DNA from: a virus
Lineage: Duplodnaviria; Caudoviricetes
IMG/VR virus record: IMGVR_UViG_3300032216_001520
Location: 1-49,590 of that record
Strand: one strand, 5' to 3'
Length of the DNA stretch: 49,590 nucleotides
Shown: positions 1-49,590 of the stretch, in pieces
Layout: each line of letters starts with the position of its first letter
How positions within the stretch are numbered: the first letter of the stretch is position 1
Program-made: the position numbers and the translations under genes
Notes under the pieces: model-generated
The model's database searches: none
The model's input: the letters and a program-made list of their open reading frames with translations, nothing else
Told to the model about the DNA's origin: nothing

Positions 1-213
1 GCTGCACCAATCGGTTATGGTTTGACTGCTAAAGTTGGATATCGTTTCCGCTCAGCATTTGACCCATCACAAAACAATGACCAGACTCACACAATGCGTT
101 ATTCATTGGCATATGCCTTGAACGCAAAAGATTCTGTTGCATTGAAGTATGACCGTGTTAACGGTGATAACAACCAGAAAGTTGTTGCTATCGCATACAC
201 AATGGGTTTCTAA
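1..213 (+). CDS. Outer-membrane beta-barrel/porin-like protein, C-terminal fragment (5' end outside window)
   Basis: Frame 1 is open from base 1 (AAPIGYGLTAKVGYRFR...). Alternating amphipathic beta strands; ends VAIAYTMGF, with the terminal Phe and aromatic/hydrophobic alternation typical of the BAM beta-signal. Confidence 0.65.
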   Translation, partial: AAPIGYGLTAKVGYRFRSAFDPSQNNDQTHTMRYSLAYALNAKDSVALKYDRVNGDNNQKVVAIAYTMGF

Positions 214-217
214 TAAC

Positions 218-224
218 CTAAATA
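218..224 (+). promoter_or_regulatory. T4-type late promoter (CTAAATA)
   Basis: Variant of the TATAAATA gp55 consensus in the intergenic gap; the same (C/A)TAAATA motif recurs before many genes in this window. Confidence 0.65.
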
Positions 225-229
225 AGTAT

Positions 230-262
230 ATGGGTTCGGTGGAACCCATTTAAAAAACCACC
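230..262 (+). promoter_or_regulatory. Structured 5' leader (hairpin / H-type pseudoknot)
   Basis: ATGGGTT(230-236) pairs with AACCCAT(243-249); GGTGG(238-242) pairs with CCACC(258-262); A-rich linker between them. Confidence 0.55.
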
Positions 263-292
263 AACACACTTATCACAACACAGGAGAAAACT

Positions 293-574
293 ATGTCAAA
301 CATGACACCTTTTGAAATTCGTCTTGAACTATTAAAAATGGCTAGAGATATGTTATATGATGATTACCATGCACAGAGCAATCGCCTTCAATCAGAATGG
401 CATGTCAAGTGCGAAACAGCAAGAGCCAAAGGTGAAGTACCACCAGAACATCCGGCCTTGCCATCAATCCCCTCAGAAGCAGACATTATCACCAAGGCAG
501 CGACCTTGAATGGTTTTGTGTCTAATGTTACTACTGCACCTGAAGTCAAGGTCACTAGAAAAACTAACACCTGA
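293..574 (+). CDS. Small hypothetical protein (93 aa, helical; TPFEIRLELLKMA N-terminus)
   Basis: Strong SD (CAGGAG), downstream of a late promoter; resembles small conserved ORFs of environmental T4-like phages; function unknown. Confidence 0.8.
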   Translation: MSNMTPFEIRLELLKMARDMLYDDYHAQSNRLQSEWHVKCETARAKGEVPPEHPALPSIPSEADIITKAATLNGFVSNVTTAPEVKVTRKTNT

Positions 575-576
575 GG

Positions 577-597
577 TTGGGGCATTTGCCCCTAACA
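577..597 (+). promoter_or_regulatory. Intergenic GC hairpin (GGGGC-ATTT-GCCCC) without U-tract
   Basis: Inverted repeat seen directly; followed by CA-rich leader and AGGAG of next gene. Confidence 0.45.
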
Positions 598-613
598 CAC
601 ACAAGGAGAATTA

Positions 614-1096
614 ATGAAGAAATTCATTCTAATTACATTATTTGCTTTAATGATACCGGCAGTTTCACATCAACAACCGGTAACAGAAGTGCAAGAAGTA
701 TCAGGTGAACTAGGTCAACAAATTCTATGTATGGCTAAGAATCTATATTACGAAGCCGGAAGTGAATCCTTTGAAGGTAAATTAGCGGTAGCACAGGTAA
801 CTATGAACCGTGCCAACTCGGTACAATTTCCACGAACAGTTTGTGAAGTTGTATATCAAAAAATAAACCAAACATACCAATTCAGTTGGGTTGGTGAACG
901 TGTTGGTCCTGTCAGAAACAAGTATGCATGGGAAGAGTGTATGATTGTTGCCAGAAAGGCCTTGACAGAAGCTAGATTACATGATATAATCTATAAAACA
1001 AATTCAATGTACTATCATAACACATCGGTAAATCCGGCATGGAAACTGAAGTATGTTGCTAAAATTGGAAACCATCTATTCTATACAAGAAGTTAA
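614..1096 (+). CDS. Cell wall hydrolase, SleB/Hydrolase_2 family, with signal peptide
   Basis: CMAKNLYYEAGSE..GKLAVAQVTMNR, VCEVVYQ, QFSW, YYH, IGNHLFY motifs; N-terminal MKK plus hydrophobic segment. Confidence 0.9.
   Translation: MKKFILITLFALMIPAVSHQQPVTEVQEVSGELGQQILCMAKNLYYEAGSESFEGKLAVAQVTMNRANSVQFPRTVCEVVYQKINQTYQFSWVGERVGPVRNKYAWEECMIVARKALTEARLHDIIYKTNSMYYHNTSVNPAWKLKYVAKIGNHLFYTRS
962..990 (+). promoter_or_regulatory. Consensus sigma70 promoter inside hydrolase gene, facing gp33-gp59-gp32
   Basis: TTGACA(962-967), 17 bp, TATAAT(985-990), with extended -10 TG. Confidence 0.8.
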
Positions 1097-1097
1097 A

Positions 1098-1319
1098 ATG
1101 CCGACAAAAAATGAAATAAGTGAATTTAGTACCAAGATAGTGGAACTGGCTGAAGAAGAAAATCTTTCAATCATGGATGCTATTGTTGGTTACTGTGAAC
1201 AAACAGGTATGGAGATTGATGTAGCATCTACATTAGTTTCTTCTGCCTTAAAGGCAAAACTGCGTGATGAAGCACAAGAACTCAACCTATTGAAAAAGAG
1301 TTCTAAACTACCCATATGA
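1098..1319 (+). CDS. gp33: Late transcription coactivator gp33
   Basis: IMDAIVGYCE..MEID....LVS..LKAKLRDEA..LNLL pattern; gp33-gp59-gp32 synteny. The ATG at 1098 (MPTKNEI) is preferred over the track start at 1053. Confidence 0.85.
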   Translation: MPTKNEISEFSTKIVELAEEENLSIMDAIVGYCEQTGMEIDVASTLVSSALKAKLRDEAQELNLLKKSSKLPI

Positions 1320-1936
1320 TTTTCAACTTTGAGGAAGGCTCTGGCTTCTCGGCCTTTGCCATGTTCAATGCGCTTAAACTTCATTTTACTACTGATTCTT
1401 ACGATTATATTCGTTACCACGGAAAGTCCAATGTTACTGCCGATAATTTTGCCAACAGAAAGGACAAATATTCTTTCTATAAATTATCCCGTAAGTACCG
1501 ACTGGAAGAATTAAAGAACTTCTATGTGTCAAACCTCCTAGAAAAAGATGTCAACTGGATTGGTGACATTAATAACCTAGATGGTGAAGAAACCTATAAG
1601 AAGTGGCAAAAAAGAAACCAGAGCTTGACATATCGCTTTGAACAAGATATAATACACCTACTTAACGATACACAATCACCAAATCAAATGTTGATGGTTG
1701 AAGATGGACAATATCCATCGTTGTTGAAAGAAGTAATGTATAGTAGTGTTGCGGTAGAAACCTTGGTTATATTGAATGATATTATGAATTTCTTTCCTAT
1801 GTGGGACAAAAAGATTGCTGACACAATCGTATGGCCTTCCATGAGATTAAAATTTATAAAGTATACACCATTTATTGATTATGATAAACCAAAGTTTACC
1901 ACAATACTGAAGGAGTGTTTGAAAGAATGCGCCTAA
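1316..1936 (+). CDS. gp59: Helicase loader gp59
   Basis: ALKLHFT..SYDY..Y.GK, RKDKYSFYKLSRKY, ETLVIL, KYTPFI motifs; synteny. Confidence 0.92.
   Translation: MIFNFEEGSGFSAFAMFNALKLHFTTDSYDYIRYHGKSNVTADNFANRKDKYSFYKLSRKYRLEELKNFYVSNLLEKDVNWIGDINNLDGEETYKKWQKRNQSLTYRFEQDIIHLLNDTQSPNQMLMVEDGQYPSLLKEVMYSSVAVETLVILNDIMNFFPMWDKKIADTIVWPSMRLKFIKYTPFIDYDKPKFTTILKECLKECA
1625..1653 (+). promoter_or_regulatory. Consensus sigma70 promoter inside gp59, facing gp32
   Basis: TTGACA(1625-1630), 17 bp, TATAAT(1648-1653). Confidence 0.8.
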
Positions 1937-1939
1937 ATA
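1933..1939 (+). promoter_or_regulatory. Late promoter (CTAAATA) upstream of gp32
   Basis: Motif overlaps the gp59 stop codon. Confidence 0.65.
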
Positions 1940-1963
1940 AACCATATTATGAATAATGTGGAC

Positions 1964-1993
1964 AATCCGTTAATAATCCGTTATATTCCGTTT
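1964..1993 (+). repeat. Three short direct repeats (TCCGTT core) in gp32 leader
   Basis: TCCGTT at 1966, 1977 and 1987 in an otherwise A/T-rich leader. Confidence 0.75.
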
Positions 1994-2013
1994 ATATTAG
2001 AAAGGCAAAAATC

Positions 2014-2886
2014 ATGACAGATTTTTCAAAACTAAAAAAGAGTTCAGGCAATCTGGACAAACTCACTAAAGCCATCGAGCAACTCTCAAGCTCATCAGAA
2101 GGTGGTAAATCCGACAAAGATAATTATTGGCGACCAGAAGTAGACAAAGCAGGTAATGGCCTTGCCGTTATTCGTTTCCTACCTGCTGCCGCAGTTGATG
2201 GTGATGATGGTCTTCCTTGGGCTAAAATCTTTGGTCATGGATTTCAGGGTCCAGGTGGTTGGTTAATCGATAATTGTTTGACTACTAAAGGTCAACAATG
2301 TCCAGTATGTGAACACAACAACAAATTGTGGAACTCTGGCATCGAAGCTAACAAAGAAATTGTACGTAAACAAAAGCGTAAACTATCATACATTGCTAAC
2401 GTGTATATCGTAAGTGATCCAAAGCATCCAGAGAACGAAGGACAAGTTAAATTGTTCAAGTTTGGTGCCAAGATTTTCGAAAAGATTACAGAGGCAATGA
2501 ATCCACAGTTTGAAGATGAAACACCAATCAATCCATTTGATTTGTGGAAAGGTGCTAACTTCAAGTTGAAGATTACCAAAGTTGCTGGTTATCAGAACTA
2601 TGATAAGTCAGAGTTCATGTCGGCATCTCCTTTGTCAGAAGATGATGATACATTGGAGAAGATTTGGAAATCACAACATTCGCTTACAGCGTTGACTGCT
2701 GATAAAGAATTCAAATCATATGATGACTTGAAGGCACGTTTGGATAAAGTGTTGGGTGCTACTGATGTACCTAAGACTACTGTGGAAACTTTGAAGGCTG
2801 CACCTAAGAAGCCTGTTGAAGTTGATATCACAGAAGATGAGACTGATGAAGATTTGGCTTACTTCTCAAAGTTGGCTGAAGATTAA
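2014..2886 (+). CDS. gp32: Single-stranded DNA-binding protein gp32
   Basis: DKAGNG.AVIRFLP, HGFQGPGGW.IDNC..T...CPVCE zinc site, NPFDLWKGANFKLKI, acidic tail. Confidence 0.97.
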   Translation: MTDFSKLKKSSGNLDKLTKAIEQLSSSSEGGKSDKDNYWRPEVDKAGNGLAVIRFLPAAAVDGDDGLPWAKIFGHGFQGPGGWLIDNCLTTKGQQCPVCEHNNKLWNSGIEANKEIVRKQKRKLSYIANVYIVSDPKHPENEGQVKLFKFGAKIFEKITEAMNPQFEDETPINPFDLWKGANFKLKITKVAGYQNYDKSEFMSASPLSEDDDTLEKIWKSQHSLTALTADKEFKSYDDLKARLDKVLGATDVPKTTVETLKAAPKKPVEVDITEDETDEDLAYFSKLAED

Positions 2887-2906
2887 AGAATCCCATGCAA
2901 GTGCAG

Positions 2907-2930
2907 ACCCCGCTTCGGCGGGGTTTTTTA
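2907..2930 (+). terminator. Rho-independent terminator with C(UUCG)G tetraloop
   Basis: ACCCCGC-TTCG-GCGGGGT followed by a T-run, between convergent genes. Confidence 0.9.
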
Positions 2931-2934
2931 TTTC

Positions 2935-4638
2935 CTATTTTGAATTCGAAGATTCAAGTAATTTTAAGTCACGGATTTCAATAGTTCTTAGGTTCGATTG
3001 TTGTTGCGGAGTATTTTTTTGATTCAAATTCACAACACTCGATTTACCTTTTTCAATATATTCTTCAAGGGATTTGATTTCATCTGAATCCATGATATTA
3101 GGAACACCTTTAAGTTTTTCAACTATTGGTTCCAATTTTTTAAGTTCTTTACTCACATCATCAATAGTTTTACCTAATGTATTTTTGGCAGTATCAATTC
3201 CCATCGATTTATAAACAGATTGTATTGTGGAATCAATTTCACCACTCAATTCTGCCATATTTTTACCAAATAATAAATTAACCATTTTATCACCAGCGAG
3301 TAAAAATTTAGAACGACCAGTGGTAAAACCAAATGCATCACTTTGGCTTTTCATTGGATTTTTCCATGTATTACCCAAATGTTTAAGTATAAGTTCATTT
3401 GCTTCTTGTTCAAAACTTTTTAATACATCTGTTGCATTTGCGATTCTTTCTTTATTACCGCTTTTCTCCGCATCAAGAAATCGTTTATGTGATTCTTCAT
3501 ATTTTTGATATGTTTTAAACAATTCTAAAGCTTCTTCATTAGTCAAAGCAAGTTTTGCTTCTTGACCAAAAGAACCTATTAATGGAACATCATATATGTT
3601 TTTTTGTCCAGTTTTGAGTTTGTAAAACGTTTCATTGTCGTATTCTGTATCATTTTCAGTTTTATCTTTAAATGCAGACATTTGAGACTGTGGTCTGCCA
3701 GTACCAATATGTTGACCTATAACTTTGCCAGTATCAGGATCTATATCATTTTTCAAATCACCTGGTAGTTGATTTTTATACTTAGAAAAATCCAATCCTT
3801 TTGCAAAATCTGTATCTTTACCAAATATCAATGTACCGATAACACCTGCGGCAAGAAGTTTAATTGGATTTCTAAAAACACCCCATAAAAGATTTGCTAG
3901 AGTAGGCAAAAGAGATATTAATATATTAGAAAAAAGTTTCATTGGTGTCTTAAACATTTCACCAATCAAAGATAATGTTTTAACTAATCCACCAATCGTT
4001 AATATTGTAAGTAAACCTTCTCCAATAACCTTAAAGAATGAAAATACTTTCTTAAAAACACCAAATACACTAGAGAATATTTTAACTAATATACCATCTT
4101 TCTCATCTGTTTCTTCTTTTGGTTTTTCTACCTTTTCTGGTACTTTTTTATTCTTTACACCTAAAGCATCTAAAATTTTTTCATGGCGTTTTTTATCTTC
4201 TAATACATTTTCTTCTTCAAAGTTTTGTTCTTTTTCATATCTTCTGGTATTATCTTCATCAATCTTACGCATCAGATTATACATTTTTGCCAAAATATCG
4301 GCTGTACTATCATTAACTTTAACTACACTTTTTGAACCAGCAGGCACTCTACTTCTATCAGCACCATAGATAGAACGTTTTCTTCTATAACCACCAAAAT
4401 ATTGAATATCTCCTTCAGAATATCCCATTGCACGGCCAGCTACAGTTCTGATAGACCTTCCAATACCACCAGAACCAGTCAACATTCTAACAATATTGAG
4501 AGGAGTAAATGTCTCTTTTATACCCATCAATCGAGCTTTGGTTTTGTCGGATAAAGCTTCACGAAAAGTTCTGTCCTGTTCGAACATTAACTCCGATATA
4601 CTTTTACTTCTTATTAACGAGGAACGTCTATAATCCAT
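2935..4638 (-). CDS. Tape-measure-like / baseplate hub protein (gp29-like), 567 aa
   Basis: Helical, Lys-rich, with a long hydrophobic/amphipathic central segment; lies downstream of gp26/gp51, where the tail length determinant is expected. Confidence 0.55.
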   Translation of the reverse strand: MDYRRSSLIRSKSISELMFEQDRTFREALSDKTKARLMGIKETFTPLNIVRMLTGSGGIGRSIRTVAGRAMGYSEGDIQYFGGYRRKRSIYGADRSRVPAGSKSVVKVNDSTADILAKMYNLMRKIDEDNTRRYEKEQNFEEENVLEDKKRHEKILDALGVKNKKVPEKVEKPKEETDEKDGILVKIFSSVFGVFKKVFSFFKVIGEGLLTILTIGGLVKTLSLIGEMFKTPMKLFSNILISLLPTLANLLWGVFRNPIKLLAAGVIGTLIFGKDTDFAKGLDFSKYKNQLPGDLKNDIDPDTGKVIGQHIGTGRPQSQMSAFKDKTENDTEYDNETFYKLKTGQKNIYDVPLIGSFGQEAKLALTNEEALELFKTYQKYEESHKRFLDAEKSGNKERIANATDVLKSFEQEANELILKHLGNTWKNPMKSQSDAFGFTTGRSKFLLAGDKMVNLLFGKNMAELSGEIDSTIQSVYKSMGIDTAKNTLGKTIDDVSKELKKLEPIVEKLKGVPNIMDSDEIKSLEEYIEKGKSSVVNLNQKNTPQQQSNLRTIEIRDLKLLESSNSK

Positions 4639-4641
4639 TTT

Positions 4642-6141
4642 TTAACTCAGCTGTTGTATTTTACTAAACAATATTGAAGTGTCGTTTGATTCAGCCACTT
4701 CAGTGACAATTTTTTCTTTTTCTATAATAATGATATTACTACTGATAAGTTGTTTCATTCGATCCATCATAGATGATTTTTTATCAGGGACAAGATTTTT
4801 TGATTCGGGTTTTAATAATTTTTTTTGTTCTTGTTCTTTCAATAAATCAGACATTGACCTCATTTCCGATTTACGATTTTGTTCTTCTATACTCTGTGCA
4901 ACTAATTTATTAAAATCTTGTTGATTTCTAGGTTTAATGTTAGCATTAATCGTTGGTTCTTTTTTTACAGTTTTTGTTACTGGTGAAACTGATGTTGATG
5001 ATTTTGTAACACCTGACGTTGGGCTCTGTTGTTGAACTGGTGGAACAGTTGTTGGTGTATTAGCCATATTGGTAGATTTATTACCACCAAAAGCACCTAA
5101 CAAATCTTGTGCAATACCCATACGTTTCTTTGTATGAAGGCCTTTACTTTGTTCATAATCTTTATCAATTATAACGGCTGCTTCACCAGCAGTTTTAGCT
5201 TGATTTACAGCTATGCCTGCTTTTTTGTGTGTATTTTTAAGTTCGTAGTCAACTTGACCTAATTGTTCTAAACGTGATGCATCAAATACATCTTTGCCAA
5301 CTATCTTTTTAAAGGTCTTTTGTCTTGCTTCTTGCCATTGAGCAATACCTCTAGCTTTACCATTGTCACCAAGAGCTTTAGTATCTAAATGTGCACCAGA
5401 TTCAGCTTGTAAACTTGCTACAATACCTGCTGCAGCTTCTTTAGTATAACCTTTTCCAATAAAAAAATCAAAAGCTTCTTTTGCTTCTTTAGTAGCCCAA
5501 GGACTTTTACCCGACATGCCTTGAGAAGGCATCGAAGTTTTATCCATAGAACTAGGTGTGGTTTGTGTAACTGGTGGAGTACCAGGAAGAGAAGATGTTG
5601 ATTCTTCTTTCTTGGTTGTTTTTAATACATCAGCAACATCTGCCACTTTACCAGTTTCAGCCATCTTGGCAAATGCTTTTTCTATAAGTACAAGACCACC
5701 AATAGCAAGGCCAGCTTTAAGTAAAGAACCAAAACCAAAACCTTTACCCTTTTTCGTTTCTTTTGTTTTTTCTTTTTTACCAGTTAGAGCGGCAATTAAT
5801 TGTTTATTTTTTAAATCTTCAAAGTCATCAATTTCTTTTCTATGTTTTTTCTCTTTCTTCATTCTATCCAAATCTTTTTTATAATTTTTGGACATGAAGT
5901 TATACATAGTTGCCAAAACATCAGATTCAGTTTCACCAACTTTTAATCTTTCAACTTTTCCTTGTGGAACAGTAGTGTACTTTGCATCTTTTTTATTACC
6001 ACCTCGTACAGACTCTTTACTATTGTCATCATCATATTTTTTACGTGGTTTTCCACCAAACATTTCACCAATCTTACTAGATTGAAATTTGTTTAGTAAT
6101 CCTTCACCATATTGTTGAAGACCTGTACTTGGTGTGTTCAT
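4642..6141 (-). CDS. Tape-measure-like protein with phage tail lysozyme (Phage_lysozyme2-like) domain
   Basis: GYTKEAAAGIVASLQAESG, GIAQW...R, QL..VDYEL, YE motifs; N-terminal coiled region plus a hydrophobic segment; Ser/Thr/Pro linkers. Confidence 0.8.
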   Translation of the reverse strand: MNTPSTGLQQYGEGLLNKFQSSKIGEMFGGKPRKKYDDDNSKESVRGGNKKDAKYTTVPQGKVERLKVGETESDVLATMYNFMSKNYKKDLDRMKKEKKHRKEIDDFEDLKNKQLIAALTGKKEKTKETKKGKGFGFGSLLKAGLAIGGLVLIEKAFAKMAETGKVADVADVLKTTKKEESTSSLPGTPPVTQTTPSSMDKTSMPSQGMSGKSPWATKEAKEAFDFFIGKGYTKEAAAGIVASLQAESGAHLDTKALGDNGKARGIAQWQEARQKTFKKIVGKDVFDASRLEQLGQVDYELKNTHKKAGIAVNQAKTAGEAAVIIDKDYEQSKGLHTKKRMGIAQDLLGAFGGNKSTNMANTPTTVPPVQQQSPTSGVTKSSTSVSPVTKTVKKEPTINANIKPRNQQDFNKLVAQSIEEQNRKSEMRSMSDLLKEQEQKKLLKPESKNLVPDKKSSMMDRMKQLISSNIIIIEKEKIVTEVAESNDTSILFSKIQQLS

Positions 6142-6341
6142 CGTTTACTTGCTGCTTTTTGTTGTTTTATTTTTTCATTTTCTTCTTCAATATATTGCAC
6201 TAACAAATTAATATAAATGTCTCTTTCCCACGGTATCATATTTTCCAATTCAGTTAAAGAATACTTATGATGTTGCATTAGTGAGAAATTAGTCCTGTAA
6301 TAGTTTTTCAAATTATCATAACAAAATATTACCCGAAAAAA
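6138..6341 (-). CDS. gp51: gp51-like baseplate hub assembly domain (not in ORF track; probably expressed by -1 frameshift from gp26)
   Basis: Manual translation: FFRVIFCYDNLKNYYRTNFSLMQHHKYSLTELENMIPWERDIYINLLVQYIEEENEKIKQQKAASKR*. The first ATG (6278) lies inside the conserved region; the stop overlaps the next ATG (ATGA). Confidence 0.85.
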   Translation of the reverse strand, partial: FFRVIFCYDNLKNYYRTNFSLMQHHKYSLTELENMIPWERDIYINLLVQYIEEENEKIKQQKAASKR

Positions 6342-7054
6342 TTTTCGAGTCCCTCCAAATTCATAGTGTGGTCAAATCCACACTTAGAACACTTCATATC
6401 AACTTTTTTGTTGATTTTTGGTAGGTTTTCAAAGAAAGATTCTAGTTTAGAAAATTGGTCTTGACTCAATGATTCCAAAAACTGCATCATTTCTTCTCTA
6501 GGTGTTTCGTGACCATAATAGAATTGTTCGCCATCATAGATACTTTCAATAGAATCAATCATAATATCAAAAGCAACTTCAACAGCCGATTCTTTTTTGG
6601 ATAACTTCTCAATGATTGAGAACTTAGGATACTTCATTTTCAATACAATTTTATCAGTTATCTGAATATCATTAGTCATAGAAGGATTAACATCAACCTG
6701 AATATCCAACAAATTGATTTTAACTTCCATTTTATTACCACATTGTTTCTCATCTACTTCATTTGTACAAACATATTTGTTTTCAACAATCTCACCTACA
6801 GACCTTGCACGTAAGTTGATAAAGTAATATTCAATATCAGTAACAGGTAAATCTTCAATGTTTATATCTTCTGTTAAAGTACAATTTGTCAGAACTTGTT
6901 TGATGTTCCTTTCAATCGACTCTTTGTTGTCATCTTCCATTGCCATCATAAGATTCTTTTGTTCTTTGACCAAAAATGGTCTAAACTTTATACTCTTTTT
7001 TGATAATGGTAAAGTCAATTCATACGTTGGCGTATCAATTTTTGGTAAAGCCAT
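6329..7054 (-). CDS. gp26: Baseplate hub assembly chaperone gp26
   Basis: MALPKI..PTYELTLP, FRPFLVKEQK, LRARSVGE, C..C pairs, ends LENFFG. Confidence 0.9.
   Translation of the reverse strand: MALPKIDTPTYELTLPLSKKSIKFRPFLVKEQKNLMMAMEDDNKESIERNIKQVLTNCTLTEDINIEDLPVTDIEYYFINLRARSVGEIVENKYVCTNEVDEKQCGNKMEVKINLLDIQVDVNPSMTNDIQITDKIVLKMKYPKFSIIEKLSKKESAVEVAFDIMIDSIESIYDGEQFYYGHETPREEMMQFLESLSQDQFSKLESFFENLPKINKKVDMKCSKCGFDHTMNLEGLENFFG
6335..6356 (-). promoter_or_regulatory. Candidate -1 ribosomal frameshift signal (GGAGG, 10 nt, T TTT TTC)
   Basis: Minus strand reads TTG GAG GGA CTC GAA AAT TTT TTC GGG TAA; heptamer at 6341-6335, SD-like GGAGG at 6356-6352. Confidence 0.7.
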
Positions 7055-7072
7055 AATAACTCCTTCTAATAA

Positions 7073-7615
7073 TTAAAAATTACTGAGTAACGAATCGTTC
7101 TTCCAGTAAGTATAGGCAAATGTAACAGATATTTTATGTACAGCATCCGAATTACTCCAATCTAAATCCATTTGATTTATGGATATAGGAAAAGCATCAA
7201 ATAAATCAACAGAATATGTTCTTTGATTTGACACATTATATTGATTGATAGTTAATGTCGTTGCATATTCATCTTTATATAGATAATTGTTTGTAGAACT
7301 TGTGTTGATATAACCAAGCCAAGCATCAAACAAGTATTTTTGTTTCATATCATCATCTACATAAAAAGATAAATCAATATCATTATATGTGGCGAGATAT
7401 GGAAACTTTTCAATTGGACCATATGTTTTTTGGTCTAAAGTAGCAATTGTTCTACCTGGTAATTGTGCATTCTCACATCGATATGTTAAATTTCTACTAT
7501 CAACTATTGGAGAACCAACTAAAATAAAAGGCACAGGAATAAGAACATCAAATCGATTTGGCCTAGCCAAGTCGGTATTAAAACTAGATTTGAAACCACT
7601 AATTGTTGCGGCCAT
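7073..7615 (-). CDS. gp54: Baseplate-tail tube initiator gp54 (tube-protein fold)
   Basis: LARPNRFDV, CE.A.LPG, L.DAFP.SI...L.W, VTFAYTYW motifs. Confidence 0.8.
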   Translation of the reverse strand: MAATISGFKSSFNTDLARPNRFDVLIPVPFILVGSPIVDSRNLTYRCENAQLPGRTIATLDQKTYGPIEKFPYLATYNDIDLSFYVDDDMKQKYLFDAWLGYINTSSTNNYLYKDEYATTLTINQYNVSNQRTYSVDLFDAFPISINQMDLDWSNSDAVHKISVTFAYTYWKNDSLLSNF

Positions 7616-8236
7616 TTATGAATTCCTTATTTCGTTTACTGAATCTTGCCACACCTCTTGTGGTTTGGCTTTTCTAAATTGGTGTATCGGCAAGAATGTG
7701 GCAATATCCCATTCATTATGTTCTACGGAAAGAATCCTGGATTTGATATGTGGATACAGGTACTGTTTGATACATGGCCTGAATTCTTTCAGTTTGGATG
7801 ACGCATCCAACATCGGATACGTCACTCGGAGTCTCTTAATCTCATCCTCATCATTATAGATAGCAAACGGTAACAATTTTTTCAAGAAATTGATACGATA
7901 TCTAAGTGGCAAATAATGTAAGTTGAGACCTATAAAACCATCAGGTGTTCTTTTAAGTGGTATAACCAAAGGAAATCTGTCATAATATGGCAATTCTGCC
8001 TTACCTTTAGGGTCATACACAAAAAAGTATAAACCACCCATCAAAAACTTTTGTCGGTCACTTGGTCTTACATAACGGTGTGTTTCTTTGCTCATAACAG
8101 CAGATGCAGCTGCTGGATTTCTGAGAGCAGCAATCTTCTGCATGAGCCATTTGTAAGATTCTCGACTATTAGTTTGATAGTTGAGTTCGGCTTTTTGCTC
8201 AGATAATGTAGTAAGTATTGATGGTTTTATAGTCAT
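7616..8236 (-). CDS. gp2: DNA end protector gp2
   Basis: GLYFFVYDPK.K..LPYYDRFPLV, GLNLHYLP, PCIK.YL..H motifs. Confidence 0.92.
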   Translation of the reverse strand: MTIKPSILTTLSEQKAELNYQTNSRESYKWLMQKIAALRNPAAASAVMSKETHRYVRPSDRQKFLMGGLYFFVYDPKGKAELPYYDRFPLVIPLKRTPDGFIGLNLHYLPLRYRINFLKKLLPFAIYNDEDEIKRLRVTYPMLDASSKLKEFRPCIKQYLYPHIKSRILSVEHNEWDIATFLPIHQFRKAKPQEVWQDSVNEIRNS

Positions 8237-8240
8237 GGAC

Positions 8241-8247
8241 TATTTAG
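8241..8247 (-). promoter_or_regulatory. Late promoter (CTAAATA) upstream of gp2
   Basis: Plus strand reads TATTTAG in the gp4-gp2 gap. Confidence 0.6.
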
Positions 8248-8682
8248 TTAGAGGCCAAGGTGGTCTTCCGTGATTAACATAAACTGCCATCCACGGTCGA
8301 GACAGTATTCAGTTGCTGCTTTCCATTTGGCTTGATTGACACCCCATGTGACCACTTCATTGATGTATTGTTTGGTGACACGTTTCTTTTTTTCTGGTTC
8401 CATGGTCTGTTTCTTTGGTTTGACCTCAAGCATCATTGTTTTCAAAGAACCATCTCTGCCACGGGATTTAACAACAAAATCTGGAAAGTATCTGTGTACT
8501 TTGCCGTCTACTGGAGACCTGTAAGGAATGATAACCTCTTCTGAAGCCCATGATAAAATGTTTGGATTTTTGTCGAGCCAGTTCATCACTCTACATTCCC
8601 ATGAAGAGCGGTATATGATATTTGTGTGGTCCCCAACATATTTGTGAGGATTAGCAGGTCTAAATGTTCCAGAATACGCCAT
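8248..8682 (-). CDS. gp4: Head completion protein gp4 (TnsA-like endonuclease fold)
   Basis: MAYSG.F.P.NP.KY.GD, YRSSWE, W.SEE..IPY, HRYFPDF, EVKP, N.AKW.AA, ITE..L. Start placed at 8682 (MAYSG). Confidence 0.92.
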   Translation of the reverse strand: MAYSGTFRPANPHKYVGDHTNIIYRSSWECRVMNWLDKNPNILSWASEEVIIPYRSPVDGKVHRYFPDFVVKSRGRDGSLKTMMLEVKPKKQTMEPEKKKRVTKQYINEVVTWGVNQAKWKAATEYCLDRGWQFMLITEDHLGL

Positions 8683-8687
8683 AAATA
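8681..8687 (+). promoter_or_regulatory. Late promoter (ATAAATA) for baseplate operon
   Basis: At the gp4/gp48 divergence, about 30 nt before the gp48 ATG. Confidence 0.65.
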
Positions 8688-8717
8688 GTATATATAACTT
8701 TTTTACAAAGAGATAAA

Positions 8718-9698
8718 ATGGCAGACGAAACACAACCTTCATGGTTTGAACAAAACATTACTGGTCCTCTAAAGAGTTTGGCGGTAAACAAATACGATTT
8801 TAGTAAATTACAATATCCAGCGGATCTACAAGGACGTTCTAAAGGTGGCCACCGAGTACAATTTGACTTTTTTGATGCAAGGTCTGTTGGACTTCCAGAA
8901 GATATAGTTCATAATGTTAAAGATACAATAAAAGCTGGAATTGCTGCTGGTGTAAAAGGCGTTGATGCAATTGAAACGGCGTTTAATTCAAAAGATTTTG
9001 CAAATACATTTACCACATTTGCAGGAGGTGCAGCTGAATCAGCAACTGAAGCCGCAACAAAATTTAGAGGTTTTATAAAGAATCAAAAAGATTATAAAAC
9101 ATGTGTTAGTTTGTATATGCCAGACACATTGGTGTTCAATCAAGCTGCTGAATATGGTGAAATCTCTATTCTCGGTGCGGCTACTTCAGTTCCTGGTATA
9201 GGCGCAGTTGCAAGTGGTATACAAAGTGTACTTAACAATGAAGCTTTTAAATTGGTTTTAAACAAAGCAGGATATGCTTTTAATCCACAAGCTCAAGCAT
9301 TGTTTCAAGGTATACATTTTAGAACATTTAGTATGTCTTTTACTTTTACACCAAGATCCGCACAAGAAGCTGAACAGGTTAAAAAGATAATAAAAACATT
9401 TAGAACTTATGCTGCACCTACAATTCTTGATGCTACTGCTGGTTTTTTCTATAAACCACCAGGAATTATTAATGTAACATTTTGTAATGAACTTGATACA
9501 CTTACGGGTACTGGAACTTCTTTTCAAAATCAAAACATATTACAATTAGCAGATTGTGTATTGACTTCCGTAGATGTAAATTATGCACCAAGTGGATGGT
9601 CTGCACATAAAGATGGTCATCCTATACAAACTACTATGGATTTAAGTTTCCAAGAAATAGAACTCATCGATAGACAGATGATAGAAAAGGGTTATTAA
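8718..9698 (+). CDS. gp48: Baseplate tail tube cap gp48
   Basis: LQYP, LYMP, NP....LF.G..FRTFS..F.F.PRS..EA..V..II..F, C.LT.VDVNY, L.FQE motifs. Confidence 0.88.
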   Translation: MADETQPSWFEQNITGPLKSLAVNKYDFSKLQYPADLQGRSKGGHRVQFDFFDARSVGLPEDIVHNVKDTIKAGIAAGVKGVDAIETAFNSKDFANTFTTFAGGAAESATEAATKFRGFIKNQKDYKTCVSLYMPDTLVFNQAAEYGEISILGAATSVPGIGAVASGIQSVLNNEAFKLVLNKAGYAFNPQAQALFQGIHFRTFSMSFTFTPRSAQEAEQVKKIIKTFRTYAAPTILDATAGFFYKPPGIINVTFCNELDTLTGTGTSFQNQNILQLADCVLTSVDVNYAPSGWSAHKDGHPIQTTMDLSFQEIELIDRQMIEKGY

Positions 9699-9700
9699 AA

Positions 9701-10297
9701 ATGAAATATTTTAATACATTACCAAAAATATTATCCACAGACTATAATGGAAATGCCATAGCTTTAACAAATTTATTGGCTCGTGCTAATATTATACCAG
9801 AAGTATTAAAGAGCCCTCTTCTGTATTATACATATGATATTCAAGAAGGTGATACTCCAGAAATTGTTGCACATAAGTATTATGGTGATTCATATCGTTA
9901 TTGGATTGTCTTGTTTGCAAATCAAATGCTTGACCCACAATGGGACTGGCCATTAAGTGGAAGTAATTTCAATAAGTATATTGTTGATAAGTATACAGAA
10001 TTTAATCCATATTCCGAAGTACATCATTATGAAAAAACTTTAACACAATATGATAACAATACATTCATCACAACAGTAAATACAGTAGCTGTGGATGAAT
10101 ATACTTATGACCACATTATTGAAGGTACAAATTCATATACTTTACCAACTGGAGTTATTTCGATATCTATAACAAAAAAAGCAGTTACTTATTATGCTTA
10201 TGAATTGGATTTGAATGAGTCTAAGAGAAATATTAAATTATTAAATCAAATATATGTTAATGAATTTGAATCTGAATTTAAAAGACTGATGGTTTAA
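9701..10297 (+). CDS. gp53: Baseplate wedge protein gp53 (LysM-like)
   Basis: YF..LP, Y.IQEGDTPEIVAHKYYGD..RYWIVL..N...DP..DWPL, E...NE.KR.IKLL. Confidence 0.92.
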   Translation: MKYFNTLPKILSTDYNGNAIALTNLLARANIIPEVLKSPLLYYTYDIQEGDTPEIVAHKYYGDSYRYWIVLFANQMLDPQWDWPLSGSNFNKYIVDKYTEFNPYSEVHHYEKTLTQYDNNTFITTVNTVAVDEYTYDHIIEGTNSYTLPTGVISISITKKAVTYYAYELDLNESKRNIKLLNQIYVNEFESEFKRLMV

Positions 10298-10299
10298 AC

Positions 10300-11625
10300 A
10301 TGGCAGAAAACAAAATATATTATGCACAAAGTGTATCCATTGATGAAGTAACCGTTTACCCAACAAACGGAGAACCCCTTTTAATTAAAGAATTGGTAAT
10401 TGAATTATCTTACTTTGAAGATTTATATGGTGATACAGTATCTGGATATGTAACACTAAGAGATACACAAGCTATCGTTCAAAGATGGCAATTATTGAAT
10501 TTGTGTAAAATTAAAATTAACTTTGGTAGAAATAGTGGCGCCACAGAAAACACTTCTGGCACTTTTATTATATATGCTATAGATAAAAAGGCAACAGGTC
10601 ATCTAACAGAAGAATATGTAAAATTATATTTTTGTTCAAAAGAGTTTTTAGATTCCGAATCATCTAAGGTACAAAGACCTAGACCTGAAGGCGGTGAAGA
10701 AATACACAAATATGTAAAATACATATTAACAGATTTTTTAAAAATTAAAGATACAGTTAAAAAAATTGATATTGAAAATACACAAGGTCTTTATGAATTC
10801 AATATAGAAACAAAAAGTCCTTTTGCAGCAATAAATTGGTTATCTGTTAGAGCAAGGTCGGCTTCTCAACCTTTGGCTGGTGCTGACATGTTATTTTTTG
10901 AAAATAAAAATGGTTATAATTTTAAATCTTTAAGAACATTAAGAAGTAAAGATACATATAATTATTATAATTATAATATAAAAAATGTTGATACAGATAT
11001 AGAATTAAAAACACATGATATACTTCAATTAGAATATGTTAAAAGTTTTAATGCTCTAGAAGCAATAAACTCAGGCGTTTTTGCAAATCAATTAATAACG
11101 GTTGATACAATTACCGGCCAAAGCAAACTTGTAAATTTTAATTATTCAGATTATATCAAAAACAATAAACCATCCAACGGATATGGTGTTATAAATGATG
11201 TAACTTTATTTGGAAAAAAATTAAGTGAAAATTATAGGAGTGTTACAAGAGTCTCTGCAACCAATTCAGATTCAACAAACACTAAAGATATTACTGGAAC
11301 AAATCCTGGTTCTATTCCTAAAGACTTCACAGTTGAAAATTACATACCACATAGAAAAACACAATTGTTGTTATCTAATTTTATCTTGTTAAAAGTTTCT
11401 GTTCCGGGTGATCCTAATTTAACAGTTGGTATGACCATTAATTTGAATATTTATTCTCTGGTTATAAATGGAAATACAAGAGAAATAGATAAATTTTATT
11501 CTGGTAAATATTTAATAAATGCTGTACGGCACGTTTTACAACCATCAAATGGAATGTATCAAACATATATGGAATTAGCAAAAGATAGTTACTCAGAGCA
11601 GTTAGAATCGGGAGGAATAAATTAA
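10300..11625 (+). CDS. Baseplate hub protein (gp27/VgrG-N-like)
   Basis: Between gp53 and gp5; YFEDL, FFEN..GYNFKSL, V.GDP.L.VG, SGKYLI.AVRH motifs typical of hub proteins. Confidence 0.7.
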   Translation: MAENKIYYAQSVSIDEVTVYPTNGEPLLIKELVIELSYFEDLYGDTVSGYVTLRDTQAIVQRWQLLNLCKIKINFGRNSGATENTSGTFIIYAIDKKATGHLTEEYVKLYFCSKEFLDSESSKVQRPRPEGGEEIHKYVKYILTDFLKIKDTVKKIDIENTQGLYEFNIETKSPFAAINWLSVRARSASQPLAGADMLFFENKNGYNFKSLRTLRSKDTYNYYNYNIKNVDTDIELKTHDILQLEYVKSFNALEAINSGVFANQLITVDTITGQSKLVNFNYSDYIKNNKPSNGYGVINDVTLFGKKLSENYRSVTRVSATNSDSTNTKDITGTNPGSIPKDFTVENYIPHRKTQLLLSNFILLKVSVPGDPNLTVGMTINLNIYSLVINGNTREIDKFYSGKYLINAVRHVLQPSNGMYQTYMELAKDSYSEQLESGGIN

Positions 11626-12836
11626 TGAATTTTGATGAACAGTTACATAAATTGGTTTATGGTGTAGTAGAATCTGTCTATGATCCTTTAAACTATGGTC
11701 GGGGTAAAGTTAGGTGGTATATACCATCACACATGTATCCTGCAACACCAAGACCAACAGAAACATTGCCTTGGGTACAGTTGGCTCTAGGTACAACATT
11801 TTCTGTGCCTCCTGTTGGAACAATTGTACAAGGTTTTTTTGAAGATGGTGAAGATTTCCAAAAACCTGTTGTAATAAACTTTATTCCAAGATGGAATAAA
11901 AACATACCAAAAGCATTACTTGATTATAACGTTCCAAATAATACTATTCCAAATGATGTTGTTTCTCCAACGGCACAACAATCATTAAATCGAAGCACAA
12001 AAGAAGCTGAAATAAAAAAAGCACCAGAAAAACCAGCTTACGTTGGTGATGGAAAAGGTAAAGGTCCATCATGGTCATATTCAGCCCAAGGCATAGTTGC
12101 AAATACTGGAATTTCAGTAACAAATACAAATATATCACATGTCTGTGATTTTAGATATAGGCTTGATTTTGACATTGGATTAACTGGACTTCTGAATCCA
12201 ATTACGGCAATTACGGGTGCCATTAAAAAAGGCAAAAATAATGCTGCCAATATTATTGCTATGTTGATTCAAAAACTAAACGATACAATTACTACAGCAA
12301 TTAAAGAAATAGTAAAAGCAATAGGCCTTGATCCAACTGGTACAGTATCAACAATTTATGCTAGAGTTACTGGCATACTCGAAGATATTAATGATTTCAT
12401 AAAAGATGCCGCTAAATATGTTGAAATAGCATCAACTATATATTATTTGGTTAAAAATATTAATGATATTGTTGCATACTTAAAGAGTTTGCCAGCAAGG
12501 TTTTTGGCTATCGTACAAGATTGTATAACAAGATTTTTGAATGGTGCGAAACAATTCGCTGCACAAGTTGCAGCAATTCCTGGTCAAGTTAATGCTACAA
12601 TAGAAAATTTGGCAGGTTCTATAAAAACTAGTGCAGATGAATTACTTGGTAAACAACAAACTGAACTTAATTCAATAACGATACCAGATAATTTGAAAAC
12701 TTTATTCAATGATCCACAGTTGGACCATAGTAATACAATTATTCAATTTGTTTCTGATACTTATGGAAATTCAAATACTGTTATGGCAACCGTAGAATCA
12801 AACAATTTCGATCCAACAAAGGTACAATGGGCATGA
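11625..12836 (+). CDS. gp5: gp5 N-terminal part: OB-fold plus helical domain
   Basis: GVVE...DPL..GR.KVR, LPW, P.VG..V.GFF.DG...QKPV OB-fold motifs; no lysozyme motif; helical C-terminal half. Confidence 0.8.
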   Translation: MNFDEQLHKLVYGVVESVYDPLNYGRGKVRWYIPSHMYPATPRPTETLPWVQLALGTTFSVPPVGTIVQGFFEDGEDFQKPVVINFIPRWNKNIPKALLDYNVPNNTIPNDVVSPTAQQSLNRSTKEAEIKKAPEKPAYVGDGKGKGPSWSYSAQGIVANTGISVTNTNISHVCDFRYRLDFDIGLTGLLNPITAITGAIKKGKNNAANIIAMLIQKLNDTITTAIKEIVKAIGLDPTGTVSTIYARVTGILEDINDFIKDAAKYVEIASTIYYLVKNINDIVAYLKSLPARFLAIVQDCITRFLNGAKQFAAQVAAIPGQVNATIENLAGSIKTSADELLGKQQTELNSITIPDNLKTLFNDPQLDHSNTIIQFVSDTYGNSNTVMATVESNNFDPTKVQWA

Positions 12837-13684
12837 ACAAACCTGACGCATTTTGGGGCTGGAATGAACCGGAATCAGCAGCTAATACTGATTATCAACC
12901 GGTAAATCCATATAATCATACAAGATTAACAGACTCAGGTCACCTAATTGAGCTAGATGACACAAAAACCCGTGAACGAATTCGTGTAATGCACCGTTCA
13001 AACACATTTATAGAGATGCATCCGAATGGTGATGAGGTACATAAAATTTGGGGCGATGGTTACTATATTACACTAGGTGACCACAATATTTCAATCGGTG
13101 TGGATGATGGCCAACTTGCCAAGAAATTGAACATTACAGTCTTTGGTGATGTTAACATGCAAATATCTGGTAACAAAGTTGAAAATATTGACGGTGATGT
13201 AACGCAACATATAAAAGGAAACTTCACACAAATAGTAGAAGGATATTCTGATATAACATCTCAACTTGGTGCATCAATTACAGCTGGCGGTGGTGTCTCT
13301 GGTGGTTTACAAATTAAAGCCGCAAACGTAAATATGGATGGCAATTCAAGAATTCGTGGTAATTTGAACGCTGGAAACATTTATTCTCAAGGTAGAGTTG
13401 ATACATCAGATACTGGTGGAATGCGAGCAGGCGTAGCAGGTTTTGTGACACCTCTTGGTGGTTTATCGGTGGGATATGCTTTGGCTGTTCCTGCTAATAT
13501 ACTTTGTGTTGGTAGTATAAACGCTGGCATAACAGTAAATGCTGCTGTGTCTATGTTCTCACCAATTGGTAATTTTGGAACTATGAAAGCTGGATTGATG
13601 TCAGATACTGTTAACTCAGGCATTTTCAATTCACACCTCCACGAAGGCTTTGGTGCCGGAGCACCATACACAGTTTTTGTTTAA
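12827..13684 (+). CDS. gp5 C-terminal part: beta-helix spike with HxH tip
   Basis: PYNH...T.SGH.IELDDT..RERI...HR..TF.E.HP.G, V.GD/GN repeats, C-terminal SHLH. ATG at 12827 or 12833 (ATGA overlap). Confidence 0.82.
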   Translation: MGMNKPDAFWGWNEPESAANTDYQPVNPYNHTRLTDSGHLIELDDTKTRERIRVMHRSNTFIEMHPNGDEVHKIWGDGYYITLGDHNISIGVDDGQLAKKLNITVFGDVNMQISGNKVENIDGDVTQHIKGNFTQIVEGYSDITSQLGASITAGGGVSGGLQIKAANVNMDGNSRIRGNLNAGNIYSQGRVDTSDTGGMRAGVAGFVTPLGGLSVGYALAVPANILCVGSINAGITVNAAVSMFSPIGNFGTMKAGLMSDTVNSGIFNSHLHEGFGAGAPYTVFV

Positions 13685-13693
13685 GGATATAAA

Positions 13694-14500
13694 ATGAGTA
13701 TTTTTGGTAGATTGGGTTACGATTCGGCGAACACCTCAAATGTGGTGACACCATTATCGAATAATGCCATATCAACGATGAATCATATGCCGCCGTTGTT
13801 GAACGACTGGCAAACAACTGATTCAAGCAATAGTGATGTTAATGGTTATTTTGTTAATCCTGTAGCAAATGTGACACAAGGTATATGGAATACAGCAAAC
13901 ACGATTATTGCTATTACTGGACTTCAGGAGGCACTACCTGACATTTATACAACAGTAAATAATCTAAGAAGTTCTTGTAATACCTTCATTCGTCATACAA
14001 ATAGAATATCTGGTGTCAGTTCCATATTAGATGAACCATTACAACCACATTATAGTACAGCTATAGGAGTCAGTAAAATCGTTATGTTTATTGTATTCCG
14101 TTCAGATGGAATACAGAATAATGCTCCATTGATGGGTAATTTTACTAGTCTGACAGTCAATGATACATTGAGTACGATGAACACCTCAATTTCTGGTTAT
14201 TCGGCAAATATTGCAAATAGTATATCTGTAACAACAGTCGGAGATCCACCAGATACTTACACAACATATACAAGTAATTTGACTTCAATTCAGATATCGA
14301 CAGTCACATCTGGTCTAAATTCTATCAAAAATCTGATGGATACACGTAGAACCAGTGATGTAAACTTCTATAATAATTCTAGAGCAATCGTAAATGACTA
14401 TACTGTATTGAATCAATTTAGTAATCCTGGTCAGTCCGAGAAGTATTTAATCAATAATTACATAGGTACCGATAAATTAAAGTCTAGGATAAACTCATAA
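13694..14500 (+). CDS. Hypothetical virion/baseplate-associated protein (268 aa)
   Basis: Tightly packed between gp5C and gp25; Asn/Ser/Thr-rich. Confidence 0.7.
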   Translation: MSIFGRLGYDSANTSNVVTPLSNNAISTMNHMPPLLNDWQTTDSSNSDVNGYFVNPVANVTQGIWNTANTIIAITGLQEALPDIYTTVNNLRSSCNTFIRHTNRISGVSSILDEPLQPHYSTAIGVSKIVMFIVFRSDGIQNNAPLMGNFTSLTVNDTLSTMNTSISGYSANIANSISVTTVGDPPDTYTTYTSNLTSIQISTVTSGLNSIKNLMDTRRTSDVNFYNNSRAIVNDYTVLNQFSNPGQSEKYLINNYIGTDKLKSRINS

Positions 14501-14503
14501 ATA
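14497..14503 (+). promoter_or_regulatory. Late promoter (ATAAATA) upstream of gp25
   Basis: Motif overlaps the upstream stop codon. Confidence 0.55.
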
Positions 14504-14507
14504 AAAG

Positions 14508-14900
14508 ATGGCAACCATAAACAAAATATATTCCGACATAGATTTCACTTTCAATAAGAAACCTGTGACGGCAGATGTTGCGCTAAGTTATGATACTCAG
14601 GCAGTAACACGTTCCATTAGAAATCTGTTAAATACTAAGAATTATGACCGACTCTTCAATCCAGACTTAGGTTCTCAGATTGCTGGTTTATTATTTGAAA
14701 ATATATCCAATTCGGTAGCTTCTACATTAGAAGTTATGATAAAGAATGTAATAACGACATATGAACCTAGAGCTACATTACAAAGTGTAAACGTATCATC
14801 ACAACCAGAAAAAAATGCTTATAACGTTTCCATAACATTTTATATAGAAAACGCAACACTACCAACAACAACAACAATTCTTTTAGAGAGAAACCGATAA
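14508..14900 (+). CDS. gp25: Baseplate wedge subunit gp25
   Basis: YSDID, AV.RSIRNLL.T..YDRLF.P..GS....LLFE, YEPR motifs. Confidence 0.92.
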   Translation: MATINKIYSDIDFTFNKKPVTADVALSYDTQAVTRSIRNLLNTKNYDRLFNPDLGSQIAGLLFENISNSVASTLEVMIKNVITTYEPRATLQSVNVSSQPEKNAYNVSITFYIENATLPTTTTILLERNR

Positions 14901-14901
14901 A

Positions 14902-16983
14902 ATGGCTGGTGCTAATTCACAAATTCAGATGACGGATTTAGATTTTAATGGAATCAAAAATAATCTAAAAACGTTTTTACAATCACAAGACACACTAAGA
15001 GATTACAATTATGAAGGTTCTGCACTTTCTACATTGTTGGACATTCTTGCCTATAACACACAGTATAATGCATATTACTTGAATATGGTTGCTAATGAAA
15101 TGTTCTTAGACACAGCAATTCAAAGAAGTTCTGTTGTATCTCACGCCAAATTGTTGAATTATATACCAAAATCTACACGAGCAGCCGAATCTAAAATCAA
15201 TTTGGCCGTCAATGAAGTAACTGATTCAACATTGACGTTACCAAAATATACAGCTTTCATGTCTGAAGCAATTGACGGTAAAAATTATAATTTTGTTACA
15301 CCCACATCACATACTGTACAAGTTATTAACCGTACTGCAACGTTTTCAGGAATTACACTAAAACAAGGTGTTGCAACATCTTTGTCATTTACTGTTGATA
15401 ACACTTCAAATCCAAAATCAAAGTTTACAATACCAGATACAAATGTTGATACCACAACTATTCAAGTTTTAGTACAAGAGTCTTCCGTAAATACATCATA
15501 TGAAATTTATAGTGCCGCAGAGAATTATATGTCCTTAGATAATAATTCACTTGTATATTTTATACAAGAAAGTGTGTCCGGTAATTATGAAATTTATTTT
15601 GGTGATAATGTTTTAGGTAAAAAATTAACTAATGGTAATTTGGTAAGAATTTCATATATCGTAACGGATGGAACTGCTGCAGCTGGTGCAAACAGTTATG
15701 TTTTATTGAGTTCTATCAATGGTTATGCAAACACTTCAATTAATCCTATTGAAGCAACAAACTCAGGTGCAGCAAGAGAATCCATACAATCGATTCAGTT
15801 TCATGCGCCTAAAGCATATGCTGCACAGAAACGTGCAGTCACCAAAGAAGATTACATCAATGCTATTAAACAAAATGATACTGGTTATCCAATCGGTGCA
15901 GTTAATGTTTGGGGTGGCCAGGAAAATGAAACGCCTGTATATGGTCAAGTATTCATCTCTATCAAACCAGCAGGTGCATATACATTAACTGCCACACAAA
16001 AACAAAGATTGATTAATGATGTTATCAGACCAATTTCTGTTATGACTGTGGAACCAACTATTGTTGATCCAGATTACACATATATTCAAGTAACAGCAAA
16101 TGTATTGTATGATTCAAAGAAAACGAATCTGACTACTGGTCAAATAGAAAGTGATGTTAGAACAGCAATAAGAAATTTGGCTGATACAAGTTTAAATACT
16201 TTCAATTCAACGTTTTCTGCAACAGATTTTTCAAAGGCTATTGCTTCTGTAAACAGTTCAATCATTACAAATGAGATATCAATTAAGTTACAGAAGAAGT
16301 TTTATCCAAATTTAACAATACCATCAACTTACAATCTATATTATGGTGTACCACTAGTACGTGGAATGTTTCAAAGCGGTGTAACAAGCACACCATCAGT
16401 TAAATTCAAAGACCCAATCAATTTGGCAAATATTATTGATGGTGTTTATATTGAAGAAGTTCCAACATCTACTGGTGGACTTGAATCAATAGCTCTGATT
16501 AATCCTGGTTTTGGTTACCAATACGCACCTACAGTTACCATTTTGGGTGATGGCACAGGTGCAACTGCTGAAGCAGTTATAACCAACTCAGGACACATTG
16601 AAAAGATTAATGTATTAACTGCTGGTTCAGGTTACACAAGTGCAATCGTACAAATTACTGCAGCTCCTGGTGACACAACCGGTCTGTTAGGTGCTGGTGT
16701 ACCGACACTACAAGGTCGTTATGGTACACTCAGAAGTTATTATAATGATACACAAAATGTTAAAACTATTTTTAATAGTAATATTGGAACAATTGATTAT
16801 GTTGAAGGTATCGTCACATTAAATTCTTTTGCTCCTATTCAAGTTAACAATGACCTAGGTCAATTAACTGTGACCGCTAATCCAACCACAACAATCATTT
16901 CATCTTCATATAATAGAATCATCACAATTGATCCATATGATTCAAATTCAATTGTTGTAAATGTAACTGCCAAAACAGCATGA
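14902..16983 (+). CDS. gp6: Baseplate wedge subunit gp6
   Basis: LDF..IK.NLK.FL, DY.YEGS.LS.LLD.LAYNT.YNAYY.NM.ANEMFLDTA, YEIYFGD, Q.RAVT.EDY, WGG, YG.VFISIKP. Confidence 0.95.
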   Translation: MAGANSQIQMTDLDFNGIKNNLKTFLQSQDTLRDYNYEGSALSTLLDILAYNTQYNAYYLNMVANEMFLDTAIQRSSVVSHAKLLNYIPKSTRAAESKINLAVNEVTDSTLTLPKYTAFMSEAIDGKNYNFVTPTSHTVQVINRTATFSGITLKQGVATSLSFTVDNTSNPKSKFTIPDTNVDTTTIQVLVQESSVNTSYEIYSAAENYMSLDNNSLVYFIQESVSGNYEIYFGDNVLGKKLTNGNLVRISYIVTDGTAAAGANSYVLLSSINGYANTSINPIEATNSGAARESIQSIQFHAPKAYAAQKRAVTKEDYINAIKQNDTGYPIGAVNVWGGQENETPVYGQVFISIKPAGAYTLTATQKQRLINDVIRPISVMTVEPTIVDPDYTYIQVTANVLYDSKKTNLTTGQIESDVRTAIRNLADTSLNTFNSTFSATDFSKAIASVNSSIITNEISIKLQKKFYPNLTIPSTYNLYYGVPLVRGMFQSGVTSTPSVKFKDPINLANIIDGVYIEEVPTSTGGLESIALINPGFGYQYAPTVTILGDGTGATAEAVITNSGHIEKINVLTAGSGYTSAIVQITAAPGDTTGLLGAGVPTLQGRYGTLRSYYNDTQNVKTIFNSNIGTIDYVEGIVTLNSFAPIQVNNDLGQLTVTANPTTTIISSSYNRIITIDPYDSNSIVVNVTAKTA

Positions 16984-19448
16984 TAACAAACGACCAAAAA
17001 ACATCGCTGTTAATTAATTCACAGTTACCCGAATTCGTTCGGGATAATCCTGATTATAGGAATTTTAATCTATTCTTGACCGCTTACTATGAGTGGATGG
17101 AACAGAATGGTAAAGTAACAGAGAGAACCAAGAATCTTTTAAGTTATAAAGATATTGACAGAACAACTGATGAATTCTTGAATTATTTCACGAATGATTT
17201 CTTACCATATTTTCCACAAGATATCTTAATTGACAAACAGCAAGCAATTAAAGTTGCCAGAGAATTGTACCAAACTAAAGGTACACCAGCATCTTATAAA
17301 TTTCTTTTTAGAATACTTTATGATTCTGAATTTGATGTTTTCTATACTAAAGATGCCGTACTTAAAGCGTCATCTGGTATATGGTATGTTGCCAAGTCAT
17401 TAAAATTAGCAACAAATAATAAAAATTTCTTAAAAATAAAAAATTATAGATTGTTTGGTGAAAAAACAAAATCTATTGCAACCGTAGAAAATTCAGTACT
17501 TGTAGGATCAAAGACTGAAGTTTTTATTTCAAACATTGAACGTCTGTTTGAGTCAGGTGAGACAGTTAGAGTTGTTGATAATAACAATCAAGATATTTTG
17601 TTTGGCGGCCATCCACTCAAGGCAAAAATTGTAGGTCAAGTTAGTCAAATAAAAATTGATCCAAAAAATAGAGGTTTATTGTATCAACCTGGAGATCCAG
17701 TTGTTGTATATAATGGTTTAAATTCAAATACAGGTATTGGTGCAACAGCTGTTGTTGGAGAAACTACAGCGGGTTCAATACAAAGTATAACTGTTGTAAA
17801 TGGTGGATTTGGATATACATTTTCACCAAATACAGTAATTAATATTGAGAATGGACCAGGCGCTAATGCTGTTGTGGCTACAGTTAATCCTGATTACAGA
17901 TATACAACCAATGTAGCTTTTCTTCCAACAGATAGTATAAGTTTGAAGAAAGATATTGAAATTGGAAACTCTAATTATTATTTTTCCAATATCTTAGTTT
18001 CGGATGCCAACACAACTTTAGCAAATGCTCTGACATTCACATCATTTACAACTTACCCAATATCTTCTGTGCTTGTTGTTACGGGTGGTTCAGGCATTAC
18101 ACAGATACCTCAAGTTAGTGCAACCTCAAATTACCAAACCGATATTGATTCGTATGTTTCATTATCTTCACTTGGTATATTAGGACCAATACAAATTGCT
18201 GATGGTGGTAATGGTTATCGAGCAAATGATGTAATTGTATTTTCTGGCGGTACTGGTATAGGTGCAAGAGCAAATGTAACGACTGTTGATGCCAACGGTG
18301 CTATTACAAATGTTTCATATGTATCAAGTACAACTGTGGATTATCCTTTAGGTGGTATGGGTTATTCAGCATCAGCTTTGCCTACTTTAACAGTAAATTC
18401 AGCTAATACACAGGCATCTGGTGCAAGTGTTTATGTTCCAGGAATTCTGGGAGACGGCGCCAGTTTCTCTGTCGTTGTAGACCGTGCGGGTTCGGTTACA
18501 ACAATTAATTTGGTTGATTATGGTGAAGATTATGTTTCAACACCAAGTGTTTCGTTGAAAGTTCAAGATATTGTTGTTTCAAATGTTTCAATTGGTGTTT
18601 TGCCAGAAAAAGGTGAGACAATATATCAAGGTGCGAATACAAATGTTGCTTCATATTTGGCAACAGTAGATTCTATAACAACATTACAGGGTAATATTGA
18701 CCCAACTTTGTCATTATATAAGTTGAGAGTTTTTAATAATAATTCAAATCCAGACCCAACATTACAATTAAATATTGACCGTAATATTCACCTGAATATG
18801 GCGAATACACAGTATGATGCATCATATACTGTAAATGGTTACAAAAATTATGGTGATGGTACAGCAAAGGCCAATGCATCATTCTTAAATGGTCTTGTTG
18901 TAAGTCAAGGTCAATATCTAACATCACAAGGACAACCAAGTTCTTTTGATGTTTTACAAGATTCAATTTATAATAATTTCACATACAAAATCACAGCAGA
19001 AAAAGAAATTGCAAAATACCGTGATGTATTGTTGAATTTATTACATCCAACTGGTATGAAAGTTCTTGGTCGATATGTTTTGAAAGCAAAAGAAACTTTT
19101 AAGAGTACCGGTAATATAAATGTAAGTAAAGCATATCCATTGTCATATTACACAGATGATGTAAATTCATATGTAACGATGCAATCTCCGTCCGGAAATA
19201 CGGGTTACAACAATGTTATTGAATTCTATGATATGAATGGTGTTGGTATAGTTGATACAGTATTTCCAAATACAACTATAACTTTCACAACTGATGATGG
19301 AATTGTAGTAACATCACAAATTGAAAGTTCAAATTCATTGACAAGTTCGATTACACTTAAAGACTATTATTACTTTGATACTGTTCCTGGTACATTAACT
19401 GCCACTGCATCACAAGTAATAGTCTACGGAGATAGTATTTTCGGTTAA
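16980..19448 (+). CDS. gp7: Baseplate wedge initiator gp7-like
   Basis: QLPEFVR, FL.AYYEW.E, Y..KGT..SY.FLFRILY, LQDS.Y..F.Y, LLHP.G motifs; between gp6 and gp8. Confidence 0.85.
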   Translation: MITNDQKTSLLINSQLPEFVRDNPDYRNFNLFLTAYYEWMEQNGKVTERTKNLLSYKDIDRTTDEFLNYFTNDFLPYFPQDILIDKQQAIKVARELYQTKGTPASYKFLFRILYDSEFDVFYTKDAVLKASSGIWYVAKSLKLATNNKNFLKIKNYRLFGEKTKSIATVENSVLVGSKTEVFISNIERLFESGETVRVVDNNNQDILFGGHPLKAKIVGQVSQIKIDPKNRGLLYQPGDPVVVYNGLNSNTGIGATAVVGETTAGSIQSITVVNGGFGYTFSPNTVINIENGPGANAVVATVNPDYRYTTNVAFLPTDSISLKKDIEIGNSNYYFSNILVSDANTTLANALTFTSFTTYPISSVLVVTGGSGITQIPQVSATSNYQTDIDSYVSLSSLGILGPIQIADGGNGYRANDVIVFSGGTGIGARANVTTVDANGAITNVSYVSSTTVDYPLGGMGYSASALPTLTVNSANTQASGASVYVPGILGDGASFSVVVDRAGSVTTINLVDYGEDYVSTPSVSLKVQDIVVSNVSIGVLPEKGETIYQGANTNVASYLATVDSITTLQGNIDPTLSLYKLRVFNNNSNPDPTLQLNIDRNIHLNMANTQYDASYTVNGYKNYGDGTAKANASFLNGLVVSQGQYLTSQGQPSSFDVLQDSIYNNFTYKITAEKEIAKYRDVLLNLLHPTGMKVLGRYVLKAKETFKSTGNINVSKAYPLSYYTDDVNSYVTMQSPSGNTGYNNVIEFYDMNGVGIVDTVFPNTTITFTTDDGIVVTSQIESSNSLTSSITLKDYYYFDTVPGTLTATASQVIVYGDSIFG

Positions 19449-19454
19449 ACACAG

Positions 19455-19461
19455 ATAAATA
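19455..19461 (+). promoter_or_regulatory. Late promoter (ATAAATA) upstream of gp8
   Basis: In the intergenic gap. Confidence 0.55.
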
Positions 19462-19465
19462 AATC

Positions 19466-20884
19466 ATGGCAAATAAAAACATACTCACAACTAGTGCAAA
19501 AATAACTCAAATAGAATTAGTATATAATTCTCCTCAAGCTGTAGTTCCGCCTTTTGACGGTGTGACGTTGATGGCAGTTCCTTTGGGTACCACATATTGT
19601 TTCTTATCAAAAGTTCTTCCTTGGGACGATGATAACAATCCTTCACAACCGCAAGCTGACGTTAAATACATAAAACAAGTACAAAAAAGTATGTTTGTGG
19701 CTAAAAAGATAACTGCAAGTGATATTTCACCAGTTATTGAAAGAATAGATTGGGTATCTGGTACTGTCTACGAACACTACCAAGATGATATTGATATGAT
19801 TGAATTGGATGTAAATGGTTTTCTAATTCACCATTTCTATGTCAGAAACAAATACGACCAAGTTTTTAAATGTCTTTGGAACAATAATGACCTACCATCA
19901 ACGGTAGAACCTTATTTTGAACCTGGTACATATGGTAACAATAATATATTTACTGGTACAGATGGTTATAAATGGAAATACATCTATACGATTGATACCG
20001 GTCTAAAGATAAAGTTCATGGATAATGATTGGATGCCAATTACAGTTGGTGCCAATACACCTAATCCATTGGTAACTACAGCTGGTGCAGGTAGTTTAGA
20101 TGTTATAAATCTGACGAATGGTGGAAGTGGTTATGATCCAGCAAATTCTATAATTACTATCAAAATTACAGGTGATGGCACAGGCGCTAGAGCCAACGTT
20201 GCAAATGTAGATAATGGTGTGATAACCGATATCAATGTTGAAAATCCTGGTACAAATTATACATATGCCAATGTAACAATCGTGTCAGCATCTGGTTCTA
20301 ATGCTGCTGCATTTGCACCGACTTCACCTGTAGGCGGCCACGGTTTTGATCCTATATCAGAGTTTGGTTGTTCTCACATTATGTTTACTTCTGAATTTAC
20401 TGGTTCTGAAGATGGTGTCATACCAACAGATATAGATTATCACCAGATTGGCATAGTTATTAATCCAACGACCAGAGGTCGTAAGTTGGAAGCCGACAAT
20501 AATAGCATTCCATTCGCTTTACCGGCAAATAATAACATTTACAGTACAAGTACAGATTTTCTTGTTGCTGCTGGTTTTGGAACATATGTACAGGATGAAC
20601 GTATTTTTCAAGGACGAAATGATAACATCGATGATGCAACATTCACAGCAACTGTTCTGAGTTTCAATACATCAAGCAATGTTTTGAGGCTAATAAATAC
20701 AACAGGAACACCAATAGCGAATGCTCCTGTCAGAAATACAACAAAAACAAATAGAACGTTGTTGTCTTATAGCACTCCAGATTACTCAGCTCTTTCTGGT
20801 TATGTTGTTTTTGTGGAAAACAGGTCGGGGATACAAAGAAGTCCTGATGGTATAGAACAAGTTAGACTGGTATTAGGTTACTAA
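19466..20884 (+). CDS. gp8: Baseplate wedge subunit gp8
   Basis: R.DW.SGT.Y, FYV.N....VFKCL.N, PSTVEP, DGYKWKYIYTI, P.GGHG.D...E, ENR..I.RS....E motifs. Confidence 0.92.
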   Translation: MANKNILTTSAKITQIELVYNSPQAVVPPFDGVTLMAVPLGTTYCFLSKVLPWDDDNNPSQPQADVKYIKQVQKSMFVAKKITASDISPVIERIDWVSGTVYEHYQDDIDMIELDVNGFLIHHFYVRNKYDQVFKCLWNNNDLPSTVEPYFEPGTYGNNNIFTGTDGYKWKYIYTIDTGLKIKFMDNDWMPITVGANTPNPLVTTAGAGSLDVINLTNGGSGYDPANSIITIKITGDGTGARANVANVDNGVITDINVENPGTNYTYANVTIVSASGSNAAAFAPTSPVGGHGFDPISEFGCSHIMFTSEFTGSEDGVIPTDIDYHQIGIVINPTTRGRKLEADNNSIPFALPANNNIYSTSTDFLVAAGFGTYVQDERIFQGRNDNIDDATFTATVLSFNTSSNVLRLINTTGTPIANAPVRNTTKTNRTLLSYSTPDYSALSGYVVFVENRSGIQRSPDGIEQVRLVLGY

Positions 20885-20894
20885 AAGGAAAAAA

Positions 20895-23800
20895 ATGAGT
20901 TACAATAAATTAGCATCTGCTGATCCATACTACGATGATTTCGACCAAACGAAAAACTTTCATCGTATTTTGTTTAGGCCTGGTCGTGCAGTTCAAGCCA
21001 GAGAGTTAACTCAAGCTCAAACAATTTTACAGGATCAAGTTACAAAGTTTGCTGATAACATTTTCAAACAAAACTCACCTGTTACTGGTGGCCAAGTCAC
21101 AACAAATTTTAATTGTTACTATGTAAAACTACAAGCAACATATTTAAGTACAGCTATTGACGTAAAATTACTTGAAAACAAATTAGTTAAAAATGCAACA
21201 GGTACAGTTGTTGCTCGTGTTATTGCTGTTGCGACTGCCACAGGTAGTGGTGCATTTGGTGATCCACCAACACTTATTCTTTCTTATAAATCCGGTAATC
21301 ATTTTCAAGATGGTGATATCATTTATGATACGGAAAGTAATTTAACAGTCCAAGCAATTACATCGTCAGCAACAGGACTCTCTTCTGTAGCATCTATCTC
21401 TCAAGGTGTATTTTATATTTTAGGTAATTTTGTACAAATTAGTCCATCAACAATTATTTTGGAAAAATACAATAATAGTCCATCTAAAAGAGTTGGTTTA
21501 ACTATCACAGAAACTGTTTACGATTATGTTAATGACACTTCTTTATTGGATCCGGCAGTTGGTGCATCGAACTATCAAGCTCCAGGTGCTGACCGTTATG
21601 TAATTGCTTTATATTTGGATGCTCGGCCAATACAACTTGGTGATGACCAAAACTTTATTGAATTGGTTCGTGTAACAGAAGGTAATATATCAAATCTCGT
21701 TGAAGGTTCTGTATATAATGTTATCGATGACTATTTTGCCAAACGTGATTATGAAACCAATGGTGATTATGTTGTTGAAGATTACAAATTAACACCAAGA
21801 ACAACTTCAGTAACGACAGACCCATCAGCCAACACATATACATTGACTGTCGGTAAAGGTTTGGCATATGTTCATGGTTACCGAATTCAAAATGGTACAA
21901 ATGTGGATTTGGTATCTAACCGTGCAAGAACCACGGCATCTCAGAACAACACACCAGTATTCATCGACTACGGATCATACTTCTATGTGGATACAGTGCG
22001 TGGTGGTGCTTCTGGTTCATTCTTTGATGTAACCACAGCACAACAGATTGACTTACATTGTGTCACATCATCTAATATTATTACTACCAATACTGCCACA
22101 TATAATTCTACCGTTGTTGGTACTGGTTATATTCGTAATTTTGTTTATGACCATAATTCAAGTGATTCTAATGCAAATACTTATGTGTACAGAGCATTTG
22201 TAAGTGACATTCAAAATGCTACACTATCAGCCAATGTAGTTTCTGCGGCAACGAATACAATCACTTTCCCTAGTACATATTCACAATCCAACACTTCATA
22301 TGTTGGTGTGAACATTTCTATTACTCAAGGCACAAGTGCTGGTGATTTCAGAACAATCACATCTTATAATGGTGTAACAAAAGTTGCAACTGTTAATCAA
22401 CCATGGACAGTTACACCAGATACCTCATCTGTGTATCAATTAAATTTTGATATCAAAGATATTGATACTGTTGTCTATGCAGACAAAACATCTTATCCTG
22501 CCACAATCAAAGGATATGCAAATATCAATGCAACTGGCCGTATGGGTGGTGTTTCTACTGGTGATACTATTTTAGAAAATACAGGTGCACCTGAATTAAT
22601 TTATAATATTGGTTCTCCATATGTTGCTTCATTGAAGAACGCATCATACAACACACAACAGTTAAATCGTGGTGTTGTGTTTACTGCTGGTGGCGGCGTT
22701 GCATCAGTAGATATCGTATATTCTGGCAGTTATGCTGGTGTAATTAAACATTTGGGTTCAACTTCTCCTAGTGGTTTGAGTGCAGATGTTATCAAACAAA
22801 ATTTCTTGATTGTTGTTACAAATGCAGGTTCCTCTTCATTTACTGTTGGTCAAGTTATTCCATGGACTTATTTGGGTGGAACAGTCAAAATAAGTTCAGA
22901 CTCAGTAACAGCTACATTAAGTATTCCATTAACAAATACTGGTGGTTTTGGCTTTACCGCTACAGTTTTAGAAAAAGTTTATGTAACTAATGCGGATGAT
23001 AGCAACCATTTACTGAAATATAAAAATTTGATTACTGCAAATACATCTGTTGTTAAAATAGATGGTACTCAAGTTGCATCATACACTTATGTTGATGATA
23101 CTTCATTAACATCAAAAGGTCAAATTTACATTCAACATGCTGGATTAGTTACACCTGGTTCAAAACAAAGTTTGTACTTATCTGATGTAAAATCTGTTGT
23201 TAAAATTATTGATACCAAAGACACAGGTGTAACACCAACATTATCAATGTTGACGGATAGTTCATATGATGTAACAAAAAATTATACATTTGATAATGGA
23301 CAAAAAGACAGTTATTATGACCATGCATCAATTACATTGATTCCAGGCGCATCACAACCAAAAGGCAATTTACTGGTCTTTGTAAATTATTACCAACACA
23401 CGGGTGGTGATGGTTATTTTGCATTATCTTCTTATCTGAATTCACAAAAACCAGAATCGTATCAAAACATTCCTGGATATACTAGTAAACATGGTACAAC
23501 ATATTTGTTCCGTGATTCTATTGACTTCAGGCCTGCTCGTTTGAATGCAACATCAACATTCGATTTTAAGTATAACGTTGGTGATAGTAGATATGGTGTG
23601 CTTATTCCTACAGACCTATCAACATTTACAGCTGATTACACATATTATCTTGGCCGTAAAGATAAATTGGTTTTAACTAAAGATAGAAGTTTCAAGATTA
23701 TTGAAGGTGCTCCTTCTGTTAATCCATTGATACCTACAGAACCAGATGGTTCATTGGTAATTGCCAATTTAACACATAGACCATATACTGGTTATATTCC

Positions 23801-26800
23801 AACAGAAGCACCGTCAGGAACAATTGGTGACTTATCTATTGATAAAGTCAAACACAAGCGTTATACGATGCAAGATATTGCTGGTCTGGAAAACAGAATC
23901 AACAATATTGAATACTATGCTTCATTAAATTTATTGGAACAAAAAACCAATTCATTACAAATCTCTGATGCTTATGGTTTAAACAGATTCAAAAACGGTA
24001 TTCTCGTTGATGATTTCTCCAGTTTTGCTACGGCTGACACACCAAACAACGATTTCAAGGCAACAATTAATCGCCGTGACCGTGTGATGACTGCTACACA
24101 AAATGTACAAAATTTCCCATTGAAAGCTTTGGCAACTGCCTATAACATGAACAATATTGATAGTTCTATCAATTTGGGTTACGACATTAGTACAGATGGT
24201 GATATCAATTATTTTACATTACCATACACAACAGCAAATGTAATCTCACAGAAGTTTGCTTCACGTACTGTTAACGTCAATCCATTTTCGTTCAGTCTAA
24301 AAGATGGTTACATTTCATTATCACCTAATGTAGATAATTGGGTTGATACAAATTATTCACCTGCTTTATTGGTTGTGGATCCAAATCTACAAGTGTTCCA
24401 AGCAAGTAATAATATCAATCAGATGACAAATGGTGACTGGAAAACTATTCCAGGAACAACATATACGACAAAAATTAATGTTGAAAATCATGGTCGTTTT
24501 GTAAATACATATCTTTCTCCTGGTCAATATGGATATGGAACTACAAATATTGGTTATACCGAAACTAAAACATATGCAGACCAAGTACAAACAAATACTT
24601 TTGGTGCATATGACAAAGTTGGTGCATATGCGTTAAACAACGGTTATATCACCGATGTTTCTATATTACCATGGATGCGTCCACAACAAATCGTTGCACG
24701 TGCCAAAGGAATGTTATTCAATACTTCCGTTAATTATTATTTTGACAATATCAATGTAAATAATTATATACGTAAAGCCAATATCATTGAATTGAGTGGT
24801 GTAAATGGTTCATTCAAAGAAGGTGATATCATTGGTTATTATTCAAGTGGTATATTTACACCTACTGCTCGAGTGATGGGTGTGTATATTGGAACAACCA
24901 ATACACGATTATATGTTGCAGCAGACCAACATACCGCCACATATACTACTAACGGAGTAATTCAAAACGGTTTCTTTACTGCCTCTGGTACATATACATC
25001 AAATACAGCATTTGGAAATTTAGTTAGTTCTTCACATGTTGCAGGAAGAATTATTACTACTGATAACTCAACAACAATTCAGTTGAGTCCTTTGGCATCT
25101 TCTGTTGATAATTACTATAATGGTAATACATTCTATGTGTGTGCCGGTACAGGTATTGGACAAGAAGCAACTATTACTGCTTACAACGGTACTACAAAGA
25201 AGATAACATTAAACACAGGATTAACTGTTGCTGTTGATGATATCTATTCTATTGGTTCATTCTCAACTGATGAAGCTGGTTCAATTTATGGTGTATTTAA
25301 TTTACCTGCTAATTCTTTCCACAATGGCCAAAGAACACTCCGTGTCGATAACAGAGTTGCTGGTAATTTAGGAACAGAAACAACTTATGCTGAAGGCATC
25401 TACTACGCTGAAGGTTTACAAACAACTGCACAGACAATAGATTACTCATCTTCACCATCAAGTGCCAAGGGAACATTTACATCTACAAATTATAGACACA
25501 ATGTCATAATTGCTGATAATTTTGATCCATATGATCCAGTTGCACAGACATTTATTGTGGACAAAACAAATTTCCCTAACGGAATGTTCTTGAATTCTGT
25601 GTCGTTCTTCTTTGCTTCAAAGCCAACAGCAGATAATTCACCAATTAAATTGTCTATTGTCGGTACACAGAATGGTTATCCAGATGGTAATACATTAGAC
25701 CATTCTATTGTTTCATTAAGTCCAGATATGGTTAATGTTTCTGCTGCACCACAATATTTGGATGCAACAGCAACTACGACATTTACATTCTCAGCACCAG
25801 TTTATATTCAACCTGGTGTTCTGTATGCTTTCATTTTGAAATCAAATTCAAATCAGTATACATTGTGGACAGCATCTAACGGTGATACCGCATTGGCATC
25901 TTCAGTATCAAATGTACCACCAAAGAATCCAGATGGTTCAACAAATACAAAGTTTGTACAACCATCTTCAATCACTAAGATTTCTGGTGCTCCATATACT
26001 GGTGGATTGTTTACTTCACAAAACTCACAAACATGGAGTGTTGACCAAAATCAAAGTTTGATGTTTGTTGCTGACCGTTGTAAATTCATAAATTCTGCAC
26101 CAACAATTCAATATGTGGTACCAAACAAGTTACCACAAAGAACACTAATTGACCAAAGTATCAATTATTATTTGAATGCCAACAATCTTTCTGGTAGTAC
26201 AGAAACAGTATCAACAACCGATGTTTTGGTTGATGCTTTCAATATTACCACAACAGATTTCTTACCATCAACCACAACAATTGGTTATACATATAACGCA
26301 ACATTAGTTAATGGTACAGCAGCTGGAACAACAAATGTTAATCCAGGTAAATATGGTACACCAACAAGTGATGATATCTATTTGTCTGATGGTAAAGGTG
26401 AACGTGTATTGATGGCCAATTCTAATACATCATTCTCATTGTATACTCAATTGAGTACTGGTGATGATGCAGTAAGTCCTGTTGTTTCTGATGCCGGTCT
26501 TTCTGTATACAGTATCAAATGGAACATTAACAATGCTGAATTGTCAAATTCTGTAATTACGTTAGTTTCTGGTGGTACAAGTTATAATGCAAATACTACT
26601 TCTGTTACTGTCTCGGCACCAACAGGTGCTGGTGGGTCACAAGCAGTTGCAGCAGCCAATATTGTTGGTGGTATTATACAATCTGTATATCTGACAAGTA
26701 ATGGTGCTGGTTATATTACTACACCAACTATTACAATTACAGATTCTAGTATGGCAGGTTCTGGTGCATCAGCTGTTGTAACAGGTGAAACATCTAAAAA

Positions 26801-27236
26801 TGGTGGTAATGTACTGGCAAAATATGTAACTAAGAAAGTTGTGTTGGATCCAACATTTGATTCTGGTGACTTAAATGTTTATTTGACTGCCTATCGTCCA
26901 GTTAACACCGACATTCATGTTTATTACAAAATTTTAAACAGAAACGATACACAAAGATTCGATGATAGTTCATGGCAATTAATGACCAAGATTAATAACT
27001 CTGGTTCATTATATTCACAAACTAGAAATGATACTTATGAATTTGTATTTACACCAGGAACATCTGGTGTTGACCAAGGTTACGTAACATATACAAACAC
27101 AACAGGTCAAACATACAATTCTTTTAGTCAATTTGCCATTAAAGTGGTGTTGACAAGTTCAGACCACACATATGTACCATTTGCTAATGATTTACGTGTA
27201 ATTGCTCTTCCACCTAATGTTAATACATCATTCTAA
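20895..27236 (+). CDS. Large virion structural protein, VrlC/DUF4815-like (2113 aa)
   Basis: PYYDDFD..KNFHRILFRPGRAVQARELTQ, APGADR, G.AYV.GY, RYTM.DI..LE.RI.N.EYY..L..LE, RFKNG..VDDF, DPVAQTF, FAIK.V motifs. Confidence 0.88.
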   Translation: MSYNKLASADPYYDDFDQTKNFHRILFRPGRAVQARELTQAQTILQDQVTKFADNIFKQNSPVTGGQVTTNFNCYYVKLQATYLSTAIDVKLLENKLVKNATGTVVARVIAVATATGSGAFGDPPTLILSYKSGNHFQDGDIIYDTESNLTVQAITSSATGLSSVASISQGVFYILGNFVQISPSTIILEKYNNSPSKRVGLTITETVYDYVNDTSLLDPAVGASNYQAPGADRYVIALYLDARPIQLGDDQNFIELVRVTEGNISNLVEGSVYNVIDDYFAKRDYETNGDYVVEDYKLTPRTTSVTTDPSANTYTLTVGKGLAYVHGYRIQNGTNVDLVSNRARTTASQNNTPVFIDYGSYFYVDTVRGGASGSFFDVTTAQQIDLHCVTSSNIITTNTATYNSTVVGTGYIRNFVYDHNSSDSNANTYVYRAFVSDIQNATLSANVVSAATNTITFPSTYSQSNTSYVGVNISITQGTSAGDFRTITSYNGVTKVATVNQPWTVTPDTSSVYQLNFDIKDIDTVVYADKTSYPATIKGYANINATGRMGGVSTGDTILENTGAPELIYNIGSPYVASLKNASYNTQQLNRGVVFTAGGGVASVDIVYSGSYAGVIKHLGSTSPSGLSADVIKQNFLIVVTNAGSSSFTVGQVIPWTYLGGTVKISSDSVTATLSIPLTNTGGFGFTATVLEKVYVTNADDSNHLLKYKNLITANTSVVKIDGTQVASYTYVDDTSLTSKGQIYIQHAGLVTPGSKQSLYLSDVKSVVKIIDTKDTGVTPTLSMLTDSSYDVTKNYTFDNGQKDSYYDHASITLIPGASQPKGNLLVFVNYYQHTGGDGYFALSSYLNSQKPESYQNIPGYTSKHGTTYLFRDSIDFRPARLNATSTFDFKYNVGDSRYGVLIPTDLSTFTADYTYYLGRKDKLVLTKDRSFKIIEGAPSVNPLIPTEPDGSLVIANLTHRPYTGYIPTEAPSGTIGDLSIDKVKHKRYTMQDIAGLENRINNIEYYASLNLLEQKTNSLQISDAYGLNRFKNGILVDDFSSFATADTPNNDFKATINRRDRVMTATQNVQNFPLKALATAYNMNNIDSSINLGYDISTDGDINYFTLPYTTANVISQKFASRTVNVNPFSFSLKDGYISLSPNVDNWVDTNYSPALLVVDPNLQVFQASNNINQMTNGDWKTIPGTTYTTKINVENHGRFVNTYLSPGQYGYGTTNIGYTETKTYADQVQTNTFGAYDKVGAYALNNGYITDVSILPWMRPQQIVARAKGMLFNTSVNYYFDNINVNNYIRKANIIELSGVNGSFKEGDIIGYYSSGIFTPTARVMGVYIGTTNTRLYVAADQHTATYTTNGVIQNGFFTASGTYTSNTAFGNLVSSSHVAGRIITTDNSTTIQLSPLASSVDNYYNGNTFYVCAGTGIGQEATITAYNGTTKKITLNTGLTVAVDDIYSIGSFSTDEAGSIYGVFNLPANSFHNGQRTLRVDNRVAGNLGTETTYAEGIYYAEGLQTTAQTIDYSSSPSSAKGTFTSTNYRHNVIIADNFDPYDPVAQTFIVDKTNFPNGMFLNSVSFFFASKPTADNSPIKLSIVGTQNGYPDGNTLDHSIVSLSPDMVNVSAAPQYLDATATTTFTFSAPVYIQPGVLYAFILKSNSNQYTLWTASNGDTALASSVSNVPPKNPDGSTNTKFVQPSSITKISGAPYTGGLFTSQNSQTWSVDQNQSLMFVADRCKFINSAPTIQYVVPNKLPQRTLIDQSINYYLNANNLSGSTETVSTTDVLVDAFNITTTDFLPSTTTIGYTYNATLVNGTAAGTTNVNPGKYGTPTSDDIYLSDGKGERVLMANSNTSFSLYTQLSTGDDAVSPVVSDAGLSVYSIKWNINNAELSNSVITLVSGGTSYNANTTSVTVSAPTGAGGSQAVAAANIVGGIIQSVYLTSNGAGYITTPTITITDSSMAGSGASAVVTGETSKNGGNVLAKYVTKKVVLDPTFDSGDLNVYLTAYRPVNTDIHVYYKILNRNDTQRFDDSSWQLMTKINNSGSLYSQTRNDTYEFVFTPGTSGVDQGYVTYTNTTGQTYNSFSQFAIKVVLTSSDHTYVPFANDLRVIALPPNVNTSF

Positions 27237-27238
27237 AT

Positions 27239-27460
27239 ATGGCTCTAATACCAATAAGTGGAACAAAATTATTTCGTGATACCGAAACGATGGCCTTGAT
27301 TAATAAGGACTTTTCCGGTGCGGAAGAATATAAAGTAAAAAGAAAACATGCTGAAGTCCAAAAAGAACAAATAAATAAGTTCAGGATGGAAATCGATAGC
27401 ATCAAAAACGACATATCAGATATTAAAAAACTGATGGTAAAACTAATAGAAAAAGGTTAA
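27239..27460 (+). CDS. Small coiled-coil hypothetical protein (73 aa)
   Basis: L.RD..T.ALIN motif and C-terminal heptads; preceded by CTAAATA (27233-27239). Confidence 0.75.
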   Translation: MALIPISGTKLFRDTETMALINKDFSGAEEYKVKRKHAEVQKEQINKFRMEIDSIKNDISDIKKLMVKLIEKG

Positions 27461-27461
27461 A

Positions 27462-30242
27462 ATGGCAAATACAGTATCAACTATAAGTTATGCCAATACA
27501 TTTGGTCAATGGATGATTGCGACAGATGCTCTTATTGGTGAAAACAATACATTAGCAAAAGGCGATTATACAAAAGATACGGGTACAATTTATCTTTCTG
27601 AAACAACCAAAAACGCATTACAATCAAACGGTAATATCGTTGTTCAAAAAGAACTTCTGGTTCAAGGTCCAGGTTCATCTGCCACCATCGATAATAATTT
27701 GACAGCTTATGGTCAAGTTTATTTTTCGAATAGTATATTAGGTTTAACAAACTCTGGTCAAGCAAATATTAATGGTCTTTTGGTTGCACAAGGACCAAAT
27801 ACAGGTCTATATGTTGCTAATTCCGCTTATGTTGGTGGTAATACAACAATCGCTTACAATACAATAACAAATACTGTACAAGCCAATTCATCTGTTGTAA
27901 CTGGTTCATTAAAAGCCAATACAAATGTACTTACAGGTTCATTACAAGCTAACACAAATGTACTTACAGGTTCATTACAGGCAAATACATCTGTTTTGAC
28001 CGGTGCATTAACTTCAAACACTTCTGTATTAACCGACACACTACAATCTAGCACATCGATTGTAACTAGTATTCTACAAGCCAATACATCTATTGTGACT
28101 GGCACAGTAAAAGCTAACACCTCTATTATGACTGATGTATTACAAGCAAATACGTCAACAAATACACAAATCTCTAGTGTAACACAATCAGCCTATGCTG
28201 ATAAGGTACAAGCTAATACTTCTATCTTGACTGGTACATTACAAGCTAATACTTCAACCAATACCGCCACAGCTTCTGTAGCTGGTACCACATTCACAAA
28301 AGTATTACAAGCAAACACATCAATTAATACTCCAATTATTTCTGTTTCAAATAGTGTAATTGCAAATGATGTTAAAGCAAACAATATAATCAGTACACCA
28401 TCTTTATTAAGTGATACAATTACCGCTAATACCAGTGCATCAGTACCAACACTTACTGTTAGCACAAAGCTTGATGGTAATAATGCAGCTGTATTTGTTA
28501 ACAGTTTACAAGTACAAGGCGGTGGCTTAAGTGTTAATGGTAATTTCACACTTACTGGTACAACAGTTTACGCTTCAAATACATTCCAATTAAGTACTGG
28601 TGTAACATCTGCTATTTCTAGTTATATACAAGTTGACCGTGGTTCTTCTGGTGTAAATGCAGCGATTCGTTGGAGTGAACCTTCATTGTATTGGGAAACA
28701 CTTGATGTAACAGGTAATATCTATTCTCGTATTATTACTGAAAGTTACTTGGCAAACCAAACAGGTTCTTATGCAAATACAGCATTTATAAAGGCAAATT
28801 CTGCATACCAGTCACAGAATACAACTGGTGTGTATGCTAATTCGGCGTTCTCTGCAGCAAATTCAGCCAGTTTGTATGCTAATGCTGCTTTTATACAGGC
28901 AAATTCTGCTTTTGCTGCTGCGAATAACGTAGCACCACAACTTCAGCCAACTTTCTTACAAGCAAATTCTGCTTTCATCAAAGCAAACTCGGCTTATGAA
29001 TCACAGAACACAACTGGTGTATATGCTAACTCAGCATTCTCCTCAGCAAATTCAGCCAGTTTGTATGCCAATTCTGCTTTCTTACAGGCAAACGCAGCAT
29101 TTGCATCGGCCAACAACGTAGCACCACAAGTTCAACCGATTTTCAATCAGGCAAATGCTGCATTTATCAAAGCAAACTCAGCTTATGCCTTGGCAAATAC
29201 ATTTGCAAACACATTTGTTGGTACTACAGGTTCTGTTTCACAGAGTTCTGGTGTAATTTCATTCTCAAGTAATAATGGTTTAACTATTGTTGCCACTTCT
29301 GCTAACAATTTAGCAATCAGTACATCACAAGACCTGAGAACAACTGGTTCACCTACATTTGTTGGTGCAACATTCAGTCAACCAGTTATTGCCACTACGA
29401 TGGCTACAAGTACATCAAATACTGCTCTGGCCACAACGGCATATGTACAGAATTTGACAAATAATTCTGGTACATTGACCACAAATATTACAGGTAATTC
29501 TGGAACAGTAACCAATGGTGTTTATGTAAATGGTTCTTATGCTGATCCATCTTGGATAACATCTCTTGCCAATACAAAAATAACTGGTGTGATGACTGCT
29601 GGCCAGTTGGCGACTACATCAGTTGCAGCCGCATCATATGGTTCAGCAAGTTACGTATCTAGATTTACTGTTGATGCACAAGGTCGTCTAACATCAGCAA
29701 ACTCTGTGGCAATCGCAATTGCTTCTGGTGCTGTTTCTGGTTTGGCCACATCAGCCACAACAGACACGACAAACGCAACTAATATTACTTCCGGTACATT
29801 ATCTGCAGCAAGATTGCAATACACTATGGACCAAGCGGTAGCAACAGGATCCAATGTCCAACACAATTCTATAGGTGTTGGTACGGCTGCTACGGGTACT
29901 GCTGGTGAGATTCGAGCAACAAATGAGATTACGGCCTATTATAATACTTCGGATAGGAGACTGAAGGAAAACTTAATTCCTTTGGAAGATATTTTAGATG
30001 ATTTAATTGAATTATCAACATATTACTTTAATTATAAAACTAGACCAGGTAAACAAATGATTGGTGTTATGGCTCAAGATTTAATGCAAAAATTCCCTGA
30101 ATTGGTATATGAAACAGCTCCGTTGGATGAAAATACTGGTTTGGAAAAAATCTATGCTGTTAATTATGAATTGTTATCGGTTCTTGTGTTACAAGGTTTG
30201 AGAGATTTGACTAAAGAAGTTCGGGCATTGAAGAATTCCTAA
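27462..30242 (+). CDS. Tail fibre protein with C-terminal intramolecular chaperone (peptidase S74-like)
   Basis: ANTF.QW N-terminus, repeat-rich shaft, VDAQGR.T motif, EITAYY.SDRRLKEN cleavage motif, IGVMAQD, VNYE, terminal coiled coil. Confidence 0.85.
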   Translation: MANTVSTISYANTFGQWMIATDALIGENNTLAKGDYTKDTGTIYLSETTKNALQSNGNIVVQKELLVQGPGSSATIDNNLTAYGQVYFSNSILGLTNSGQANINGLLVAQGPNTGLYVANSAYVGGNTTIAYNTITNTVQANSSVVTGSLKANTNVLTGSLQANTNVLTGSLQANTSVLTGALTSNTSVLTDTLQSSTSIVTSILQANTSIVTGTVKANTSIMTDVLQANTSTNTQISSVTQSAYADKVQANTSILTGTLQANTSTNTATASVAGTTFTKVLQANTSINTPIISVSNSVIANDVKANNIISTPSLLSDTITANTSASVPTLTVSTKLDGNNAAVFVNSLQVQGGGLSVNGNFTLTGTTVYASNTFQLSTGVTSAISSYIQVDRGSSGVNAAIRWSEPSLYWETLDVTGNIYSRIITESYLANQTGSYANTAFIKANSAYQSQNTTGVYANSAFSAANSASLYANAAFIQANSAFAAANNVAPQLQPTFLQANSAFIKANSAYESQNTTGVYANSAFSSANSASLYANSAFLQANAAFASANNVAPQVQPIFNQANAAFIKANSAYALANTFANTFVGTTGSVSQSSGVISFSSNNGLTIVATSANNLAISTSQDLRTTGSPTFVGATFSQPVIATTMATSTSNTALATTAYVQNLTNNSGTLTTNITGNSGTVTNGVYVNGSYADPSWITSLANTKITGVMTAGQLATTSVAAASYGSASYVSRFTVDAQGRLTSANSVAIAIASGAVSGLATSATTDTTNATNITSGTLSAARLQYTMDQAVATGSNVQHNSIGVGTAATGTAGEIRATNEITAYYNTSDRRLKENLIPLEDILDDLIELSTYYFNYKTRPGKQMIGVMAQDLMQKFPELVYETAPLDENTGLEKIYAVNYELLSVLVLQGLRDLTKEVRALKNS
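27875..28330 (+). repeat. Coding 33-bp / 11-aa tandem repeats (GSLQANTSVLT type)
   Basis: GSLKANTNVLT, GSLQANTNVLT, GSLQANTSVLT, GALTSNTSVLT... visible in protein and DNA; boundaries approximate. Confidence 0.85.
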
Positions 30243-30311
30243 AATTTCGAAATTTTGCGTTCCGGCCCGAGAATTTTCTCCGACAGCTTCAGGATTCCAA
30301 AAAGTGAATCC
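30241..30311. other. Intergenic element with three inverted repeats and a GC-rich core
   Basis: AAAATTTCGAAATTTT perfect palindrome (30241-30256); GAGAA-TT-TTCTC (30269-30280); GGATTC-N8-GAATCC (30292-30311). Confidence 0.7.
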
Positions 30312-30320
30312 ACTCTTAGA

Positions 30321-30327
30321 CTAAATA
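30321..30327 (+). promoter_or_regulatory. Late promoter (CTAAATA)
   Basis: Intergenic, 23 nt before the ATG at 30351. Confidence 0.65.
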
Positions 30328-30350
30328 TTAGATAACTATAACAAAAAATT

Positions 30351-30692
30351 ATGTCAGCAGCTTACACCGAACTATTCTTAGAACAAGGAACAGATTTTTA
30401 CACCTCCATTACGTTGGATGATGTAAATGGTGACCCATATGATTTGACAGGTGTTGCTGCCAAAGGCCAAATCAAGAAATCTTACTATTCTACCAACGAA
30501 ACCTCACATTTTACAATAACGATTAATGATCCACCAACGGGTGTCATTAATATGTCTGTACCATCAGCAAACACAGCTAATATTGCTGCGGGTCGTTATG
30601 TTTATGACGTAATTATTAAAGATACTGCAAATAATGTGACGAGGGTTCTGGAAGGTATCGTGAATGTTATACCACAAGTTAGTAAATTTTAA
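30351..30692 (+). CDS. Virion structural protein, Ig-like (BppU-N-like) adaptor
   Basis: L.LEQG.DF, P.DLTG, Q.KKSY.S, GRYVYDV, RVLEG.V.V.P.V pattern common in T4-like fibre clusters. Confidence 0.7.
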   Translation: MSAAYTELFLEQGTDFYTSITLDDVNGDPYDLTGVAAKGQIKKSYYSTNETSHFTITINDPPTGVINMSVPSANTANIAAGRYVYDVIIKDTANNVTRVLEGIVNVIPQVSKF

Positions 30693-30701
30693 GGTATAGA
30701 G

Positions 30702-30926
30702 ATGCCAGCGAATCCAATTAATACAATCAGAGTCCAAGTAGGAAACCAATTTGGACCAACAGTCCGTAATATTGCTTACGGCACCAAGACACTCAAAAGT
30801 GCCACAGACTTGTCTTTGGCTGGTGCTCAAGACGGAGATGTTATTGCCTATAATGCTGCGAATAACAATTTCTATGTAACAAATTCCACAACAAATCTTG
30901 CGGATATAGATGCGGGGTTCTTTTAA
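30702..30926 (+). CDS. Small fibre connector ending IDAGFF
   Basis: L....D.....QDGDVI.Y trimerisation-like motif; C-terminal DAGFF. Confidence 0.7.
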   Translation: MPANPINTIRVQVGNQFGPTVRNIAYGTKTLKSATDLSLAGAQDGDVIAYNAANNNFYVTNSTTNLADIDAGFF

Positions 30927-31121
30927 ATGGCAAATACGACCATTCAGATTCTCCGTTCTTATAACCATGATGCACCAAATACACTACATGACGGTGAATT
31001 AGCATATTCATTCACTTCAAACACACTATATATTGGTAACAATGCCAATGGGGTAATCGCTATTGCTGGTGAGGGTTATATTGCTAACGTAATTAATCCA
31101 ATTGACGGTGGCAGTTTTTAA
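30927..31121 (+). CDS. Minimal Mtd_N/hyaluronidase-N-like domain protein ending IDGGSF (64 aa)
   Basis: IQILRS....P..L.DGELAYS...NTLYIG plus DGGSF. Confidence 0.75.
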   Translation: MANTTIQILRSYNHDAPNTLHDGELAYSFTSNTLYIGNNANGVIAIAGEGYIANVINPIDGGSF

Positions 31122-31127
31122 TAAATA
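31121..31127 (+). promoter_or_regulatory. Late promoter (ATAAATA)
   Basis: Intergenic, upstream of 31161. Confidence 0.6.
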
Positions 31128-31160
31128 GAAGAATAACTATAATAATAAAAGGGAATAAAA

Positions 31161-31385
31161 ATGACTTACACTCATAATCCAGCAGATCCAATGGTGGTTT
31201 TGGCAACAACAGCCAAGTCATTAGTTGACCAATTCAATTCCAAAGCAATCACATTACAACAATTTAAAGATTCTATGAATGCACAAGTTGTTCCTAATGT
31301 GGCTGGTTTGAATAAGAGTAGCAAGAATGACGATGCATGGCATACAATCTGTAATGCTGTGGCAATGGTCGGCGCTCCAGACTAA
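31161..31385 (+). CDS. Small helical hypothetical protein (paralog of 34616)
   Basis: SD AAGGG; shares TAxSLxxQxNSxxITxxxF/YxxSM with 34616. Confidence 0.7.
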   Translation: MTYTHNPADPMVVLATTAKSLVDQFNSKAITLQQFKDSMNAQVVPNVAGLNKSSKNDDAWHTICNAVAMVGAPD

Positions 31386-31425
31386 TAACAAAAAATCTAC
31401 AAAACAATAATAATAAGGGTAGAAA

Positions 31426-34400
31426 ATGGCATCCAATACACAAATCTTCATTAAACGCTCCTTAGCGAATACCACACCTGGTAATTTACATATAGGTGAG
31501 TTAGCATATTCATATGCATCCAATACCCTGTTTATTGGCGCTAACACTGCTACAGGTCCTGGTTACTACAAAATTGGTGGTGAATACTATACCAATATTA
31601 TTGATTCGGCAACTTCAGCCAATACACCAGACACACTAGTAATCAGAGATGGTAACGGTGACTTTGCCGCAGGTAATGTTACTGCCGCTTACTTTATTGG
31701 TGATGGTTCTGCTCTTACCGGTTTGGTTACAAACCTGACTGTTGATGGTGATTCTGGTGGTCCAAATACTATCAATCTGTTAACAGACACACTAACAATC
31801 GCTGGTGGTGAAGGTTTAACGTCAAATGTTGATGGCAATACAATAACTTTAGATGTTGATGACACAGTTGTTCGTTCTAATACAGAAGGTGCTTCACAAC
31901 ACATCAACACAGACGTTCAAATTTCTGGCAATTTGACTGTTCAGGGTACTACAACATATGTAGAATCACAAATCAATCAAACAAACGATTCGTTAATTGA
32001 ACTTGCTGCCAACAACACAATTGGTGACGTACTTGATATTGGTTTCTACGGCAAACACGAAGGTGCTGATGGTACAGTTGTAACCGGTTTGGTTCGTAAC
32101 GCTGGTACATCAGACTTCTATTTGTTTGATAATATTGCTCTGGGTGACCAAGAAAACTTAACATCCAATATCATTACACAAAGTGCTTTGTCTGCCAACG
32201 GTGCATCATTGTATGCTAAGCAATTCTTTGCTGCTGATATGGGTCAAGATGGCGGTTATGCTTTCAATACGGCTTCAAATACCGGTTTATTCTCAGACGT
32301 AAATGATTCAGATATCTATTTGACTATTAATGGCGACAAAGTTCTGAATGCTAATAATGAACTGAATAATTATTCACTAGGTCAATTTGCCGGTGAAATC
32401 GACCAGTCTGAAGGTGCAATTGCTGTTGGTTATTATGCTGGTAATGAATCACAAAATTACAATGCTATTGCTATCGGTAAACTTGCTGGTAACTACCAAC
32501 AATCAGGTAATTCAGTTTCAATTGGCGCACATGCTGGTAACTATCAACAAGATATATCTGCTGTTGCAATTGGTGCTGGTGCAGGTGAAACAAGTCAATC
32601 ATTTAGTGGCGTAGCTATCGGTCGTTGGGCTGGTCAAGATAGTCAAGGTTGGGATTCAGTTGCCGTTGGTCGTAGAGCAGGTCGTGTATCTCAAGGTGAT
32701 TACTCTGTTGCCATGGGTTGGGCTGCTGGTGTAGATTATCAAGGATATGGTGCTGTTGCAATTGGTGAATTAAGTGGTTCTGGTAACCAAGGCGGATATG
32801 CTGTTGCAATTGGTTCTGAAGCAGGTAATACATCACAAGGATGGGGTGCTACCGCAATTGGTAGAAGTGCTGGTAATTCAAATCAAGGAACAGTTGCAAC
32901 TGCTATTGGTTCAGATGCTGGTCGTTATGACCAGGGTAGAAATTCTGTTGCTATTGGTCGTAGGACTGGTGAAACAACACAAGGCGAATATTCAGTTGCA
33001 TTAGGTAATAGAGCAGGTCAATACCAACAAGGTAATAATGCAATTGCAATCGGTTCACTTGCTGGTCAAGAAAACCAACATGAAAATTCTATTGTTCTGA
33101 ATGCTTCTGGTGACGAATTGAATGGTAGTCAAGATGCTGGTCTTTACATTGATCCAATCCGTGCTAACAATGCAACAGGTGGTAATGTTACTGCTTACAA
33201 CACATCAACTAAAGAACTTGTTTCTACTGATGTAACAATCAATAACTCTGGTATCACATTAGCAAACGGTACAGTCATCTCTGATGGTGAATCTGGTCTG
33301 TTTGTTGATTCACTCAATGTTGCTGTAACAGCAAATGTTGCTTATTATAATGCTGTGACGCATGAAATTACATATGGAGCAGCAGCATCAGGAAATGCAA
33401 TTTCAAATGGCGCACACACTTGGACTGTTTCTGCTGACACAGGTGCAATATATTCTGATTTGGGCACAGCACTTGCTTGCTCAGCAAATAGTGTTCTACT
33501 CGGTAACAATATAGATTACACAAACGATAATTATGGTCGTGTTGCAATTGGTATTGATGCTGCTGCTTCAGGTCAAAATAGTGGTTCTGTTGCAATTGGT
33601 GAAGGTGCTGGTAATTCAAATCAAAACTATGATTCAGTTGCAGTCGGTCATAATGCCGGTAATACCAATCAAAACTACTTTGCTACTGCTGTAGGTTACA
33701 ATGCTGGTCAAGGTTATCAAGGTACAAACTCTGTTGCTATCGGTCATGCTGCCGCTCAAAATTACCAAGATGGTAGTTCTGTTGCAGTAGGTTTTGCTGC
33801 TGGTAATGACCATCAAGGTTATCAAGCAGTTGCTGTTGGTCGCCGTGCTGGTCGTACTTATCAAGGTGATTATTCAACAGCTATTGGTACTTATGCTGGT
33901 CAAGACACTCAAAACCAATATGCTGTGGCAGTAGGTTATCAAGCAGGTCAAACTCATCAAGGCCATGGCGCAATCGCTATCGGTGACACCGCTGGTAATA
34001 ATTATCAAAGCACAGATACTATTGCAATCGGTACTTATGCCGGTGAAAATTCTGCAAACACTAACGGCTGGGCACCTATTGCCATCGGTCGTTATGCTGG
34101 TCAAGAATATGCCGGTTCACAATCCGTTTCGATTGGTAACCGTGCCGGTGCTAATAACATAGGTTATCATGCAGTTGCTTTAGGTCATTACGCTGGTAAT
34201 GAAGGTTTAGGTGATTATGGTATTGCAATTGGTGATAATGCTGGTTATACGGCAGGTGAAGGCACTATCATAATGGGTTCCGATGCTGGTTATCAAGCAA
34301 ATAATTACTCTATCGCAATCGGTCACGAAGCAGGTTACTACGCTAGTACATCTGGATTAGGTGATTATCAGATTGCTCTTGGTTATCGTGCAGCGTATGA

Positions 34401-34590
34401 CCACGGTTTCAACAACAGTATTGTATTGAATGCTTCTGGTTCGGATTTGAGTGCTAGTGCATCTGGTTTGTATGTCAATCCAATCCGTTATACTGAAACT
34501 CAAGACAATACATATGATGGTTTGGTGTTCTATAACTCTGATACAAAAGAAGTTCGTTACTCATATGCATTAGATGGCGGTTCATTCTAA
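31426..34590 (+). CDS. Long fibre/adhesin: Mtd_N-like N-terminus, two YadA-head-like repeat tracts, C-terminal DGGSF
   Basis: IFIKRS...GELAYSY; 14-aa (S/A)VAIGxxAGxxxQG repeats; ends YALDGGSF. Confidence 0.85.
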   Translation: MASNTQIFIKRSLANTTPGNLHIGELAYSYASNTLFIGANTATGPGYYKIGGEYYTNIIDSATSANTPDTLVIRDGNGDFAAGNVTAAYFIGDGSALTGLVTNLTVDGDSGGPNTINLLTDTLTIAGGEGLTSNVDGNTITLDVDDTVVRSNTEGASQHINTDVQISGNLTVQGTTTYVESQINQTNDSLIELAANNTIGDVLDIGFYGKHEGADGTVVTGLVRNAGTSDFYLFDNIALGDQENLTSNIITQSALSANGASLYAKQFFAADMGQDGGYAFNTASNTGLFSDVNDSDIYLTINGDKVLNANNELNNYSLGQFAGEIDQSEGAIAVGYYAGNESQNYNAIAIGKLAGNYQQSGNSVSIGAHAGNYQQDISAVAIGAGAGETSQSFSGVAIGRWAGQDSQGWDSVAVGRRAGRVSQGDYSVAMGWAAGVDYQGYGAVAIGELSGSGNQGGYAVAIGSEAGNTSQGWGATAIGRSAGNSNQGTVATAIGSDAGRYDQGRNSVAIGRRTGETTQGEYSVALGNRAGQYQQGNNAIAIGSLAGQENQHENSIVLNASGDELNGSQDAGLYIDPIRANNATGGNVTAYNTSTKELVSTDVTINNSGITLANGTVISDGESGLFVDSLNVAVTANVAYYNAVTHEITYGAAASGNAISNGAHTWTVSADTGAIYSDLGTALACSANSVLLGNNIDYTNDNYGRVAIGIDAAASGQNSGSVAIGEGAGNSNQNYDSVAVGHNAGNTNQNYFATAVGYNAGQGYQGTNSVAIGHAAAQNYQDGSSVAVGFAAGNDHQGYQAVAVGRRAGRTYQGDYSTAIGTYAGQDTQNQYAVAVGYQAGQTHQGHGAIAIGDTAGNNYQSTDTIAIGTYAGENSANTNGWAPIAIGRYAGQEYAGSQSVSIGNRAGANNIGYHAVALGHYAGNEGLGDYGIAIGDNAGYTAGEGTIIMGSDAGYQANNYSIAIGHEAGYYASTSGLGDYQIALGYRAAYDHGFNNSIVLNASGSDLSASASGLYVNPIRYTETQDNTYDGLVFYNSDTKEVRYSYALDGGSF
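32371..33110 (+). repeat. Coding 42-bp / 14-aa beta-roll repeats, tract 1
   Basis: Repeated xVAIGxxAGxxxQG units; boundaries approximate. Confidence 0.85.
33490..34440 (+). repeat. Coding 42-bp / 14-aa beta-roll repeats, tract 2
   Basis: Same unit; both tracts close with NSIVLNASG...GLYxxPIR; boundaries approximate. Confidence 0.85.
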
Positions 34591-34615
34591 TCATTAATAA
34601 TCAAAGGAAAATAAA

Positions 34616-34843
34616 ATGGCAATCTCAGCTAACACACTAGGTGATACAGCGACTTCTTTAATGAGTCAATTAAATTCTGGCACAATCACATTTGAAAATT
34701 ACCGTACTTCTATGAGTTCGGTAATTGAATCTGCGAAAAATAATGAAGAGTTTAAAAATGAAGACAACGCAGAAGCAATTCATAATGTGAATATTGCTAT
34801 TCGTTTAACTCAAGGTGAAGCACCATCAACTCGTAGAAGGTAA
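34616..34843 (+). CDS. Small helical hypothetical protein (paralog of 31161)
   Basis: SD AAGGA; shared motif with 31161. Confidence 0.7.
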   Translation: MAISANTLGDTATSLMSQLNSGTITFENYRTSMSSVIESAKNNEEFKNEDNAEAIHNVNIAIRLTQGEAPSTRRR

Positions 34844-34885
34844 TTTTTTGTTGTCTATATAATGTATTAATAATAGGAGTTTGAG

Positions 34886-35596
34886 ATGAGTCAGGAAAAG
34901 TATAGCACATATTATGTTGAGTTGTTGACATCCACATTTAATGACCAGATTCTTCAAAACCTTTCACTAAAAGCCAACGCAAAGGTTAATGCTGAAATTT
35001 TTGAAGAAGTCTCTAAAGGTTATCAGACATTATTGGATGAAAACAATTCTTTAAAATTGGAAAAAGAGAAATCTTTATCTGAGAAAGAATCTGCAAAAAA
35101 TGGTGAGATTGAAAATTTAAAGAAACAACTTGTTGATTTACAGGCTTCTAAGAATAATGAAATAGAAAAATTAAGGCAACAAGTTTCTCAAACTCAAGCG
35201 ACTAAAAATAATGATGTGAATGAACTCATTAAGAAGAATACGGAACAATTGCAGCAGGTTCAATCAACCAAAAATAATGAAATCCAAGAACTGAATAAAA
35301 CGATTGTTGGTTTGAGAGATGAGATTACCAAAGCAGGTTTGATTCGTACCGAATATGATAAGTTGAAACATCAATTAAGTCATATGGATACTTTTAGAAC
35401 ACAATTGGTTGAACTCCAGAAATTGGTTGAAGAAAAGAATGCCACGATTGATGATTTAAATTCTCAGATTGAAACCTTGAAAACTATTCCTACTACTCCT
35501 GTGAAGCGAAAGAAAAGTAATATTGAAAAAATGATTACAGTTGAACCAGAGGCAACTCTTTTTGCAGACGAAACAAGGGACGGCGGAAGTTTTTAA
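34886..35596 (+). CDS. Lys/Glu-rich coiled-coil protein ending RDGGSF
   Basis: SD AGGAG; ~18-aa KNNEI repeats; C-terminal DGGSF. Confidence 0.8.
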   Translation: MSQEKYSTYYVELLTSTFNDQILQNLSLKANAKVNAEIFEEVSKGYQTLLDENNSLKLEKEKSLSEKESAKNGEIENLKKQLVDLQASKNNEIEKLRQQVSQTQATKNNDVNELIKKNTEQLQQVQSTKNNEIQELNKTIVGLRDEITKAGLIRTEYDKLKHQLSHMDTFRTQLVELQKLVEEKNATIDDLNSQIETLKTIPTTPVKRKKSNIEKMITVEPEATLFADETRDGGSF

Positions 35597-35600
35597 GTAA

Positions 35601-37475
35601 ATGTCAAACACATCAATCCAGTTAAAAAAATCAGGCATATCAGGTAACACACCAGTAGATTTAGTTCACGGTGAGGTTGCTTTAAACTATGCCGATGGAA
35701 GACTGTATTATAAAGATGGTGTAGATGGCCTATCATACATCTATAACCAAGATACTTTTGCAACTGTTAATGCTAACGGTTCTCTAGTAATCGCAAGTTC
35801 ACCTACAGACATACTATCAATTATTCCTGGTAATAATGTTAGTATCACGGCGAACAACTCATCAAAGACAATCAAATTTGATTCGACACCAACATTAACA
35901 CATGTAAACACGGCAGGTTATATTCTACCTGCCGACACTACTGTTCCTGGTGAACCTGTAGTCAACTTGAATGATGGACGTATGTTCATCCAGTTGGGTA
36001 ACGGAAAAGTTGTTGACATATCTTCAACACCAGTAGGTAAAACTTTTTATGTTTCAACTAATGGTAACGATGACCTAGTAGGTGATACACCTGGTTCTGC
36101 CAAGGCAACTATCAGAGCAGCCATCGCTGCAGCAAGTCCAGGTGATGCCGTGATTGTAACATCTGGAATCTATGTAGAGAAAACACCTATTATTATTCCA
36201 CAGAATGTACAAGTACAAGGTTCAGGTGAAAGAACTTGTATCATACAACCACAAACATCGGCCAATGATATCTTCTGGATGAATAACAATAGTTATGTCA
36301 CAGGTTTCAAATTCCAAAGTTACACAGGTTCAGCAATCGCTTTTCCAAATCGTGTAATTGCAACAGGTAACTTTGCTGATGTAAGTGGAAACACATTCTC
36401 ACTAATCGATATTGATCCAGAACCATATGACAACTACTATAACAGTATGTCTGTTACTATTACTTCTGGTACAGGTGTGGGACAAACGTCAAATATTATT
36501 GCATATAATGGTTCAACAAATATTGCCACACTAGATGTTGCATGGGCACCTGCTATACCAAACGAATCTTCTGTATTTGAATTGAAGATTCCACGGAGAA
36601 CTGTACCAGCGGCATCAAACAAACGATACTCAACCTATATTACCGGCAGTCCGTACATCTATAACAGTTCATCTGTAACAACTACTGGAACAGGTATTAA
36701 GGTTGACGGTGACTTGGCCACGGGTAACAAGAGTATGATATCTGCTCAGTTCACTCAGGTCAATTCTGGTGGTATAGGCATACACATTTTAAATGATGGT
36801 TACTCTCAGTTGGTTTCCATGTATAGTATATTCTGTGACATAGGATTCTTGGCAGAATCTGGTGGCACGGCATCTATGGGTAACTGTAACGTAAACTTTG
36901 GTAACAGAGGACTGGTTGCCAATGGTAAAGGCAAGTTAGCAATGACTGCTACTATTGCTAACACAAGCAACCAACAATCATATACGATAGACCTAAATAA
37001 TGTTGTAGCAAATACTGATTTAGGTATAGCAGCAACAATTCCATATACTGGTTTGATTATGTTGGTTGATGGTGATACAGCAGGTCAATATTATTCTGTA
37101 TCATCGGCAACTACATTGGTTGGTGGAAACACAACAGTAACTTTTGGTACTGCTGTGGCGAATTCATTTACAAGTGGAACAAATGTGTCGTTCTACCAAC
37201 AGAGTCAACTCAGAGCTTCTGGACAAACATTTGAATATGTTGGTGCAGGTACAGATATACATGCCATACCTAGATTAGGTGGCATAGCAAATTCTGAGAA
37301 TCAAATTGTTGTGATAGGTGAAGGTGCAGTGTATGCTACAGCGACAGACCAAAGTGGTAATTTTACTGTTTCTGATTTAACTATCAATCAAGAATCATCA
37401 ACGATTACCGGAAGAACATTTACGAAGAGTCTTTTTGCTGAATTGACTCCTTACATATTGGCACTAGAAGGTTAA
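35601..37475 (+). CDS. Virion protein with two Mtd_N-like motifs and a pectin-lyase-like beta-helix
   Basis: IQLKKS..GEVALNYADG.LYYK and GEPVVN.NDG.MF; FYVSTNGNDD..G....AKATI.AA, G.YVE..PI..P, SPYI.N, FTQ.N.GG.G, QLVS...I.C; ends TPYILALE. Confidence 0.78.
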   Translation: MSNTSIQLKKSGISGNTPVDLVHGEVALNYADGRLYYKDGVDGLSYIYNQDTFATVNANGSLVIASSPTDILSIIPGNNVSITANNSSKTIKFDSTPTLTHVNTAGYILPADTTVPGEPVVNLNDGRMFIQLGNGKVVDISSTPVGKTFYVSTNGNDDLVGDTPGSAKATIRAAIAAASPGDAVIVTSGIYVEKTPIIIPQNVQVQGSGERTCIIQPQTSANDIFWMNNNSYVTGFKFQSYTGSAIAFPNRVIATGNFADVSGNTFSLIDIDPEPYDNYYNSMSVTITSGTGVGQTSNIIAYNGSTNIATLDVAWAPAIPNESSVFELKIPRRTVPAASNKRYSTYITGSPYIYNSSSVTTTGTGIKVDGDLATGNKSMISAQFTQVNSGGIGIHILNDGYSQLVSMYSIFCDIGFLAESGGTASMGNCNVNFGNRGLVANGKGKLAMTATIANTSNQQSYTIDLNNVVANTDLGIAATIPYTGLIMLVDGDTAGQYYSVSSATTLVGGNTTVTFGTAVANSFTSGTNVSFYQQSQLRASGQTFEYVGAGTDIHAIPRLGGIANSENQIVVIGEGAVYATATDQSGNFTVSDLTINQESSTITGRTFTKSLFAELTPYILALEG

Positions 37476-37479
37476 TAAG

Positions 37480-37824
37480 ATGGCACAAATTCCATTAAAC
37501 ACATTTAAAACAACAACTTTTGATATACTAACATCGGAAGAAAATGTTTATACCACACCGGCTGGAGTCACGACAGTAGTTTTAATGGCACAGGTTGCAA
37601 ACATATCTGAAGAAACAATTCATATTTCAGCAAATCATGTTAGAGATTCACAAAAAACAGCAATCATTAAAGATGCTAGTGTTCCAACACATGATTCATT
37701 ATCTCTTTTGACAGGTAAATTAATATTACAAACTGGAGATACCTTCAGTATACAGGCAACCAACGGTACTACGGCTGGCCAATCTCAATTATTGTTGTCA
37801 TATCTAGAGACAGCAAATCAATAA
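37480..37824 (+). CDS. Small beta-sandwich virion adaptor (114 aa)
   Basis: PLNTFKT, VYT.P.G.TTVVLMAQVAN, GKLILQTGD, LSYLETAN pattern. Confidence 0.7.
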   Translation: MAQIPLNTFKTTTFDILTSEENVYTTPAGVTTVVLMAQVANISEETIHISANHVRDSQKTAIIKDASVPTHDSLSLLTGKLILQTGDTFSIQATNGTTAGQSQLLLSYLETANQ

Positions 37825-37827
37825 ACT

Positions 37828-38856
37828 ATGAGTACCAAATCAAGACTTACCAGCGGAAGAGTACCAGTAAGGGACTCGGCTAATGTCGAGTCCAGTAGAT
37901 ATCAGTTTTTGGATTTAAGTTCTGCTGAACCGAATTTAGGTACAAGTACCAATGGTGATATATTAACTTATAATACCACTTCTCCTGGTCAGAGACAATG
38001 GATTTCACAAACAAGTACTGCTAGTTATTTACTTGCACAAGATGCTTATAATGAAGCAAATACAAAGGTAAGTAAATCCGGCGATACAATGACCGGTGAC
38101 TTGAATGTTCAGTCGGCAAATGTCCGTGCTGACAATATCATTGTAAACAGAACTCTATATTCTGGTCTGGCCACGGCAGCTGCTACACCACTCCCTAACC
38201 TGATTGCACAGTTTACAGGTAACACCGACTCCTATGTACAGGTTAATGCACAGAACATTGACCCACATGGTTCTGCTGACTTTGTGGTTACTGCTGACGT
38301 TGGTAATGATACTACATTCTATATTGATATGGGTATCCAAGGTTCTCAATTAGAACAAGGTGCCTTATATCCATTGGATGGTTATCTACTTGTACAAGGC
38401 AACACAGGACAACTTGGTGGTAACCTTGTAATTGGTACATTAACACAGACAGAACAAAGTCAGGCAATACATTTTGTTGTTGGTGGAAATGAAGAAAGTA
38501 ATGTAGTCGTTGTTATGAATGCCAACGAAATGAATGTCAAAACTGACATATATATTTCTGGTAACATTGCTACACCACAACATTCAAATCTAGAAGGTTT
38601 CACACAGGCTGCCTTCAATAAAGCAAACTCAGCCTACACATTAGCACAGAACGCATACGAACAAGCAAATACTGGTGGTGGTACCGGTGGTGTTAGTGTA
38701 ACCACATTGTTCCATTTCCCAACTGGTGATTATGGATATGTATTAGAATCTCTATACGGTGGCGATGGTATGGAAAATATCAGTCCAATGTACGATATGA
38801 GGATTGATCCTGTTGTAGCAGGTTTAATCTCGATAGACCTCGGAAGCGTAGCATAA
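37828..38856 (+). CDS. Fibre connector protein ending IDLGSVA
   Basis: SGRV, L..AEPNLG, V.KSGDTMTGDL, short ANSA segment, C-terminal DYG and DLG motifs. Confidence 0.72.
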   Translation: MSTKSRLTSGRVPVRDSANVESSRYQFLDLSSAEPNLGTSTNGDILTYNTTSPGQRQWISQTSTASYLLAQDAYNEANTKVSKSGDTMTGDLNVQSANVRADNIIVNRTLYSGLATAAATPLPNLIAQFTGNTDSYVQVNAQNIDPHGSADFVVTADVGNDTTFYIDMGIQGSQLEQGALYPLDGYLLVQGNTGQLGGNLVIGTLTQTEQSQAIHFVVGGNEESNVVVVMNANEMNVKTDIYISGNIATPQHSNLEGFTQAAFNKANSAYTLAQNAYEQANTGGGTGGVSVTTLFHFPTGDYGYVLESLYGGDGMENISPMYDMRIDPVVAGLISIDLGSVA

Positions 38857-38859
38857 ATA
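38853..38859 (+). promoter_or_regulatory. Late promoter (ATAAATA)
   Basis: Overlaps the stop codon, upstream of 38889. Confidence 0.6.
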
Positions 38860-38888
38860 AATAAGAAGTCATATTAGGAATTTAAAGA

Positions 38889-41800
38889 ATGCCAACACAA
38901 TTACAATTCAGACGAGGTAATACCGCACAGACTGCCATATTTACTGGTGCTGTGGCGGAACTTACCGTAGATACAGACAAACAAACCATTGTTGTACATG
39001 ACGGTGTAACTACTGGTGGTAATCCTCTTGCTACAATGTCATTTGCTCAGGCTGCCTATGATGCAGCCAACAATGCTGGTTCAAATGATATTGTTACATC
39101 AGCATTCTTAAAAGCAAATGCAGCATTCGTACAGGCCAATGCAGCATATTACAGTCAAAATACTACAGGCGTATATGCTAACTCAGCGTATGGTCAGGCA
39201 AATACAGCAACACTCCTCGCTCAGTCTGCCTACGATTCTGCTAATAATGTAACTCCACAAATTCAGCCTTCATTTAATAAAGCTAATGCTGCTTTTGATG
39301 CGGCAAATACAGCATATACCGCTGCATCTAATTCTTATAACTTCACTACACAAGTTAACCTGTTTGCCAATGCGTCATTTGAACAGGCAAATTCTGCTGC
39401 ATCATATGCTAACGGTGCTTTCCGTCAAGCCAATGCATCGTTTAACACAGCCAATTCTGCTGGTTCATACGCTAACTCCTCTTTTGTACAAGCCAATTCA
39501 GCATTCTCTGTAGCAAACAACGCAGTACCTAAGGCAGGCGGTACGATGACTGGTGATTTGCTGATGACAGCAAATATTGTACCAACAGTATCAAATACTT
39601 ATTACTTGGGTAGTCCAGATAAAGTTTGGCATTCTATCTATGTTGGTCCAGGTTCTATCAATATTGATGGTATCACACTCAGTAATACTGGTGGTTCACT
39701 TGTAGTTACTACTGCAAGCGGTACATCATCTGACGTACAACAAATTTATAATGCTGCCAATTCAGCAGGTTCATATGCTAACTCTGCCTTCCTTGGTGCC
39801 AATGCAGCATTTGGTCAAGCAAACTCAGCAGCATCATATGCCAACTCTGCCTTCTCAGCGGCTAACACCGCAGATTCTAAGGCAGTCACAGCAGGTTCAT
39901 ATGCCAACTCTGCCTTCTCAGCGGCTAACACCGCAGATTCTAAGGCAGTCACAGCAGGTTCATATGCTAATTCAGCATATACCGCAGCAAATACGGCAGA
40001 CTCTAAGGCTGTATCGGCAGGTTCATATGCCAATTCGGCATTTGTTACTGCCAATTCTGCTGGTTCATATGCTAATTCTGCCTTCTCAGCAGCTAATTCA
40101 AAATTCAGTTCATCTGGTGGTACAATCACAGGTGATACAACTGTTACTGGTAATCTTACTGTAACTGGTACAACATTCTACGCCAATACAGTTAACTTAC
40201 TTGTTCAAGATAACATCATTACATTGAACTCTAATGTAACTGGTACACCAACACAAGATTCTGGTGTTGAAGTTAATCGTGGTAATCAAGCAAACACATC
40301 TTTAGTATGGAAAGAATCTGTAAAATCTTGGCAGTTCACTAATGATGGTACAACATATAGTAACATAGCATCTTCATCAGCAGAAACATATGCCAACTCG
40401 GCATTTGGTAAAGCAAATGCTTCGTTTGGTACTGCTAACTCAGCAGCACTATATGCTAACGCAGCATTTGCACAAGCCAATGCAGCATTCGAATCAGCAA
40501 ACAACGTAGCACCACAAGTTGCGCCAGCATTTGGTACTGCTAACTCTGCAGCATTGTATGCTAATTCGGCATTTGTGCAAGCCAATTCTGCTTTTGGTAC
40601 TGCCAACTCAGCAGCAAGTTATGGTAACTCTGCCTTTACCGCAGCAAACACAGCCGATTCTAAGGCAGTTACTGCTGGTTCATATGCCAACTCGGCATTC
40701 ACAACTGCTAATACTGCTGTAAGTAATGCAGCAGGTGCTTCTCTGTATGCTAATGGTGCTTTCACACAAGCAAACGCAGCATTCACGGCAGCCAATACTG
40801 CTGACTCTAAGGCAGTCACATCTGGTTCTTATGCTAACTCAGCATTTAGTACCGCTAATTCTGCTAGTGTATATGCCAACGGTGCCTTCTTACAAGCAAA
40901 TGCTTCTTACGGTCAGGCAAATTCTGCTGGTTCTTATGCTAACTCTGCTTTCACGGCAGCCAATACAGCAGATAGCAAAGCAGTTACTGCTGGTTCTTAT
41001 GCCAATTCGGCTTTCTCTGCTGCCAATACGGCAGACTCTAAGGCTGTATCAGCAGGTTCATACGCTAATGCCGCTTTCTTACAGGCAAATTCAGCATACA
41101 GTAAAGCAAATACAAATGCTAGTGACATTACCACAATTCAAGGTGTCGACCTTACACAGAATACAAACATTACTGCTGCTGATACAAAAGCACAAGCTGC
41201 TTATAACAAAGCAAATACTGGTGGCACATTAACTGGTGCCACACATATCACCGATACAACACAATCAACCACAGATACAAACGGTGCATTGATTGTTGAT
41301 GGTGGTCTTGGTGTTGCCAAGAATTTGAATGTTGGTGGTGATGCAGTTATTACAGGTTCATTGACAGTTGTTGGTGGTACAACATCAACATCTTCCACAA
41401 CTATTACATACGCAAATCCATACATATCATTACACGATCCAGCTGGTAATACATACATATCAACTAATGATGGTGTAGATATTGGTGTTCAATATGAATA
41501 TTTTGATGATGTAGGTGCAGCATGTGTTGTTACAGGTGGTTCTGGTAACGGAACAACAGCAACACTTACTATATCAGATAGATTTATTTCACCAGTTGGT
41601 GAAGTGATACAAATTTCTGGTGTATCACCATCAGGTTTCAATGGTTCATATGTTGTTACAGCATCAAGTGCAGGTTCAGTTTCGTTCTTAAATCCAACAA
41701 ATGCTTCTGTTGTTACATCAGGCGCTTTGGGTAATGCAAAACGAATAACACAAGTACCATTAAATTCAGGTACTTGGTCATCACAAGATGCTAATGTAGC

Positions 41801-44555
41801 ATTCACAGATGGTGCAACAGGTTGCACATTGCCTACAGGTAAATGGGTAACTATTACAGGTTGCACGCCGGCAAAATACAATGGAACATACTTGATTAAA
41901 ACATCGGGTCCAGGTTATATTACCTACACAATCGGTAATCCAAATCCAGGATCGATAACAGTTGCCGGTACAATGATATTGGCCAATCGTCATGCCTTCT
42001 CTGGCTGGGCAAATGATTCAGGTTCTTTTGAGTTCTACAAAGCAGGTGATTTTGATGCAACAGGTTCATTTGGTGGTCTGTATGGCAGTATCAAGGCAGG
42101 CAAGTTAATTGCTTCAGCACCACAATCAATAAGTGCTGCCGACTTAACTGCTGGTGGTTTCTTACAAGTACCAACAACAAAAATTTATGATGTTACATCA
42201 GCACCAAATGCAACTGTTGCACAAGTTGCTTCTGTTGCTAGTCTTGGTGTTGTAACAATTGATGCAGCAAATACAGGTATAACATATACCAACGGCGCAA
42301 CATTGTATATTGCTGGGGCACCTGTTGCTGGTAACAATACTACTTTTGCTGGTAATACATACTCACTTGAAGTTGCTTCTGGTAAGACATGGTTCGGTGG
42401 TGATGTAGAATTCCATACTGCTAACGGTATCACATTCTATGACTCTACTAAACAGTCTACGGCTGCTGCACCATACGCATACTCAAACGCTTCGTTCTTA
42501 CAGGCAAATACAGGATTCGGTACTGCCAACTCAGCAGCAACTTATGCTAACGGTGCTTTCTTACAAGCAAATGCTTCGTTTGGTACTGCCAATTCTTCAG
42601 CATCATATGCTAACTCTGCTTTCTTGGCTGCCAATACGGCAGATTCTAAGGCAGTCACCGCTGGTAACTACGCTAACTCAGCATATACTCAGGCAAATAC
42701 TGCAACAACCAATGCAGCAACAGCTGATGCCAAGGCAGTAACAGCTGGTTCATATGCCAATTCTGCTTACACACAAGCAAATACAGCAACCACTAACGCA
42801 GCAACTGCCGATTCTAAGGCAGTCACAGCAGGTAACTATGCTAACTCAGCATACACACAGGCAAATACTGCTACTACAAATGCTGCTACGGCAGATGCCA
42901 AGGCAGTTACTGCTGGTTCATACGCTAACGCTGCCTTCTTACAAGCAAATACAGGATTTGGTACTGCTAACTCCGCTGCAAGTTATGCTAACTCTGCCTT
43001 CTTGGCTGCTAATACGGCAGATTCTAAGGCAGTAACATCAGGTTCATATGCTAACTCTGCTTTCTCAGCTGCCAATACTGCTGACTCTAAGGCCGTAAGT
43101 GCTGGTTCATATGCCAATTCATCATTCACAACTGCTAACTCGGCAGGTTCATATGCCAACTCAGCATTTACGTCTGCTAACTCTGCTGGATCATATGCCA
43201 ACTCGGCCTTTGTACAGGCAAACTCAGCATTCACAACTGCTAATAACGCACTACCAAAAGCAGGTGGTACAATTACTGGTGACTTGGCCATTAGCGGTAA
43301 CTTAACTGTCTCTGGTACTCAGACATTTGTTAATACAACAACTGTAAGTACAAATGATTCATTGATTCAATTGGCTGCCAATAATACAGTAGGCGATGCA
43401 GTTGATATCGGTTTCTATGGTGTAGTAAATACAGGCTCAGTAACCTATACAGGTCTTGCTCGTCAAGCAGGTACAAATACATATCTGTTGTTCAAAGGAT
43501 TACAAAACAATCCTACAGGCAACTCTCTGGCTGCTGGTTCATTGACCGCAGCAAATGCCGCTACATTGGTTGCTAACGTAGCAGGTTACTCTATCACAAG
43601 TAACGGTGTAGATTTATTCGTATACACAACAAATGCCTACACACAGGCAAATACTGGTGTAACCAACGCAGCAACAGCAGATGCCAAGGCAGTTACTGCT
43701 GGCAGTTATGCCAACTCAGCATTCGGTACTGCTAACTCAGCAGCAAGTTATGCCAACTCTGCCTTCTCAGCTGCTAATACTGCTGACTCTAAGGCAGTTA
43801 CTGCTGGCAGTTATGCTAACTCTGCCTACACTCAGGCAAACACAGCAACTACGAATGCCGCTACGGCAGATTCTAAGGCAGTTACTGCTGGATCGTATGC
43901 CAATTCAGCATACACACAAGCAAATACTGCCACAACAAATGCCGCTACGGCAGATGCCAAGGCAGTAACAGCAGGCTCATACGCTAACTCAGCATTTGGT
44001 ACTGCCAATTCTGCCGCTTCTTATGCCAACTCAGCATTCTTACAGGCAAATACAGGATTTGGTACTGCTAACTCAGCAGCAACTTACGCTAACGGTGCTT
44101 TCTTACAGGCTAATTCAGCATTCACAACTGCTAACAACGCCTTACCTAAAGCAGGTGGTGCATTAAGTGGTGTCGTTTCTTCTAACAGTTTGATTGTTGC
44201 TTCGTCATTAACATCTAATACTACCATCTCATTGAATGGTGTTGGATACAATACAAGTAACACATTTACCACATCAAGTGTATCACAAGTTACGGTCGAC
44301 TCTTTTGCAACGACTACATATAGGAGTGCTAAGTACTTTGTACAGATGACTTCTAGTACAAATTACCATGTAATTGAGTTATCAATAGTACATGATGGCA
44401 CAACTGTTTCAATGGCACAATATGGTGAAGTATTTACGAGTGCATCATTGGGTACCTTTGATGCAAGTATTTCAACTGGTATAGTAAACTTATTGTTCAC
44501 ACCAACAAATTCTGCAACAACAGTTAAACTAGTGAGAACAAATATTGTAGTGTAA
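38889..44555 (+). CDS. Giant fibre protein (1888 aa): Mtd_N-like N-terminus, Ala/Asn-rich heptad stalks, C-terminal RSAKY domain
   Basis: MPTQLQFRRG....FTG...ELTVDTDK..VVHDG; many ANSAF/ANTA heptads; LPKAGGT.TG.L nodes; DSF....YRSAKY.VQ...HDG....QYG C-terminus. Confidence 0.85.
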   Translation: MPTQLQFRRGNTAQTAIFTGAVAELTVDTDKQTIVVHDGVTTGGNPLATMSFAQAAYDAANNAGSNDIVTSAFLKANAAFVQANAAYYSQNTTGVYANSAYGQANTATLLAQSAYDSANNVTPQIQPSFNKANAAFDAANTAYTAASNSYNFTTQVNLFANASFEQANSAASYANGAFRQANASFNTANSAGSYANSSFVQANSAFSVANNAVPKAGGTMTGDLLMTANIVPTVSNTYYLGSPDKVWHSIYVGPGSINIDGITLSNTGGSLVVTTASGTSSDVQQIYNAANSAGSYANSAFLGANAAFGQANSAASYANSAFSAANTADSKAVTAGSYANSAFSAANTADSKAVTAGSYANSAYTAANTADSKAVSAGSYANSAFVTANSAGSYANSAFSAANSKFSSSGGTITGDTTVTGNLTVTGTTFYANTVNLLVQDNIITLNSNVTGTPTQDSGVEVNRGNQANTSLVWKESVKSWQFTNDGTTYSNIASSSAETYANSAFGKANASFGTANSAALYANAAFAQANAAFESANNVAPQVAPAFGTANSAALYANSAFVQANSAFGTANSAASYGNSAFTAANTADSKAVTAGSYANSAFTTANTAVSNAAGASLYANGAFTQANAAFTAANTADSKAVTSGSYANSAFSTANSASVYANGAFLQANASYGQANSAGSYANSAFTAANTADSKAVTAGSYANSAFSAANTADSKAVSAGSYANAAFLQANSAYSKANTNASDITTIQGVDLTQNTNITAADTKAQAAYNKANTGGTLTGATHITDTTQSTTDTNGALIVDGGLGVAKNLNVGGDAVITGSLTVVGGTTSTSSTTITYANPYISLHDPAGNTYISTNDGVDIGVQYEYFDDVGAACVVTGGSGNGTTATLTISDRFISPVGEVIQISGVSPSGFNGSYVVTASSAGSVSFLNPTNASVVTSGALGNAKRITQVPLNSGTWSSQDANVAFTDGATGCTLPTGKWVTITGCTPAKYNGTYLIKTSGPGYITYTIGNPNPGSITVAGTMILANRHAFSGWANDSGSFEFYKAGDFDATGSFGGLYGSIKAGKLIASAPQSISAADLTAGGFLQVPTTKIYDVTSAPNATVAQVASVASLGVVTIDAANTGITYTNGATLYIAGAPVAGNNTTFAGNTYSLEVASGKTWFGGDVEFHTANGITFYDSTKQSTAAAPYAYSNASFLQANTGFGTANSAATYANGAFLQANASFGTANSSASYANSAFLAANTADSKAVTAGNYANSAYTQANTATTNAATADAKAVTAGSYANSAYTQANTATTNAATADSKAVTAGNYANSAYTQANTATTNAATADAKAVTAGSYANAAFLQANTGFGTANSAASYANSAFLAANTADSKAVTSGSYANSAFSAANTADSKAVSAGSYANSSFTTANSAGSYANSAFTSANSAGSYANSAFVQANSAFTTANNALPKAGGTITGDLAISGNLTVSGTQTFVNTTTVSTNDSLIQLAANNTVGDAVDIGFYGVVNTGSVTYTGLARQAGTNTYLLFKGLQNNPTGNSLAAGSLTAANAATLVANVAGYSITSNGVDLFVYTTNAYTQANTGVTNAATADAKAVTAGSYANSAFGTANSAASYANSAFSAANTADSKAVTAGSYANSAYTQANTATTNAATADSKAVTAGSYANSAYTQANTATTNAATADAKAVTAGSYANSAFGTANSAASYANSAFLQANTGFGTANSAATYANGAFLQANSAFTTANNALPKAGGALSGVVSSNSLIVASSLTSNTTISLNGVGYNTSNTFTTSSVSQVTVDSFATTTYRSAKYFVQMTSSTNYHVIELSIVHDGTTVSMAQYGEVFTSASLGTFDASISTGIVNLLFTPTNSATTVKLVRTNIVV
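39834..39967 (+). repeat. Perfect 63-bp tandem duplication within the ANSA stalk
   Basis: TCATATGCCAACTCTGCCTTCTCAGCGGCTAACACCGCAGATTCTAAGGCAGTCACAGCAGGT twice, plus TCATATGC. Confidence 0.9.
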
Positions 44556-44579
44556 TTTTATTTTGAAAGTGAGTATATT

Positions 44580-45149
44580 ATGAGAGGTGAATGGTGTTAC
44601 TTTAAGAACCATTTTACTCCTGAGGAATGCAAATCAATCCTAGAAATGGGATTATTATTGCCTGCTCAGGAGGCAAAATTAGGACCAGATGGTGAAGCCC
44701 AGCACGATAGCTGGCGCAAAAGCAAAATACGTTTTATCAAAAAAGAACATACTCAATTTGAGTGGTTGTTTGATAGAATGTGGAAGATGGCCATTCGTGC
44801 CAATGATGACTGGTTTGATTTTCATTTATCAAAGATTGACTACATGCAACTGGCAGAATACGACTCTGCCTATCAAGGTGAATACAAAAAACACCACGAT
44901 GTATTCTGGATGAACAACGATCCAAAATACCATAGAAAAGTCTCCGCTGTCGTACAACTTACCGATCCATCCGAATATGAAGGTGGTAACTTTGAGGTAT
45001 TTGCCGACCAGAAGCCAAATGCCGATGAACTACGTACACAAGGCACAGCAATCTTTATTCCCTCGTTCCTAGACCACCAGGCGACTCAGGTTACATCTGG
45101 TGTTAGATACAGTCTAGCGTGTTGGTTCGATGGTCCTAAGTGGAAGTAA
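44580..45149 (+). CDS. 2OG-Fe(II) dioxygenase (prolyl-hydroxylase/PKHD-like)
   Basis: R.S, Q.AEY, HxD (HHD), RKVS.VVQL.DP.EYEGG, F.PSF..H..T.VT.G.RYSL..W..GP. Confidence 0.92.
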   Translation: MRGEWCYFKNHFTPEECKSILEMGLLLPAQEAKLGPDGEAQHDSWRKSKIRFIKKEHTQFEWLFDRMWKMAIRANDDWFDFHLSKIDYMQLAEYDSAYQGEYKKHHDVFWMNNDPKYHRKVSAVVQLTDPSEYEGGNFEVFADQKPNADELRTQGTAIFIPSFLDHQATQVTSGVRYSLACWFDGPKWK

Positions 45150-45150
45150 T

Positions 45151-46284
45151 ATGAGATTTCACGTTCTAGGATTACCACACACAGTATCATCTAAAGAATT
45201 TAATGCATGTGCTTTCACACAGAAAGTGGTTAAATTTTGTGAGATGATGAAGGCAAGAGGTCATACAATCATTCACTATGGCCATGAAGATTCAGTTGTT
45301 GATTGTGATGAACATGTTACAGTTATTGACAACTGGACATGGCATGAAGTATATGGTACATACGATTGGCGCAAGACTACATTTAAGTATGATACCAATG
45401 ACAAGGCATACAAAACTTTTATTGAGAACGCTATCAAAGAAATCTCAGTAAGAAAAGAAAAGAACGACTTTATATTACCATTCTGGGGTAATCCAATGAA
45501 ACCAATCTGTGATGCACATTCAGATTTGATTGTCGTTGAACCAGGAATTGGATATGCATGGGGTCATTTTGCACCATACAAAGTATTTGAATCATATGCA
45601 GTTCATTCGGCATATTATGGATTAGAATCTGTTGGTGTTTGTAATGAGAAATGGTATGATGTGGTGATACCAAACTATTTTAATACTGAAGATTTTATAT
45701 ACAGTAAAGAGAAACATAATTACTTCCTGTATATCGGTCGTGTATATGATGGCAAAGGTGTTCACATTGCCATACAGGCAACTAAAGAGATTGGTGCTCA
45801 GCTGATTGTTGCTGGCCAAGGTTCACTCAAAGAGATGGGTTACGACACACCACCAGAACATGTGCTTGAGATTGGATATGCCGATATAGAAACACGTAAA
45901 ACTTTAATGTCAAATGCCAAGGCTTGTTTTGTTGCTTCTTTGTATAATGAACCATTTGCTGGTGTTCAGATTGAATCTATGCTGTCTGGTACTCCTGTAA
46001 TCTCTACTGATTGGGGTGCATTGGCAGAACTCAACATACATGGTAAGACTGGATATCGTTGCCGTACCTTTGAACAGTTTGTATGGGCAGCAAAGAACAT
46101 TGATAAAATTAAACCAGAAAATTGTAGAGAATGGGGATTGAATTTTACTTACGATAAAGTTGGTAAAATGTATGAAGAATACTTTACATCTCTACTAAAT
46201 ATACATGGTAAGAACGGATGGTATGAACCAAATTCAGAAAGAAATGAACTGGATTGGTTGGAAAGACAATATCCGATTTACTAA
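45151..46284 (+). CDS. Glycosyltransferase, GT4 (GT-B) family
   Basis: YIGR....KG, AG, EPFAGVQIE (EX7E) and SGTPVIST motifs. Start at 45151 (MRFHVLGLPH) preferred over 45130. Confidence 0.9.
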   Translation: MRFHVLGLPHTVSSKEFNACAFTQKVVKFCEMMKARGHTIIHYGHEDSVVDCDEHVTVIDNWTWHEVYGTYDWRKTTFKYDTNDKAYKTFIENAIKEISVRKEKNDFILPFWGNPMKPICDAHSDLIVVEPGIGYAWGHFAPYKVFESYAVHSAYYGLESVGVCNEKWYDVVIPNYFNTEDFIYSKEKHNYFLYIGRVYDGKGVHIAIQATKEIGAQLIVAGQGSLKEMGYDTPPEHVLEIGYADIETRKTLMSNAKACFVASLYNEPFAGVQIESMLSGTPVISTDWGALAELNIHGKTGYRCRTFEQFVWAAKNIDKIKPENCREWGLNFTYDKVGKMYEEYFTSLLNIHGKNGWYEPNSERNELDWLERQYPIY

Positions 46285-46287
46285 ATA
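46281..46287 (+). promoter_or_regulatory. Late promoter (CTAAATA)
   Basis: Overlaps the GT stop codon. Confidence 0.6.
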
Positions 46288-46299
46288 ATAGATAATCAA

Positions 46300-46322
46300 C
46301 CAATGGGGATAGTGATCCTTGG
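46300..46322 (+). promoter_or_regulatory. Hairpin sequestering SD and TTG start
   Basis: CCAA-TGG-GGAT-AGTG-ATCC-TTGG. Confidence 0.55.
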
Positions 46323-48022
46323 CTACTAATTCAAACTTTGTCGTTAAAAACGGCCTCACCGTAGGCACAACTCCAGTCATTGCAGCCAATGGCTACTGGA
46401 TTGGCGCAAACACGGGTTTAATTGGTGCCACAGGTCCTACTGGTCCAGCAGGTTCAATCACACCTTGGACAGTAATCTCTGCAAATACCACAGCGACTTC
46501 AGGTTCTCAATATCTGGTCAACACATCTAGTGGTCCAAAAACTCTCACACTACCATCAGCACCTGCAGCAAATGCAGTTATTGTTATTGCTGACGATGCC
46601 AACTTCAATACATACAATCTAACTGTTCTCAGAAACGGTTCAACAATCAATAATGTTGCCGATGACTTGACTATTGATATTGGTTATAGTGTCACAACTT
46701 TAGTATATGATGGTACAACATGGCGTGTTGCAACGACTGCCGGACCTAGAGGTGCTACGGGTGCCACAGGTGCTACTGGTGCTGTTGCACCTTGGACTAG
46801 AATTACTACAACAACTACTGCTGTATCAAATGCACAATATATTGCCGATACTTCTGGTGGTGTATTCACATTAACATTACCTGCAACACCTTCACTTGGT
46901 AACGTAGTTATCATTACAGATGGTGGTGATTGGTCAGTTAATAACCTAACTGTTGCACGTAACGGCAGCACAATTGAAGGTGGTGTCAACGACTATCTGA
47001 TAGATGTTAAAGGCACAACAGTATATTTCATCTATGATGGTACTACATGGCAGGTGACAGCAACTACTGGTGCTGTTGGTGCTACAGGTGCAACAGGTCC
47101 TACAGGAGCCACAGGACCTACAGGTCCAGCAGGTGCTACGGGAGCCACAGGTGCTTCTGGTGCCACTACACAAATTTCTAATGGTACATCTAACTTAAAT
47201 ATTCCATCTTCTGGTGGTGTAATTTATGCCAATACTGCTGGTACTAATGCAATAACGGTGGATACTTCACAGAATGTTGGTATTGGTACTAGTTCGCCTT
47301 CTAGTTATGGAAAATTAGTTTCTTATGCGGGTGATATTGCCGCAGTTAAAGCACATGGTTCAGGATCATACCCAACTTTAATTTTACAAAATGCAACGGC
47401 AGGAACCACATTTAGTGGCCGTGTTTTATGGAAAGATGGTAATGGAAACGCTGGCTGGAATATTGGTCAAAATGCAGTTGTAGGTAGCGGATATTTAGAG
47501 TTTAACGATGGTGTTACTAATAGAATGGTTATTGATAACAGCGGTAATGCAGGTATTGGTACTTCTGCTCCATCAGAAAAACTAACTGTTAATGGAAACA
47601 TATATGCTACTGGTGGTGCATTTAAAAGGACTCAAACTAGCACATTATCATATAATGGTTCCAATACAGGAGCGATTCCAATAACCGACATTGGTTATGC
47701 TCCATCAACTGTTTCAGTTACAAACAATAGCACTTGGACAACTGTTTTTACTCCTGGAAATGGAAGCACAACAGTTCCAAACTTTTCGTTTGGACAAGAT
47801 ACTGGAGTTGGTTTTGTTTTTATTTGGGCTGATTGGGGTGGATGTTATGTTGTTGGATTGGCATCTGTTGTAACTAAAGGTGTGTATAGTTTTGATAGTG
47901 TAAACTTATTGTCATCTTATGCATATAATGGAGGAATAAGAGTGAGTGGAAACTCTTTACAAGTTTTAAATTCTGGAAGTTATACTTCTGCTCCTGCTAT
48001 AAGAATATATTCACTAAGGTAA
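46319..48022 (+). CDS. Fibre hub protein: FVVKNGL N-peptide, two gp9/gp10/gp34-N-like repeats, collagen linkers, fibre shaft and tip
   Basis: TTG start; two ~90-aa repeats (Y..(N/D)TS.G..TLTLP..P....V.I.D......NLTV.RNGSTI.......ID.......YDGTTW.V); GxT triplets; NVGIGT.SP motifs. Confidence 0.8.
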   Translation: MATNSNFVVKNGLTVGTTPVIAANGYWIGANTGLIGATGPTGPAGSITPWTVISANTTATSGSQYLVNTSSGPKTLTLPSAPAANAVIVIADDANFNTYNLTVLRNGSTINNVADDLTIDIGYSVTTLVYDGTTWRVATTAGPRGATGATGATGAVAPWTRITTTTTAVSNAQYIADTSGGVFTLTLPATPSLGNVVIITDGGDWSVNNLTVARNGSTIEGGVNDYLIDVKGTTVYFIYDGTTWQVTATTGAVGATGATGPTGATGPTGPAGATGATGASGATTQISNGTSNLNIPSSGGVIYANTAGTNAITVDTSQNVGIGTSSPSSYGKLVSYAGDIAAVKAHGSGSYPTLILQNATAGTTFSGRVLWKDGNGNAGWNIGQNAVVGSGYLEFNDGVTNRMVIDNSGNAGIGTSAPSEKLTVNGNIYATGGAFKRTQTSTLSYNGSNTGAIPITDIGYAPSTVSVTNNSTWTTVFTPGNGSTTVPNFSFGQDTGVGFVFIWADWGGCYVVGLASVVTKGVYSFDSVNLLSSYAYNGGIRVSGNSLQVLNSGSYTSAPAIRIYSLR

Positions 48023-48027
48023 TTATT

Positions 48028-48267
48028 ATGTTTGTAACAACAAAAGAAATACAAGACCATTTTATTCCACTTGGATACGATTTAGAAGTTGGATACGATT
48101 ATATCTTTTTTAAAAAAGATGGCAATTTTATACAATTACATGCTAAAGACTTTACTGGAACTGTTGAATTTATCCAAGAAGAAGTAGAAAAAAGACTTCA
48201 AAATGGTAAATCTTTTTATGAAGATTTTTTAAAATCATCTAATGTAAATCAAAATAATAATTTATAA
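48028..48267 (+). CDS. Small hypothetical protein, possible fibre-tip chaperone
   Basis: Tightly coupled to flanking genes; very AT-rich. Confidence 0.55.
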
Positions 48268-48815
48268 TGGCAACAACTAAATTATCAACAACAATCGCAG
48301 GCATAGTTGCTGGTGCTACAGGTGCAACTGGACCTACAGGACCTACGGGTGCAACTGGACCGACAGGCGCTACGGGAGTAACGGGGCCTACAGGTCCTAC
48401 GGGCAGCACAGGTCCAACGGGAGCCACAGGACCTACGGGTACAACAGGTGTTACAGGTCCGACTGGACCTGCTGGTGCAACTGGACCTACAGGACCTACA
48501 GGTCTGACGGGAGCAACTGGACCGACTGGACCTACAGGACCTTCTGGAAGTCCATCAACGAGTTTTAATACTGTTGGTTCTTACGCTTTTGTTTATTTTG
48601 ATTTTGCTAATCCTGGTCCAGTTGTTGGATCAACTTATTCTGCTGGAACTGCTCAAAACCAATTACAAGTTTTTGAAATGAGTCTTGATACTCCTAATGG
48701 TGGTGGTACTGTGGCCATTTCAAAGTCAAATTCGCTTTCAGGATCTTGGAGATGGATGAGTGCTTCAGGTAGTGCGGGTAGTTATCATATAGGTATGGCA
48801 GTCCGTGTATCTTAA
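48267..48815 (+). CDS. Collagen-like mini-fibre with tail-fibre-tip domain
   Basis: About 26 GPT/GAT triplets, then VGSYAF...GSWRWM...AVRVS. Confidence 0.82.
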
Positions 48816-48826
48816 TATAAAAAAAT

Positions 48827-49429
48827 ATGTCACAACTATCATCACTCATCGCTAACGTAATTGCTGGTGCCACAGGCCCAACCGGACCGACTGGCCCAAC
48901 TGGACCTGCCGGTGCTACTGGTTCATTAGGTCCACAAGGACCTGTGGGTGCTACTGGTTCTACAGGCCCAACTGGACCGACAGGACCTGCAGGTCCAACA
49001 GGCGCTGCGGGTTCATCTGTGACAGGTCCGACTGGCCCAACAGGTGCTACTGGACCTACGGGGCCTACTGGTCCAACTGGACCTGCCGGTTCAAATGCTT
49101 CTGTATCTGCTGGTAATGGTATATCAGTATCAAGTGGAACAGTTTCGGTTGTTGCACCAACTGCTTTATCTATTGGTGCTTATACAACAGCGGCCGCTGG
49201 AAATTGGCAAAGTGGTGCTGGTATTACTATTACTTCCGGTAATACATATTCACCAGGAAGTGGAAACCCAGGAGTGCAAGCGGTATTTTGGTCTAATGGT
49301 TGCGGTTCAATTTGGCCCACTTATAATGTTTTATCTGGTACATGGAAATATATGGGTCCTACTATTTCTAATGTTACTGCTCCAGGTGGAGGATATTGTT
49401 TTGGTGGTTTGTTTTGTCGTATCGCCTAA
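48827..49429 (+). CDS. Collagen-like mini-fibre with tail-fibre-tip domain (paralog)
   Basis: GPT/GAT triplets, then IGAY...GTWKYMG...LFCRIA. Confidence 0.82.
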
Positions 49430-49468
49430 TCAATAAATTTTTATCAACAAAAAACAGGAGAAAATACT

Positions 49469-49590
49469 ATGTTAACATTTGAATCAGCTCACTCACCTGC
49501 TTATGCAGCAGAAGATGGAAGTTGCATCTCTCTAATGGTCAAGTTCGCCGAGTTCAACGAAGAACTTCCATTTGGTGCAACCAACCATGA
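49469..49590 (+). CDS. Tail fibre assembly chaperone-like protein, N-terminal fragment
   Basis: SD CAGGAG; MLTFESAHSPAYAAEDGSCISLMVKFAEFNEELPFGATNH..., a P.Y.....I...V.F......PF.A pattern of fibre assembly proteins; runs off the window. Confidence 0.65.
   Translation, partial: MLTFESAHSPAYAAEDGSCISLMVKFAEFNEELPFGATNH

Follow-up and report, generated by a model that had tools for sequence, protein, structure and literature searches.

Matching C-terminal peptides and N-terminal caps suggest an end-to-end fibre chain in a T4-like phage

In a 49,590-nucleotide stretch of viral DNA (hereafter the window; IMG/VR record IMGVR_UViG_3300032216_001520), the tail-fibre genes of a T4-like phage with a contractile tail adjoin one another, and short peptides at the C-termini of several of their products (plugs) probably serve as docking elements that bind the N-terminal cap (socket) of the next fibre protein, such that separately folded trimers would be joined end to end in gene order. 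Matching pairs of tail peptide and cap occur in neighbouring fibre genes, and the proteins are therefore likely clipped into one long fibre whose order is readable from sequence. Motifs, their positions, conservation, co-variation and homology can be observed in the genomes directly; from these we infer the physical contacts, how the proteins are ordered in the particle and where on the virion they sit.

Results

Terminal peptides and N-terminal caps

A first-pass annotation of the window had listed four open reading frames (ORFs, named here by their first position) with nearly identical ends, all of which we verified: 30702 (IDAGFF), 30927 (IDGGSF), 31426 (LDGGSF) and 34886 (RDGGSF). Likewise, 37828 ends in IDLGSVA and carries the reported DYG as GDYGYV at residues 300-305, 36 residues upstream. 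The pattern D[GA]GxF occurs four times in the 38 plus-strand ORFs of the window (14,025 aa), each time at the C-terminus, and in 1,072 unique complete ORFs of related loci (372,029 aa) it is terminal in 132 ORFs and internal 8 times, with 0.02 terminal occurrences expected; its terminal placing is thus not due to chance. The motif sits at the ends of unrelated protein families (16 clusters).

The N-termini of 30927, 31426, 35601 and 38889 are as the annotation described them, a set of related domains, but only 38889 passes the Pfam Mtd_N profile (PF18454; 42.4 bits for the whole protein and 50.7 for the N-terminal piece, gathering cut-off 26.3). ORF 30927 stays below this threshold at 20.6 bits, and 31426, 35601 and the T4 gp37 N-terminus gave no Pfam Mtd_N match. 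Profile-profile comparison nevertheless indicates that these class-A caps and the Mtd_N (class-B) caps are homologous (HHalign probability 89.5%, E 2e-6, 38 columns). Structural support is weak: a class-A cap model aligned to residues 5-49 of Mtd (1yu0) with a VIA-align Z of 3.0 (rmsd 2.8 Å, 42 residues), and HylP1 and the collagen XV/XVIII trimerisation domains scored similarly low against it. The monomer model of 30927 had no Foldseek match at E<=0.001 and a best VIA-align Z of 3.3; serralysin, the sole match of an alignment search for PDB relatives (E 5), was taken as chance. The cap is predicted to form an Mtd-type beta-prism trimer.

Plug class tracks socket class

We counted pairings over 910 unique gene pairs from 125 related viral loci and the window, the loci being mutually related and the patterns having been set after viewing the data: x-small-G-x-F tails preceded class-A caps 122 times and class-B caps never, whereas D-[YLF]-G-x-[LVI] tails preceded class-B caps 39 times and class-A caps never. 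When the upstream proteins were grouped into 21 clusters without relation to each other, the two pairings were seen in 7 and 9 of them, respectively, and no cross pair occurred. The proposed association of DGGxF-type termini with Mtd_N-like genes in related genomes is found, specifically with class-A caps. The gene-order statistics and the class table also agree with the claim that plug genes lie ahead of socket genes (30702>30927>31426 and 37828>38889), the divergent plug before the divergent socket. The order holds but strict adjacency does not, as two small paralogous ORFs intervene: 31161 (31161-31385, 74 aa, no plug or socket, 38% identical over 52 aa to 34616) between 30927 and 31426, and 34616 (34616-34843, 75 aa) between 31426 and 34886.

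The correspondence extends below the class level. The LRS socket of the 64-aa adaptor is preceded by a DAG-type plug in 30 of 30 cases, other class-A sockets have a GG plug before them in 96 of 99, and the adaptor's own plug is DGG in 27 of 29. The plug Asp co-varies with the socket Arg/Lys (92/2/3/32); the socket Arg was lost separately in two paralogous socket clades, the joint loss of Asp and Arg falling mostly within one genome lineage. Counter-cases to this pairing are loci L034 and L035, the Arg sockets of P-HM1, Mosig and Melnitz, which follow NGG plugs, and FRGG in BPP-1 Mtd. Among relatives, whole socket-plug units have been gained or lost with the register kept. Specificity likely resides in the residue after the Asp and in the last hydrophobic residue, and the plug Asp would pair with the Arg/Lys of I-x-L-K-R-S in the socket. 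The earlier proposal of two specificity classes is thus strongly supported, although the code shows more gradation and detail than a DGG/DLG contrast: in the T4 family, gp36 ends in D[FY]Gx[FY] and is followed by a class-A cap.

Exceptions exist. No matching plug lies directly upstream of 22 of the 61 class-B sockets and 8 of the 130 class-A sockets, three class-B pairs have a Phe end, and class-A-like genes of P-SSM2 and S-SRM01 are preceded by an HNH gene. In a podovirus-like group (L100, L107, L109, L110 and L123), counted among the loci with plug-less sockets, no listed ORF contains a D-aromatic/aliphatic-G motif.

Plugs might bind caps while those of class A are interchangeable, so that fibres would be mixed, branched or of variable length and the 64-aa protein could form homopolymers. 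The window holds three DGGxF plugs and two KRS/KKS sockets of one sequence class, 30927 has both a plug and a socket, class-B plugs occur in tandem in 27 of 73 upstream tails versus 9 of 743 controls, and self-polymerising bead fibres occur in phage A-1(L) (passages of PMC10966104). We regard free interchange as unlikely, though worth keeping in view, because the adaptor socket follows a non-GG plug in 30 of 30 cases while its own plug is DGG, and the gp80-82 proteins of A-1(L) are unrelated in sequence. The same mismatch led us to mark down self-polymerisation of 30927. Free combinatorial assembly, as originally suggested, is accordingly not favoured: the plug/socket sub-code points to an ordered chain instead.

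A predicted chain of eight proteins

The ordered chain would begin at ORF 30351 (30351-30692, plus strand, as are all ORFs described here), a 113-aa LtfC/T5 p132-like beta-sandwich protein (Pfam LtfC PF23926, 27.2 bits with a cut-off of 27; PHROG 3304, E 5e-23) whose gene immediately precedes the 30702-type gene in most related loci and which is the likely virion anchor. It would grip the N-terminal strands of 30702 (30702-30926), a 74-aa first link with a beta-strand-like N-terminus, a small fibre repeat and the plug IDAGFF (30906-30923; plug A, DAG subtype), with G72 and F74 as the only invariant columns in 39 homologues; its stop codon abuts the ATG of 30927. The DAGxF plug would enter the LRS socket of the 64-aa adaptor 30927 (30927-31121; AF2 monomer pLDDT 77), whose class-A cap carries ILRSY and whose conserved end has D60, G62 and F64 invariant in 68 homologues. 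This adaptor is optional among relatives (29 of 46 LtfC-led clusters), and since tblastn with it against 50,697 phage records returned nothing, it has no close cultured relative there. Its DGGxF plug would bind the 1054-aa fibre 31426 (31426-34590; PHROG 4636 tail spike), which has a class-A socket at residues ~1-55, 16-residue [AS][IV][AS]xG repeats and a plug (34570-34587) that would in turn bind 35601.

The 624-aa fibre 35601 (35601-37475) opens with a class-A (A2) socket and contains a relic second socket at residues ~97-143 (35889-36029); it is 63% identical to L138:3396, in which the counterpart of the relic forms the N-terminal socket. Its hydrophobic tail PYILALEG (37449-37472) would bind 37480 (37480-37824), a 114-aa single jelly-roll adaptor (PHROG 1276-like; AF2 pLDDT 91.8; best Foldseek match KHP40 cement 7dou, E 1.8e-4, TM 0.62) that is likely a third joint type; a hydrophobic C-terminal tail, judged by eye, precedes 42 of 44 homologues. 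The jelly-roll would hold 37828 (37828-38856), a 342-aa link with a conserved SGRVP N-terminus and two class-B plugs, GDYGYV (38725-38742) and IDLGSVA (38833-38853), and these D[YL]GxV plugs would receive one or more Mtd_N trimers of 38889 (38889-44555), a 1888-aa alanine-rich fibre with a class-B socket at residues ~1-50 (Pfam E 6.5e-11) and the likely distal member. HTVC008M gp63 has the same DLGSVA end and is followed by an Mtd_N gene. Together with the LtfC-like anchor, the hydrophobic-tail joint would complete an eight-protein chain.

ORF 34886 is a likely non-serial plug carrier

ORF 34886 (34886-35596) encodes a coiled-coil-like protein of 236 aa (weak coiled-coil Pfam matches only) with the plug-like RDGGSF at 35576-35593, yet its serial role is not obvious. 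The proposed structural link 34886>35601 is probably wrong, and we marked 34886 down as a partner of 35601: it has no socket, genes of this type lie between fibre and socket genes in 54 unique cases, and the preceding fibre gene always keeps its own plug. It is thus more likely that 35601 binds 31426, and 34886 is a candidate assembly chaperone, cap or side branch.

Of the 54 unique 34886 homologues before A2 sockets, 52 end in x-G-x-F, with K preceding in 46 of these. That a socket-less protein is so regularly tagged, that some sockets have no adjacent plug and that T4 fibres require the small chaperone gp57A (T4 passages of PMC3004832) would fit tails that are tags recognised by a shared chaperone, modifying enzyme or hub rather than by the next cap, with gene order reflecting operon history. 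We consider this very improbable, as a single hub leaves unexplained why plug subtype tracks the subtype of the next cap at three levels, and why Vibrio phage 1.007 carries an in-frame fusion of plug and cap (see below). Hardly credible, too, is a tail that serves, as a self-contained element, to trimerise or cap the C-terminus of the protein carrying it, with caps co-occurring through tandem fibre-gene duplication: class-A caps are indeed paralogues of one another and fibre folding often begins at the C-terminus (PMC3004832, same passages), but the motif resides on unrelated families and varies along with the gene next to it, and the last residues of the 30927 monomer model are of low confidence.

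The same pairs occur at the T4 gp36-gp37 and BPP-1 joints

Docking of plugs into caps gains from two joints known to be physical. In T4, trimeric gp36 binds the N-terminal region of gp37 (PMC3004832, T4 passages, which name neither motif nor fold); gp37 matches the class-A profile with 51 bits and gp36 ends in QDFGYY. As in the window, the distal protein opens with a class-A cap, the proximal one ends in D[FY]Gx[FY] and the genes are adjacent, and the same pairing recurs in four more Straboviridae genera (caps 24-46 bits; 5/5 for the T4 family). The T4 plug is a hybrid, with an aromatic residue after the Asp and an aromatic end. T4 uses this joint once, whereas in the window it would occur in series and in several subtypes, downstream of an LtfC-like gene in place of gp34/gp35. 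Across the 12 ORFs spanning 27462 to 38889, there was no PHROG/Pfam match to gp34, gp35 or gp36 apart from a weak one to a distal subunit within the S74 part of 27462. The gene order LtfC-plug-socket is also found in P-HM1, Mosig and Melnitz.

For class B, the N-terminus of 38889 is 69% identical to residues 1-48 of BPP-1 Mtd (PF18454, PDB 1YU0), and the fibre gene directly upstream of mtd, bbp9, encodes three D[FYL]Gx[IL] motifs (DFGSI, DYGDL and the terminal DLGGIA). Mtd sits at the fibre ends, two trimers per fibre (passages of PMC2408619); its mode of attachment is not described in the BPP-1 literature searched. Unlike BPP-1, the window has no DGR or C-type lectin tip, its Mtd_N protein being the long fibre 38889. 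In public phage records, a plug precedes 11 of 18 N-terminal Mtd_N genes and is absent next to the other 7 (S-SSM7, S-CAM3, S-SCSM2R, two in Phosso, D6 and K437 gp54). In Vibrio phage 1.007 (GenBank record), DLGSV is fused in frame just before Mtd_N, the sole such fusion found, with none in the collected related loci or in 120/354 longer homologues.

Discussion

The modular docking system suggested at first pass is supported by gene-order statistics, by class co-variation, by insertions, deletions and a fusion that keep register, and by the same pairs at the T4 and BPP-1 joints, with binding itself the inferred part. In the literature searched, largely outside subscription journals, we found no description of the motif pair; an earlier one may exist. 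The consulted parts of PMC12143355, 10.64898/2026.05.12.724579 and PMC4819975 contain nothing on the joint, and 0 papers were found under PF18454.

Experiments have shown that one trimeric receptor-binding protein can dock on another in modular fashion, through the branching domain and conserved peptide in Klebsiella phages KP32/KP34 and through XD/D1 in the tailspikes of CBA120 (passages of PMC13352976 and PMC8825819). The polarity in the window would be opposite and the parts differ: in those phages a folded T4 gp10-like domain is bound by the distal protein through its N-terminal peptide or head, whereas here the proximal protein would use its C-terminal peptide to engage the cap at the N-terminus of the distal protein. 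Profile searches (Pfam/PHROG) of the window proteins gave no match to a T4 gp10-like XD branching domain. LtfC grips the N-terminal strands of fibres through beta-sheet augmentation (passages of PMC10713586), and 30351 matches LtfC profiles; the T5/DT57C LtfC-LtfA anchor belongs to a siphovirus tail-tip ring, while the putative anchor of the window is that of a contractile-tail phage. The A-1(L) neck fibre gp82-gp81-gp80 also consists of separately encoded trimers, head to tail in gene order (PMC10966104, same passages), but is an analogue only; we rejected gp80-82 as homologues, as their sequences are unrelated to both cap classes and lack DxG tails.

More tentatively, and somewhat short of an even chance in our estimation, these joints may belong to a connector alphabet common to tailed phages, with one beta-prism cap fold in at least three peptide-selective subtypes (DAGxF-LRS, DGGxF-KRS and D[YLF]Gx[LVI]-Mtd_N) and a hydrophobic-tail/jelly-roll joint; in this phage the alphabet would assemble eight proteins, starting at an LtfC ring, into a fibre that follows the gene order. 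Branches would then arise from tandem plugs, explaining the two Mtd trimers per BPP-1 fibre, and the coiled-coil protein with its mimic plug would chaperone or cap sockets during assembly.

The docking reading proposes a six-residue answer to two old questions, how gp36 grips gp37 and how Mtd hangs on the Bordetella fibre, and accounts for the swapping of unrelated fibre modules without loss of assembly. If true, orthogonal trimer-to-trimer peptide joints would be useful parts for protein assembly, and genome sequences of the abundant but uncultured T4-like phages would reveal the architecture, order and branch points of their fibres.

Plug motif and cap domains

The five plug-like termini and four related N-termini listed in the first-pass annotation were confirmed in sequence. 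The 38 plus-strand ORFs of the window contain D[GA]GxF four times, each time C-terminally. A set of 1,072 complete, non-redundant ORFs (from the window and 125 IMG/VR loci that were retrieved by searching with 30927 and the N-terminus of 38889 and are thus related to each other and enriched for the feature) has it at the end of 132, against 0.02 expected, with eight internal occurrences. The plug Gly and Phe are the sole invariant columns among 39 homologues of the first link, 30702, and D, G and F of the plug are invariant among 68 homologues of the 64-aa adaptor 30927; in fibre 31426 GGxF is kept and the 35 preceding residues diverge (13-28% identity to most relatives). The plug motif is a real, conserved feature.

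The N-termini had been called Mtd_N-like, which holds for fibre 38889, a true member whose N-terminus is 69% identical to BPP-1 Mtd 1-48, while 30927 is sub-threshold and fibres 31426 and 35601 have no Pfam match. Our profiles for these two cap (socket) classes, A (30927, 31426, 35601) and B (38889), gave 193 and 111 matches with no overlap, and HHalign relates one profile to the other (89.5%, E 2e-6). The AF2 monomer model of 30927 (pLDDT 77) has four strands, then a helix and a low-confidence tail, and weakly resembles Mtd 5-49, HylP1 and collagen XV/XVIII trimerisation domains.

Plugs precede sockets of their own class

The proposed order of plug genes upstream of sockets, in two classes, was borne out in 910 unique pairs of neighbouring plus-strand genes (each of 45 aa or more from an ATG start, no more than 150 nt apart, with nine annotated reference loci excluded), for which the plug patterns were fixed after the class profiles' matches had been viewed. 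Class-A plugs were followed by class-A sockets in 122 pairs, class-B sockets in none and non-sockets in 50 (mostly a fibre, then a 34886-type coiled coil), and class-B plugs by class-B sockets in 39, class-A sockets in none and non-sockets in 11; these counts, like those for co-variation, are inflated by kinship of the loci. With their last nine residues removed, the upstream proteins formed 21 unrelated clusters, with A-A pairs in seven, B-B in nine and cross pairs in none. The residue following Asp is G/A in 113/122 class-A pairs and Y/L/F in 35/39 class-B pairs, and the second residue past Gly is F in 119/122 and L/V/I in 36/39, respectively.

A matching adjacent plug is absent for 8/130 class-A and 22/61 class-B sockets. 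Notable among these exceptions are 67-aa Mtd_N adaptors that lie behind fibres ending MMMGA, which lack a plug. Mtd_N proteins of 67-69 aa that end PFLL[MI]GA, with a jelly-roll adaptor next (L100:4627-4830, L107:5986-6189, L109, L110, L123), occur on small podovirus-like contigs and lack an upstream DxG plug. Class-B sockets of the LRRGTTAEI or FRRDTT subtype (L010:14218, L015:16068, L082:6001, L092:2119) are preceded by tails with tandem DL repeats (GSEDLNI) in which the Gly is missing, possibly a further plug subtype.

Subtypes and modularity

Within class A, the plug Asp and the Arg/Lys of socket I-x-L-K-R-S are both present in 92 of 129 pairs, both absent in 32 and discordant in 2 and 3 (five sockets unparsed). 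The A1 and A2 paralogue subtrees each lost the Arg on their own (FastTree, short alignment), and because these losses lie mostly within one genome lineage, the co-variation is best read as a few events rather than 129. Most internalised relic sockets lack the K-R pair. The relic class-A socket of 35601 (residues ~97-143, window 35889-36029), which is the N-terminal socket in L138-L142, has lost it too. These five loci lack everything from 30927 through the front part of 35601, so that their first plug faces a socket borne on the 35601 body.

LRS-type adaptors form a single clade. The LRS socket of 30927-type adaptors is preceded by a non-GG plug in 30/30 cases and other class-A sockets by a GG plug in 96/99; the adaptor itself ends in a DGG plug in 27/29, and so resembles a converter from DAG to DGG more than a self-polymer. 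Of 46 unique LtfC-led clusters, a set whose query favours presence, 29 have the adaptor and 17 do not, and 30702-type genes end DGG in adaptor-less loci (L056, L138-L142). In Vibrio phage 1.007 gp54, DLGSV is fused immediately ahead of Mtd_N.

Genomic setting and remaining links

Gene content marks the window as a T4-like myovirus tail module, with gp5, gp25, gp6, gp8 and VrlC-like (DUF4815) genes upstream, and 2OG-Fe(II) oxygenase, glycosyltransferase and collagen-like fibre genes downstream. At 44580-49429, three collagen-like (GPT/GAT) fibre genes adjoin the oxygenase and a GT1 glycosyltransferase, which suggests that the phage collagen is hydroxylated and glycosylated. A 926-aa fibre with a C-terminal peptidase S74 chaperone (27462-30242), plug-less and socket-less, lies immediately 5' of the LtfC-like gene 30351. 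Two paralogous ~75-aa ORFs (31161-31385 and 34616-34843; 38% identity over 52 aa) each lie immediately 3' of a DGGSF-ending gene; of the loci searched, only L001, L056, L097 and L098 have homologues of them.

DT57C LtfC anchors fibres via uptake of their N-terminal beta-strands, according to passages of PMC10713586, and a strand-like segment at the 30702 start is a candidate for such anchoring. Fibre 35601 has a hydrophobic C-terminal tail, and the next gene, 37480, encodes a confidently predicted single jelly-roll; such a tail lies upstream of 42/44 homologues of 37480 (by eye), and tail then jelly-roll adaptor recur in HTVC026P, Melnitz, P-SSM2 and S-SRM01. AIALG-ending fibres at L057:3127, L058:776, L060:6001 and L146:22916 lie immediately 5' of the gp13-like neck gene instead of a jelly-roll adaptor; their partner may be encoded elsewhere. 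The coiled coil 34886 has no socket, and its homologues have a plug-like end in 52/54, preceded by Lys in 46; we read it as a candidate chaperone, cap or side branch.

Comparison with cultured phages

Among 18 N-terminal Mtd_N genes from 15 public phage records, picked for diversity among 61 matched, 11 have a plug-bearing tail upstream (BPP-1, CRP-3, AH02, HTVC008M, S-TIP37, K437b gp53, Minorna twice, D69, 1.021 and a Syntrophomonadaceae phage) and seven do not. The LtfC, plug, socket, plug order also occurs in cultured P-HM1, Mosig and Melnitz. In T4, gp36 ends QDFGYY and the class-A profile matches gp37 at 51 bits; in four examples chosen from 1,365 matched records gp36 ends IDFGTF (Krischvirus), IDFGSY (Slopekvirus), LDYGTY (Acj9) or IDFGTY (Jiaodavirus), each with a class-A cap next. 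This hybrid plug shows the code to be graded. Portions of PMC3004832 describe the gp37 N-terminal region as bound by trimeric gp36, and portions of PMC2408619 place Mtd at fibre ends, two trimers to each fibre.

From these patterns we infer binding: plug/cap pairs are most likely joints of peptide to cap by which fibre trimers are linked in the order of their genes, and we are somewhat less sure of their subtype selectivity. In operation the putative window joints would resemble those of T4 gp36-gp37 and BPP-1 fibre-Mtd, whose sequence signature they share, but their class-A caps lie outside Pfam Mtd_N, and their use is serial and sub-coded; KP32 and CBA120 docking, as far as passages of PMC13352976 and PMC8825819 describe it, has the opposite polarity. 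Searches of openly accessible article text found no prior description of the motif pair.

In Escherichia phage Minorna (L053:7249-8801), gp11 (ending DLGEL), gp10 (Mtd_N, ending DLGVIT) and gp9 (Mtd_N) form a three-gene chain; this E. coli podovirus, which is in culture, offers a small test system. In the window, class-B plugs are carried by 37828, positioned after 37480; at least two D[YFLWM]G copies occur in 27/73 tails ahead of class-B sockets versus 9/743 controls, and BPP-1 Bbp9 has three plug motifs. Tandem class-B plugs would permit branching.
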